A stretch of 64,000 nt of DNA. Origin: Tubiluchus corallicola. Lineage: Eukaryota; Animalia; Priapulida. Each line of letters starts with the position of its first letter. Positions within the stretch are counted from its first letter, which is position 1. The translations under genes were made by a program, and so were the position numbers. Location: positions 560,282 to 624,281 of the forward strand of contig JAQGDQ010000016.1 of NCBI GenBank assembly GCA_030141605.1. Reading direction: 5' to 3'. A model generated the notes under the pieces. It saw nothing but the letters and a program-made list of their open reading frames with translations. It had not been told where the DNA came from and made no database searches. Positions 1 to 64,000 of this stretch are shown piece after piece.

Positions 1-100
1 GTATTCTGTAACCAAGTTTTTTAATAGTTCTTAGTACTTTAACAGAAAGTCATGTAAGAATTATTTTATCTTCTGAGACTAAAGTCAATTTGCATTTTAG

Positions 101-184
101 TGGACTGGTGTGGCTATGGCAGTTGGAGCAATCACTGCTGCTGTTGTTAGTGTGATTACCTATAAATATTTTCACCTGTCATAG
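101..184 (+). CDS. Probable terminal coding exon of an upstream gene encoding a C-terminal tail anchor (WTGVAMAVGAITAAVVSVITYKYFHLS*); resembles FKBP8/Zonda-type tails but identity is not established
   Basis: Acceptor ttgcattttag ends at 100; open frame of 27 codons to TAG at 182-184; a hydrophobic helix followed by a short basic/aromatic tail. The rest of the gene is outside the window. Confidence 0.45.
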   Translation, partial: WTGVAMAVGAITAAVVSVITYKYFHLS

Positions 185-3100
185 CTAATTCAGGACCAAG
201 TGGATATGGACATTACTTCAGTGGAGTGAGAGTGTGATGTACCAAGACATGTGACAAATAGGAATTATTGCATTCAACTTTTTTCTGTTGAAATTTGTTT
301 ACAGTCACTGTGGTGGTGGGAATACAAATGACCACAGTTTATAGCAGTGGTTTAACTGTATATGGAACAATTCAATTGCTGGAACTGATTTTGCCGTAAG
401 AAGCTTTTTATATGCAAACAATTCGATGAAATTTCCTGGATGCTATCTATACTCGAAGAATGAGTGTATTGTCTACAGACAGCTTTGATTCACAAGTGGA
501 AAATTTATGTTGTGTGTAGCTTTGCAAATTTTCTATTAATAATCGATTAAAATAATGATTGAAATAGCTTGATGAATTTAATCATTTGACGAAAAGCATT
601 TCATATGTTTCACCTAACCAGATGACTTGTTCCAGTTTTTTGTCTGCAAATCCTTGAATGCTGTATTAATTACAGTCATGTAGTTTTCATATATTCTTTA
701 GGTCTGTGCCAAGCATACCAAGAAGCAGTTTTCAAATCATTTTATGTTCCAGAATTTGCAGATATAATGCAATAAACCAGGGCCAGCCTTAAAATTAATT
801 GGACCAATTTATAATTTTTCCTAATCGAGCCCCGAACCTCCGGTAGCTCCGCACTAGCGAGTAGAGTAATCTACCTTCGGCTCTTCATGTATGCATATCA
901 ATGCATTGCAATGATTACAAAGAGTGCAGTCTTTTTACTATCATCTGTTTCTTGTTTCAGCTCTTACTGTGCAGTTCATTACATAAGCAATATAAAAGAT
1001 AATATCTAAATTTACCTATATTTACCTGTAGACTAGACATGGCTATTCTTTGCTGTCTTGCTTAAACCTATATGGGCAACCTGTGCTGTGACAAGAGTAC
1101 ACCTCCTAAAATAGAAAACAGATTATCTCAAAATGAATTATTTTTGTTGTGGCTGAACATTTTTTTATTTCTACAATAATTTGCTTAACTATTAACTTAT
1201 TTTCCAACTCTTATTTGTCACGGAATTTGAGGTAGTGCATATGGATACCTATTTAGATAATAAGACTATGTATACTTGATCTTTACCTTATTTGCGCTGA
1301 TTTATGAAACTACGACTATTTACCTAAAAGTAAAATGTAAATAAATGTGTAACAACTTGTAAATGTCTATAAACCTATACATTTTTAACAATATCATGTG
1401 ATAAATTTACTATACTGCATCATTATGCACCTACATATCTTCATGGCAAAACGGCTATTGTTCTTTCAGAATCAGACTCGAGTCTCGAATGGAAAGTTTT
1501 CACAAGTCTACAATTTCTAAAATTCACTGCAGATACAGTAAAAAAGATAATTCAATCAAAGTGAGATCTATGTCCAGGCTCCAGCTATGCTGTTCACTTT
1601 GCAATTTCATTTTTTCAGAATGAAAAATAAATTGATATTTTTGGTAAATAATTACACAGTGATTAAACCAGGTGATGTTATAGCTTTGTAATTTTTATCG
1701 TGACCCATACATTTTGCTTACTAATTGACAGGCTTACACGTGTAATTTTCTATAAAAATGTAGCCGTTTGGTCCATTGACTTGCATGCATCACACTTTTT
1801 AAGCTCACGTTTTATTTGCAGCCCACCAAAATTGTTTGAGTAGCGCCCCACACCTCCTAAGTCCAGACCCGCCATAACCACTCTTAAGCACTACTTAATA
1901 GACGAGTGATACTAGTATTTGCATTATTAAACGTTTTTTATTTTGTTGGTTATGTTAAAACCTAATAGCAAATTAACACATTATTAAGTTCAGAGTTTTA
2001 TAGAAAGCATTTTCACAATTTTGAGTTATTTTTTGGGATTGTGCACATTTAGATTTACACAAATGCTTTGGCTTTAACCCTGCTGAACCCAAAGCCAAAC
2101 ATATCAAACTTTTAAATTATTTGTACTAAATAGTTTCAAAATTTGTAAAATTTCTTCCTATTGTTAATTCCTATGATTTCTTCCTAATGGATTCTGGGTT
2201 TGTCAGTTTGGATTCTGTCATTATTAATTATCGTTATATGTAGATCCTAGTGTGGTTGCGTTCTATATATTGTTCATGTTTTTGCAGACAACTAAACTGA
2301 GTGGAATGTTAGTATTTTAGTATTCCCCACATACGGAGTTGTTTATCAGCAGTCTTTGCATGATTATGAAAACTCACTTTTATTATTGTTGTTGTTGTTA
2401 TTACTCTTTAATTTTTACGTAAATGTAATAGAGAATTTGTGATCAATGTTAAGTTCAAAATGGTGAAATTTGTATATAAAATTTAACAATAATCACAGTC
2501 TAGATTAGTAATTATCATTTTATTTTGCATTTATTGTCAGTCAATGACATTATGATGTCATGATCATCAAGCTTGTTGTCATTATCATTAACGTTCTCAT
2601 ATCGATTATCACTACTATTCTCCTTATTGTCATCATCATCGTTGTCGTCGTCATCATCCTTGCATTTACACAAACACGTTCTCATGTTATGGGTTTTTCA
2701 ATTAAACTTTCATACAAACTTGATGCCAGTTAGATTTTATCTCCGCTGTGGATATGGTGATAATTTGGATTAGTATAAGATGCATCTAGGGAAGTTTAAC
2801 ACTTTTGATCATAATGTGGCTACTAGCTACATGTGCTGTGATTGCTACGTAGTCTAGCATTTTTAACCGACCTTTTAATCTGCAGCAGAGCCCGTTTATG
2901 TTCGCAAGCGAGTCGTGATTATTCCATTGATTGGAGGAAAACCATCACTTTGCTTACTATTACTTCCTGGCAATTCATTACTTGCTTGTGTAGTTTTACC
3001 ACAGCATAGTAATTTATTTTGGGATTAGTTGTCGTACTGTGGATTTGGTATGCTAAGGGATCTTTTTGTTGCGAAAACGAAATGACAATACATGCCCAGA

Positions 3101-3540
3101 TCCGGTATTTACTGAGTGACAGAACCGAAAATTGTGTGTTAATATTAAAAAATTGTGTGTAGAAAGACTGATATACAAAGTGTTTATTTTACGAATGTTT
3201 ACTTTTTGCGGGTGGTACTAAACGGTTGAATGAAAGCAAATATTCATGTGATTAAATGTATTTACCATTTTTCATAACTAGAGCCAGCAAATGCAAATAT
3301 ACAACAGTGATGAAGTGTTTAGTCAAACTGCAGTAAGACGAAATAATACACTTACATTATATACTGCAAGCTGGTAAATAGCTAATCTCAAAAAATAGTG
3401 GTTATAGAACAGGATACGAATGCATATTGTAGTCTAACAAACTCTCCTAGTCTGACTATTCTGACTGTAAATCAGCATTTGTCAACACAAATTAAAAAAT
3501 ATCAAATGACAAGCTGTTAGCCCAGTACTTATGTAGAAAA

Positions 3541-3900
<360 letters not shown>

Positions 3901-3949
3901 CGCTTCCCTCATCCCCCCACTTTCTTCCTTACTTACTTTACTTACGCAA

Positions 3950-4069
3950 TTTATTTGGGCTTGTCACCTGTCGGTTTTTGTTTACCAATACGTAGTCTAC
4001 AGATGGGCCTATATAAGGCCAATGTGGATCCTGCTGACTTATGGGGTAGAGTACTTTAGCAAGGTAAGT
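3950..4069 (+). promoter_or_regulatory. Core promoter and non-coding first exon of cathepsin gene 1
   Basis: CCAAT 3985-3989, TATATAA 4010-4016, donor AAG|GTAAGT at 4064. The block is recognisably conserved at 20408-20527 upstream of paralog 2. Confidence 0.7.
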
Positions 4070-4781
4070 TTTACATGAAAAAACCTAAAACGATAACGAG
4101 CTAACAGTAAATAAAAAATTTTGTGTAGTCTGGTGACTGTTAAAGAGGTTTATCGATGAAGTACTTGCATGTCTGTTGTGACTGGAATAGAGTTAATTAG
4201 TTTCAAATCCTCACAATATAACGGAACCACCACAATAACGGTATTTACTAAAACAATAGAAACAGCAGCAATCCTATAAAGGCTTGGTAGTACATATAAT
4301 AAGCGAGCTTCATCCATTTTTGTAACACTTTTCTTACCGACATGATTATGATTTTAAGTTGTGATTAATTTATTTTTCGGTTGCTATCTTAATTTCATGT
4401 TTGAAATTGCATGGTTATCAACTGAATTCTTTTTTTCGGAATATCTGAGGAGGTAGAGCTTTCAAATCTTTGATAGCAAGAACGACATCAGTTTGATAAA
4501 TGCTTTATATTCCACGAACGATATCAATGAATTTTATATCAATTTTTACTAAAAAAATGACACCGTTACCACTGTACGCAACTAGTCATTTTCAGTTATC
4601 ATTTTTCGCTTGAGAATGACTTAGGACCGGCTCTCACAACCTAAAAATTATTACAACGAGGATTATGCCATATAGCACGGAAAGTTTTGCAGCTCGTGAG
4701 ATGAAATAGACAATCAACATTATTTTATTTTCAAATGTGTAAAAACTGACAATGTCAGAAGAAAGTGTTATTTTTTATATA

Positions 4782-5224
4782 CCGTATTTTCCCATGTATA
4801 AGAGACCCTTGTGTATAAGAGACCCCTTCAATTTTTAGGCAAAAATTCTGGAAAAAAGTTTTTTTGGTAATGAATAACTTTATTCATCATAGAAATCATT
4901 AAATTAAGCAGAGAGCTTATGCAGATGCGTTGATTGGCTGCAGAACAATCGATTTCTCTCCAATACCAAAGAGACATTTAAAAAAATAATAACTTACCCG
5001 GTACATTAATTTTATCATTAGAATTTAGCCATGGAGAAGATTTATTGAAAGGAAACTATAATTATTCGAAATAAAACAGTTGTAGAGCACTTATTTCTTT
5101 AAAATCATTAGTGTCACAATTTATGCATCTTATTGAAAAGACTTACTCCCATGTATAAGAGACCCCCTATTTTTAAAGTGAAAATTCTGAGCAAAAAAGG
5201 GTCTCTTATACACGGGAAAATACG
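4782..5224. mobile_element. Non-autonomous Tc1/mariner-pogo-type MITE
   Basis: ~26-bp terminal inverted repeats CGTATTTTCCC(A/G)TGTATAAGAGACCC (4783-4808 and 5199-5224), TA on both flanks, extra internal copies of TGTATAAGAGACCC near 4813 and 5152. Confidence 0.85.
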
Positions 5225-5703
5225 TACTACGAATGTCATGGAGAGTATGCATAACCAAAAAGCACTTTTTAGTTATAAACACGCTCATATTATATGTATA
5301 ATCTTTGTTTATGTAAAGTGGTTAACAAAACAGTAGTACCTGATTCAAGTCTCTCCACAGTACAGGTGCAAGTTAGTCAGTGTATTGTAACAGTGCAATA
5401 TAACGTCTATAAGATTTTCAAGCAAATAACTTCAGTTAGGTGCACATATATTATATCAGTTTGGCATAACATATTAACTTGCCAGTATGACATTTTTGGC
5501 TGTATTCAGTCCAATATAAATGTTTGTAAACATTTCTGAGAATAGAATTCATTACCACTAATAATAATAATAACAATAAAATAAAGAAGGATTTTCTGAG
5601 GAGGTAAATGTCTTGTTTTATCAGTTCTCTGTCGTTAGTGACATTTAACATTACAGCTATGATTTTCAATGACGACGACGATGGTGATAATGATTGTGGT
5701 GAT

Positions 5704-5710
5704 TCTTCTT

Positions 5711-5787
<77 letters not shown>

Positions 5788-5890
5788 TATTATTATTAAT
5801 GGTGATGATAATAATATTAATGGTAATATTAATAAAAATAATATTGATAAGCATTATTATTAACATTATTATTATTATTATTATTATTTT
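5704..5890. repeat. Compound (TCT)n/(TAT)n microsatellite
   Basis: Directly visible; explains the poly-S/Y/I/N ORFs in the track. Confidence 0.95.
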
Positions 5891-6705
5891 ATGTAGCTTT
5901 TTGGCTTCGTATGTTAAACACAAACGTTGACACTAGTTAAGAGATTTCACAAACACTTTTGTCTCTAATAACGTAAATATGTTTTTTCCGAAATGCAAGT
6001 TTCGATTATAAATAATAAATTATAAGTTTTGATTATGTTGCAATATAGTATCTGAAATGGTCTAATATAAATTTTTCGTTAATTTTAATTTTACTTAGTA
6101 TATATATAATATTTAATATATTATAATTATATATTATATAATATAATTATTATATATATTATAATATATAGGCAACATGAAATACTTGTTGATTCAAGCT
6201 GCTTTTGCTTGAGAATGAAGCCAGCTTTAAAAACTATGAGAATAAATAATTTAAGTGCCAGATAACTAGACGTTTTTTATCAGTTGATTACGTTTTTTAT
6301 TCTCAGCTGCCCTAACAAGAAAATATAATCAAGATCAGAATTTTTCGTTTTTTAAAAGTTATAAATGCAAAGTTACAAAGTTTTTTGCGGTTGATAATTC
6401 TGATAAGTATGTAAAAATTTTCTTTAAAAGACTTTAATTAAAATGTATGTTAATTAATGCAACAGTAACAAATGCCGAAGATAACCATGTCATTTTGCTA
6501 AAAATTTGGAAAGCAGCCCTAGACAGAAATCATGATAATATTCATAGAGTGAAGCAGTGAAGCACGGTTCTTTGTTTTGGTTTTGTTAAATACATTAATT
6601 TCAATAACAAAGGGCTTTGCTAACTGATTTTGCTATAAAATAGTTTATTTTTTGTATAGGTATACGTGGATTAGGTGCTGGCATCATCCACTAGAATTGT
6701 TCAGA

Positions 6706-9700
6706 ATGAAGATTTGTGCAGCGCTTTTTCTCCTAGTTGTTGTCACATCTGAAGTGGCAGCTGATGATGGCATTCCGACTTGGGAGGAGTTTAAAGCTAT
6801 GTATCGTAAGTTTATTCTACACTTAACTATATCTGAGAGTCTTAGACTCAAGGCTCACGCTAACAGATTGTTGAAAAAGTAGTAAGAGTGTTGCAATGTA
6901 TGCATTATACTCGCCTTATTTTTTACACTATGAACGATTTTCAGTTAGCCGTGTTCAGCTCAAGTAGGTGAATATTTTTGGCGAATTTTTTTCTCTAAAA
7001 CTGAAGCATGGCTTTTAAACAACTGTTGTTTTTTGTCATGTCAATCATCCTGCCGAAACCACCTCCGTCCTCGTTTATTTGCTCGTCCTTCATTACGTTG
7101 TCCTCGATTCTACCCTTTTTTCGTTTCCCCGTTTTATCTGCTCTTGGTGGAACTACCGTTAGTGTTACTTTTCAATTTTGCAACAAAATTTTATGTTTTA
7201 ATGTGCAGACAAACGCTATGACGCAAGAACTTTCGAAGAACAAAGAAGGCATCGCATATTCAACTACAACGTAGCACAAATACATGATCACAATAGACTT
7301 TATGAAGAAGGAAAGACAACTTACAAGCAAGGAGTAAACGCCTTTAGCGACATGGTTAGTGTTTTAAAACGAAATGTTTCTTGTTGCAATCTACATTGTT
7401 TTGAGGTTGTTAATTTTGTCTGTCATTAAAAATACATAATTGTATATATTATATACATTAAATTGCTTCTGTTAAATTTTCTTCCCAATCAAAATTAATT
7501 TTAAACCTCTGCATTTATCAGTTGTCTGTAATGCATAAAACAGTTATTATTTTCAAAATGTTACTAACTCTTTTAGTAACCAAAGTTAAACTAAATATTT
7601 AATTACAAGAACTATTCTTTTGATTATTTTTTTCAATAGTCTCATTCGCTTGTACCTAGTATTTAGAGTTTGGCTCTTTGTTTGGTAAGACGATGTCAGC
7701 TACAATGACTGTTAGATAAAATAACGTTTTTGCACATTTGCAAAAATTTCTATGGAAGCAACGGCAAGTTATAATGATGATTCTTTGTATAAGTGGCTTA
7801 AATGTTCACGATGCTATACAGCTGTTTATGACATATTGGAAAAAACTTGAATTATAATTACTCCACTGCAATTTATAACCAATTAATTCGTGTCTGTGAA
7901 TAAAACTTCTACTTATTTCACCTCGCTTGTGTCTTATACAGGTGGATAATAATGCCGTGTCGGCGAGTTTTTTTATTTCTTTTATCATTAGAAACTACGC
8001 AATAGCGGATACAGCCCACTTAGCGGTCTCTGATCTTCATGGTGTTCATTTTGCTACTACATTTATTGAAACATTTTTAACACGTAAACGTTATAAGCAT
8101 TTGAAATTCAGAGTTTTTGTGCGCCGCTTTCCGTTGCTGACGGGTCTTATTTTACACAGACAGCTACAGAAGTCATCGAATCAAGCACAGGTCTGGTACC
8201 CCCAGCTGATCTAGCTTCAGAAACTCTCACAAATGTAGCCCATCAGAAGATAACTGCTTATCCCGACGTTGACTGGACTAACAATGAATGTATGTCACCT
8301 GTTCGAAACCAGGTAAGCAAATACTGCAAAATAGAAGATCAGTAATGCAACCACAATGTAGAAAACAGACTGCTCTCTGTCAAAAAGGAAACACTTGACA
8401 AAAATTCAACTGCAAAATCTATCTACTTTTGCGAGACTATTGAAATAGACTAAAAGGTTACAATGCAGGCATGTCTGGTGGAAGACTGATGTTTTGTGCC
8501 TACCAATAGTGTTTTGCAATGTTGCTCACTAAAAATGTAGCTCTGACACATTTATAAGTAAAATACATTTATTATAACGCCATTTTATTCAAAACGTGCA
8601 ATAAATTTAGCAAAGGAATTCCCAACCTGCTGGAGAAATTCCCTAAGAGGAAAAATTTAGGATTTAAGGATAAATTAGGATAATGAATTGTAAAATGTAA
8701 AATACTATCGTAATATTATTTTCAAAACTACATTCTACAAGATCATTCTACAAGCTGTTTTACAACTTTTTGTCGTCATCGTCGTCGTCGTCGCCTGTAA
8801 TGCTGCTGCTTGCGTTATGACCTTTATTATTGGTATAATCAGTTTTGAATTTTGTCGATTATTCGGAGTTCGCCTCTTTTAAATTACAGGGATCATGTGG
8901 TAGTTGCTGGGCATTTGCGGCGGTAAGTAGACCTATATACTTGTATTACTGCACTATATGATTTATAGCAAACTATATGTTGTACTATCCTTGAATATCA
9001 TTCTCATTCAGGCTTAGTCTGCACGACTTATCACATTGTTAATTATACGGATAACATTCTGCCAACAGTTCGTTTAGAAATTCACCTTAATATATCTTGC
9101 CCACAACATCCTAATTTACTTAAACAGTTGCCATAAGGTTTCTTCTTCTAAGGGCTAGGAAGAGGTTCTTCATTTGGAACAAAACGTAAACGTAATAAAG
9201 CTAGAGCTAAGTTTTTACTTACCACAGATCTACAGACATTGCTATGATCCAAAAGCTAGTTTGTGCTACGCAGTATAAGATTTTTAGTGAAAATTTAGCT
9301 ATAGTAAAAGAAACTAGAAAATAAGATGTCCTTAAACTGAATCACTAACAGGGAAATTTTACTTACTTTTGTATCATTTAAGGCTCTTATAGTTATTGTA
9401 TATCGTGGAATGCAAATTTATTGGAATGGAATGCAAGGGTCGCTTATTGACGACAACTATCAAGCATAAGCGTTCCTGTTTGTTCCATGTAATGTGTGGT
9501 GTGTAAAACGTTTCATGTTTACTTCACCTTAATTTCAGAACACAGCGCTCAATACACGTTTCTGCTTGAAGCATAATTTAGGCTCTGCTCAAGAATTCAG
9601 CGACCAGCATTTAGTGGACTGTAACACTGAAACGAAGTCTTACTGTGTTCAAACTGCAGTTAATGTGTATCATTGCCAAAATTGTCGTAATAATGGATGT

Positions 9701-12700
9701 AAAGGTGGATGGCCGCTCTGCGCATACTATTATATTAATGAGAATGACATCACCATGAATAAAGATTATCCATATACAGCACAGGTACAATTATTAACAT
9801 GTAATAGGCCCTAGTAAGTGCGGAAGATTGGTGCAATTAGTTTTTATATTGTACTCGTTGATGTAGTGGTTATAAGTTTATTAAATTACCAAAATACCCG
9901 GATGCTAAGAGAAAACATGTGATGTTAAAAATATTTAGCCAATTAAATTAGTGCATTAAATCTATTTTTTAATTTAATTTGCGTGCGAAAGGAAGTTTTT
10001 CTGTAGACCTAATGATTTCACTACTTGAATTTAGAACTTTTAACTTTATTGTAAACGTTAATGTAAAGGTTAATTAATCATTATCGTTTAAATGTAATTA
10101 TCTCCATGTAATGTCAACATATGCACGTATGTGTGTGTTTACTGTTTTTTGCAATTAGATTTTAATTAGGGTCATTTCCTGTATGTGCTCACCCCCTTTT
10201 CATTTCAATCAATTTCATGTAATGTTTTGAAATGTATTAATTTTTATATGGACATTTGTCCGAAATAAAATTATAATCAAATTAAATTAAAACGTAAATT
10301 GGTTTAAACAATTCTAAGGAAGAGCACTTAGCTGTAAACCCGCTTCGCAGATCGTAAGCCGTATTCAAGTTTTGTGACGGCATGTTAAACTGAATCATCT
10401 TCTATTTACTTCATGTGTTAAAGCCAATTTTACCTTTTTTTCAAGAAGACGCTACCATGACGGCATCATTCCATAACGTTACCCTGGTTGGTCATTATTG
10501 AAATTCTTTACGTGTACCGCTTGTTCTGAATGCAAAAGTCAATCGAGGGAAAAATATTAGGCACCTACTTACTTTCGTGAATCGTGAAATTTATTGTAGT
10601 TACAGTATTGTTGTTATATGTTCTAGGACGGAACATGTAAGAACATTTCACCAGTATATACGCCCGGTAGTGAGGTGGTGTCCAAAGGCAAATTTGACTA
10701 TTCATGCAAGAAAAGGCAAGTGTTCAGATAAATTTTGTACGTTTTCACATGTGCTTTTGTTGTGGCTTTTCATTGGCTTATTCGTTTTTTTATTTCGTCA
10801 GCTTTGAATTTGTAATTGTACTTTACTGTTCATTTATTAAAAAAATTCAATAATGATGGGCCATTAATTGGAATTCTTTCTCTCAGATGTCTGCTCAATG
10901 CAGTGCAGCACTAGAGACACATTGCATGATAAATCGAAGTAAACTGCAACATTATTTCTCATCCCAATATAGTAACATTATAGTTCTTCTTTTGTAAATA
11001 TTTTTATTTGCTTTGATTTATTTTGTTTTTACTGTGCATATTGCGTGTAGAATGTTTATGAGTTACAGAAATGAACTGTCGCTAGATTCGGATTTCAGCC
11101 ATTCAGAACTCTTCCATGAGACAATTTCGTCTGTTTATTTGTTTATTTATATATTTTTCTTTTCTTCTTTTCTTTCTTTACGCTCATTTAATACTGCCTA
11201 CCCGAGTTGTACGTTTACTCATTCTCTTTCATTCAATTGTAATTTTTATAGGCGCAAAATAAACCTTAGTAACTATAAGTATAATGTTATATACTCTGTA
11301 AAACGATTTGCAAAGTAGTAATTATAGTTATGAAGTTATAACATATTTATAATTAAGCAAAAATTATTTAGTATTTAATGTATTCATGCCTGTTAGTGGT
11401 TAGTAACCGCCAAGCCGAAATGTCCTGAGTAAGAACAAAAATATTGCAAAACCTATGTTGTTTTTTTAATTAATAAAAGATTGCCCTTCTGGTTCACAGA
11501 GTATAAACAGGTTACATTTAATAAAAGCAATAATAATGATACTGCTTTAATAAAAAAAATGGCATTAGTCGCTGCTATATCCGAATTTAATAGGCTTTCG
11601 CCGCTGTTGCGTAAGTAGTTTGCAACCGTGCATTCGTCCGTACCTTTCTCAGATCCTAATTTTGTGCTGTTACCATATGTTTCATGCTCTAATCATGAAA
11701 TGAATATTATTTACGAATACTGTTAGAAGTATGTAAAAAAATCTCAACTCTTCCAGTAACCCAGTCACAATGAAACCATCGAATGTTGTTAAGGGCTTCA
11801 TGAAGGCACGTTGAGAAAGGTTTGATAATGTGACACATTTGCTAACCACACTTTCTGTTGTAGACTGAGTTTAGAAAGCTAACTGAGTGCAATTTTCGCC
11901 AAATTAATTTATTCATCCTATTATTTAAATCATCTAGATATTGTTTGTGAACAAACTAAAGCATATTGGTAGTTTTGGTATAAACATACTTTTCGGATTT
12001 TTTTAAAAAACATCTTTTCATAACTTAAATGTGCCGTTATATTTTTTGATTGATAATGATTGCTTTGCACGAATTTGTGTTTGTTTTTCTCTTATTGTAA
12101 AGCACTGCATTTGCTCACCTGAATTTTGTTTGCTCACAAATCACATGATGCCTCTAGTTTTGTTAAATATCCTCCTTGGATTTTTACCAGGAAGATAAAA
12201 AATTATCGTGTAAACGCTTATCTTTTTAAATGGGATAAACAAAAATTATTGAAATTTGTTTGTAATTTTCTTTTAAAAAGTGGATCGGCAGGAGATGAGT
12301 CATGTATCTTAAAAGCCTTACAAACTGGACCTGTTGTTGTTGCTATTCGAGTAACCAGCAGTTTTCGTTCCTATAAAAGTGGTAAGTAGATATACCGCAC
12401 AGAATTAGAATCAGAATTTTTTTTTATTTGCCTTGATCATTTTGTGCCGTAGTACATTACCCACATCAATTACAATGACAGTGAAGAACGGGATTGTGAA
12501 AGGCCAGATGGTCACCAAGTCAGCCAGGTCTCCATACAGAAATATAGATGTAAATGTAGAAATAACACACATAGGAAAAAGTATCAAAATGGATTAGTAA
12601 AACAGAAACAAAATAAGATCAAAACGAAACAAAATTCAAATTAGTGTAAGAATAGCAAAAAAAATAATCAATAACGAAAAATAGTCAATAAATAACAATT

Positions 12701-14384
12701 GTGTAGATGCTATATATGCAATGAAAAAAGAAAAGATGTTCTGTCAATATGCACTATAGCAACGCTAAATGGGGAAACAAAATTTAAGCAAGAACATAGA
12801 TGCACAATTCATGAAGATTACCCAAAACAAACAAGAAATTAAATAGAGTTTTTTAAGTGCATCAAAATGAAAAACGGAAAAATCACAATATTGTAAAAGG
12901 AAAAATTTTGTATAAACTTCGAGCCCGGGATAAATCAAGAAAATTACTACTAATACTATACTAGTACTAATATAATACTGTATCAGTATATTTGTACAAT
13001 TATATTATATCAGATATTGAGCTAACTTTATTCAATATAATTTTGACAAAGAGTATAATTATAAAAAAATCATATTTTTGTATATTTTGGTGTTATACAG
13101 AAATGGATGAACTAGAAATAAACACTGGTATAACTACGATAGTTATAAAGAAAATTTGAGGAAGAATAAGGTTATTACTAAATAGGAATTTGAGGAAGAT
13201 TAAGGTTATTAATAAATGGAAGAAAAGTGCTGGATTATGGCAAAGAAGAAATAAGCTGTATCAACACAGCAAGAAAAAAGACAGATATTCTGATTAACCA
13301 AGTAATACTAGATTTGTCTATGATTATCTACTAATGTTGTATTTTTGTACTAAGAACTTGCTGTATCACTTGGCTAATGAATGGAGGGAATTGGCATTTT
13401 TTAATGTATTGCTCATGTGATTCCATAATATTACACCTTTGTACTTCATAATGTCTATCCGCATGAGGTGTGATACTTGCATGTTTAAGTGTGTAATAAG
13501 GAGTTGCATGTTAGCAGATTTTAGCATTGTTAAGTTTATATTGACAGAAAGATTAACACATCCACGTCTCAACTTTTAGTAACTCTTGATTTATTCTCAG
13601 CCAGAGTTTCAATGTTATTATCAGAAAGGAAAAGGTTTGTACCATCTGCAAAGAGTCTATGGCAAGGGTGTTCCATGTATGTAATCTCATCTGGAAATTT
13701 GCCAAATAAACTGTTTGTGCCGCCACTGTTTGTGTCTAAGTTGTGAATGTTTCTTTGTAGGACATTTACAAACTGCTCGGTATTTAGGCTTTTTTGTGGA
13801 TTTAATGAGTTTTTATAGCATTACCTATAAAGGCTGACAGACTTCACTAAAAGGAACACAGGAAGGTTTGTTCAGAAACTTGATTAAGTACAGTACCTGC
13901 GTTTAGTAGGAGCTTTGACAATCTATTGCCACAGAGTGTATTGATAAAATATTAAATTAACCACATCAGTTCTGGTTTGTATATAGGCGTGTTTGACGAG
14001 GCGTGGCCTGGGGGTATAAATCATGGAGTTACCATTACTGGAGCTGGGGAGACGGCTACGGATGGCAAATTTTGGATAGTGCAAAACAGGTAGACGTGTA
14101 ATATAGAATCATTGTTAATACACAACCATATGATTTCGTTCAATATAACATCTGCCAATATAATCTTAAGTATCTGATTTTTATTATTATTATTTTCCAA
14201 ATTTTTGTGCAGCTTTGGCACCATTTGTATGTATATAATTATAGGTCTATACTATAATGAAAATGTCGCTGTTTTCAGTTGGGGCACAAGCTGGGGAGAC
14301 AACGGTTACATTAAAATGAGACGAGGACTATCAAACAACGGCTGCCTTGGCATTAACATGTATGTGATGTGGCCTGAAGTATAA
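6706..14384 (+). CDS. Papain-family (C1A) cathepsin L-like cysteine protease, paralog 1 (secreted preproenzyme, 9 coding exons)
   Basis: Exons 6706-6805, 7209-7354, 8160-8312, 8890-8922, 9539-9784, 10627-10715 (GC donor), 12281-12381, 13987-14089, 14279-14384 splice in frame. Signal peptide MKICAALFLLVVVTSEVAA; ERFNIN (EEQRRHRIFNYNVAQIHDHN) and GVNAFSD in the I29 propeptide; QGSCGSCWAF, GCKGGWP, NHGV, QNSWG. Confidence 0.93.
12401..13670 (-). mobile_element. 5'-truncated, decayed non-LTR retrotransposon (CR1/L2-like) in intron 7 of paralog 1
   Basis: Minus strand reads RLFADGTNLFLS (FADD-type RT motif) near 13625-13660 and IKYKGVILWN-like C-terminal sequence; ends in AATAAA, an A-run and a TTCTGATTCTAATTCT tail at 12401-12430. 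Confidence 0.7.
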
Positions 14385-14939
14385 ATGAGATCCGAAACCC
14401 TTTGACTAAAATTTACCTTATTTATAATGATTATGTATGATTCATGCTATATTCGTTGCTATGATCGTCATTGCTTAAATCTGGAAGTGGTTGATTTAGT
14501 GTTGTCATGATTTAACATAAGTCTTCGGTATTTTATTTAGAACTGTTAATTGCCTGTTGGCACAAAGTTGCACTTAATACTGACCATATTATACAGATCA
14601 GATTCAATGACTCATTGTAACAAAGCTTAAATACCGTGTTTTCAAATGCTTGAAACTCAAATTACTGAATTAGAAAAGCTTTAATTACTTTAATTTCTTA
14701 TTTTATAATGGATATATTAAATCTTCTGTATGCAGTTGACGGTGATGCGCAGGTCTATAACATCAAGGCTTGGGTGCAGTTGTATTCTCTGTGTCACCTG
14801 TTTGCATAACATGTAGCTAATATTCAAATTGAATAAATTGTATCTGCATAATGCATGGTGTTTATTATTTACTACAACAATAAGTAAGTATGTAAATTTT
14901 TATTTCAGACTAAAAATGAACGAAAAACGTATTTGCTAT

Positions 14940-15149
<210 letters not shown>

Positions 15150-16439
15150 AAAATAGTATTCAAAACACTAAACTATTTTCCAAAACGTAGTGGCTGGGCT
15201 GCAATGGAATGAAAGCTCGTTTATAGAAGATGTGGTGATGCCTATATGGACTCTCAAAAACGAGCTTTTAGACGGAACCTCCGATTCTCTGGCTTACAAC
15301 TTTATAACGATTTCTTTCCAATGGCCACATTTGAAAAATAAACTCTTTAAGGGATGGCGAAAAACTAAGCCGAATCTTTGAAACCTCAAAGTTTATCGCC
15401 TTATGGTTGACAAAACAAAACTCAAACACATAAAATTATCTAAATTTGCAACTTGAATTTTGCAAGTGGGCCTATTGCGGAAACATACGAGTGAATGATC
15501 ATTCAGTGAATATTTTCAGAATCTGGTTCACCTTTTAGTGAAACAGCATTAACGCAGTGAGAAAACAAAATATTTACTGACCTTGAACTTTCTCGCAAGT
15601 TAATATTTTTGCTTTTGGTGAATTTGTCGTGTTTGATCACCTATGAATTACACTCATTTCAATGAAATCGGAATTTGTAGCCCTATAAGTTAGAATATTG
15701 TCTTATATGAATTCGCCTGATTAAAAAATTTAACGATTTAAAGGAAAGGCCAAGCCTTCCGGAAAGCCAATCCTATTTCAATAAACGCGAAAAATGTTAA
15801 AAGGATTTAGTAGTAAAACTGCAATAAGTGCTTCGTGTAACTAATAAAACTACTTTAAAGTCCCGATCACTTCATGTTTGGGCGCTCTCTTTTTCAATGC
15901 CCATTCTTCTTCCAATGACGTCATTCTGAAGAAAAATAGCACACTGTCTCAATCTTTCATCAAAAGTATAAGTTTTTAAAAATAATTAGATAGCCAATTT
16001 TGTCAATTTTTGCGTGAACATCAGGTTAGCCGCAAAAATTCGAAAAAATTTAAGCAGCGCAAACTTACGGAAAGTGACGATGCGCTTACGAAAAGTCACG
16101 AAGTCTCCCAGTTACGTCATAATTTTCAAGTGAATGGCGGCAACCACCATGCCTGAAAATCTTTATTCAGAAGTAGCATATTTTAAATTTATGCTTTATA
16201 GACAGTTGTGCAAATTTTTTTGTTATATTTACTAAGTTAAACTGATAACCCAACATACTGAGTGACTTGTTCTTTTATTTAATACTGGAGTGCCATGGTT
16301 TGCAAAGATAAATACAAACTAGCACGTTCCAGCACTGGCTAAAGGCATCAAATGAATAAGACTTTACGAAAATATTCGGTACCATGCACTTCTGCCATTT
16401 AAATCAATTTTAAGGTTAATATATTAAACAGTTGTAATA

Positions 16440-17400
16440 CTTGTAATCAATTAACGAAATGCTGAATTTTTTTGTTTTGATCCAAAGAAATCCCAGCTAA
16501 TTATCCTACCAAATTTCAACTTTCATCACGGGAACTTGTAATTTAAATCAATTTAAAATAAAAATTAAATAATTAAACATTATAATCAGCTGTAGTTAAT
16601 TAACTAACTAACTAATTATTACAATTTTTTCGTTTTGAACCAAGGATATCAAACAACTTGATTGAATGATGTACGAAACCTAGCTCCGATTTAAATGAAA
16701 TTAAAATTGGTTAATGAAACGGCTATAATTATTTAACAATTTTAATTAATTTACGAATTGGCACCAATTTTCTTACTTTCGACCAAGGACATCTCATCTA
16801 ACCGTCCTACTAAATTTCTTCTCAGTTGGATCAGGGAAATATGCAAATGAAATCTAAAATAACTTAATTAAATGATTCTATTTAATTGACTAATTAACGA
16901 ATTGATACGATTTTCATTTTAAACCAAAGATATCTTAGCTAATCGTCATAGCAAATTTTAATTCAATTAGACATGGGAATATGTAATTTAGAACAATTAA
17001 TTGAACAGTTCCAATTAATTAACCAATTAACAAATTGAATTTATACTTTTCGTTTCGAACCAAGTACATCCTAGCTAATCATCGTACCTAATTTTAACTC
17101 GACTGAATTATGCGAACATACAATTTAAAATTAATTAATTAAACAGCTTTAATTAATTAACTGGTTAACGAATTACTGCAAGTATTTAACTTTGAGCTAA
17201 TGACATCCTAGCTAATGATCCTGCCAAATTTCAATTCGATCATGCGAACATGCAATTTAAATCAACTTAACCTTAACTAATTAATTAATTAATTAAACAG
17301 TTCGAACTACTTAGCTAACTTGCAAGTGCTACAAGTTTTTGAAGAAGCTACATCGTAACTAGTCATCACATTTAATTTCAACTCAATTGGATAAACACTT
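16440..17400. repeat. Degenerate tandem repeat, about 7 units of ~140-155 bp, probably the internal array of a non-autonomous element
   Basis: The motif TT(C/T)GA-CCAAG-ACATC(C/T)TAGCTAATxxTCCTACCAAATTTCAAxT recurs at about 16477, 16635, 16778, 16918, 17054, 17191 and 17338. Confidence 0.8.
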
Positions 17401-19804
17401 TTGGTGTTATTTCAACTACACGTGTAATTTGGAGCTAAAAAGTTGAAAAAGGTGTGATGGACGAAGTGAGAAACCGGATTTTTCTAAGGCCCGGGTTAAC
17501 GTCCGGGAATCACATCTGATTACATAGGAATTGCATTTCATTTCAGTGACATCTTTTGATCCATGACCCATGTGAATTGATCAACCCGACACATCCATTT
17601 TCCACTTTAGATTTCAAATATTTTTAGAAACAAAAATCTCAGGTGATTTACATTGAAAGCTAACGTTGACGATACCACGCTACCAGCCTATAGGCTTTAA
17701 AACTATAGCGATCAAGCAGCGATCTATGACAAACTTGTACGAAACGAGGGTTGTTGAGATAGTACAAGCTATCTTAATAATGAATCTCTACGAACAAAAT
17801 TTTTTAGCCTTATGTACAGTACAATTAACTTTAAAACTACAAGAACTCTAAACTCTGTGCTGATGCAGTTCGCTGCATTAACAATTCGTTAACTCATTAA
17901 ATTTGCAATATTCTACACGTTGCTACGACAAAACGAATGTCCAGGAAAAATAAAAAAAAAATTGGGATAATAAATAAAGCCTTTGCACGCACTCACTTTT
18001 GAGCTTGAACTTTTTCCCAAAAATGTTGAAAATTGAGTTCAGAGTTCAGATTTCAAATCAAGCTTTTAGGAAAAAAGACATCTTGCTTACTTAAATCTCA
18101 TTGAACACATAAAAAATCTATCTCATTAAAAAAAATTAATAAAGTGAAACTGATGCACCAACTAAATTAACTGCCGACTGCCGAGCTTTATATCTTGCAG
18201 TTTCTCTAAGTTTGGGTGATGAAGACGCTTCATTAAAGTAGATAAGGCACGTATATTATATTAGTAGGCTCTACAATGCCTACATAATGAAATCATTGAA
18301 ATAATGTTCTTTCTTGCATGCTCCATACCATTAGAAGAGCTGCTATATACAATTGTGATGATCATACACCTTAGTTTAAGTACGACCGACATGGCATTGT
18401 CAAGGACGACGCCATTACTTCCAAGAGGAGGCCCGCATTTTCCTGGGAAGGAGGATTCAGTACAATGTAGTGAATTTAGTGCCTTTCATTAATAAGAGAT
18501 TTTGACTTAACAAACAAGTATTCGTGATTCAATTTCTGTGACTTTGCAATTTAAAATGTCTCAATAATTAATAACCTGAATTTTTGCAATCATCTTTAGA
18601 CCACGATTGATGATTGATCGGATGTTAATAAATTAATAAGTTAATTTAAATTAATTCGCCATATAAAAGGAGTAAACAGTTAATTGTTACAAATGTTCGA
18701 CTTAACCAAAATAACCAAAAATTTTACTAGGGAGCAGTAACCCAACAAAACTGCAAGGACACAAAAGTGAAAAAAATTATTTGGACAGACCGACATACTT
18801 GTAACGGGAGTACAACGCCTACATCTTGTACAAATATTGTCAGAATCTAATTTACGTTTTTGAGACCACAGTCAGGCAAAGTTTTATAAATGTCACGGCA
18901 AATGCTGAGTTTATATATGAAATATGTACAAATTAATAGTACAAGTAACAATATAGTAGCATTTTATTAGAACCAATGAAAGCTATAGTTATGTCTCTGG
19001 CTGTAATAACTAGACCGGAATGCGAAGCATTGGGTTACTCGCTTTTTGAGTTTTTCTGTCCCGATTCGCGTCGGCTTGGAGATATTACGTATAACCATGA
19101 AAAAGCATTTTTGTGTAAAACATTTTAGCTTCCCAGCTGCTCTATAAGTTGAGCTACAACCATTTCTTTTTTTCAAGATTCAGTAGTGTAAAAGATACTG
19201 TAAAAAAGTACACACGCACGTAAGTTTTGCTCGAACGTATTTGTAAAATATACAAACTTAAGTAACACGGTATGTGTTTCCGTCCTGTTTCGGATGATGC
19301 CCTTCCGTCGATTCCTTTTCAGCAATTTTTTGCAATAGTACTGTATTGTCACAATATTAAAAAACACCCCCACACTACCCACATCATGTCACAAAACAAT
19401 AGCAACAAAAAATTTTGCACAAACGCTAACGAATCCATCTACTTTTGATCAATAAAGCGCAGATTCTGTATTATCTTTGCTTTCTTGTCCTATAACGATG
19501 GTGATAAGACGACTGTTAACAGATAAACGTTTACGGTTGTTATAGAATCTAAATTTTTGTGAACGTTTAGTGATGCATTGATTGTCTCACAATGAGTGAA
19601 TGACAGAGTTTATATTACATAAAACGAGTACAAGACCGGCTTAATGGCGAAACAAATCTATGTATAAAGGCTACATTACACGCGAGAGGAAGACTTCCTG
19701 GAAACTGGCTTCTGAAAGTCTCGTTTCCCTACGTCTCTGTTTGCTCTTGAGAAAGGGCGTGTATAACTTACATTCTCTCTTTCTCTGTGTAGCAGTAGAA
19801 ATAC

Positions 19805-19819
19805 ACCTCTCCATCTCTT

Positions 19820-19868
<49 letters not shown>

Positions 19869-19965
19869 TTCAGTCTCTTCCCTCTCTCTCTTTCTCTCTC
19901 TCTTTTTCAGTCTCTCTCTCCTCTCTCTCTCTCTTTCTCATTCTTTCTTTCCAATCTCTTCCATT
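19805..19965. repeat. (CT)n-rich tract
   Basis: Directly visible. Confidence 0.92.
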
Positions 19966-20407
19966 TTCTCTAATTGGTTCCTTCACCCTCTAAGTTCCGT
20001 TTTCATAAAAATAGGGATTTAGGGATTTTATGCGTCAAATAATTTCTGATTTGAAAAATAATCTATTCAGCAAAAGGAACCACATCAGAATATTTCGTTT
20101 AATTCTGATTCTGTTTTTCAGTCATATTTGAAGCTAATAGGCAAAGCTTTACGTGAACACCTTAAAGTATAGAATGCCTGTGTGCAAACACTTATTGTTA
20201 TTAAAAGTTTGTCAAATTTACATCCTCAAGTGAAGTGGCATTTCGGTACATTTTTATGATCCGGCTTTGAAGTGGACGACTACTTAATATTTACAAAGTG
20301 AGCTATGCGGGATATCCAATGATATGGTATTAATTTCGTCCAGAAACCTTGGCATTTAGCTTTGCATTATATGTAAGATTCATTTACCTAGGTAGTTTAC
20401 ATTAATA

Positions 20408-20527
20408 TGGGCCTGGCACCTGTTGATTTCCGTTTACCAATACGTAGGCTGCAAACGGGCCTATATAAAGCGAGTGTGGGAACCATTCATTTGACAATCC
20501 GTTGATACTGGTATAAAACAGGTAAGT
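20408..20527 (+). promoter_or_regulatory. Core promoter and non-coding first exon of cathepsin gene 2
   Basis: CCAAT 20437-20441, TATATAAA 20462-20469, donor CAG|GTAAGT at 20522; homologous to 3950-4069. Confidence 0.7.
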
Positions 20528-21188
20528 TTTAGCTGGGAAAAACTCATGGTAATAGCACTTATCACACAGAGTTTCTTATTTTGTTTCCTTCTGTCATAAA
20601 CAAATGATCAAGTGGTTGTTGTACGAAAGCATAAGTGTGCTGTCATTTTCGTATGACTTTGTTTTCCACCATTAGTAAGTGTTATTGTCATTTTCGTGTG
20701 ATTTTTGTTTGGCACTTTTTTAATTATCATTTTGAAATTGCCCGTAGCTGGTCAAAGTTTAGTGCGAACTAAAAAGATAAAAAGAGAAATACTTTTGCGC
20801 TTGGTTTTTAATTACTATTGTTCACAATACAGCTGAAACAACATAGCAGGAGATTTTACTAGAACTAATAACACTTCCATTGAAATTATACATGTCAAGT
20901 ACATCACACAAAAACTTTAATAGATTCAAAATTTTCTAATTAATATAGTAGCAATCAACAACAGTCACTAAGTGCTTTCATCATAAAAAAATTTGCATTA
21001 ATTAATATTACAGTATTAACAAAATGCAATAAGTAAAGTAATCTACTGTAATTTAATTTTGCTTTGTTAGTTCTGTTAATTACCAGTAAAAGCTTTACTT
21101 GTTAATATCCGCTTTTGTATTATGATTTGGTTATATGAATTAAGGTTGCTTAGTTAAGCATATGTATTATCTACAGGGATTATACGAA

Positions 21189-24100
21189 ATGAAGATTTCT
21201 GCAGCGCTATTTCTCCTAGCCGTCATTGTCGTATCAGAAGTGGCAGCAGGTGATGACATTCCAACCTGGGAAGAATTTAAAGCCACGTATCGTAAGTTTG
21301 TTCCTCAGCTGTTCAATAGATTGTTTACAGGTGGTAAGAGTGTTTGTAACCTGCAAACCTTTTCATTTTTTGTATTATGGACGATTATCAGCAAGTTATA
21401 ATCTAAGTACATACAGCTAAAAACTGTTCACATAAATGTATTTTCTAATCATTTAGATCAAATCATTTGTTGTTCTATCACATTAAAATTTTGCTCAAAC
21501 CATATGTGGTCCAAGCTACTGGTACATATGCCATTTGCACTAGATATTGGAATAGATCCACAATTAATAAAGTTTAGAAGCTTAAACTGGCCGAAATGGA
21601 GGTAAGGTGGAAAAATGAAGAATGAAGCTTGTTTTGAACCGGGACTTTTAGTTCAAATCCCGGCTCACATCTTTCAATGAAGCAAATCTAGGCCCATTTT
21701 TTACATTTGTCCTCTTTCAGTTAAATTCGGTTTCAATTTTTTTATTGTGGACTAGTATGAATCATTATTTAATAATTTTTAAATTAGGATTACAAGTAAT
21801 TGCTTTTGGGAATGTTTTTTCAGTGCAACTTGATTTTTGTTGCGTAATGCATAGGATATTTATATAGCGTTCGCGTAATTATAACATGTCGTCAATAAAC
21901 TTACGTGCACGTAACCTTCTACAGGGCGCACAGTGCATACTATGGAAAATCTGTATGACACAATTACTGGACGCAGATTTTTACTAGTCTGCGGCTTCGA
22001 TAAATGAAGTTTTGCGAACTTTGTCACACAGATATTAAGCATGCTTAAATTTCGGTGTCCAAGAAACGCCTCCTGCTCGTCAGACAAAATCAGATCAGAC
22101 TAATAAAAAGCAACGATTTGTCATCTGGTAATGTGACGTTTGCACTGTCTGAAGCAGACTGCTCCATATAAACGCCACAATTCGCATCTGACAGTTTTGC
22201 TCGATTTTTAGAGCGTGCGACTGCGACTAGTATTCTGTTTTATGTCGATGTATGTACGTTACTATTTCATATATGCATGTATGAAAGCAAATTCTTTCTA
22301 ATTTTATACTGCCTGTTTTGAAACTTTTAGAACTTGCAAGTGGCGCACTGCTTGGTGTTATTTTTTTGAAATTTTAAATGTCTTAATACAGATAAGCACT
22401 ATGGTGGCACAAGAAAAAGCGAAGAAAGTCGAAGACATCGTATATTCAACCGGAACGTAGCAAAAATACGTGCTCACAATAAACTTTATGAAGAGGGGAA
22501 ATCAACATACAAACTGGGCGTAAACGCCTTTTGCGATCAAGTAGGTACTTTAAAATATGCGTTGTTTCTCTTGTGGTGTGCTGTATTGGTTATTTGATTA
22601 CTTAATTTCGCTAGTTGAAATAATTAAATTAATTGTGCAAATTTCCATAATTATCATCAACATTTTTTATTACAATTGGGCTGTTTACGTTCTTCAGCAA
22701 TCCATTCGTTTCTATAAGGAATAAATTTAGAGCTTAACTCCGTCTCTAACATTGTGCATGGGCGACCAAGTAAAAAATTGCTGAATCTGTTCTACTTCGA
22801 GTGATATAAGATTCACAAGATATACCAATTCATTCTATGATATAAGAAAAGTACGAATAACCTGAATGACAAGAAGAAGTTAATCACATGACATAATGTA
22901 AAAAACAGAGCTGTTTACGCAAGAGCACGTCAACAGTAGAAATACATCATACAAAATTACAAAGATTATGACTCACTAGAATGTTGTTGGGTAAACAACT
23001 TACAGCTTTTTAATTATTATAATCTTAAAGACAGTAAAACAGCATGGGGAACTCATGATAAAATTCTGACATGTTTTTACTTTAAAATCTCTTGTTTTTA
23101 ACTCGTATTTTTAACATCGTCACTGTTAATATTGTGAATTACGAGTCATCAACAATCCAGAATCGAACCCTGAACCTTTACGCTCGAATAGTAAGGGGAC
23201 AAACCAAGCAGCTAACAATACGTTTGTTTCTTCTTCAATATAATACTTATACACACATAAATGTAACTTTACAGTATCGACCAACATATATTTGCGTAGA
23301 TCAGCTAATGTAACTTGCCTTTTTGCAAACAAATTGCAAATTGTAATTGTAACTAGAAACCAGTTTATCATATAACTTGTTTACAATAATCAGAACTATT
23401 TTATGATGCAAGAAATAAGAACAACACTCCCGTACGCTTGCTGCTTGCACGTAGGTCTTTCAGATAAAGTATTATTGCACCCCTACATAAATAACTAAGC
23501 AATAGCGATGTTTTATCACCTGATCCGCCATTCTTACCAGGTTTGAAAATTTTAATTGCTGTTCTGATTTGGTCAACAAACACTACATAGTCGCTTTGTT
23601 TTTAATTTGAAAGTGCAGATTTTCGTACAACGAAATAAGCGAAGATATATAAGCTCTTATGCTGTTAGATAACAGTTTTAAAGGTGACGAAAGTTGCTTG
23701 CAATTCGTTTTTCAATGCGTTGTATTAGTACTTGTTTCATCAATTTTTCTAGGTCTTAATTTCACACCAAAACTGCCTATCACTGTTAGAGGAAATCGGC
23801 ATCCATCTTACGTTTTTATACTATATTAGTAGCAGCTCGTGTATAGGTACTGTGGAAGTGCAGCAACCCTTATTTTCACTCAATATTATTGATAATATTC
23901 AATATGATAAGTCTTTGTTCTTTAGTTTCTTTGCACATGTAGGGAACTAGAGCACGTGAGGATAGTGCTACATTTGCTTCACAGCCCAGCACAGTGCACT
24001 TCATCAACGCGGTTTCGGCTGTTGTGCGCATGCGGCCATGCGCACATGTCTCAGAGAGTAGTGTCGCTTACTGTGAATGGATCAAGCGTGAACTGCGACA

Positions 24101-26128
24101 ATTTAGGCTAGTAATAAGCGAAAAATATTTTTTTACGATTTTATCAAGTTTATGTATAAACTTTCGTATCATTGTTTGTTTAAAACTACAATTACAACAT
24201 CAAAATTATATACTGTTTCGTTTTACACAGTTTTAAAGCAATGGCTAAAATTTTTCTGAAGCAGTAACTCTACTAATTTTAGCTACGAGCCACCACTGTA
24301 CTACATCTTGCTTTCTTTTAACTTCGCGAATTTTGCAATGATGCAGACTGCGCGTCTTGCTGTGCGTATCTGAAATATCGTCATTCTTAAGTGTTACAGG
24401 TCTATCAGAGTCTTCCAATGTTTGGCCTGGTTTTTATGCAGCTCTTTCTATTGCTGACGCATCTTATTTTAAACAGACACTTCGAGAGGTCATCGAATCA
24501 AGCACAGGTCTGGTAACCCCACCTGATCCAGCGCCAGAATCGTTAACGAATGTAGCCTATCAGACGAAAACTGATATTCCTGATGTTGACTGGACTAACC
24601 ATAAATGTATGTCACCTGTACGCGACCAGGTAAGAAGCAATTAGAAAATCAATAACACGACAACCACAAAACAAAAAGCATTTTAACAAATAGTGAACAC
24701 ATGACAAAAAATTAACTGGAGGAAAATAACATACTGTAAACTTTGTGTCAACTTAAAAAATTCTAATTTGTGCCAACTAGGTCATTACGTGCGGTAAAAC
24801 TAAAGGTAGATTCGGCAAGAACATCTTTTCTGCAATTTTTAGCATTATTGTGATATGCTCTCAGAAAACTTAAAAAAAGGCCCGTCTGTGCTTATGGATC
24901 CATCCGTACGGAAAAACTAGTTTAGACTTGTAATTCAACATGATAAAATACATCTCAGCTTCATGTAGTTTTCTAATTTATACAGATAATAGTAGGGTGT
25001 GCACTACTCCCGGAAACGAAAAAAAACTAAAATCGACTGTTCCGCAACTGGGTCAATACAAAAAATGTCAGATTCAGATTCAGCGTGGTAAAGTACTTCT
25101 GTAATTTTCTGGTTTATATAGCCTGTATGGGATATGTCCCTGATCAGGAAACAGAAAGCCGTAAAAATTCCTGACAGCCCTCTAGAAATTCCATGTTTTG
25201 TCCCCGAATTAGTTCTTAAACATTTGGTGCCTACCTTGGCGTAATATCATTAATTAAAATTATCAGTGTTAGTTTATGGTAAAGTAATACATTGTGGTAG
25301 GCAAATGCGTCAGGTGCAAACTAGACAATAATTGAAACAAACTTCAAGGCAATTAAACGAATTAAACTATGACTAAATGCACTACAGTAAAGATCAAAAC
25401 TACCCCACAATCTCTGTCTTTCTGCTCTCCCCTCACTCCCCCTGTGCCCTTTTCTTGCTCTTTTCCTTCTTTCTCTCACACGCTGTCCCACTCTCTTTCT
25501 GGCTCTCTTTCTCCACGTCTTTAATAATAACATAATATTAACTAGACTTTAGGCCTGGGATAAATGAAGTCGTAATAATCATATTCGTGCACTAAAGATT
25601 TCAAACGATCATTATGGATTCTTTTAATTTTGATCGAAAATTACTTTGCTTTATTGTAGTTAGTAATGAAGTTCAAGGTTGTATTGTCTACGCGGCTATT
25701 GAGTACGTCTTCCCATGTTGGTTACTCGTTCCAATGTTTTTTAAATTTAATATTGTGTAATTAATACTGGAATTCTGTAAAAGGGGAACTTCGCTATTTT
25801 TTTTAAGGAAAATTAACATTATTAGTATTAATAATAACGCAAGAGTTTGATAATCCTGCCCTACAATGCACCTGTGTCCTATATTAGTCATATAGTAGTA
25901 GCGGTTGCTTCAAAAATGTTATACTTTGTTCAACCTTCTTTTCTTTTGTTTTTTTAATGACAGGGAAGCTGTGGTAGCTGCTGGGCATTTGCAGCGGTGA
26001 GTAAGCCTATACCTGCATATAATTTGTAGAAAACTCTGTGTTTTCCTATGCTTCAACAGCATTCTCATGTTAAGCCAGAGTTAGTCTTTATAATTTACAC
26101 AAATAGTCATAGACAATTGCAAACAGAA

Positions 26129-26221
<93 letters not shown>

Positions 26222-26626
26222 AGTCTGTTTATTGAAACAATAGATACATTGCTTCCCCTCTATTTGCCGGTGTTCAATTACAACTAAATGACTATTTATT
26301 AATAATGTTACAATATCTATTTCATACATAATACGTGCATAAGTAGAAGTTGAATCCATAAGCTGCTTTTTAATTCCAGATTATACTTAAGCAACATTGA
26401 TTAAACGCATCATATAAACACTTGCGCATCACATCATAAATTATATACACATATACAACATATATATGAGTGCACTTGTCTTATCTTATCATAACAGTAT
26501 TAATATATATATAATATGTATTTATATTATGTGCATATTTACACACACACACACACACACACACGCACGCACGCACATGCACATGCACACACACACACAC
26601 AAACACACACACACGTGCACACACGA

Positions 26627-26663
<37 letters not shown>

Positions 26664-29600
26664 GACATATATATTTGCACATTAAATTGTATATATATGT
26701 ATACAAATTTATATTTTCGGAGCTAAATTGGTTTTACACTGTTATTATAAACATCATCTTTACATGATATAACATGACATAACACAAACAGAAAGTATAA
26801 TGACAAAATTCTGTCAAACGTTTGTATAGATAATTGTATCATAATAATTTTTGTTCATCACGGTGTGGTGCAGTGTCTCATCATCGCGACGCTTAAACTT
26901 TGGCAAGATGTGAATTCCGTCGTAGAAAACGGCAGCTGGTATTGCAATTTTATTTTTCAATATCTTGTACACCTGGCGCTTTACACGACAAATTGGTAAA
27001 CAGTTTTTGGTACCCAACAAAACCATTCATAAGCTTAAAGGTGTATTTCGGTATTATAGATATCAAACTGTGTGTTATCGGGGCTTATACTAATTGTACC
27101 TTGTTTATAGGTTATGAATCTTATAGTCTTAAGATTTTTCCGTATTGTTTATAACCCCATATAGATTTTCCAAACAATAATTACAGATCTAGTTTTTAAA
27201 TTGGCATCAGCCTTTCGTTTGAACGTCATAATATTTATTTAATTAAATCTCGTATAATTGCCTGGTTATCTGGGAATTGCACTTCACAAAAAAATCACAA
27301 CCTGCAGTTTTCTGACAAATGACACCAGACCAAAGGTCAAATAATCTCTTGTCAAATAACTTTCAGTTCACCTTATAGAGAGCTTTCATTTGATATACTT
27401 CAAGCTAGTGTTGCTTCAAGGTGGAAGCATTTGTCTCGCCACCCCCATTTTTGCCCCTGGCGGGGTAATATAACAGCCCATCTCATTATAACCTACACCA
27501 TTCGATTCGTCTCATCGACACCTATCATTTGACATTTTACAAGTTATTGTCACTCGATACTCGAAAAACTTCTGGCATCAACCCCCAAATTTCAGTTTTT
27601 GCTTCTGGTGCAAAATTTTTGCCATATTTAGCTATGGGCAAGACCTGATTCACCTAGCCGCATTCCAAAAAATGTAGCTCAAAAGTTCCTATGAGTAGGC
27701 AGAGTCTGACCAAAACAAAAATGGGGAAGACCCGCCTATTCCGGACCTTTGACTCGACATTCCTGGGAACATATAAATATAGTCTTCTTTATCTCGGGAG
27801 TGTGAGTTTTGTGTCCAAATCTTTTGTGCTTTCTGCGTCTAAAAGGTTACCAAAAGCAGGCATTTCTGATTTTGATTTCGGCTCCCCTCTCAAACATTCA
27901 AATCGCCCCAGATTTTTAAAGACGCCCATATACATATCTACCTTACAGTACCTAAACAAAATTGTGGAAAAAAATTAAAACAAATTAATTTGGGCAGGAG
28001 TTGAATCACAACTACAGAATGGATCGACGCCCTTCACCCTTTTACCACAGGTCAGAGGCCAACACTCTACTGACCTTCCCCCACCCATGGCTACACACAC
28101 TGTAAGATCGTGATCGTAGCTTACAAACTTAACGAGTTAATTAAGCAAAATGATTGCGGAAAATAAAGGTTCAAGAAATAACAACTGTATGGCTTTGAAG
28201 AAGATAGCAAAATATTGATTATATCATTAATTAATAGTCTTAAGACTAATAACATAAATAAATTAATAAACCTAATAAGCTAATGTATGGTTAATTTTGA
28301 AGTAGTTGTTATGGACACATAGGCCATTGAAATAGATAGGTAATTTAGACACAAAGATGTTTAGACAAGGTACACTTAGGATTGGAATGTGACGTGGTAC
28401 CGTTTAGTTATATGTACACTGTTGTTGGAGCGAGTCACGAGTGCATTTAAACTCTTCTTGGAACGACGATATGTTCTGGGCCAAGTATTTATTCGTGTTG
28501 TTGTCTTGTTCTTGAAATGTACACACTTAATAAAAAGTGCTAAGACTCTCGATAAGATCTTGCAGGCATGCACATTAAGAAACTACTTCGCTTTCGCTTT
28601 CTCCCATCAGCAATTACAGCTTGCAGGTCAAAAGTTACAAAAACATTAGGGTGTTTCCCTAATATGCCGTTGTCCGCACAGATAGTCTCAGTTTCTTTCA
28701 AGTTGAAAAGGAAAATAAGAATGTGAAAAGGTTTTTTTAAATAGATCACCGTGCTCATTTTTGCATCTGTTATTATAACTGTAATCCTCCTGTATTATGT
28801 ATAATGGTATAATGGTCCTCCTACTCCTCCTTCAAATCTTACTCCTCATCTTTCCGTTCCTCATTATCATTATCATCATTACGTAGAGGCCAAACGATGT
28901 ATGTGACAAAAACAGCTTGTGTCCAAATTACCAATGTGTCCATAATACGTTATGTCAAACACCTTGTGTATCCACATGACCTCTATGTCCAAAATACTAT
29001 GTGCTCAAACGACATATGTGTCCAAACTGCCTGTGTGTCCAGAACAATCCGTTTTCAGTTTACTTACGTGCCATATCACCTAACCTATGTGCAAATTACC
29101 TGTGTCCAAAATCTGTGCTCAAGTTGCCTATGTGACCAAGACTACCTGTGCCAAAATGTTTTGTTTCGAAGTGTCTGTACACCCCTTTTGCTGATGTTTG
29201 TAATATGTGATAGAGGAAATGTCTGATTCAGAGGTGTAGCCGGTGTTTTGCGATGAGATCACTGCACCAGGCAACTGAATTACCTTAAAAGTCATGGACC
29301 GTAATTGCTATACATGACATTAAACCGCTCTCAGTGGATACTTTACCAGCCTCATACTAAGTAACTGTTCTGTCATAGTTGCTTTTGACTTTTTCTCAAT
29401 TTTAAGAATACTGCGCTCAACACACGATACTGCATTGAGAAAAGCCTTCAGTCAGTTGGAGAATACAGTGACCAACATTTAGTAGACTGCGACACTTATG
29501 ACAATGGATGTAACGGTGGATGGCCGTACAACGCATATTACTACATTTGGAGAAATGACATTACAATGAGGGCAGACTATCCCTATGTAGCAAAGGTAAT

Positions 29601-32076
29601 GCGATGTTACAGATTATAGATTTCCGATTACAGGTTATAGAACTTTATTTTTGAAATTCATAAATTGTTCTGAATGAAAAAAAGGAATGAAAATGGGCAA
29701 GCGTGAGAACTGCATGCCACATTCACGAATTTGAACAAATTTATAACAAGGATGCCTAATTTTAGGATCAGGCATGTAAGACGGGTGTTGACCCTTCTAA
29801 TGTAATTTCACCAGGTAGCGGTGTGGTATACCGACCTAGAGCCAACTATAACTGCAAGAAAGAGTAAGTACACTACAAACCTTTAAACGAGTAACTGGTT
29901 TTACAGAATATTTTACATGTAATTGTGCTGTTTTATTGTTATCGTTAAAAAAACTTGTATTGCCTTGCCTGGTGACTTATTTACAGGTGTGCTAAAATAT
30001 TTGTTTATATATTTGTTCTTTCAGAAATTTTGTATTTATTCATCTTAGAAAATGAAAAACGATATTTGAATATTTAAATTTTGTTTCCTTGCAATTTAAA
30101 ATATGATGCCGATATCAGATTTTGCCTGATTGATAAAGACTGCTTGTATTTACTCACCTTTTTTGTCAGCAACACAGTCTTTGGTAAATATTCCTCATGC
30201 TTTTTCTTGAAAATTATCACTTTGGCAATTTGAATGTGAAGTTAGTTTACGCGATGAGTAGTAGCACATTCTAATTGACCTATTGGTACCTATCTTTGCT
30301 ACCTGTTATGTTGCTGTTAATTTATTTTGCGTGTTGTATGTTTAGAAATATTCTTAAGTTTTCTCTGGTCTTAATTATTGATTTGATTAATTATAACTAA
30401 CTAATCAATAATTTGAGACGGCTCTTGCAGTTCACGAGGTCAGAAATTCCTAAATTTCAGGAGGTTAATAAGTTTTTTCGTACAGCGAAACAGGACAGGT
30501 ACAATTTTCTCCGGAACGTTTAAGGACACCGACACAAGGCCGTTATATACTTGATTGCATAAACAACTATATCCCGTTAATTTTTCACGCAGAATCACAC
30601 TAACACTTCAATAACACCAATTAACGCATTGTCATTTTAAACAGTGGATTGCCAGGAGATGAGTCATGCATATTAAGCGCTTTACAAGATGGACCTGTTG
30701 TTGTTGCTATTAACGTAAACAGCAATTTCTACCAGTACAATGGCGGTAAGTGAGTAAATCATAGTGAATTAGAAAATAACTGGTTTAGAAGTTAACATCT
30801 ATGTAAAAACCAGCATTATATCAAAATAAATTTTGGTGCAAATTAAGTTTAGGAAAATGCGACGTTGAATGAGACTATTTGCTTTGGATTCTGCAGGAAT
30901 GTAGGCACATTATTGGTTTACTGATCATTGGTGGATAGATATGATAAACTTGTATTTTATAAAGCCACGTGTTGTTTGCAGGCCAAAGTTATTCAGGCTA
31001 TTTGCGTGTATAAGTAAGATAAAATCATTATTGTTAATTGCACGAAAAGGTGTTTAACTGCAAACCTGATCGTTAGCGATGTTCTGTGTAAAGTGTGAAA
31101 TGAATAGATTTGGAACTGATTTGGCAATAAGAGTCGTAGTTTTTTAAATGAAATTAAAAACAAGAGTAGGTCTATAAGTAATAAAAACATTAATTTTTTA
31201 CGAGTTTTCGACTCGATTACAAACCGCATAGTTGAAAAAATGAAAAGACGAAGCAAGCAATTTGACTTAGCCCTGCTAGCTAGTCATAGCAAGATTGTTG
31301 GTACACATAAACTTCGATAAAGAAGAGTAAATAATACTCTAAATATTATTTTTATTTACAATTACATGTAGGTAATTATTACATCGCATGTCGTCTTAAA
31401 TCACATAACACTGGAGAAAATGCTAAACAAATGTTTGATCAACTAAAATGATTAGCTCTACTTTGTAAATCTGTTTTCTCCTCTCGGTCACAAGACAGAA
31501 ATATCTAACCTCATATTGGTGAATCCATAAACATACGAATGAAAAAATCTCTCTTTTATAGCTCTTGTTTAATTGTTTAATTAAACCAAACTGCATGCAC
31601 GGAAATAGTGAAACTAATCTAGTAATTTTATGCTGTAACAATTAATTGTGCATAGGTGTTCTTGAAGATGGGTGGTCCGGTTCTTTCCATCACGCAGTTA
31701 CTGTAACTGGAGCTGGGGAGACCGCTGCCGATGGCAAATTTTGGATAGTGCAAAACAGGTAGACTTGTAATGTATAAAGTGTTGTTAATATCGGCTTGTT
31801 TAGCCATGGAAATTGTGCCTCTGTTTAAAAATCTTTTTAATCTCAAATGTTTGCTTTTTGTTTCCTATTATTTCACAAATTCTTGTATAGTTTTGGCACC
31901 ATTGAATCATCGATAACTGTTATAATATAAATGTCATTGTTTCAAACAAATGCCTATGTTGTAGTTGGGGCACTTCGTGGGGAGAAAACGGCTACATTAG
32001 AATGAGACGAGGATTATCAAACAACGGCTGTCTTGGCATCAACTCGTACGTGATGTGGCCTGAAGTACAAGCCTAG
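21189..32076 (+). CDS. Papain-family (C1A) cathepsin L-like cysteine protease, paralog 2 (9 coding exons)
   Basis: Exons 21189-21291, 22392-22540, 24477-24629, 25964-25996, 29407-29595, 29766-29863, 30645-30745, 31656-31758, 31965-32076; all GT-AG and in frame. Signal peptide, ERFNIN, GVNAFCD, QGSCGSCWAF, GCNGGWP, HHAV, QNSWG. Confidence 0.94.
26129..26220. repeat. (ATT)n microsatellite
   Basis: About 30 units. Confidence 0.97.
26541..26660. repeat. Imperfect (CA)n microsatellite
   Basis: Directly visible. Confidence 0.93.
28885..29180. repeat. Degenerate ~20-bp minisatellite (TGTGTCCAAA core); reverse-complement copies near 33690-33965
   Basis: Repeated (C/T)TGTGTCCAAA / TATGTGC(T/C)CAAA units; the 109-aa ORF over it is a by-product. 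Confidence 0.7.
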
Positions 32077-32478
32077 TGAGGGGTCCAAACAGCAAGGCGT
32101 TGGGGGAGCGTTGTAAGCTCCCCCAGTGATGTCCCAGAAACAGGCTAATTTCCTGTATTTTAAAGGTTTTTGGAGGTCTTTTTAGTAACAATGTATACGT
32201 ATGCATCATATCTGTAGATATGCTAAATTTTGAGATATGCTTAATTCACATTCTCTTCAAATTTTCTTGCTCCTTTGATACCTTATTACACAGTTTGAAA
32301 CTGTCACATTTGCCACATTTTAATTTCTTTTTTGGGAATCAAAAAATTGTGACAATTGAATGTTACATTTATTGCATTTTAACTGTTAAGTAGCTTTTTT
32401 ATGATCATTGATTGAAGACTAGATAGTTTTTTCCTTTGTGTTCAGACGAACTCTTGACCCCCCTTGGCTACCCCCTTG
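32070..32478. mobile_element. Probable repeat insertion at the stop codon and 3' UTR of paralog 2
   Basis: Contains the hairpin GGGGGAGCGTTGTAAGCTCCCCCAG and ends in CCCCCCTTGGCTACCCCCTTG. Similarity to the paralog 1 3' UTR (14471-14575) resumes only at about 32525. Confidence 0.55.
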
Positions 32479-35329
32479 AACTACATATATCACTATAAAG
32501 TTAATGGTTGTAACTGTTTGATTATTGTTTAAATGTAGAAATGGCTATTTTAGTATTATCTTGGTTTATTATTAACTTTCTGGCTTCTGCAGTTTATTTG
32601 GAACTGTTAATTGTCAATTATTGGTACATAGTTGCATTTGGGATTAAACAAGTTCGACTCTTTTGATCGAGGAACTCGCTGAATTCAAGATCGTGGATTG
32701 GAAATGACTAAAACAGCAGTTCAAAAACGCGACTCCGTTAAGTCGATGTGGAATTTATTCTAGTATATTTCTGTAATGTTTCGTGGCGGTTCATTGCAAA
32801 TTAGCAGAGCATTAGATTATTTTCGTAAACAATATTTTCGCCAAAAATCCATCTCTATCAGCCGACGCTAAATTTGATCTATTATACTTCTGTGAAATTT
32901 CTTGACGGTCTGGTGCGAACTTGCGGAGCCTTCGGTTTTTCTCGAAAATGATGTTGCCGCAATTTTGAATTCAATACAGCGGTGCGAAAATGTCAGTCAA
33001 TACTGAATACGTTCCAGTATATTCCTTTCTTCCACTATCAGTAGAAGGTTTTGGCTGTAGACTCAAGTTCTTGTTGTAGTTGTATTGTGCATTTTGGAAG
33101 GAGAAAGCTAAATAAATTGTCTTATTTATTTATTCTCGGGCTAAATTGAATAAATTGCATTAAAAATACATTCTTGTATAGTATTTATTATTTAGTGCAG
33201 TAGTATTCCAAGATCTCCATACACTTTGCCCAGGCGTGCGCCCTGGACTCAGCCACAGTCGACGCTGCAGCTCCATCAATGTGATCAATAACTGACTCTC
33301 TTGGCGTACACTCCATTGTCTTCCGAGACAGAAGGATGCCAACAACAAGTATTCCAAGAACCAAATCATTTCTCAAAAACTAGGAACGGAGTTAAATTAC
33401 TTTGTCATAGTAGTCCTTGGATGAAGGTTTGGAGGAACTTGTAAATGCGAAGATTCAAGCAAACGCTACATGCGTGCTATATGAATTTAAATTAACTAGA
33501 TCAATCTTTATAACAAAAGTGCTAAAGAATAAATTGTTAAAATGCAACGTTTTGGAACAACAACAACAAAAGAAAACTTGGGAAGATAAAATCGGGATAG
33601 ACTTGGGATGACTGGCTTTATGATGATGGGTATATGGTTACCTATTGAGGGTTTCATGCAGATGATGATGGTGTGCAGACACTTGGATACAGGGTGTTTC
33701 ACCACAAAACACATTGCCTTGGTAACCGATTGTTTGGATACATAAGTGAATTGAACATAATTTCTGTTTTTACACACAACCAGTTTGCGCGCAAGACATT
33801 TGACCAATATATTATAATACTATACATTACATTATTGTAATATAATTATATTAAGCACAAGATGTTTGAAAAACAGGCAATTTAAGAGACAAAGTATTTT
33901 TGAAACGCAGGTGATTTGATCGCACAGTCATTTGGGCACAGAGACACATAGATCATTTGGACATACGAATCTTCATTGGAAGCAGTTTCAACGCTGAATT
34001 GTAGCTCATCTTTTGGTTAATCTAAGCCACAGAGAATGACAAAATCATTCCCATCCATCACGAGCAACGACAAAAGCTGTTGACAAGCCTATGTATAATT
34101 GTAGCGCGCAGAATAAATTCACCGAAGTTTACACTACAATAATATCAGAAGCAAGTAGCCACAAAGTAGAAATTTGGCAGTGTGATATTACGGTACATCA
34201 GCTTTTCGCCACGAAAATTACAAATTTCTGGCTTAAAGGGTTTTTAAGTTATGGCAAAACTTTTACATGTCAAACAATTAAATTGTGGAAGAATGTTAGC
34301 TTAATCATCAATTGAAAAACAGCCACGTTGACATATACAGCCCTCAATACACACCGCAGCAAAACAATAAAGATCCGTTATTTCGCATTTTTACTGCATA
34401 TGTTTCCTGACAGAAACAATATTTGCCAACATGGCTATCTGCGTTTAATTATTTGAACAAGAAAGCACTGAAGTTATTACTTATAGCAACAAAACTTGTA
34501 AAAGTACAGGAGTTGAGCTAACTGCTGCGCTCATATTTAGGCTATGATCGACTAGTGATCAAAAGAGTAGCCATACACATTGGAAAGCTATTGAACAATG
34601 TGCCTAAAAATATAAACCACAATAGGCCTACTCTATTTTTGCTGAGAAAGCCGCCTTAGAGCGAACTATCCAGAACATCCAGCTGGGAAGCTGAGTAAAA
34701 TGCGAGAGAGTTGCTTTATATTTGCCGGTTGGAAGAAATAGCTCGATGGTATGATGTATGCCGACCACCGTAAGTAGCGACGAAATTTCTGGGTGCTCCC
34801 GCAACGTATTGCGTAAACATGTGTTTCCCCGTAAACAATTGTGTACTAATGGTACTAAAAATGTAAAAATACCTGTCAAACAATGTGCTAATGAAAATGT
34901 ACTCGCACATGTAAATCTTTTCTCCCTGTTCACGAAATGCCCCAATCACTTCTTCGTTGAAGAATTGCACTTTCCTGTCTCAGTTTAATGTGAGTTTCTC
35001 CTTAAGACAGTTTCGGTGAATTTTCAGAAATATTGTCAATGATGCTATATGAGTAGAGTATACGTATTTTAAATATTCACCTGACAGTACAAAAAGTTGT
35101 AACGGCAACCGTTACTAATAACTTCTCAGATTAGACATACTACTGCCAAACAGATTGCTACAGTAAATCTCAAAATTGGTGACTATACCTATGTTTTTCA
35201 AGTTAAAACAGTGAAGTGAAATAGCTATCAATCAACAATGAAAACACGACTGTTATTGCAAAATGTAAAAGCTAATTTTCTGACCTTAAAATCAACTCGG
35301 ATGTATTCTCTGACGAGCCTCCGTTATTT

Positions 35330-35440
35330 GTTTTAGCATGTGCCTGCGGTGCTCAGTTATATAAAGGTGTTGCTTTTCTATTTTATGTACACATGTTTAA
35401 GTAACTCGCCACTGCAACCGGAACATGCTAAACAGGTAGA
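35330..35440 (+). promoter_or_regulatory. Candidate core promoter and non-coding first exon of cathepsin gene 3
   Basis: TATATAAAG at about 35359-35367 followed ~70 nt later by AAACAG|GTAGA, the same layout as paralogs 1 and 2 but with little sequence identity. Confidence 0.4.
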
Positions 35441-37644
35441 CATGTGTTTGTTGGAATGACAAATGATTATTACTCATTATGAGCTCTTTATTATGTAATT
35501 CATGCTAAAAATTTGTTCAGTCATTTCCTCGAAACTTGACCACTATTATAGTCTTCATCTTAATAGTAAAATAAACTTGTTTTCATGCAGCTTATTAGGT
35601 TACCCTTTGAAATGAGCGTGTAGCCTTGGGCTATTAAATCTATTATAACTTGGTTTTTTAACGTGTGGTTTTAAGGTGAAGGGCGTGCCTATTAAGTGAA
35701 TGGTTCGTATTTAATAACCGCAGTCAAGCAGTTAAATATGCTTGACCCAATTACCCATTCACAATAATTACTGCATTTAATCATTGTATGTATTAAATAT
35801 TATACTACATATTAGATGAAGGTTATTTTTGTAGTAGTGTAGTAAATGCAGGTGGTCTTTTTATTTCTACTATGGAATATTTAATGTTTACAAATGCACA
35901 TACGTGTTCATGCAATAATATTGTTGTTTGACTGGTTTTAGTGGTCATAGCCAGCCTATAACTTTTAATCACTTGAATAGTGCCTTGTGGAGTAATGTTC
36001 TTTGTATGTAATGAAAATCGGCATAAAATAAACTTACTTGTTGCTGAAACGTACACTGGTACACTGGTTGACAGCCCGACAGTACTGTCGGGTTGCCCTT
36101 GACTTGCAGGTTGACTTGACACAATAAAGAAAAAACATGACATTTCAGTTCACCACTTTTCTTTTCCTGTCCTTACTGTGGTATTACAGCCTCATTGTGA
36201 ATTCCGGACTTTTTACTGTACCTAGGATAATCAATCCACAGGTCTGCAGCCGTAGCTAATCCGAAACGTTTGGCAATACAATATGTGCTACAAGAAGCAG
36301 AAGACAATGATGAAGTTGATAGTGGTACAGTAAAGAAGATATCGTTGGGTTCACCACCGATATGGGTGACACCACGACACTCACTGCAGCTGACATGAAA
36401 ACTTACCTGTGCTGTTATAAACTGTCATAACAAATCTGTTATGAATTAGTATGTGATGTGAGTAGATGTAGAATAAACATAGCAGTGATACATACCAACT
36501 CATTCTGCTATATGGAAATCGTTATTTAAGAACTTTTGGTCTGTATTACACATTTAGTAACAGTTGTGAGAAAACACGCCCTCTGCATTTTTTCTCCAGT
36601 CACTGAGTTGTCACTCTTGACCAACTAGAAAGGTTATGCTGATCATACTCGTTTTACAGTTTGTCTGGGTTTTTAGGCTTGCATTGCGAAGTGAGCTTAC
36701 ATTTTGTAATGTTGTCTTCAGTTAACCCAAAATAGATTGTCAGATGACCAGAAATGCGCAGAAAGTACTGAAAGTACAGTGCATAGGTTGTCATTGCTTT
36801 GTTTTAGACTTATCTTTTGTATGTTTCATTTTTTTAATTTCCCTCTGGGAATATGTCCTTAATGTATTTTTTTTATTTTTGCTATAAACATGGTAGGCCT
36901 ACCTAATATAATATAATAAAAATATAACAATGCGTACACAAATGAAACAATAATAATATAATTTATTAATGTTAAATATTAAGCGTTCCGGGGCTTAACT
37001 GCACCTAATTCTACATTCAGTCGAACATAAATTGTGTGCGTTCTGACTTTAATACGTTGTCTGCAAAACATTAAAATGCTCCACGTATTTTCTCACTTTC
37101 TCTCAAATTCTCACTTGTTTTGAGACGACTTAGCAAATCTCGGACCATTTTCCGTCAAATTAATGAATGTTGGTTGCTGCTACGTCCACAAACATACACT
37201 TCCATGAAATCAATTATGTATAATTGCCTATTGTTATTTCCTATTAGTTTCAAACAATCGTTTGGAGTTTCAAAACTTTTTAAACTGCGTCCTGTATTGT
37301 GACAATTACAATCACCTTTAGGTCTGTGTAGTTTTTTTTCCAAAGTTTCTAAAAAAATAGATTCCACATTGTTTATATCGTAGAAACACAATATGCTGTT
37401 CTCACTAAATGCTGTTTTTTGTAAGTTACAGTTGCGTTCAAATCAGTCGCTTTTCTGCAAGGTAAGGAAAATATTCTAACAGTTTTAGTGTGAAACTATT
37501 ACCTTAACAAAAATCTAATCGATCTCATTATTTCAACGTATGTTTATTTTGATTTTTTGTTGACGTCATATTCATCAGTTCTTCTATTATCATGCATTTA
37601 TGCAGATTTATTACTAAGGAATGTTGTTTTGATGATCAATTTTT

Positions 37645-38440
37645 TTTCGTCAAACTAGTTTGTCAGTTTTAGCTTGACAAACTAGTTTGATCGTGCAAAC
37701 CGCGAAACTGACAAACTTTTAGTGTGAGAAAAAAGTTTGATGGTATCAAGCCGTCTTGAATTCATCGAAAAAGAACTAACAAACTCAGACTCAACAGCCA
37801 ATAGCGTCGCGCGCTCATTACATCACATACTGATCGTTCATTTTCGCCTAGAGGCGAGGGATTTTGTCATCATTAATTCAGGAAGTGGTATAAAGATATA
37901 CGACGGTCAGTATTGTTGGATGTTGGCTGATACTGGGAGAGTAGAAACAGTGGTAATACAAGGGAGATTTTGATTTTGCTTACAAAAAATTTTGATATTG
38001 GTGTACCAATCAATTAAACAATTTCCTACAGTACTTTAGGTGTGTTACAGGCGCTAGTTGTTTAAATTGAACTTCCAGGTAATTAGTAGTCTAACAATGG
38101 AGGCGTGACCAACGCATATTCTGTAATTCAAAAAGTCACGCAACAAATCTTTGAAAATCAGGGTGTAACTGTTTCTTTCAATTCTTTGCTGTAGCTATGT
38201 TTTCTTCCAAACTTTTGTAGCTCTTTCTTTTCTAATTTGTCCTTTTTAATCATACGAGCTATCCCAATGGACAACAGAAACCGTCTGCACATTGGCGTGA
38301 TAATTTAAATAACATCCTCGCTGAATAGCTACTTCCAAAGTTTGGCGGAGTAAAGTTTATGTCGTCTAAACCTTTAGGGTGACAGTTTTTGTTTGTCAGT
38401 TTTAGTTTGACAGTTTGAAAACTGATCGTGTAAACGGATC
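37645..38440 (-). mobile_element. Decayed PIF/Harbinger-like DNA transposon remnant
   Basis: Related end blocks TTTGTCAGTTTTAG(C/T)TTGACA...TGATCGTG(C/T)AAAC at about 37660-37702 and 38392-38437. Minus-strand fragments IARMIKKD, NMR and VRLLITWKF resemble the Harbinger transposase I.K.DT.MR...ERL.ITLRFL motif. Confidence 0.45.
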
Positions 38441-38998
38441 GTCAGATTAGGGTGTGGATCCATTCCTGATCACAATGGGCTGTGTAGTTTGGTGATGAAA
38501 CATTCAAACAACAAGTGCATAAAGTGGTTCAAATTCAGACATAATTTCCACATTCCAACACTTTCTTAAGGTCTGATTTTCAAAATTTTGTGAGGTTAAG
38601 TTTTAATGAAGTTTAAGATTTCAGACTTGGGCCGCTAGCTACCATAAAAAAATCATATAAAATGTAGCATAATTTACAGTCTTTCATTCACATGAGAGAA
38701 TATACATTGAATACACATTGCTCCTAAGAAATCCTTCTTCTCTCCTCTTATTTCTTTTCAGATTTGTAGTTTCCATCGACAGTAGCTGAAAGGTCCAACT
38801 GCACAACAATTTATGAAGTTGTCACACCCCCGGCTCCAAAAAACCCCGAGTTTAACTTTGTATCGTTATTATATTATTATTATTATTATTATTCTTGTCA
38901 AAGATTATACATGTATCCTATGTTTTCATACCACAAAACAAGCGACCGCTTTTTTGTTTTTCCAATCCCTTAAGGCAAGTAAAAAGTTCTAAGCAGCT

Positions 38999-41649
38999 AT
39001 GGAAAATGGAGAAGTAGAAAGTTCTAAGCAACTATGGAAGATGGAGAAACGGACAGTAATATTGTTGGTAGTCAGTGCAGTTATGGTGTTAACTGCGTTA
39101 TTTGTCGTCGTGCTTGTGGCAGTAACAACGAGTAATGACAGAGCTGTCACTCAACCAGAAGAATACTTTTCACCTTCCACGGTTTCATCAAACGTTACTG
39201 GGAAAATGGCATCTCGGGAACTTATAGTTATTCCAACTTGGGAAGTGTACAAAAGAAAATACGGTACAAACATTGAGGAAATTTTTTCTTTCCATTTTTA
39301 TTGATTATGTGTTTACGACAAAGCTGGTATGCTGCTCGGATAATCCTGTATAAATGTATTTGAACGTTTCGAGTAATAGCTCATTAGGTTTAAACTTTTT
39401 TCATCTGTAATAAATATATATAACCAAATTGCGTTTTATTACATACCTATGTAAAAATTCTCAAGCCTGATGACGAGTTACATGATATGCTGTAAGCTAA
39501 TTTATATGGGATTACGTGTATATATTTGCAATATATATATATATAATAATTGTTGTCATTATAGTCGTCATTGACCGCCGCCTTGAGTTTTGGTTTGACA
39601 TCTCTCCTGACCAGAGCCGGATTATCCTATAAGGCTATAACAGGCTGCAGCCTACAGTCCCTTAAGCTTGGGGCCCTCAGTCTTTGGTAACATTTGGTAA
39701 AAAGCTGTTTCTTTTTCATTACTAAAATATGTCTTAAAACATATATATAAAAAATGAAAGATTGCTGTTTTAGTTCATTTAAAGAATTTCCAATAACTTT
39801 ACTTCAATCTATGTAAATGTCGTTAAAATACATTACTAGTAAAAATATTCAAGACGGGTGATGCGGGCGAGTTAGAGGTGGCCCGACTGAAGGGATCCCA
39901 AAATTTCATTAGCGTAGGGGCCCAAAAGGTTATAATTCGGCCCTGCTACTGATGCTTAAAATTTGCATCTGTCTGTATCATGAACCTCTGGTTCTCTCTG
40001 TCTATTTTATAAATTATTGAATTATGAATTCGTGGGCTTTTTATAGGAAAACAGTACGATTATAAAGAAGAAAAAACCAGAAAGGCTATATATGAACGTA
40101 ATGTAGCTGAGATACGTCAGCATAATTCACGGTTTGAAAAAGGTTCTGTGTCTTATGGACGCACCGTCGGTGAATCAACTGATATGGTAAGTGGTCAGAA
40201 AAAGTAAAATTTCTCACATTTCAAAACCTCGGAAATAAAGAACTTTCCCAGTTTCAATTGTTAGACCCTATCGTCATTTTTATAATTGTTAAAAAAAATT
40301 AAAAATTGTTAAAAATCGTTATTTTTAATGGTTAAAAATGCGGCTGCAAAATAAATACCAAAACCAGGTAATATTAATTTTTGTAAGGTAAAGGCGTATT
40401 CAGATACACAGTGCTTTATATATGTGCCTGTATTTGAGGCTGCAAAAATAATTTAATTTTGACCTTATCATATCTGTCCGCATTATGTAAATATATTATT
40501 GTAAATATATAAATACGGTTGTGTGCTATATAACAATACACCTATTATGCATTTATCAAAAAGTAGCTATTGATAACAATCATTAAGTTCAATAAATAGT
40601 TAATGTTTGTAAATTTAAAACCATATATCTTAAAAAGCAGCCGTTCCTATAAGCAAAACTCAACTACTGTCATTTTAAATTACAAAAAAACGATGTGGCC
40701 AAAAATACCTCATAAATTTGTAGCAATGTGAGCCATAGCAAGCGAAAAGAAATTAAAGAAGTGAACACAAATCCTCTTTGAAGCGGTAAAAAAATTATAT
40801 TATTATTTATAATATATGTGTCTTATATTATTTGAAAGGAAGTGTGTACGCAAGAAAAGGAATAATGTTTCAGGGAGAGTGATTGAAGAGAGAACTTCAA
40901 ATAAAAGTTCTAAATGAAAACAATAAACTTCTTTGTTTTTTAACTGGATAGGAAAGTGTCGCGTCTTGACTTTATCAAGCTAATTTTTCAGGAACAACTC
41001 GATCACTCAGCAGAAAGAAAGGGAGTTATAGTTCCACTAAACGTTAGTGAAATGGACAGCAAATCTGAGGACATTTCATTGCGCAGGAGAAAACTCTTTA
41101 AAAAGGCAATCAACTGGGCAAAAGAAAATCCTCACTGCATGCTACCAGTTCGTGATCAGGGGGTAAGGAAACGTAAGGAACTGCTAGTATCTGCATTTTC
41201 TGAACTATACAATATCTTATGAACATTTATATTCCTGTATTAGGAAAATATTTAACACTTCTGACAAGTTAAAATGCAAGACAGAATTTTGCAGTATAAA
41301 AGTGACATAAAACTTTAATTACATGGCTCGTCTATACCGCCACGGTATAACAGTTAAAACCATTTTTTGCTATCAACTAAAATTTGTTTTGTGTGCCCAG
41401 CGCAGTTAATTACGCATAACATTAATTCTGGCGCGCCATTGGTTAAAAGCGTCGTCATCTACTGCATTTAGTTGTTTTACAAGTGTATCCAACTTACTGC
41501 AGTTAAAACGTAACAGTTTTTACTTTTAGTATTTTTACTTTCTGTATACACAGTGTTCAACATTTTATTTCTGATTCTTAACATTTGCATCATTTTACAT
41601 TGTATATGTATCCTTTGTTATTATTGATGTTCTTATTCTTTATTATTAC

Positions 41650-41728
<79 letters not shown>

Positions 41729-41782
41729 AATATTATTATTATTATTATCATCATCATAATGATCATGATCATGATCATCATG

Positions 41783-41823
<41 letters not shown>

Positions 41824-41847
41824 TAGTATTATTATTATTATTATTAC

Positions 41848-41884
<37 letters not shown>

Positions 41885-43896
41885 TCACCTGCAAACAATG
41901 TATAAGTTCAGTATTGTAACTACTGCAACTTTCGTGTGTACTTCTATGAATTTTTTAAGTTCAAAATAAAAACACATTTTCTTACTGCTTGTTTACTTGC
42001 TTGCTTACCTAACTCAAGGCTAATTTTTTCGTTTTTAGAAATGTAACAGTTGCTGGGCAATAACAGCGGTAAGTGACCTTTACTTGTAGTAGCTTTTGAC
42101 GTTTATTATCTACATACATATTTCAAGTGCGTTGTTTTAACAAATTAAGTGTCGCAATAGTTTTCATTGGATTTTTTTTTTAATATATGTGTATTTAATT
42201 ACTTACACAATTAATACTAATATAAAATGAATGACCATAATCCTACTGAACTATTCCTACATGAATTTAAAATGATTGACAGCGTAATCACGCGCATACA
42301 TATACATGTGTATAGTTCAGGCTGTGACTTTGTCTTAAATGAAAAACTTTGAGACTCAATTCAGAGAAATAAATTCAAGAAAAACATAAAATTTGTTAAT
42401 ATTAATATTAATATTAAGTTTAACAAAAAACACTGGCCACTCAAAGATACTGTACACACATCCGAAAACCTAGTAATTGGTATCACCGAAACTTGTTTGA
42501 GCAAAAAAATATCAAGCAAATCTTTACAATTACCTAAGCACATTTTAATGCGAAAAGACAGATGCAATTCGAAAAAAGAAGGAGCGGTAGTTATTTACAT
42601 CCCAGCACATTTCAAATCAACTGAAACAAAAGGCAAGCAACTTGAACGAGCTGTTTTCGAAAACAAGCGTATCCTTATAATGGGAGATTTTAACATTGAC
42701 ATTAATAATACCAAAAATCCTGAATGCAAACAATACATTGAAGTATTAAATAAATAAATTCTATCTAAATGTAGTAAAAGACAAATCGACAAGAATATCT
42801 AAAACATCATCTACATTAATTGACCACTTCATCTCAGATGATAATACAAAATTTGTGTCCCACGACAGCTGCCCTTGTGATTATTCTGATCATAATTTTG
42901 TTATTATAGCGGATCAAAAATCCCCATCATCGAATTTTGACTCAAATCCATCATACAAACTTATGAGAGACTACAAACAAATTCAATAAGACATATTTTC
43001 TTGCCAATTTAGTTAAAATGAGTTGGAAAGAAATCTATTACACTACTAATGTTGATGCCCAAGTTGAACTTATTACAAATAATATTGAATACTGTCTTAA
43101 TTTGCACGCCCCCTATAAACGTATAAAAACTTTTGCTCAACCCGAACGTAAGCGAAATACTAAAAGTTTATGGACTACTCAAGAACTGGATTCGCTAAGA
43201 ACAACGAAACAATACTTAAATAAATTGTGGACAACTACCAAATCTAAACATAATTATAATAATTATAAAAAAGCGAGAAATTCATTTAATAATCTAAACA
43301 AATCTTTAAAAAACAAATATATACAGCAACAATGTAATAATGCAATCACTTCTAAAAATAAATGGAAAATAATTAAAAATGTCATCAACAGATATAAAAA
43401 CAAGCAAACCCATATCACCGAACTTATAATTGACAACAAAGTAATAAAGAAAACTAAAGATATTGCAAATGCCCTTAATGCCACTTTCATTAATTTGGGA
43501 AATTTCTGCTGGCCAGCAATTCATAACAGTAACTACAGTAACATAATTTCGAAATTAAAAATAAAATTAAATACTAACACAACTTTATCGTTTTCCACCA
43601 TTACCACAAATCAAAATTAAAAATACATACATTAAATCGTTTTGAAAACCCTACATATGTTAATGATAATATATATTCATCCGCAATTTTTTTACCCACG
43701 TCCATGTTAAATTGTACGTATATATTGTATATAGTCTATATTTTAATTTTTGTGTAACACTGTAGTATATATTTTGTTTTAAATTTTTGGCACAGTAATT
43801 TTTAGTTTGCCCTGGACGCATTTAATTTTCTCATGCTGCGATGTTTTTTTATGCTTTTATGCTTATGAATATCGATTTTTTATGGCAAATAAAGAT

Positions 43897-43938
<42 letters not shown>

Positions 43939-46900
43939 AAATAATATATTTATATTAATATATATATATATATAATATATAATATGTATATATTAAGTAA
44001 ATATACAAAAAACCATTTAAGCAACAAAAACTGCACATTTGAATTTTCCATACAATTTGCTAACAGCAAACGGCTTTTCGTTGAACATCCTCAGTGAGAT
44101 CTCAAACTGGCTAGTTGGTCTGGAAAAAACGAAATTACCACACTTTTTTAACGCGTATAACACCTATTATTATTATCATTATGTCGTATTGCATATACAA
44201 CATATGCAACTATTTTTGTATTCGGATATGTCCAAGACAAGTATTGTACTGTTTTGTCTGGTTTTGTTTAACTTTTTTTACCTTGTATATGCCAAAGATA
44301 CCTTTTGATATGAAATTATTACCAAACGTCTAACTGTTATTTCGTTTTACTGTAATTAAGTTTCATAGGATCTCATTGAGGAAATTAATGGAGAAAGGAT
44401 GCTTAGAAACTGTACATCAAATACAAAAAATACGCGATTTTGTTGCTTAATGATTATTATTAGATTCAATTATTATTTTGTTTCCACCTCGAAACACAGG
44501 CACTATCTGAATTGCGTGAGTGACCAATTACTGACAAATTACATTACAGCCAAATTACATTTAGCGCAGCCAAATAAGTACTCGTTGAAGACACTGCATT
44601 TTTTCTTTATGTGTATACCAGTTAACCACGTTAAGTATGCGACGATGCATTACTTATGGTGAACCAGCCATTCAATATAGCGTTCAACATTTGGTCGAAT
44701 GTGACACGTCCAATGATGGCTGCAATGGTGGATGGCCGACATTTGCGCTGAAATGGATTCAGGCTAACTACGTAACTAAGAATGCCGTTTATCCTTATGT
44801 AGAAACGGTAAAAATCGAGCATTTCGTGTATTCAGTTAACAAATCTGTTACGGCGCGTTCAGACTAGAAAATTTTCTGCCTGAAAATAAACTCACAAGTG
44901 TGAATGGCTTTGCGAGTTCTCTCGGCAAATTTGCAAACTCTTCGGAGTTGCTGAGAATTCCCTCCGACAAGAAGCGCTCAGCATAACGCGACAGAACACG
45001 TTGTGAGAGAGAACTCGTGAGAGAAAACTCTCTGGTCTGAACGCGCTGTAAAACAGATAATTTAAAGAGTTTAGAATATAACTGAGAATAATACTACTAT
45101 TAGTATTATTTCAAAATCAACCCTGTGTGCGTTACTCATAAATTACTGTTATTACAAGAAGAACACCTTCAATTGGTCAACTATTATGTAAAATGTAAAT
45201 TGCATGTATAATGTTACCTTATTGCTATATAATAATGATTTAATACAGTTAAACCAAGATCTCAAAGAATTTTAATCTTACATTACTTAACATTATAACA
45301 ATGTTTAATCATTGGCATTACATTACCTTACTTCACCATTACTTTAATCGTATTAAGTAATTATTAAGTTATGAATAAATAACATATTCCCCTTCCTTTA
45401 AAGGGGCCTAATATGGGGAAATTGATCAAAAACCAATAGGTCAAAAACATGCCGTCTTCGTGTGTTTAAAGTGTTTCCTTAGTTTGTAATTTATTTTAAT
45501 GTATTTAATGTATGTCAATCGCATAAAAACAATGTGTTTGGATACTTAGCAAAGTTGCTATCTTGGTAGAGAGATTTGACTCTGCCTTCTCACAGTCCCT
45601 AAATTTTTTGAAGCTTAATGTTCTTGTTTGCTAAAATAGAGTAAGTAAATTTGTAGACTATTTTAATTAATAATAACTATCATGTCTACTGCAGGGTGGT
45701 ACATAACTCTTTACTTGGGGAAGAAAAACAACAAGTAACAATACAGAACAATTTATTACATTAAAGTATTGTTCAAACAATATCGAATCTAAAACACTCT
45801 CAAAATTTGGTGTGGAAGACTCATACCTTTTACACAGACTGCAATGTTGAGGGGTGTGACTGGAGCGACTAGTGTAGAACTCAAGATTCCTCAGATATCT
45901 AACAATCTTATCTGTTAAATATTGATCAGTTTCATGATTTTTTACCGTTTTAACATCCTGTTTGTCTTTCAGGATAGCTCTTGTGTGTGGTGGGGCTGAG
46001 ATCTGACGAATTTCAAGGGCATTTAATTCAATCAGAAAAATTAATCCCAAAGAGTTTCCAGGAAGCGCAAAGCTTTCATACTTAACTTTGAGGGCATGGT
46101 AGATTCTCTATTGTTTTAGCAAGCCTTTGATGTAATAGTTTGTTCTGTTTTTGTTTCTGTATATAAAATGTTATGCACCACCACGTACAATGTGCGTACC
46201 ACCCTCTGGAAAGCAACGCGCAATAATAGCACAAAGCATTTTGTTGCATGAAACTTTTGCTGAAACAGTAGAGAATCTATCACGTCTCCAGTCGTCTCAC
46301 ACAATCGACTATTTGAAGACTAGTGGTGATCGAAGCAAGCAACCCGAGAACTCTGTTATTGTTTTTTCGATCGAACTGAAAGACCTGAAAATCATCCCTA
46401 CCAAACACACTGTAGCCTATTCTGATAGACAGAACTCAGGCTAATGTAATTTAAGAACATGTCACAGATTGATATTCAAAAGTTATGTTTCTAAGACACC
46501 TTTAAGAAGCGTTCAGAGATCTTGAGTTCCACCGTGATCTGTTCAATCATCTCCATCAAAATTGCAGTCTGTGCGCGACGTCCGAGACTATCCCACTAAA
46601 TATTGAAGGCAGTAACGTGCCACTCTGTTTAATGTCTTCAGAAGTTTGATTGTTCAAGTAACGTTGCGAATGCTGAGAAAATAGAGGGGCAGAATCTTCT
46701 AGCAGGAGCATATCAATACAGCGGCTGGTAAGTTCCTGTTTTCTCTCAATAACTGTGCAGATGTGAATTATATCGTAAACACAATGCATTAAATTATACT
46801 GAGTAAAATATACTGGAAGATTACTGTACCCAAAATTGCTGCCGAAGAAGACTTATAATTATTGTTCATCATTGTCGTTCATCATAATTATGCCCATTAC

Positions 46901-48190
46901 GTCTACTATAGACATTGGGCACGCAGACTTCTAAAAATTAAAGTAAAATCATCTCTGAAGTGGCGTTGACAACTCAGTGGCAAAGCAGTACGTAATTTGT
47001 TTTTGCTAAATTACTGCTGAGCTTACCTGTCTTAAGGTGAGATTTTTTATTTTATTATTACATTAGAATAATCTTAAACAGTTACTTATGCCAATAAGGT
47101 ACTTTTTTATCAATAACATCGTTTTCTTGTTTGCGTACAAACACAGGGGTGAAGACGCCCTTCTGCGAGGTTTACAAACTGGTCCAGTGATAGTTCTTAC
47201 TGCTCTAAACAGGAAACTGGAGAGTTACAAAAAAGGCAAGCACAATAAAAAATACTGCAGATTAAAAGTATGTCACTATATAAGTCACTTGTTAAGGATA
47301 AATGTTTGAATGTGTGTAAAAAATGTTGATTCTGTGTTCATTTAAAATAAGGTATATTTGACAATAATGACGAGCAATTCTCAGGCGAAATAGGACATGC
47401 ACTCACTGTCATTGGGTATACAGAAGAGTATTGGATTGCCCAAAATAGGTAGGTGCTATAATTTGACACAAGCTGGATAATTAATCCCTGTTTGCAGTGG
47501 CCCGAGTGCAACATACTGTTCTCATAATCTAACAATTTTAATTTTTAATTATCCAACCATTGCTGCTATTTAGAATTAAAGTTCAATCTGTTACATTATC
47601 CTAATCTTAAAATAGTTTAAACACTGAATTTGAAGATACTGGTGAAAATGACGTCTGGTACCTACAGTACTCTCACTTTTTGTTGTTTAGAAGCTGTTTC
47701 TTTAATGAATCATTGCTTCATTAAATACAATGTGGTTAGCATTAAATGCAATGCATTAGCTATGTGGTTACAGAAAAATTATTACTTTGTTACGAAGTTA
47801 AGCAACGCTGTCTTGGTTTTTAAATGAATGAGTGTCCCCGGTGAAAACAAGGCCTAAGCAGTTGAACCTACCAGATTTTTATTTTCTGTCTTTGGGGGAG
47901 GATTTATAAGAGCACTAATAAAGCAAATGTTATTATACTGGTATATTTGCGCTAATATTGCGCGTTTGCTTCCAGTTCCTGTTTTTTTCAGGAACCGAAA
48001 TTCGCGCAAAAAAGTGTAATCGAAACGAACAAACTATATGGTTTCATATGGCGGCTCTTTGAACTTGTTTTGTTATCGTTTCAGTTGGGGTACCGAATGG
48101 GGTGAAGATGGTTTCATTCGAATATTACGGAAAAAATCTGGATACGGTGTGATTGGCATAAACTTGTACGCAATATGGCCACGAGTATAG
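38999..48190 (+). CDS. Divergent papain-family (C1A) protease, paralog 3, with a long hydrophobic N-terminal segment; possibly disabled in exon 6
   Basis: Exons 38999(or 39041)-39263, 40047-40186, 40992-41162, 42039-42068, 44622-44807, candidate 46912-46991 (in-frame TAA), 47147-47235 (GC donor), 47352-47448, 48085-48190. Motifs IPTWEVYK, QGKCNSCWA, GCNGGWP, GHAL, QNSWG; AATAAA at 48317. Confidence 0.8.
39612..39945. mobile_element. hAT-type MITE
   Basis: TIRs CAGAGCCGGATTAT / ATAATTCGGCCCTG; 8-bp flanks CTCCTGAC and CTACTGAT (6/8 match) consistent with an aged 8-bp TSD. Confidence 0.75.
41641..41884. repeat. Compound (ATT)n/(ATC)n microsatellite
   Basis: Directly visible. Confidence 0.96.
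42230..43900 (+). mobile_element. Decayed, internally deleted non-LTR retrotransposon ORF2 (APE endonuclease plus linker; CR1/L2/Jockey-like) in intron 4 of paralog 3
   Basis: APE motifs IGITET, RKDR...GAVVIYI, ILIMGDFNID, SSTLIDH and SDH across frameshifts. ORF 43018-43620 resembles the linker (LHAPYK, WTT, YKKARN, W..IK, IANALN.TF). No RT core is visible; AATAAA plus an ATT/AT tail lies near 43888. Confidence 0.8.
44851..45048. mobile_element. PIF/Harbinger (Tourist-like) MITE
   Basis: ~27-bp imperfect TIRs CGGCGCGTTCAGACTAGAAAATTTTCT / AGAAAACTCTCTGGTCTGAACGCGCTG with TTA and TAA flanks. Confidence 0.8.
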
Positions 48191-50857
48191 CTTCAACAGA
48201 ATGACATGGCTGCGAGATACCACGTTTTGCACGCACTGCTGCATAAATTCATTAAGACTGTTTCAGAATAATTAATTTATACCATCATTGTTTTCTCGGT
48301 TTTGTTGAGGCGCTAAAATAAATAATTGCAGTTCACATCAAAATTTTTGTCGTTTCGTCAGTTCTTTGGATGAACATGTGCATAATAGTTTTTACTCTTT
48401 TAAATTTTAATCCCTTTTCAAGTTTCTAGAGTAAACATGGGCTAATACAATGGAACTCTCAGTTACAGGCTTACAGCTCTATAAAAGTCAACAGAAAACT
48501 TAGAAAAAACTAAAAGAGCACCATCTTGCAGTCATAATGTAAACCAATATACTGCCAATTATTATCCCGATAATTATAAACTTTGTTCGATGTACGCGTT
48601 ATAATACTGTCGTTTGAAAAATTATTTTTACTTCTAAGCTTGTATATTTAATCGTGTGAGGTGCTCACTGCACCTTCAGTATTAGATACTCATTGTGTAT
48701 AAATGCAAGATAACTGCATTGCATTTAGAATGTGCAGACAAGAATATCAAGGCTATGAGGTAATCTTTGCATTATTATGAATGTTAATATAAACAAAATT
48801 GTATCTACGTATACATTATATTAAATTATAGACAAACTAAATTCGGCCAATAAACGAGTAACACATTTTTCTGGGGACGTCACATTGGTTTCGGGAGATA
48901 GAAGAATCTGACATTTTTAAATGCTCACTTACGTAGCACGCATCAGTCTTATTTTTTTGTTTTAATAATTCGGTATTAATAATAAATTTTAAAAACTGAA
49001 CGTATTCGTAGCAAAACCGCCAAGTGTTGGTTAGCCCTAACTGTTAGAAGCCATCAAAATGTTATTTCCAAGAAGTATTTATTTATATTAGGTATTTCAC
49101 ATATTATTATGCTTATGCAATTATTTTAAATGGTTTTCTAAAACTCTTTTCAGTTAATTTTTTTTTCGTTGTTATTATTATTATTATTGTTTTGATGATG
49201 ATAACTGAATGAAAAAAATCATGAAAAAGACCACGACACCTTTCATCATCGTTATCATAATCGTCATCGTCATCCCTGCTGTCGTCGACATCAGTTTAAT
49301 CATCCACTCAAAACGAATAATTATAGGGATTCATATCCGTGGAAGGTTTTCATGCGCCTGATATTCCGAGACTGGAGACACACTTTCTCCCACAGATGAT
49401 ACAGGTAAAATCGAGATGGAAACTGGCAAAGGCACCAACGCCTCGTCCTTCTTTACATCGCATTCTCTTTTCCTCGGTCTTCTGTCCTAGCTTTCTTTCA
49501 AATGATTTGACGCCAAGGTGGACTGCAGGCTATAGTAGACTATTCAATCGAGACCGTCAACATCAATATCAAACTAAATAAATTGAATATCGCTAGGAAG
49601 TAGTTATTTTGGTTGTTTCTCATTATGTAGATATCATTATGATAGTTTTCCATTTATGAGCAGTTTTAAGAGCACATTTAGCATTTGATTTGCTGTTTTT
49701 ATTTTACTAGCTTAAATTATATCTTAATCAGAGCTATGCTGTGTTATTCTTAAGCTTTGCTGAAATAATGTGAAATTAGATACCGTAGACCCTACGTGCA
49801 ATAGGTGAATAATTTTTTGTGCGCTAAATTTGTTTATTCCCACTGATTTGGCTTACTGTGGGTGTAAGGTAATCTCTACTAAAATTAGTATGATGTTGAA
49901 AGTCCTACAAATCTGTTGCTCAAATTTAAAATATTATTATTATGACAATATTATACACACTAATTATGTACATTAATTACATCGTTTTAATATGTTCCAC
50001 GTAAATAAGGTAGCATACATTGGAGCCAAAGGAAGAGCGTGGTTACAAAAACAAATATTATATGTACCAACAATAACTCTCGGTACAACGTTTAAATTAT
50101 GTTTTACATACATTTACGTTGAGTAGTAATTATAAGTGAAGTGAAATTAGATTTAACCAGACAATGGTTTATGTGACTAGAACATATATGTAAACAGAAT
50201 GGTTTACATAAAACGCGATTGTCTCATTTGTTCACATATACTATTTGGTGAAAGCTTCGTTATCCGAAGCAAAACTGCTGGTAGTCAATTGCTGAACTTC
50301 ATAAACAATATCATATATCATATCAGGTTGACAATATCGTTTACTCTCATTAAAACCATGTATTAATTACCTGCTAAACTGTCAAGATTATATTGACGTA
50401 TATGGACAATATATGTGTTTACGTATTTGCAAGACTACAACAGTTTTAAAGTGTGTTCTCTTAATCACCATTTATGGTGTTTGCTGACACTGAAATTTCC
50501 GAGTAAGGAGACTTTTGAGAATATCACTGTCTGCACATTCATATTAAGAATACCAATGCTTAAGTCCTTTTGGTCCTTCATCATCGTCCATACCACCAAA
50601 TTGTAAAGAAAATTATTACGGTATATGGTCAGCAATTTAAGTCTAACAAATATTAAAGTATTATATAAAGTATAGCTGTTTTCAGGAAAACGATATAAAA
50701 GCTGCAAATAACACGAATGACGAGGCAGGTAATGCAAATATGTAGCCAGTAGCCTACTCTCTGGTGAAAGCACAATGACGGAAAAGTTGGTCACAGGACA
50801 AGTCGTGTATACATGTGCGTAAGGTAGAAAAGTTCAGTAATAATGATGAGAACGAAT

Positions 50858-54475
<3,618 letters not shown>

Positions 54476-54575
54476 CTTAAAAATCAGTCACTATGATCAC
54501 AATTTTAAGCACTGCAACAATTTATAGCAAACATAACTTGTGTATTGAGAACCCCCTTTTCCATTTAAGCTATAT

Positions 54576-55005
54576 TGTGCTGATTTGTTTAAACTTGTGT
54601 TGCCCCCTCTTTTCTGTTATAAACTGGTTTCCTTTTAAACAGGTCATGTGACCAGACTTTTACCTGTACACTTACCTGTAGATTGGAGTAACTCAGGTGT
54701 TCACACACTGCAGTGACAAATTGTTTAGCGTCAGTCATTGATTTGTTGTTATAATTTCATAATTACACTTATAGAAGATCACCATGTAAGTTGATTTCTT
54801 AATTTCTTAAATGTTAAACTTTGTTTATTAAAAAGACTAGAGATTAGATTGTGTAATTTACCTAAAAGTTTGTTAAAGTTAATTAGATCAATTTAGTTTA
54901 GATTTCGCCGTAAAATTGAGTAAATTTATCTTATTTGTTTTCAGATTAAACGATACAAGCTACACAATTATGTTGTTGGAGTTTTTTTTATAAGAAGGTA
55001 GCACA
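54576..55005 (+). repeat. 5' LTR
   Basis: Matches 61956-62385 with 7 substitutions (all transitions) and no indels. Confidence 0.98.
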
Positions 55006-55235
55006 GTTTAATATGATTCTGGGTGTAATTGACATGGACGACAGCTATACCGTGTGTCCTTGAGCCAAGCTGGTATCTGGGGCAACACTGCAGAGCGGTT
55101 TAACTTCGAGCTATGCTACGTGTTCTGGACTATACCTGATAGTATTATATTGACAATGAAGCCAGCGCTGCTGTACGATACTACAGGATTTTACATTACC
55201 AGCAAGTAGAAATATATTTGGACTTTTAAAGCAAA

Positions 55236-56795
55236 ATGACTGATCCTTCAAACCAAATTCAGTTGAGAAAACTTGAACTTAAAAATAAAAAGCAAGAAGA
55301 ATTAAGAGATATCCTTCGTGAAAGAGGGTTGATAGTTCATGGTAATAAAGCTGAATTAGTCACGAGGATAATCGAAGATGAGCAGTCACGATTGCAAGCA
55401 GCAAGCACTCATGACAAGGAAGCCGGAGCTGATGCGGATGAAAAATCAGCAAAAGCAACTTCAGAGCGGAAAAGCAAGCATAGCGCAAAGGGAGCTGAGA
55501 GGGATTCTCAATTCGCATCTTCCAAGACAGCTTCAAAGATGAGTGAGAGAAAGTTACGACTTCATGAACTGAAAATACAAGAGCAGGAATTAAAGCTGCA
55601 AGCAATGAAAATAAGGCATGAACGTTTGCAGAGTGAATTCTCAGGTGAGCAGAAGTCGCAGGTAACTGGCATTGAACCAGCCAATTATGTGGCGCCACCT
55701 GTTGCCGAAAAATCGACTAAACAAAAGGTCGCTGAGTGGTTGAAGCAATCTGAAGACGTATCTGCAGATTTGCAACAAATAAGTGGAAAGCTTGAAGGCT
55801 CCAATAGTACAAATAAATACAAAACGGAAGCCTTCGTAACTCTTGCAACAAATGACAAGTATGCTTTAGGCGCTTTAGTTTTAGCAAGCAGCCTGCGTCG
55901 TGTTAGTACAGCTCGTTACTTAACTGTCATGGTCACAAATAATATATCGCAAAATATGATGAGGCATCTTCGCGATAAATTTGACTATGTTCAACTAGTT
56001 GAAACAATAGATAGTAATGATCCAGAAAACCTGTATGTATTAGGAAGACCTGAGCTGAATGTAACCTATACCAAATTACATTGTTGGCGCCTCACACAGT
56101 TTAGCAAGTGTATTTTCTTGGACGCCGATACGTTGGTCCTGCAAAACATTGATGAACTCTTCCAAAGAAAAGAGTTTTCAGCAGCACCTGACGTCGGATG
56201 GCCCGACTGTTTTAATAGCGGCGTGTTTGTGTTTCAGCCAAGTATTGACACGTTCAATCGACTTGTTTCGTTTGCGACGTCCACGGCTAGCACGTTTGAC
56301 GGAGGTGACCAAGGAATGCTAAACCAGTACTTTAGTAATTGGGCTACAGATTATGAAAAACATTTACCTTTCGTTTACAATACTGCAATGCAAGGGCAAT
56401 ATAGTTACCAAAACGCCATCAAGAATTTCGGCGAGAATATCAAAGTTGCTCATTTTATAGGTGCACACAAGCCTTGGGATGATATCCATAATTCACGACA
56501 CAGGTACGTGGCTCCTCCTATGGGCGACGCAAGGTATGAATCAAGAATATTCAGCGAGTGGTTTCATATTTACAATGCTGACGTTATGCCTATGTTACAG
56601 AAGCAACGTAAATGTAATGAAGCGCGATATAATTTCCGTGATTTTAAAAACTTGCCCGCAGATGACTTAAATGTTTCAGCACCCACATTTGCCCCCGGGT
56701 TTCCAAGTAAAAGCGTGAGCCTTTGCTCAACCTCATACGTAGGCAAACATAAACAACTGCCAGCAACGTCGGCTATAGATGAACCTACTCGCTGA
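55236..56795 (+). CDS. N-terminal Gag-side ORF (519 aa): SAP domain, coiled coil, glycogenin (GT8) catalytic domain, PAM2-like motif; in frame with downstream Gag-Pol across one TGA
   Basis: SAP pattern EELRDILRERGLIVHGNKAELVTRI; glycogenin motifs AFVTLATND.Y, TKLHCW.LTQFSKCIFLDAD, SAAPD.GWPDCFNSGVFV, FDGGDQG.LN, HLPF.YN, YSY, HFIG..KPW; then LNVSAPTFAP. Confidence 0.95.
   Translation: MTDPSNQIQLRKLELKNKKQEELRDILRERGLIVHGNKAELVTRIIEDEQSRLQAASTHDKEAGADADEKSAKATSERKSKHSAKGAERDSQFASSKTASKMSERKLRLHELKIQEQELKLQAMKIRHERLQSEFSGEQKSQVTGIEPANYVAPPVAEKSTKQKVAEWLKQSEDVSADLQQISGKLEGSNSTNKYKTEAFVTLATNDKYALGALVLASSLRRVSTARYLTVMVTNNISQNMMRHLRDKFDYVQLVETIDSNDPENLYVLGRPELNVTYTKLHCWRLTQFSKCIFLDADTLVLQNIDELFQRKEFSAAPDVGWPDCFNSGVFVFQPSIDTFNRLVSFATSTASTFDGGDQGMLNQYFSNWATDYEKHLPFVYNTAMQGQYSYQNAIKNFGENIKVAHFIGAHKPWDDIHNSRHRYVAPPMGDARYESRIFSEWFHIYNADVMPMLQKQRKCNEARYNFRDFKNLPADDLNVSAPTFAPGFPSKSVSLCSTSYVGKHKQLPATSAIDEPTR
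55824..56597 (+). other. GYG1: Captured, intronless glycogenin catalytic domain (about residues 197-454 of the ORF)
   Basis: Colinear with human glycogenin-1 residues ~3-265 as I recall the sequence, at an offset of about 194: D296-A-D298 = D102/D104 and Y389 = acceptor Y195. The symbol indicates family, not orthology. Confidence 0.95.
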
Positions 56796-59700
56796 TTGCA
56801 ATGGATGGACCAGCCTCAGAACATGACAGCATTCATGAATATCATGCGTGAGGGACAGCGTCAGCAAATGAACATGTATAATGCCATGCAGCTTCCTGCA
56901 GTTGAGCTTGAAAAATTTGATGGCAACGTGATGCATTTCTGGCATTTTATTAAGCGCTTCGAGGCCAGTGTAGAGAATTACACAGAAGATGAGGCAGCAA
57001 AATACACAAGGTTACTACAACTCTGCACTGGACGAGCTAAGGCTGTCGTGGAGAGTTGCCATTATATGGATCCCCATATGGCCTTTAGACGTGCTAAGTA
57101 TTTGCTAACAGAACGTTTTGGATATCCCTACATGGTAACTCAGGCTTGGTTGGATAAAATTAACAATTTTAGTTGTATAAAAATACAGGAGCCAGAAAAG
57201 TTACAGGAGTTCTCAGATGCACTTGTTGGGTGTATTGAAACATTAAAATGCATGAACAATTTGAGTGAAATCAATACTCAATCCGGTTTACTGCAAATTA
57301 TTAGAAAGCTGCCATATAAGTTCCAAGACAAATGGAAGGATGTTGTGTGCCGGTTACTGAAGACGCAAAACAGGAACCCATCCATATATGATGCAGTTGA
57401 CTTTGTGAAAGAAGCAGCAGAGAAGATGAATCATCCAGTATATGGAGAATTGTATAACAATGGCCCAAAGAGAGTAAAGCAAGGCAGTGCAGCCAAAAAC
57501 TTTGCGAGCATTTCTAGAAATATAGCAACTCCTGGTGCTTCTACGCAAGTTACAAGGGTGAAAGAACGCAATCTAGAAGAGAGCAAGAAGCCAGGAAACA
57601 ATGGCAAACAATGCTTGTTGTGCAACTCGGCTGAGCATGTATCATTACAAAAATGCAAAAAATTTAGCACGATGAATGACATCGAAAAATTGGCATACAC
57701 AAGGAAAGAACGTTTGTGCTACAATTGCCTGGCTAAAGGGAGACACAGAGCCTACCAGTGTACAAAACCACCCTGCGATGTGAATGGATGCAACCGGAAA
57801 CACTCTTCCTTACTTCATCATGCATTAGAAAGAAATGCACAAGCGCGGCAGAACGATGCAGCTAGCCAAACGGAAATGGATCGGCAAAGCACAACTCGAG
57901 CAGTCTCGTGTCTAAATAAAGCTTCCTACACAGTTACAAAGGCGGCGTTACCAGTACTGCCAGTCTTAGTACATGTAGAAGGGAAACGACCTGTAAAAAC
58001 ATTGGCATTATTAGATCCAGGTTCTACAAACACCTTTTGTTCAAAAGCACTGTTTAATCAACTTGGAGCCAAAGGAAAAGAAAATGTTCTGTTGTTAACT
58101 ACTATAGACAAGAAACATAGCAGGACTGACACTATGGTAACTAGCATGACAATCATGAGGATGGATAGAAACAACCATATAGAGCTCCCTTGTGTATTTG
58201 TTCGGCCTACTCTCATGTTAGATGTTCAATCTCTAGCAACAGTTGAAGATGTGATAAAATGGCCGCATCTCCGAGACTTAGATGATGTTCTAAAGAGCAT
58301 AGAGAAGAAAGATCAAATGGAATTAGGTCTCTTGATTGGTCAAGATGTCGGTGAAGCATTAATTCCCCTGGAAGTAAGGACGGGAGAAAAGGACGCCCCA
58401 TATGCCATTAGAACCAAACTAGGTTGGACGCTTAATGGCCCTATAGGGGGCGGTAGAGTCAATATGTCAGTAGCAAATAACATGATTTTAATGAACGAAA
58501 TGCAGAACCAGGATGAAATACTGCAAAACCTCGTTGAGAGATTTTGGAAATTGGACAGTGTAGATAACGATAGACGTCTGTCCAGAGAAGACATTAAAGT
58601 ACTAGATATTTGGGAGAAATCAATCACAAAACGAGGTGACCATTATGAACTGCAGATACCATTCAAAGAGGAAAAATGCAAATTACCAAATAGCCGGGAG
58701 ATAGCAGAAAAGAGGCTGGCTAGTTTGGGCACCAGACTAAGCAAGAATCTAAAATTACATGAAAAATACACCGAGGAAATGAATGATTTACTTAGAAAGG
58801 GATATGCGGAGAAGGTTGAAGAAGCAGACGACCAAGATGACACAATGAAATGGTATCTCCCACATTTTCCTGTTTATAATGAAAATAAAGCTGACAAAAC
58901 TCGGATAGTTTTCAATTGTGGAGCGAAATGTGATGGCATCTCGCTGAACATATTAGCATTACAGGGACCTGATCTGACCAATACACTTCTTGGAGTATTA
59001 TTGCGGTTCAGGGAGAAGCCCGTTGGAATGATGGCAGACATAGTGGGCATGTTTCATCAAGTCTTCGTTGCTCCTCAGAACAGAGACATGCTACGCTTCC
59101 TATGGTGGCCAGATGGACAATTGGATAAACCACCACAAACTTATAGGATGACAGTGCATTTATTTGGAGGGGTTTGGTCCCCTAGTGCAGCATCCTTTGC
59201 AGTCAGGCGCACAGCAACAGATAACGTGGAAAACTTTGACTATGAGGCAGTCAGTACTGTACTGCGCAATTTCTACGTTGACGACTGCTTGAAATCCGTG
59301 GATATAGCAGAGCAAGCTATTAACCTGATTTCTTGCTTGACTGCCTTACTTGCCAAGGGAGGCTTTTGTTTAACCAAATGGACCAGCAATATCAAGCAGG
59401 TTTTAGCAGAAATCCCGGAGGAGCACAGAGGCAAACTGGTTCAAAATTTAGACTGGGCTCATGATCCACTTCCCATTGAGCATGCCCTTGGGGTCAAATG
59501 GGAGGTCGAAGGAGACACCTTTGGAATCCAGGTCAAAACTAGGGATAAACCTCACACCAGGCGAGGACTTCTAAGCTCACTGGCTTCGGTATACGATCCC
59601 CTAGGAATGGTAAACCCATTTGTCTTGCAAGCAAAATTGCTTTTCCAGGATGAATGCCGCATCAAAACAAAGTCTTGGGATGATAAATTGGAGGATGCAA

Positions 59701-59933
59701 CTGAGAAGAAATGGATTAAGTGGAAGAGCGAATGCCAACTTCTAGAGAGTTTAAAAATGAGCCGTTGTGTGAAGCCTTGCGATTTTGGCACGGTTTTGAC
59801 AAGTGAACTGCACCACTTTTGTGATGCATCGCAATATGCATACGGAGCTGTTAGTTATATACGATTAACGAATGACTGTGGTTCAGTTCATGTATCATTC
59901 CTAATGGCAAAGTCTCGTTCTAGCGCCAATTAA
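56796..59933 (+). CDS. BEL/Pao Gag-Pol, part 1: DUF1759 capsid region, three Cys/His knuckles, aspartic protease, reverse transcriptase, start of RNase H
   Basis: LEKFDGN..HFW.F; CLLC..H..C, CYNCL..H...C, C...C...HSSLLH; ALLDPGS (58014); WYLPHFPV, GPDLTN.L, ADI..MF.QV, H.FG...SP, YVDD (59274-59285); LHHFCDASQYAYG. Confidence 0.96.
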   Translation: MQWMDQPQNMTAFMNIMREGQRQQMNMYNAMQLPAVELEKFDGNVMHFWHFIKRFEASVENYTEDEAAKYTRLLQLCTGRAKAVVESCHYMDPHMAFRRAKYLLTERFGYPYMVTQAWLDKINNFSCIKIQEPEKLQEFSDALVGCIETLKCMNNLSEINTQSGLLQIIRKLPYKFQDKWKDVVCRLLKTQNRNPSIYDAVDFVKEAAEKMNHPVYGELYNNGPKRVKQGSAAKNFASISRNIATPGASTQVTRVKERNLEESKKPGNNGKQCLLCNSAEHVSLQKCKKFSTMNDIEKLAYTRKERLCYNCLAKGRHRAYQCTKPPCDVNGCNRKHSSLLHHALERNAQARQNDAASQTEMDRQSTTRAVSCLNKASYTVTKAALPVLPVLVHVEGKRPVKTLALLDPGSTNTFCSKALFNQLGAKGKENVLLLTTIDKKHSRTDTMVTSMTIMRMDRNNHIELPCVFVRPTLMLDVQSLATVEDVIKWPHLRDLDDVLKSIEKKDQMELGLLIGQDVGEALIPLEVRTGEKDAPYAIRTKLGWTLNGPIGGGRVNMSVANNMILMNEMQNQDEILQNLVERFWKLDSVDNDRRLSREDIKVLDIWEKSITKRGDHYELQIPFKEEKCKLPNSREIAEKRLASLGTRLSKNLKLHEKYTEEMNDLLRKGYAEKVEEADDQDDTMKWYLPHFPVYNENKADKTRIVFNCGAKCDGISLNILALQGPDLTNTLLGVLLRFREKPVGMMADIVGMFHQVFVAPQNRDMLRFLWWPDGQLDKPPQTYRMTVHLFGGVWSPSAASFAVRRTATDNVENFDYEAVSTVLRNFYVDDCLKSVDIAEQAINLISCLTALLAKGGFCLTKWTSNIKQVLAEIPEEHRGKLVQNLDWAHDPLPIEHALGVKWEVEGDTFGIQVKTRDKPHTRRGLLSSLASVYDPLGMVNPFVLQAKLLFQDECRIKTKSWDDKLEDATEKKWIKWKSECQLLESLKMSRCVKPCDFGTVLTSELHHFCDASQYAYGAVSYIRLTNDCGSVHVSFLMAKSRSSAN

Positions 59934-61872
59934 GGGTCTCACAATTCCCAGACTGGAGCTGTGTTCAGCAGTACTAGCAGCAACAATGGACAAAATCCTA
60001 AGAGACGAGTTGTCTTTATACATAGATTCCTCAACTTTCTGGACTGATAGTGTCATAGTTCTGCAATATATAAGAAACACTACAAAACGGTTTCACACGT
60101 TTGTGCAGAACAGAGTGACTCAGATTCTTGAAGTTTCATCTCCCATGCAGTGGCATCATATAAATTCACTGGAGAACCCTGCTGACGACGTCTCCCGTGG
60201 GATGGATGCGGCTTCCTTGATAGCCTTGGAAAGATGGAAACATGGACCAAGTTTTCTGCTAGAAACTGAAGAACATTGGCCACAACTGAACATAGATGCA
60301 GAGAAAGACAGGATAGAAAACGACAAGGAAGTCAAGAAAGTGGCTGCAGTTAACAACATTGAAGCGAAAAGTGAAGCAGATGTAGATGTCATCAATCAGC
60401 TGATAAAGCATTACTCATCGCTATATCGATTAAAGAGAGCGGTAGCATGGATACTGAGAGTCAAAAGAACACTTCTAGCTAAAATTAAAGGAAAAGATCT
60501 CACTGAACTGGCTCACCTGGCAAAGCCTGAACTGGATGGAGCCTTACACGAAATTACAAGGCATGTACAACGAGAATGCTTTGGTGCTGAACGTAGAGCA
60601 CTAAAGTCAAAGGATCAGCATGTCGCAAAGTCAAGCACCTTATACAGACTAAACCCATTTATGGACGAAAAGTGTATCCTGCGTATTGGAGGCCGCCTGA
60701 AGAGATCAACCATGAATAGAGAAGTAAAGCATCCAATTATTCTACCTAAAGGTCATAGACTTTCTCGGCTTATTGTAAAACAATTCCATGAAGAGAATGG
60801 TCATGTTGGAAGAGACCATGTAATGGCATTGGTAAGAGCAAAGTTCTGGATCGTAGGCATAAGAGTGATTGCTCGACAAGTTTGCCATGAATGTAGAGAA
60901 TGCCGACTACGTCATTCGCAACCTATGAAGCAGAAGATGGCTGACTTGCCGAAAGAGAGGATTGAATGTACTGATGTGTTCTCTGTGGTTGGAGTGGACT
61001 GTTTTGGTCCTTTTCTTGTCAGACGTGGCAGAGTAGAAGTAAAACGCTATGGACCACTATTTACGTGTCTCTCAACTAGAAGTATCCACTTAGAAGTGCT
61101 ATACGCCATGACAACGGACTCTTTCATCAAAGCTTTACACAGATTCTGCAGTAGGAGAGGAAAACCCACCAAGATTAAATCAGATTGCGGAACGAATTTT
61201 GTGGGTGCAGACAAAGAGCTGAAGAAGTCACTGTTGGAATGGAATCAGGACGTAATAAGCAATGAGCTACTGCAGAAAGATATTGAGTGCCAGTTTAACC
61301 CTCCAAATGCACCCCATATGGGAGGAATATGGGAAGCTATGATAAAAAGAGTAAAGAAAGTGTTACAGTCAGTAATGATGGAGAAAATCACCGATGACGA
61401 AGGCCTACACACACTATTTTGTATAGTGGAAAACATTATCAATAGCAGGCCTCTAACGACACTTTCTGATGATCATGCAGACTTTAACCCTTTGACGCCA
61501 AATCACCTTTTGCAGATTCATTGTGAAACCAGCCTACCACCTGGCAAATTTGTTTTGGCAGACATCTACAGAAAGAAATGGCGGCAGATTCAGCATTTAG
61601 CAAATGTCTTCTGGCATCGATGGCGAACTGAGTATTTGCCAATGTTACAGTACCGCTCTAAATGGAACAAAGAGAGAAGGAACATCCAAGATGGAGATGT
61701 CGTTCTCATCATGGACAATGCTCCCAGAAATTGCTGGTTGCTAGGGCGCGTGATTGAAAGACATTTTAGCAATGATGGATTAGTCAGAAGTGTCACCCTC
61801 AAGACCAAGGATGCACTTCTACGAAGACCCATCCACAAGCTCTGCCTGATAGAAAGTGTATATGATAATTAG
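59920..61872 (+). CDS. BEL/Pao Pol, part 2: rest of RNase H, integrase (HHCC, DDE) and DUF5641, after a 1-bp frameshift
   Basis: Removing one T at 59918-59919 restores KSR-LAPIKGLTIPRLEL. Then FWTDS, NPADDVSRG, H...GH...C..C, GVDCFGP, SDCGTNF, GGIWE, LTPNHLL and DGLVRSV. Confidence 0.95.
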   Translation, partial: LAPIKGLTIPRLELCSAVLAATMDKILRDELSLYIDSSTFWTDSVIVLQYIRNTTKRFHTFVQNRVTQILEVSSPMQWHHINSLENPADDVSRGMDAASLIALERWKHGPSFLLETEEHWPQLNIDAEKDRIENDKEVKKVAAVNNIEAKSEADVDVINQLIKHYSSLYRLKRAVAWILRVKRTLLAKIKGKDLTELAHLAKPELDGALHEITRHVQRECFGAERRALKSKDQHVAKSSTLYRLNPFMDEKCILRIGGRLKRSTMNREVKHPIILPKGHRLSRLIVKQFHEENGHVGRDHVMALVRAKFWIVGIRVIARQVCHECRECRLRHSQPMKQKMADLPKERIECTDVFSVVGVDCFGPFLVRRGRVEVKRYGPLFTCLSTRSIHLEVLYAMTTDSFIKALHRFCSRRGKPTKIKSDCGTNFVGADKELKKSLLEWNQDVISNELLQKDIECQFNPPNAPHMGGIWEAMIKRVKKVLQSVMMEKITDDEGLHTLFCIVENIINSRPLTTLSDDHADFNPLTPNHLLQIHCETSLPPGKFVLADIYRKKWRQIQHLANVFWHRWRTEYLPMLQYRSKWNKERRNIQDGDVVLIMDNAPRNCWLLGRVIERHFSNDGLVRSVTLKTKDALLRRPIHKLCLIESVYDN

Positions 61873-61945
61873 TTTTCTTAGTAATTGACACATTACTTAA
61901 AATGTTAATTAAAGGAGATAATGTAAATGCTAAAAGGAAGCATTT

Positions 61946-61955
61946 AAGGGGGCGG
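61946..61955 (+). other. Polypurine tract
   Basis: AAGGGGGCGG immediately before the 3' LTR TG. Confidence 0.85.
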
Positions 61956-62385
61956 TGTGCTGATTTGTTTAAACTTGTGTTGCCCCCTCTTTTCTGTTAT
62001 AAACTGGTTTCCTTTTAAACAGGTCATGTGACCAGACTTTTACCTGTACACTTACCTGTAGATTGGAGTAACTCAGGCGTTCACACACTGCAGTGACAAA
62101 TTGTTTAGCGTCAGTCATTGATTTGTTGTTATAATTTCATAATTACACTTACAGAAGATCACCATGTAAGTTGATTTCTTAATTTCTTAAATGTTGAACT
62201 TTGTTTATTAAAAAGACTAGAGATTAGATTGTATAATTTACCTAAAAGTTTGTTGAAGTTAATTAGATCAATTTAGTTTAGATTTCGCCGTAAAATTGAG
62301 TAAATTTATCTTATTTGTTTTTAGATTAAACGATACAAGCTACACAATTATGTTGTTGGAGTTTTTTTTATAAGAAGATAGCACA
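61956..62385 (+). repeat. 3' LTR
   Basis: 430-bp direct repeat of 54576-55005, followed by TATAT. Confidence 0.98.
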
Positions 62386-62599
62386 TATATGATGTGGAAA
62401 AACTTTTATGAAGATCCTGCAGTACCATTTAGAAAAAAATTATGTCACTCTTTGATGTGGGATATCAACACTATGTTCCCCCAAAATTCTCTTACATTAC
62501 TTCTATGTAGAATCTCGTAGCCATTACGTAGGATAAATTGTTAGAATGTCAGTTCTTCCTCTCAGGATGTCAAGGCCACATTATTTCATTTTAGGGAAA

Positions 62600-62900
62600 A
62601 ATATATCTATGTTAACGGCCATGTATGAAATTCAGACATTTTACAAAAATTCCTAGGCATTTCATATAACATCTATGCATTTCAGCAAAAGTGAGAAATA
62701 AATTTTTTGCGGCGACTCTTTCACACTTTACCTAGGCGTTTCGTATAATAGCTAGGAATTATGTAAAATGTGTAAAGTGACTTTGGCAATGTGTAAAATG
62801 TACATATTTCGCCTTGAATCGAACTTTTCCTAGCTATTTTGTACATTACTTAGGCATTGCAATGGAATGCATAAAACGATTTAGTCAATGTGCTAAACTA
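62600..62900. repeat. Degenerate short-motif repeat with inverted arrangement (CCTAGGCATT / TGTAAAATG), probably a non-autonomous element
   Basis: Recurrent CTAGGC(A/G)TT, TGTAAAATG and CATTTTACA motifs in both orientations. Confidence 0.4.
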
Positions 62901-63812
62901 AGTAAGCTATTCAAGTAAGCCGGTGAGTTAATTATTTTACTGTAACGACATCCTGCTGAATCAGATGGATCACTTTCCATAGCTTGGAATTAATACTGCA
63001 GCCAGGATTCAGTAAAGTTTCTAAGAACAATGTTCTTCATAAGTTTACGCAAACCGACATTCTTAGCGCCACACACAGATTCGTTAAACCGGTTTTCTTA
63101 AAGATCTTCTTAAGCGTGAGGCTTAGAGTTTGCATAAAAACAATTTTCCATGTTGTGCTTAGTTTAAAGGCAGTGTAAATTGTTTTCGTATTATTTTTCT
63201 TGCCAGATGGCAGCATCCAGCTTAAAGAGTTTAATACGCGCACAACAGTAGGGCCTATTTATAACCTGTACTCCACAATAATTATAAAGATCCTACAAAA
63301 GCTTTTCCATACGGTACAAAAGTTTAGATATTGTAAACGCTGCAAAACGCTTATCAAGGTGTAAACTTGCAGCAGACTAATTTGTGAACAAAAATTGGTG
63401 TCCTTTGCAGCACTTATAGTGTTTAGTACGTCTATACGAAGAGTGTGTATACCTTATCAAGACGAAATAGTACTTTTGTCACATTGTTATTTAATTTATT
63501 TCCTGTTATTCCATTAAAAATTGTTTTAACAATGGGTAAACGTAATAATGAGCGATTTTCGTAGGCTAATTCCAGCTGAACTAATAATGGACTTATAAAC
63601 ACTACTCGCTTCTTTCTTCTATAAACGATGGGAAATAATGTTCTCTAGGCTTACAAACAACTTTTTCACTGTTTCATTTACGTCAGATTGCTTTCATCTG
63701 TAAGAGACGTTGATGATCTCTATATAGGTCTGTGTTTTCGTGATTCTGAAATGCTATAAACATGTAAACTTTTTGACAACCACCTGGGCACGTATAAGCG
63801 TAGGTATACCAT

Positions 63813-63814
<2 letters not shown>

Positions 63815-63898
<84 letters not shown>

Positions 63899-63914
63899 TC
63901 TCTGTCTCTCTATC

Positions 63915-64000
<86 letters not shown>
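63815..64000. repeat. (CT)n microsatellite running off the window
   Basis: Directly visible. Confidence 0.98.

What the first reader, a model, noticed from the sequence alone, without database searches (positions are those of the whole stretch)
55236..56795. BEL/Pao retrotransposon carries a complete glycogenin enzyme inside its Gag region
Seen: between the two LTRs, the first ORF contains an uninterrupted, intronless ~260-aa glycogenin fold in the same frame as the capsid (DUF1759) and Pol. It is flanked by sequence that looks like Gag N-terminal region (coiled coil, KVAEWL, low-complexity linker). Known: glycogenin is the self-glucosylating GT8 primer of glycogen synthesis, normally an intron-containing host gene; BEL/Pao elements normally encode gag-pol and sometimes env. 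I know of no report of glycogenin cargo in an LTR element. Inference: a host mRNA was captured and kept as a Gag domain, so virus-like particles might self-glucosylate, nucleate or bind glycogen. That could coat particles, target them to glycogen-rich germline cytoplasm or shield them from host defence.
Basis: partly seen in the sequence, partly recalled or inferred. Interest (0 to 1): 0.96.

Follow-up and report, generated by a model that had tools for sequence, protein, structure and literature searches.

The report
Glycogenin enzyme inside retrotransposon Gag
A family of jumping genes in an animal carries an intron-free copy of the catalytic part of glycogenin, the enzyme that starts glycogen, inside its own coat-protein gene, where it would likely put a self-sugaring enzyme on the particle surface, although its activity and its use to the element are untested.

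Summary
The domain is real. A 7.8-kb BEL/Pao element (430-bp LTRs, 98.4% alike, TATAT target duplication) has a 261-residue intronless glycogenin catalytic domain between its SAP/coiled-coil Gag start and its capsid. It keeps the DxD motif, His406 and acceptor Tyr389 (63 of 65 near-invariant positions) and lacks the glycogen-synthase docking tail. 'Uninterrupted' is wrong for this copy: a stop precedes the capsid and a frameshift lies in RNase H. Contigs from two samples bridge both junctions, lack the stop (10 of 10), and include an 87%-identical decayed copy. So this is a small family, not a misassembly or one-off. No protein with both domains topped a search of 1.84 billion representatives, ten literature searches showed no report, and this scan had no look-alike. 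Selection on the enzyme is not shown: the one copy-to-copy test gave omega 0.43-0.60 (p 0.05-0.18), no intact copy was seen, and the host gene was unavailable. Best reading: a captured, probably still active self-glucosylating module on the particle surface (0.5). Main rival: a tolerated passenger (0.33).

The parts
54571..54575 (.). Target-site duplication TATAT, left copy (right copy 62386-62390)
54576..55005 (+). 5' LTR, 430 bp, TG...CA ends
   Evidence: 7 mismatches to the 3' LTR, all transitions (98.4%)
55006..55235 (+). 5' leader; no TGG-starting primer-binding site directly after the LTR
   Evidence: the usual PBS form is recalled
55236..56795 (+). First open frame, 519 aa: SAP, coiled coil, glycogenin domain, Gag linker; ends at an in-frame stop in this copy
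55278..55379 (+). SAP domain at the Gag N-terminus; also found in a GT8-less relative (P0284/P0379)
   Evidence: E 3.8e-8
55545..55742 (+). Charged coiled-coil-like stretch and VAEWL motif, as in the Gag starts of some relatives
   Evidence: coiled coil read by eye; V..WL upstream of the capsid in P0241, P0250, P0312
55821..56603 (+). Intronless glycogenin (GT8) catalytic domain, residues 196-456
   Evidence: best identity 59.6% among 334 full-domain hits
56121..56129 (+). D296-A-D298, the DxD metal-binding motif (GYG1 102-104)
   Evidence: role of DxD recalled
56400..56408 (+). Y389 (acceptor, GYG1 Y195) and Y391 (dimer contact, GYG1 Y197)
   Evidence: PMC12267440 passages
56451..56453 (+). 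H406 (GYG1 H212)
   Evidence: role as metal ligand recalled
56604..56792 (+). Gag-type linker with a PAM2-like motif (residues 478-487, 56667-56696); no synthase-docking motif
56793..56795 (+). In-frame stop, seen only in the window copy
   Evidence: absent from 10 of 10 contigs covering the place in 4 runs
56916..57341 (+). Capsid region (DUF1759, PF03564)
   Evidence: E 7.9e-8
57612..57818 (+). Cys/His zinc-knuckle nucleocapsid region
   Evidence: motif scan
58008..59555 (+). Protease (LLDPGS at 58008) and reverse transcriptase (FYVDD at 59271)
   Evidence: RT 53-55% identical to the closest relatives
59556..60051 (+). Peptidase_A17 / RNase H region, split by a frameshift near 59920 in this copy
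   Evidence: profile 1-117 in one frame, 118-162 in another; not shared by much of the laid depth
60757..61872 (+). Integrase (H2C2, core, DUF5641) and end of Pol
61936..61955 (+). Purine-rich tract before the 3' LTR
61956..62385 (+). 3' LTR, 430 bp
54338..54475 (-). Host aquaglyceroporin exon (first NPA) about 100 bp from the 5' LTR; the element lies antisense on its intron side

Best explanation
This is a BEL/Pao retrotransposon family whose Gag carries an intronless glycogenin catalytic domain, likely captured from a messenger RNA, which would be made as part of the Gag-Pol protein and is predicted to sit on the outside of the particle as a probably still active self-glucosylating module. 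Shown: the order SAP - coiled coil - GT8 - PAM2-like linker - capsid - NC - PR - RT - RH - IN; all core residues kept; synthase-docking tail missing; several copies carry the fusion. Inferred: (1) capture by template switching during reverse transcription, before the split of two lineages now about 13% apart; (2) one polyprotein in the parent element, as in full-length relatives; (3) an outer position, because it lies N-terminal to the capsid, whose N-terminal domain forms the outer layer in Ty3; (4) dimers add a short glucose chain to Tyr389 from UDP-glucose; (5) without the tail it cannot dock glycogen synthase itself, so the product would be a short sugar coat, or a tether to host glycogen particles through pairing with host glycogenin.
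For: Every glycogenin-invariant position checked by name is kept, including D296, D298, H406, Y389, T277, D355, D358 and the dimer contacts W322, D355, Y391 (contacts from PMC12267440). 63 of 65 near-invariant columns are kept, against 18 of 88 variable columns matching the host majority (131 non-redundant hosts). The flanks are Gag: SAP-coil-capsid relative without GT8; PAM2-like motif in the pre-capsid region of 6 of 12 and 5 of 22 GT8-less relatives (the two sets are not checked for redundancy), against 0 and 2 downstream hits in 12,645 and 21,051 residues. Both junctions are bridged by contigs, the 5' one in two samples. The diverged, dead copy is changed at 3 of 15 near-invariant codons in residues 363-442 and the window copy at none. 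If the window lineage drifted 4-6.5% since the split, losing at most 2 of 65 has p 0.06-0.003. Ty3: CA-NTD forms the protruding outer capsomers, 540 copies (PMC6525542 passages).
Against: The direct test is not significant: 9 synonymous, 18 missense and 1 nonsense change among 28 listed differences; omega 0.43-0.60; p 0.05-0.18. The 3 hits at near-invariant codons equal the neutral expectation of 3.6, and their all falling on one side has p about 0.17. At 2.5% drift the retention test gives p 0.28. An open frame is required anyway for capsid and Pol downstream, so it says nothing about the enzyme. The conservation pattern could be inherited from a fast-evolving donor gene (6 of 131 hosts are as far from the majority at variable columns). 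Four positions invariant in 40 hosts differ (293, 361, 393, 443), and the near-identical copies share a change at near-invariant A394. No intact copy was seen: other copies carry their own frameshifting indels. Closest Gag-Pol relatives lack the domain (0 of 12 and 0 of 23), so it is not needed for the life cycle.
Confidence: 0.5

Rival explanations
1. Tolerated passenger: a glycogenin mRNA piece landed in frame in the variable Gag linker, is carried because the frame stays open, and is decaying neutrally; the intact active site reflects a short stay.
For: Copy-to-copy omega not significantly below 1, and near-invariant codons are hit at the neutral rate overall. Few copies, all seen damaged. 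CpG content of GT8 plus linker (o/e about 1.1) has not fallen to that of gag-pol (about 0.5; Fisher p 4e-4). The Gag N-terminal region of relatives varies widely in length.
Against: The cut is clean: the whole catalytic domain and almost nothing else. Best database identity is only 59.6%, matched by 3 of 334 host glycogenins, and the branch is the longest in the tree (0.88, median 0.2). Two-base changes at conserved P393 and W443 are shared with the diverged copy. The window lineage has changed away from the host majority at 380, 384, 392 and 439 since the split while losing no core residue.
Confidence: 0.33
2. Retained as a dimerisation or binding module, not for catalysis: the domain pairs Gag molecules, or binds host glycogenin or glycogen, and keeps the fold with relaxed catalysis.
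For: Dimer contacts W322, D355, Y391 are kept. Changes cluster next to the acceptor arm (392-397) and near the C-terminal helix (439, 443). A non-glucosylating human paralogue, GYG2, still acts by binding (PMC12267440 passages).
Against: The nucleotide-sugar and metal-binding residues are all kept, which a scaffold would not need.
Confidence: 0.09
3. Re-aimed glycosyltransferase: the domain adds sugar to another acceptor, such as Gag itself or a host defence protein.
For: A glycogenin-like enzyme acts on Skp1-linked glycan (PDB 6mw5). The synthase tail is lost.
Against: Acceptor Tyr389 and Tyr391 are both kept, and sequence and fold are much closer to GYG1 than to 6mw5 (299 vs 110 bits).
Confidence: 0.06
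4. Assembly artefact or single-locus retrocopy inserted after integration.
For: No long read spans the whole element, and no genome is held.
Against: Independent contigs bridge both junctions, and two lineages about 13% apart both join GT8 to the Gag linker.
Confidence: 0.02

Closest known systems
BEL/Pao LTR retrotransposons (Belpaoviridae) of marine invertebrates, e.g. P0379 (ENA, unnamed), Diadema XP_072171548.1, Patiria XP_038061736.1, Lineus XP_064647481.1
   Same: LTRs, domain order PR-RT-RH-IN, DUF1759, Peptidase_A17, DUF5641; capsid up to 44%, RT up to 55% and IN up to 54% identical to the nearest hits; SAP-coil-capsid layout in P0284/P0379.
   Different: A 261-residue glycogenin domain inside the Gag linker; none of the 35 relatives scanned against Pfam has GT8.
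Glycogenin-1 (GYG1, CAZy GT8; PDB 3u2w, 3t7m, 1ll0)
   Same: Fold (TM 0.84, 52% identity), DxD, His, acceptor Tyr and dimer contacts.
   Different: Embedded in a Gag polyprotein; no C-terminal GN34 synthase-docking tail (PMC9188544); intronless; rare residues at 293, 361, 393, 443.
LTR retrotransposons with captured enzymes: AlkB demethylase in orchid Gypsy (PMC9289625), GDSL esterase, DEDDy exonuclease and dUTPase in rotifer elements (PMC5408684), extra domains in planarian Burro (PMC6431247)
   Same: A cellular enzyme domain carried by an LTR element family.
   Different: Those are Gypsy-type, mostly a separate ORF or within Pol, and act on nucleic acids, nucleotides or lipids. This is a carbohydrate-priming enzyme inside BEL/Pao Gag. 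The plant screen section I read names no glycosyltransferase among the domains it describes. Activity was shown for AlkB and is not shown here.

Membership tests
BEL/Pao LTR retrotransposon | Two direct LTRs with TG...CA ends and a 4-6 bp target duplication | tested here: met
   430-bp LTRs, TATAT on both sides; rule from a PMC12440569 passage
BEL/Pao LTR retrotransposon | Domain order Gag-PR-RT-RH-IN with family profiles DUF1759, Peptidase_A17, DUF5641 | tested here: met
BEL/Pao LTR retrotransposon | Size 4.2-10 kb, LTRs 0.2-1.2 kb | tested here: met
   7,810 bp and 430 bp; range from a PMC3118150 passage
BEL/Pao LTR retrotransposon | RT groups with BEL/Pao in a tree | not tested
BEL/Pao LTR retrotransposon | tRNA primer-binding site after the 5' LTR | tested here: inconclusive
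   No TGG-starting site directly after the LTR; no host tRNA set to compare
BEL/Pao LTR retrotransposon | Intact coding region (autonomous copy) | tested here: not met
   Stop at 56793 and frameshift near 59920 in this copy; other copies have their own indels. This lowers 'active copy', not family membership
Glycogenin (GT8) | GT-A fold and sequence closest to GYG1/2 | tested here: met
Glycogenin (GT8) | DxD, His, acceptor Tyr and other core residues | tested here: met
   63 of 65 near-invariant columns
Glycogenin (GT8) | C-terminal glycogen-synthase docking motif (GN34) | tested here: not met
   Motif in 219 of 240 host hits, absent from ORF1 and from three frames of 56600-57000; so a glycogenin-derived catalytic domain, not a full glycogenin
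Glycogenin (GT8) | Self-glucosylation with UDP-glucose and Mn2+; homodimer | not testable with these tools
   Contacts W322, D355, Y391 kept; no assay, no complex prediction run
Fixed accessory domain of a retrotransposon family | Present in several copies of the element | tested here: met
   Near-identical copies and an 87% copy, in two samples
Fixed accessory domain of a retrotransposon family | Purifying selection on the domain within the element lineage | tested here: inconclusive
   omega 0.43-0.60, p 0.05-0.18 on 80 codons against a dead copy

The most novel reading that the evidence does not exclude
A retrotransposon that glycosylates its own capsid. Hundreds of glycogenin domains on the particle surface prime short glucose chains and pair with host glycogenin, so that particles are coated with sugar or hitch onto maternal glycogen stores and reach the germ line. 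This would be a link between a retroelement particle and glycogen metabolism that none of the searches here found described.
Probability: 0.25. Interest if true: 0.9.

Novelty: new variant of a known kind. Interest (0 to 1): 0.7.

Why it matters
Captured domains point to the host pressures that act on retrotransposons. The captured enzymes in the papers read act on nucleic acids, nucleotides or lipids. A carbohydrate-priming enzyme fused to the capsid protein would mean that particles can modify their own surface with sugar or attach to glycogen, a route to localisation or shielding not found in the searches. It also gives a natural tail-less glycogenin for asking what the catalytic domain does without glycogen synthase. 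The 261-residue domain can be assayed on its own. If it proves neutral, it remains a clear case of in-frame mRNA capture into Gag that spread with the element.

Tried and rejected
No genome is held, so no locus count, no target duplications of other copies and no host glycogenin gene. No RNA holder listed. Fusion searches: none of the best 120 of 299 longer proteins, the best 120 of 2,977 near-length proteins, the 12 Gag-region hits or the best 150 of 14,582 representatives shows both domains; a fusion should have outscored the single-domain hits. Six hits with GT8 far from the N-terminus have no retroelement domain. Viral contigs gave nothing for the domain alone and 5 distant GT8 loci for the alignment. 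The best 80 of 476 metagenome loci are 47-61% identical, and no Gag or Pol matched any of the 85 loci; that scan covered 46 of 64 parts. ESM Atlas gave no hit for the N-terminus and no host lineage from an aquaporin exon. The tree cannot name the donor: the row is long and its place unsure. No laid contig clearly represents the host gene at 80% or more over 56300-56610, but contigs do not show absence and conserved genes may be filtered, so this is not used. Programmed read-through at the stop was rejected because other copies have no stop there. A programmed frameshift near 59920 was rejected because it splits one domain and full-length relatives are single-frame. ORF retention was rejected as evidence of enzyme function. 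High CpG was rejected as a sign of a foreign donor: 80 other glycogenin sequences range 0.22-1.52. The GYG1 P238 position is uninformative because it is variable or gapped in invertebrates; the numbering table was offset by a script error and replaced. Pfam PAM2 did not hit the element's linker and hit one relative only at E 0.48. Depth figures were used only as rough guides. No complex prediction was run, since a textbook dimer would pass by likeness.

Full report
Verdict. The glycogenin domain inside the Gag region is real and belongs to a small family of BEL/Pao elements. This copy is broken, and whether the domain works for the element is open.

The element. LTRs lie at 54576-55005 and 61956-62385 (430 bp, TG...CA, 7 transitions, 98.4%), with TATAT on both outer sides and a purine-rich tract before the 3' LTR. 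Three open frames follow. 55236-56795 has SAP and GT8. 56796-59933, in the same frame after one stop, has DUF1759, zinc knuckles, protease, RT and most of Peptidase_A17. 59905-61872, in another frame, has the rest of that domain and integrase. Full-length relatives are single polyproteins of 1,700-2,000 residues, so the stop and the frameshift are lesions. LTR divergence predicts about 54 substitutions and about 2 nonsense changes in the coding region since insertion (assuming 4% of changes are nonsense), which fits. The element lies antisense next to an exon of a host aquaglyceroporin gene. No genome is held and the host lineage was not determined.

The domain. Residues 196-456 match rabbit and human glycogenin-1 at 293-299 bits. 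The model (pLDDT 79) overlays human GYG1 with TM 0.84. It has only 3 one-residue gaps against its best hits, so no intron. Every glycogenin-invariant position I checked by name is kept: D296-A-D298, H406, T277, D355, D358, K280, Y389, Y391, W322. Y195 as acceptor, and Y197-D160-W128 as dimer contacts, come from passages of PMC12267440. D159, D162 and T82/T83 appear in PDB titles. The roles of DxD and the histidine are recalled. Against 131 non-redundant host glycogenins, 63 of 65 near-invariant columns are kept, while 18 of 88 variable columns match the majority (hosts: median 1.00 and 0.34; 9 and 6 hosts are as low). The synthase-docking motif, which I wrote as a pattern from memory, occurs in 219 of 240 host hits and not in the element. 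PMC9188544 (passages) shows that this C-terminal region anchors glycogen synthase. Best identity is 59.6%, and only 3 of 334 host domains have a best non-redundant hit that low. The branch is the longest of 50 (0.88, median 0.2) and its place is unsure (49 rows picked by me from the hits).

The flanks are Gag. P0284/P0379 runs SAP, serine-rich stretch, coiled coil, linker, Gln-rich helix, capsid, with no GT8. It aligns to the element from residue 490 across the stop into the capsid. V..WL and PAM2-like motifs occur upstream of the capsid in GT8-less relatives. So the domain was inserted into the variable pre-capsid linker. CpG o/e is 1.08 in GT8 and 1.21 in the linker, against about 0.5 in gag-pol (Fisher p 4e-4), which fits a later addition.

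Other copies. Six runs were listed and four hold part of the stretch (two samples, two studies); no RNA holder was listed. In one search, three of the longest listed contigs bridge the N-terminus/GT8 junction (X1 55653-56036, X3 55121-55945, X4 55737-55971; 3-6 differences). One bridges GT8 into the capsid (X4 55973-57307). A copy with 69 differences in 522 bases (87%) bridges GT8 into the Gag linker past the stop position (X1, X2). All 10 contigs covering 56793 lack the stop, and the frameshift is not shared by all of X1's depth and part of X2's and X4's. Other copies have their own indels, so no intact copy is shown, and no contig spans the whole element. Those tables showed only the best-supported rows (40 of 636 differences, 32 of 2,668 pieces). 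In X2, where one haplotype is about depth 5, the diverged copy is about 1 and the near copies about 4-5 such units (rough). Part of the diverged type also appears in X3.

Selection. Over residues 363-442 the diverged copy differs from the window at 28 listed places (the piece table counts 33 up to 56610; 5 are not listed). By hand, with the codons, these are 9 synonymous, 18 missense and 1 nonsense, plus a 1-base gap. The expected synonymous share is 0.18-0.23, giving omega 0.43-0.60 and p 0.05-0.18. That copy is dead, so neutral decay is mixed in. It is changed at 3 of 15 near-invariant codons (neutral expectation 3.6 for the pair), the window at none, and the near copies at one (A394). At 380, 384, 392 and 439 it has the host-majority residue, so the window lineage kept changing after the split. 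Losing at most 2 of 65 near-invariant residues has p 0.28, 0.06, 0.01 or 0.003 for 2.5, 4, 5.5 or 6.5% neutral drift; the true branch length is not known. N393 and F443, each two bases from the conserved residue, are shared with the diverged copy and so predate the split, in the element or in its donor. An open frame is needed for the downstream capsid whatever the domain does. The evidence leans towards constraint but does not prove it.

How it most likely works. Shown: layout, residues, copies. Inferred: an mRNA was captured by template switching and trimmed to the catalytic domain, and the parent element made one polyprotein. The region N-terminal to the capsid would face outward: in Ty3 the CA-NTD forms the protruding capsomers of a 540-copy shell (PMC6525542 passages), and that BEL/Pao follows this is assumed. 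Crowded dimers would glucosylate Tyr389 to a short chain (chain length of about ten residues is recalled). Without the docking tail they would not recruit synthase directly, so the result would be a short sugar coat, or a tether through pairing with host glycogenin. The element's protease might also release the domain. I give this 0.5, a neutral passenger 0.33, a non-catalytic pairing module 0.09, a re-aimed transferase 0.06 and an artefact 0.02.

Novelty. No protein with both domains appeared in three word-index searches or among the best 150 hits from 1.84 billion representatives with a GT8-plus-Gag query, where the top score (359 bits) is a Gag-only match. None of 35 Gag-Pol relatives scanned has GT8. 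Ten literature searches were answered. Those joining glycogenin or glycosyltransferase with retrotransposon terms (10, 39, 100) listed no such case by title and abstract start; two searches listed all of their 16 and 9 papers, one search listed 15 of 46. Precedents for captured enzymes: PMC9289625 (abstract and section 12), PMC5408684 and PMC6431247 (passages). PMC3118150 and PMC12440569 (passages) give the family features. No supplements were read; the full domain chart of PMC9289625 is in one and could bear on the claim. Repbase, Dfam and subscription papers were not searchable. This scan had no look-alike sequence and no finding with both key words. Unchecked notes on Tpt1 in a Copia Gag and on glycogenin domains fused to PKS or RNase III are parallels only.

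Scores. New variant of a known kind; interest 0.7. Most novel reading, a self-glycosylating particle tied to glycogen: probability 0.25, interest 0.9.

Noticed in passing
window 56667-56696; P0242, P0243, P0244, P0246, P0247, P0250, P0253, P0255, P0256, P0354, P0375: A PAM2-like motif (consensus recalled; PAM2 binds poly(A)-binding protein) recurs in the pre-capsid linker of BEL/Pao Gags: 6 of 12 and 5 of 22 relatives, with 0 and 2 hits in the downstream 12,645 and 21,051 residues. The pattern was drawn up after seeing some of them, and Pfam support is weak. One literature search listed no paper on it.
   Followed up: partly
window 51400-54475 (-): Host aquaglyceroporin gene: exons near 54338-54475, 53200, 52660-52880 and 51400-51570. 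The element lies antisense about 100 bp beyond the first-NPA exon, probably in an intron; upstream exons were not found in 62386-64000.
   Followed up: partly
window 56317: In both samples one contig joins the GT8 sequence at this point to unrelated upstream sequence that ends like a splice acceptor. It could be a host exon, an inserted repeat or a truncated copy; unresolved.
   Followed up: partly
window 54576-55005 and 61956-62385: Summed contig depth on the LTRs is roughly 20-40 times that on the GT8 region in sample S1, with many different flanks at the LTR end. This suggests many solo LTRs or related elements, although depth is no copy number.
   Followed up: no
window 55006-55030: No TGG-starting primer-binding site follows the 5' LTR.
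   Followed up: no
window 58137-58266: All laid depth in runs X1-X3 shows an 8-base loss near 58259 and some a 5-base gain near 58137, while the window frame matches relatives there; the copies in those samples look broken at this point.
   Followed up: partly
window 42353-43620 (+): Two open frames (134 and 217 aa) that look by eye like fragments of a non-LTR retrotransposon endonuclease/RT region.
   Followed up: no
P0329, P0345: Large proteins (1,588 and 3,062 aa) with a glycogenin domain after 1,000-2,700 residues that match no Pfam family.
   Followed up: no

Follow-up and report, generated by a model that had tools for sequence, protein, structure and literature searches.

What is a glycogenin-like domain doing in the Gag reading frame of an LTR retrotransposon of the priapulid Tubiluchus corallicola, and is it kept there for a function? 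The element lies in a stretch of 64,000 nucleotides (contig JAQGDQ010000016.1 of assembly GCA_030141605.1, positions 560,282 to 624,281 of the forward strand), which we call the window. The window is approximately 33% GC and contains microsatellites together with intron-split cathepsin and aquaglyceroporin genes.

The element and its insertion site

A BEL/Pao LTR retrotransposon of 7,810 bp occupies positions 54576-62385 (Table 1). Its coding order is SAP, GT8, DUF1759, three Cys/His knuckles, protease, reverse transcriptase (RT), Peptidase_A17 (the RNase H region), integrase, and DUF5641; the protease, RT and rve matches lie below the Pfam cut-offs, the motifs being nevertheless present. This order, the LTRs and the target-site duplication give the BEL/Pao layout, and all testable features place the element in this group, for which we take Belpaoviridae to be the virus-family name. 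The two LTRs are 98.4% identical and, since they differ at just seven positions, all of them transitions, the insertion is young. A canonical tRNA primer-binding site was not recognized, there being no TGG immediately 3′ of the 5′ LTR (55006-55030). The copy in the window is broken, with one in-frame stop and one frameshift.

The aquaglyceroporin gene is AQP3/7/10-like, and the element lies antisense in one of its introns, approximately 100 bp from a splice acceptor, where it could affect splicing. Exons of tandem papain-family cathepsin genes are found on the plus strand at 7202-7426, 9533-9811, 22370-22594, 29389-29616, and 44589-44864, with matches to Inhibitor_I29 and Peptidase_C1 (five of the 81 frames scanned, picked from 148 listed).

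Table 1. Features of the element and its surroundings (window positions)
Feature	Position	Strand	Basis or remark
Aquaglyceroporin exons; upstream intron contains the element	51297-54475	-	Pfam, sequence comparison
Target-site duplication, left copy, TATAT	54571-54575		sequence
5′ LTR, 430 bp, TG...CA	54576-55005	+	7 differences in 430 bp from the 3′ LTR, all transitions
ORF1: N-terminal part of Gag with glycogenin domain; ends at in-frame stop	55236-56795	+	ORF, Pfam
SAP domain (PF02037)	55278-55379	+	Pfam, E 3.9e-08
Charged Gag stretch, probably coiled-coil judging by sequence	55380-55823	+	Pfam families: 0
Captured intronless glycogenin catalytic domain (GT8, PF01501)	55824-56597	+	Pfam, phmmer
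TNDKY	55848-55862	+	ORF1 frame
TYTKL	56064-56078	+	ORF1 frame
DAD	56121-56129	+	sequence, alignment mapping
NSG	56214-56222	+	ORF1 frame
DGGDQG	56298-56315	+	ORF1 frame
Acceptor arm (domain residues 187-205)	56382-56438	+	alignment to animal glycogenins
QYSY	56397-56408	+	first Tyr (acceptor) at 56400-56402
HFIG	56451	+	ORF1 frame
KPW	56469	+	ORF1 frame
YNADVMPML	56571-56597	+	ORF1 frame, domain end
PAM2-like motif in linker between glycogenin domain and capsid region (lead only)	56667-56696	+	pattern
In-frame stop separating ORF1 and ORF2	56793-56795	+	same frame on either side
ORF2: capsid, Cys/His knuckles, protease, RT, Peptidase_A17	56805-59933	+	Pfam and motifs
Capsid DUF1759, in ORF2	56916-57341	+	Pfam
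Cys/His knuckles (three), in ORF2	57612-57821	+	
Protease motif DPGS, in ORF2	58014	+	
RT motif YVDD, in ORF2	59274	+	
Peptidase_A17, in ORF2	59556-59918	+	Pfam
Frameshift region, ORF2/ORF3 junction	59900-59990	+	frameshift near 59925; one X5 contig
ORF3: integrase (H2C2 zinc finger, DDE core) and DUF5641	59986-61872	+	Pfam and motifs
Purine-rich tract 5′ of the 3′ LTR	61936-61955	+	sequence
3′ LTR	61956-62385	+	LTR pair comparison
Target-site duplication, right copy, TATAT	62386-62390		sequence

The glycogenin domain

The motifs named in a previous sequence-only reading of this locus (TND.Y, T-x-T-K-L, DAD, NSG, DGGDQG, QYSY, H, and KPW) were all located in one open frame, that of ORF1. The domain is without introns and lies in frame within Gag, following the SAP domain and the charged stretch and approximately 100 codons 5′ of the capsid domain. 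In a phmmer search against solved structures, human and rabbit glycogenin-1 aligned with its residues 2-258 (E 3e-87), the matched range in 3t7m, an entry of 263 residues, being chain residues 5-262. Both borders therefore fall where the crystallised catalytic domain itself begins and ends, and the similarity ends, as had been noticed, after YNADVMPML. The DXD and the His and Lys of the metal/donor site are retained in this GT8 catalytic domain.

Cellular glycogenin glucosylates its own Tyr to a chain of 8-12 residues and recruits glycogen synthase through its C-terminus, according to the available text of PMC9188544. A profile of this synthase-binding tail, built from 138 unique C-terminal motif stretches of homologues, matches 232 of 240 glycogenin homologues, partly by construction, but finds no match when run against the element in all six frames (best E 0.44), which bears out the earlier remark that the synthase-recruiting motif is absent. 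Judged from these alignments, what the element carries is a glycogenin-derived catalytic domain and not a full glycogenin (EC 2.4.1.186).

Just 3′ of the domain lies a short motif, presumably of the type named PAM2, whose pattern occurs in nine of 5000 shuffles of ORF1 and which was noticed after the fact. It has no Pfam match. Such a motif could allow Gag to bind poly(A)-binding protein; no paper on a PAM2-like motif in Gag was found among the titles and abstract openings searched.

Other copies of the element

Contigs from public sequencing runs, five in number, were mapped on the element; the run with the best cover may be the source sample. In three studies the whole element is covered by contigs, no listed contig crossing all of it. 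One X3 contig (55121-55945) links the 5′ region to the glycogenin domain, and the domain is linked to the capsid side by one X1 contig (56321-56844; 69 differences) and one X5 contig (56352-57024; 92 differences), both about 86-87% identical to the window copy. Since the domain is joined to Gag in copies approximately 14% apart, its capture predates the split of those copies and belongs to the element family, not to one copy. The in-frame stop is present in none of the six contigs that cover it (four X1, one X3, and one X5, from three studies); it is a lesion of the window copy, and the family thus reads from SAP through glycogenin to capsid in one frame. The frameshift at the ORF2/ORF3 junction, where one X5 contig crosses 59025-60255 with a single gap, is probably also a lesion of this copy. 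The X5 contigs are spread evenly over the element (a lack of cover at about 56110-56260 carries no weight as evidence) but barely cover the flanking host DNA, and X5 may represent a sister lineage. The runs listed as carrying the element included no RNA run, and one presumed RNA run (X6, 14 million letters) gave no contig on the element. Exons of a host glycogenin did not appear among the mapped contigs, a set from which some contigs of conserved genes are dropped, so that this too carries no weight.

The contigs reveal several further features of the family. A decayed copy of the domain (X1 contig, 56069-56349), with frameshifts and a stop in DGGDQG, has synonymous differences in common with the X5 variant and is an older subfamily in the same sample. 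Summed contig depth is far higher on the LTRs than on the interior, and X1 contigs contain joints from 59838 to 61788 and from the LTR to 55986; many solo LTRs and deleted derivatives probably exist. At 56317 there is a loose contig end, where another LTR or an intron could terminate. A separate high-copy repeat is found at 62646-63300; several runs have numerous loose ends there, at 62646, 63164, and 63215.

Comparison with animal glycogenins

The domain was compared with 106 non-redundant animal glycogenins, obtained by reducing at 90% identity the 230 of 240 homologues which have the full domain. Identities range from 52 to 60%, the nearest sequence being that of Mya arenaria (59-60%). The element domain forms the longest terminal branch of the 107 sequences (0.60 versus a median of 0.11) and keeps 72 of 76 near-invariant columns and just seven of 68 variable ones, values which combine change on the host lineage with change in the element, the host glycogenin gene not having been found. 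Its placement in the tree has a support of 0.13, so that it is unplaced and we do not name a donor.

Twenty-four of the 25 functional positions mapped from human GYG1 are kept, the exception being the Pro after the acceptor YSY; for positions other than Y195, Y197, W128, and D160 the roles are those which we presume. Surface residues for donor, metal and acceptor are among the kept positions, as are the donor and metal residues distant from the dimer interface (T9, N10, Y13, R75, K84, DAD, H210, and K216). The PDxGWPDCFN loop and the H/P/F interface residues are conserved, and the acceptor Tyr (Y195) is kept with all of its contacts (Y197, W128, and D160; contact residues of GYG1 from the available part of PMC12267440).

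The alignment to metazoan glycogenins, which had been proposed as a check, thus has two sides: the conserved columns are mostly kept, and the acceptor arm departs from them. Six of the 12 conserved columns of the arm are changed, whereas elsewhere in the core the figure is 14 of 130 (P 0.002). Both Tyr residues of the arm are kept, while Asn at position 56412 replaces a Pro that is invariant in all 106 glycogenins; a comparable departure of the arm is seen in two of these 106 and a change of the Pro in none. Among the listed differences between copies, four non-synonymous ones fall in the arm (56416-56424). Together these departures and copy differences suggest that self-acceptance may be relaxed. 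On the evidence of this alignment the arm around the acceptor Tyr is remodelled in the element, which is a new observation. The C-terminal helix region departs as well, at five of 11 conserved columns.

Selection on the domain

Clean domain borders and conserved motifs had earlier been read as signs of selection for activity, and distance from the human sequence between the motifs had been noted. The capture, the borders, the loss of the tail and the selection are all supported. Distance from the human sequence was rejected as evidence, the proper comparison being with animal glycogenins and with other copies of the element, and mostly synonymous differences between copies provide a better basis for selection. 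Forty of 145 difference positions between copies, picked by support, were listed, and 35 of them lie within the domain: 19 synonymous, 15 non-synonymous, and one stop. Random change would make 21-28% synonymous, as against these 19 of 35 listed positions (P 1e-5 to 8e-4). Of the listed positions supported by X5, 11 of 17 are synonymous and 13 are at third positions (expected share 0.21-0.28; P 1e-4 to 1.5e-3); when those private to the window copy are set aside the ratio is nine of 12 (P 9e-4 or less), whereas two of the five private positions are synonymous, as under neutral decay. The listed positions absent from X5 have no third-position excess (7/18, P 0.39). Four X5 pieces, comprising 703 bases mostly in the domain, contain no gaps. 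The domain is thus kept in copies approximately 14% apart with an excess of synonymous change, which points to a family-level capture, and by this codon-level evidence it is under purifying selection in the element family.

The uneven codon positions of the 35 listed differences and the absence of gaps in the X5 pieces are not those of a neutral processed pseudogene. Raw divergence per region was rejected as evidence of selection, X5 differing about equally in the domain (100/703, 14%), in gag-pol (488/3678, 13%), and in the 5′ region and linker (about 14%).

The CpG observed/expected ratio is 1.08 in the domain (55824-56597) versus 0.56 and 0.55 in pol (56805-61869), and the domain contains 36 CpG where 19.9 are expected under pol codon use (P 7e-4). 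Unlike pol, the domain is not CpG-depleted, which suggests a later arrival or a different history.

Would the need for an open frame suffice to explain this conservation? The domain might be a chance capture that landed where Gag tolerates an insert, kept merely to avoid stops, indels and misfolding upstream of capsid and Pol, since any in-frame insert at this point must stay open; the drifting acceptor arm and the CpG content of a late arrival would fit such a history. We consider it unlikely: the synonymous excess among copies is greater than an open frame alone needs, and the surface catalytic residues, which folding does not require, are all kept. Moreover, listed changes within DGGDQG occur only in the contig with frameshifts and a stop, and a useless insert of 774 bp could be deleted in frame, yet this one is present in copies that differ by approximately 14%.

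Predicted homodimer

Modelling of the homodimer gave a score of 0.50, where the highest-scoring of three controls reached 0.00, with a pLDDT of about 81 and runs that share at least 86% of contacts. The mark used for this score is reached by 21 of 30 solved pairs, none of 23 single chains, and seven of 16 animal pairs. The predicted interface is the known glycogenin interface and includes W126, D159, and Y195, the equivalents of GYG1 W128, D160, and Y197 (PMC12267440, available part). Modelling of the dimer had been proposed earlier; the predicted dimer is like dimers already solved, and its score may therefore come from the memory of the model.

Slightly less probable than accidental retention is a domain that serves only to bring Gag molecules together through the two-fold interface of glycogenin, its catalysis being vestigial. 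The conserved loop and H/P/F residues, the predicted dimer (with the same caution about memory) and the altered acceptor arm are what one would expect of such a module, but a pure scaffold has no need of T9, N10, Y13, R75, K84, DAD, H210, or K216, all of which are kept.

Possible function of the domain

The domain retains the donor site, the Tyr and the dimer loop but has lost the tail; on this basis a self-glucosylating Gag is the simplest mechanism, and since the domain lies in frame in the Gag polyprotein the likely substrate is Gag itself. We tentatively favour the reading that Gag-borne glycogenin dimers self-glucosylate with short chains and without recruiting glycogen synthase. In the proposed sequence of events, a spliced animal mRNA would have entered the element during reverse transcription by template switching, as its intronless state and what is generally known of LTR elements suggest. 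Two domains would pair as Gag molecules come together, and glucose from UDP-glucose would be transferred, with Mn2+, to the kept Tyr of the Gag-borne domain, giving short alpha-1,4-glucose chains of approximately 8-12 residues on the Gag precursor, as in cellular glycogenin. The tail being gone, glycogen synthase would not be recruited and glycogen would not grow. What the element would gain is the weakest link in this sequence; plausible gains are the nucleation of Gag assembly and the tethering of particles to glycogen-rich cytoplasm or glucan-binding proteins.

That the domain is selected does not make it active, as had been supposed. Human GYG2 keeps Y228 and the D160/W128 contacts and yet rarely or barely self-glucosylates (PMC12267440, in the part available), from which it follows that conserved motifs do not guarantee activity; selection on the domain holds, and activity stays a supposition.

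A frozen donor site with a changed acceptor arm would also suit an enzyme that acts on another acceptor. The domain, freed by the protease or working in trans as a fusion, might pair with host glycogenin, as had been suggested earlier, or glucosylate a different acceptor, and in this way change how germ cells prime glycogen or use UDP-glucose. Pairing with a partner that has no tail could separate host glycogenin from the synthase recruited by the C-terminus (PMC9188544, available text), and non-functional glycogenin-1 alters glycogen storage in the human heart, as stated in the accessible part of PMC7046021. We place this possibility below the two preceding alternatives: the acceptor Tyr and its partner Tyr, expected for self-acceptance, are both kept, no cleavage site was identified, and no sequence of a host partner was found. 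A misassembly or chimera, or a processed pseudogene sitting in one dead copy, might be suspected from the broken window copy and from the lack of a listed contig crossing the whole element, but is very improbable, as contigs of X1, X3, and X5, including copies about 86% identical, bridge the left border and likewise the right, and at either border the domain continues the frame of Gag.

The favoured self-glucosylation of Gag has a bolder extension, which we regard as rather doubtful: particles may coat themselves with maltooligosaccharide, the donor site being frozen and the arm re-tuned for Gag, so that transposition would be linked to the glycogen economy of germ cells.

Searches for relatives and comparison with known systems

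No fused relative with a retrotransposon Pfam family was found among the best 120 of 400 matches (910-2595 aa) or the best 120 of 2978 matches (285-909 aa), and the non-glycogenin parts of the element had no blastp match among those listed proteins. A search of proteins over 1825 aa with the Gag region gave nothing among 2414 candidates (a weak negative), the 80 of 378 metagenome loci that were examined had no Gag or Pol match, and viral contigs yielded nothing useful beyond one match of 28 residues; the Gag-region and viral searches retrieved no pol relative. In the ESM Atlas the domain falls into ordinary glycogenin clusters at 0.85-0.86 and the N-terminus has no usable match; the three ORFs are absent as exact sequences from a collection of 15 billion. 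We take these protein and contig searches as weak negatives with regard to fused relatives. In the literature searched, at the level of titles and abstract openings and without Repbase reports and most subscription journals, we found no report of a glycogenin or glycosyltransferase within a retrotransposon.

Animal glycogenin-1 (human 3t7m, rabbit 1ll2) shares with the element the whole catalytic domain, the DAD, the His and Lys of the metal/donor site, the acceptor Tyr, and the dimer-loop residues; the element domain differs in having no tail and no introns, in being embedded in Gag, in its remodelled arm, and in forming the longest of 107 branches. With BEL/Pao elements, as described in the available text of de la Chaux and Wagner (2011, PMC3118150), the present element has in common the LTRs, the 5-bp duplication, DUF1759, three knuckles, the order protease-RT-Peptidase_A17-integrase, and DUF5641, and it adds an enzyme of 258 residues within Gag; that text names just env as extra cargo.

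In-frame host cargo in LTR polyproteins is already known. Abrusan et al. (2013, PMC3597677) counted 51 incorporations in consensus sequences of transposable elements, with selection in nine of 24 testable cases; for BEL the accessible part lists PHD fingers and, in BEL1-I_SM, a truncated fragment; GT8 is absent from these entries, and none of the "glyco" entries is a GT8 either. The planarian gypsy elements Burro and GYPSM1 and dUTPase-bearing LTR elements likewise carry host-type domains in frame in Gag-Pol; they differ in being gypsy and not BEL/Pao, their cargo lies after Gag and concerns apoptosis, ubiquitin or nucleotides, and no sugar-transferring enzyme is named in the part of PMC6431247 available. 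Baculovirus P13 is likewise a predicted GT8 protein on a mobile animal genome, but a large DNA virus encodes it as a gene of its own and, in the accessible text of PMC4133818, it is neither termed a glycogenin nor fused to a capsid protein.

In the cases of cargo consulted here, the subject is chromatin, ubiquitin, apoptosis or nucleotides. An enzyme in Gag that primes carbohydrate and is under selection would, if true, represent a chemistry of retroelement particles not described in the literature searched, and a natural tail-less glycogenin with an altered arm could serve as a probe for the role of the arm and of the invariant Pro in chain initiation. Should the domain prove inactive, the element would still show clearly that a retrotransposon family can retain an entire enzyme domain.
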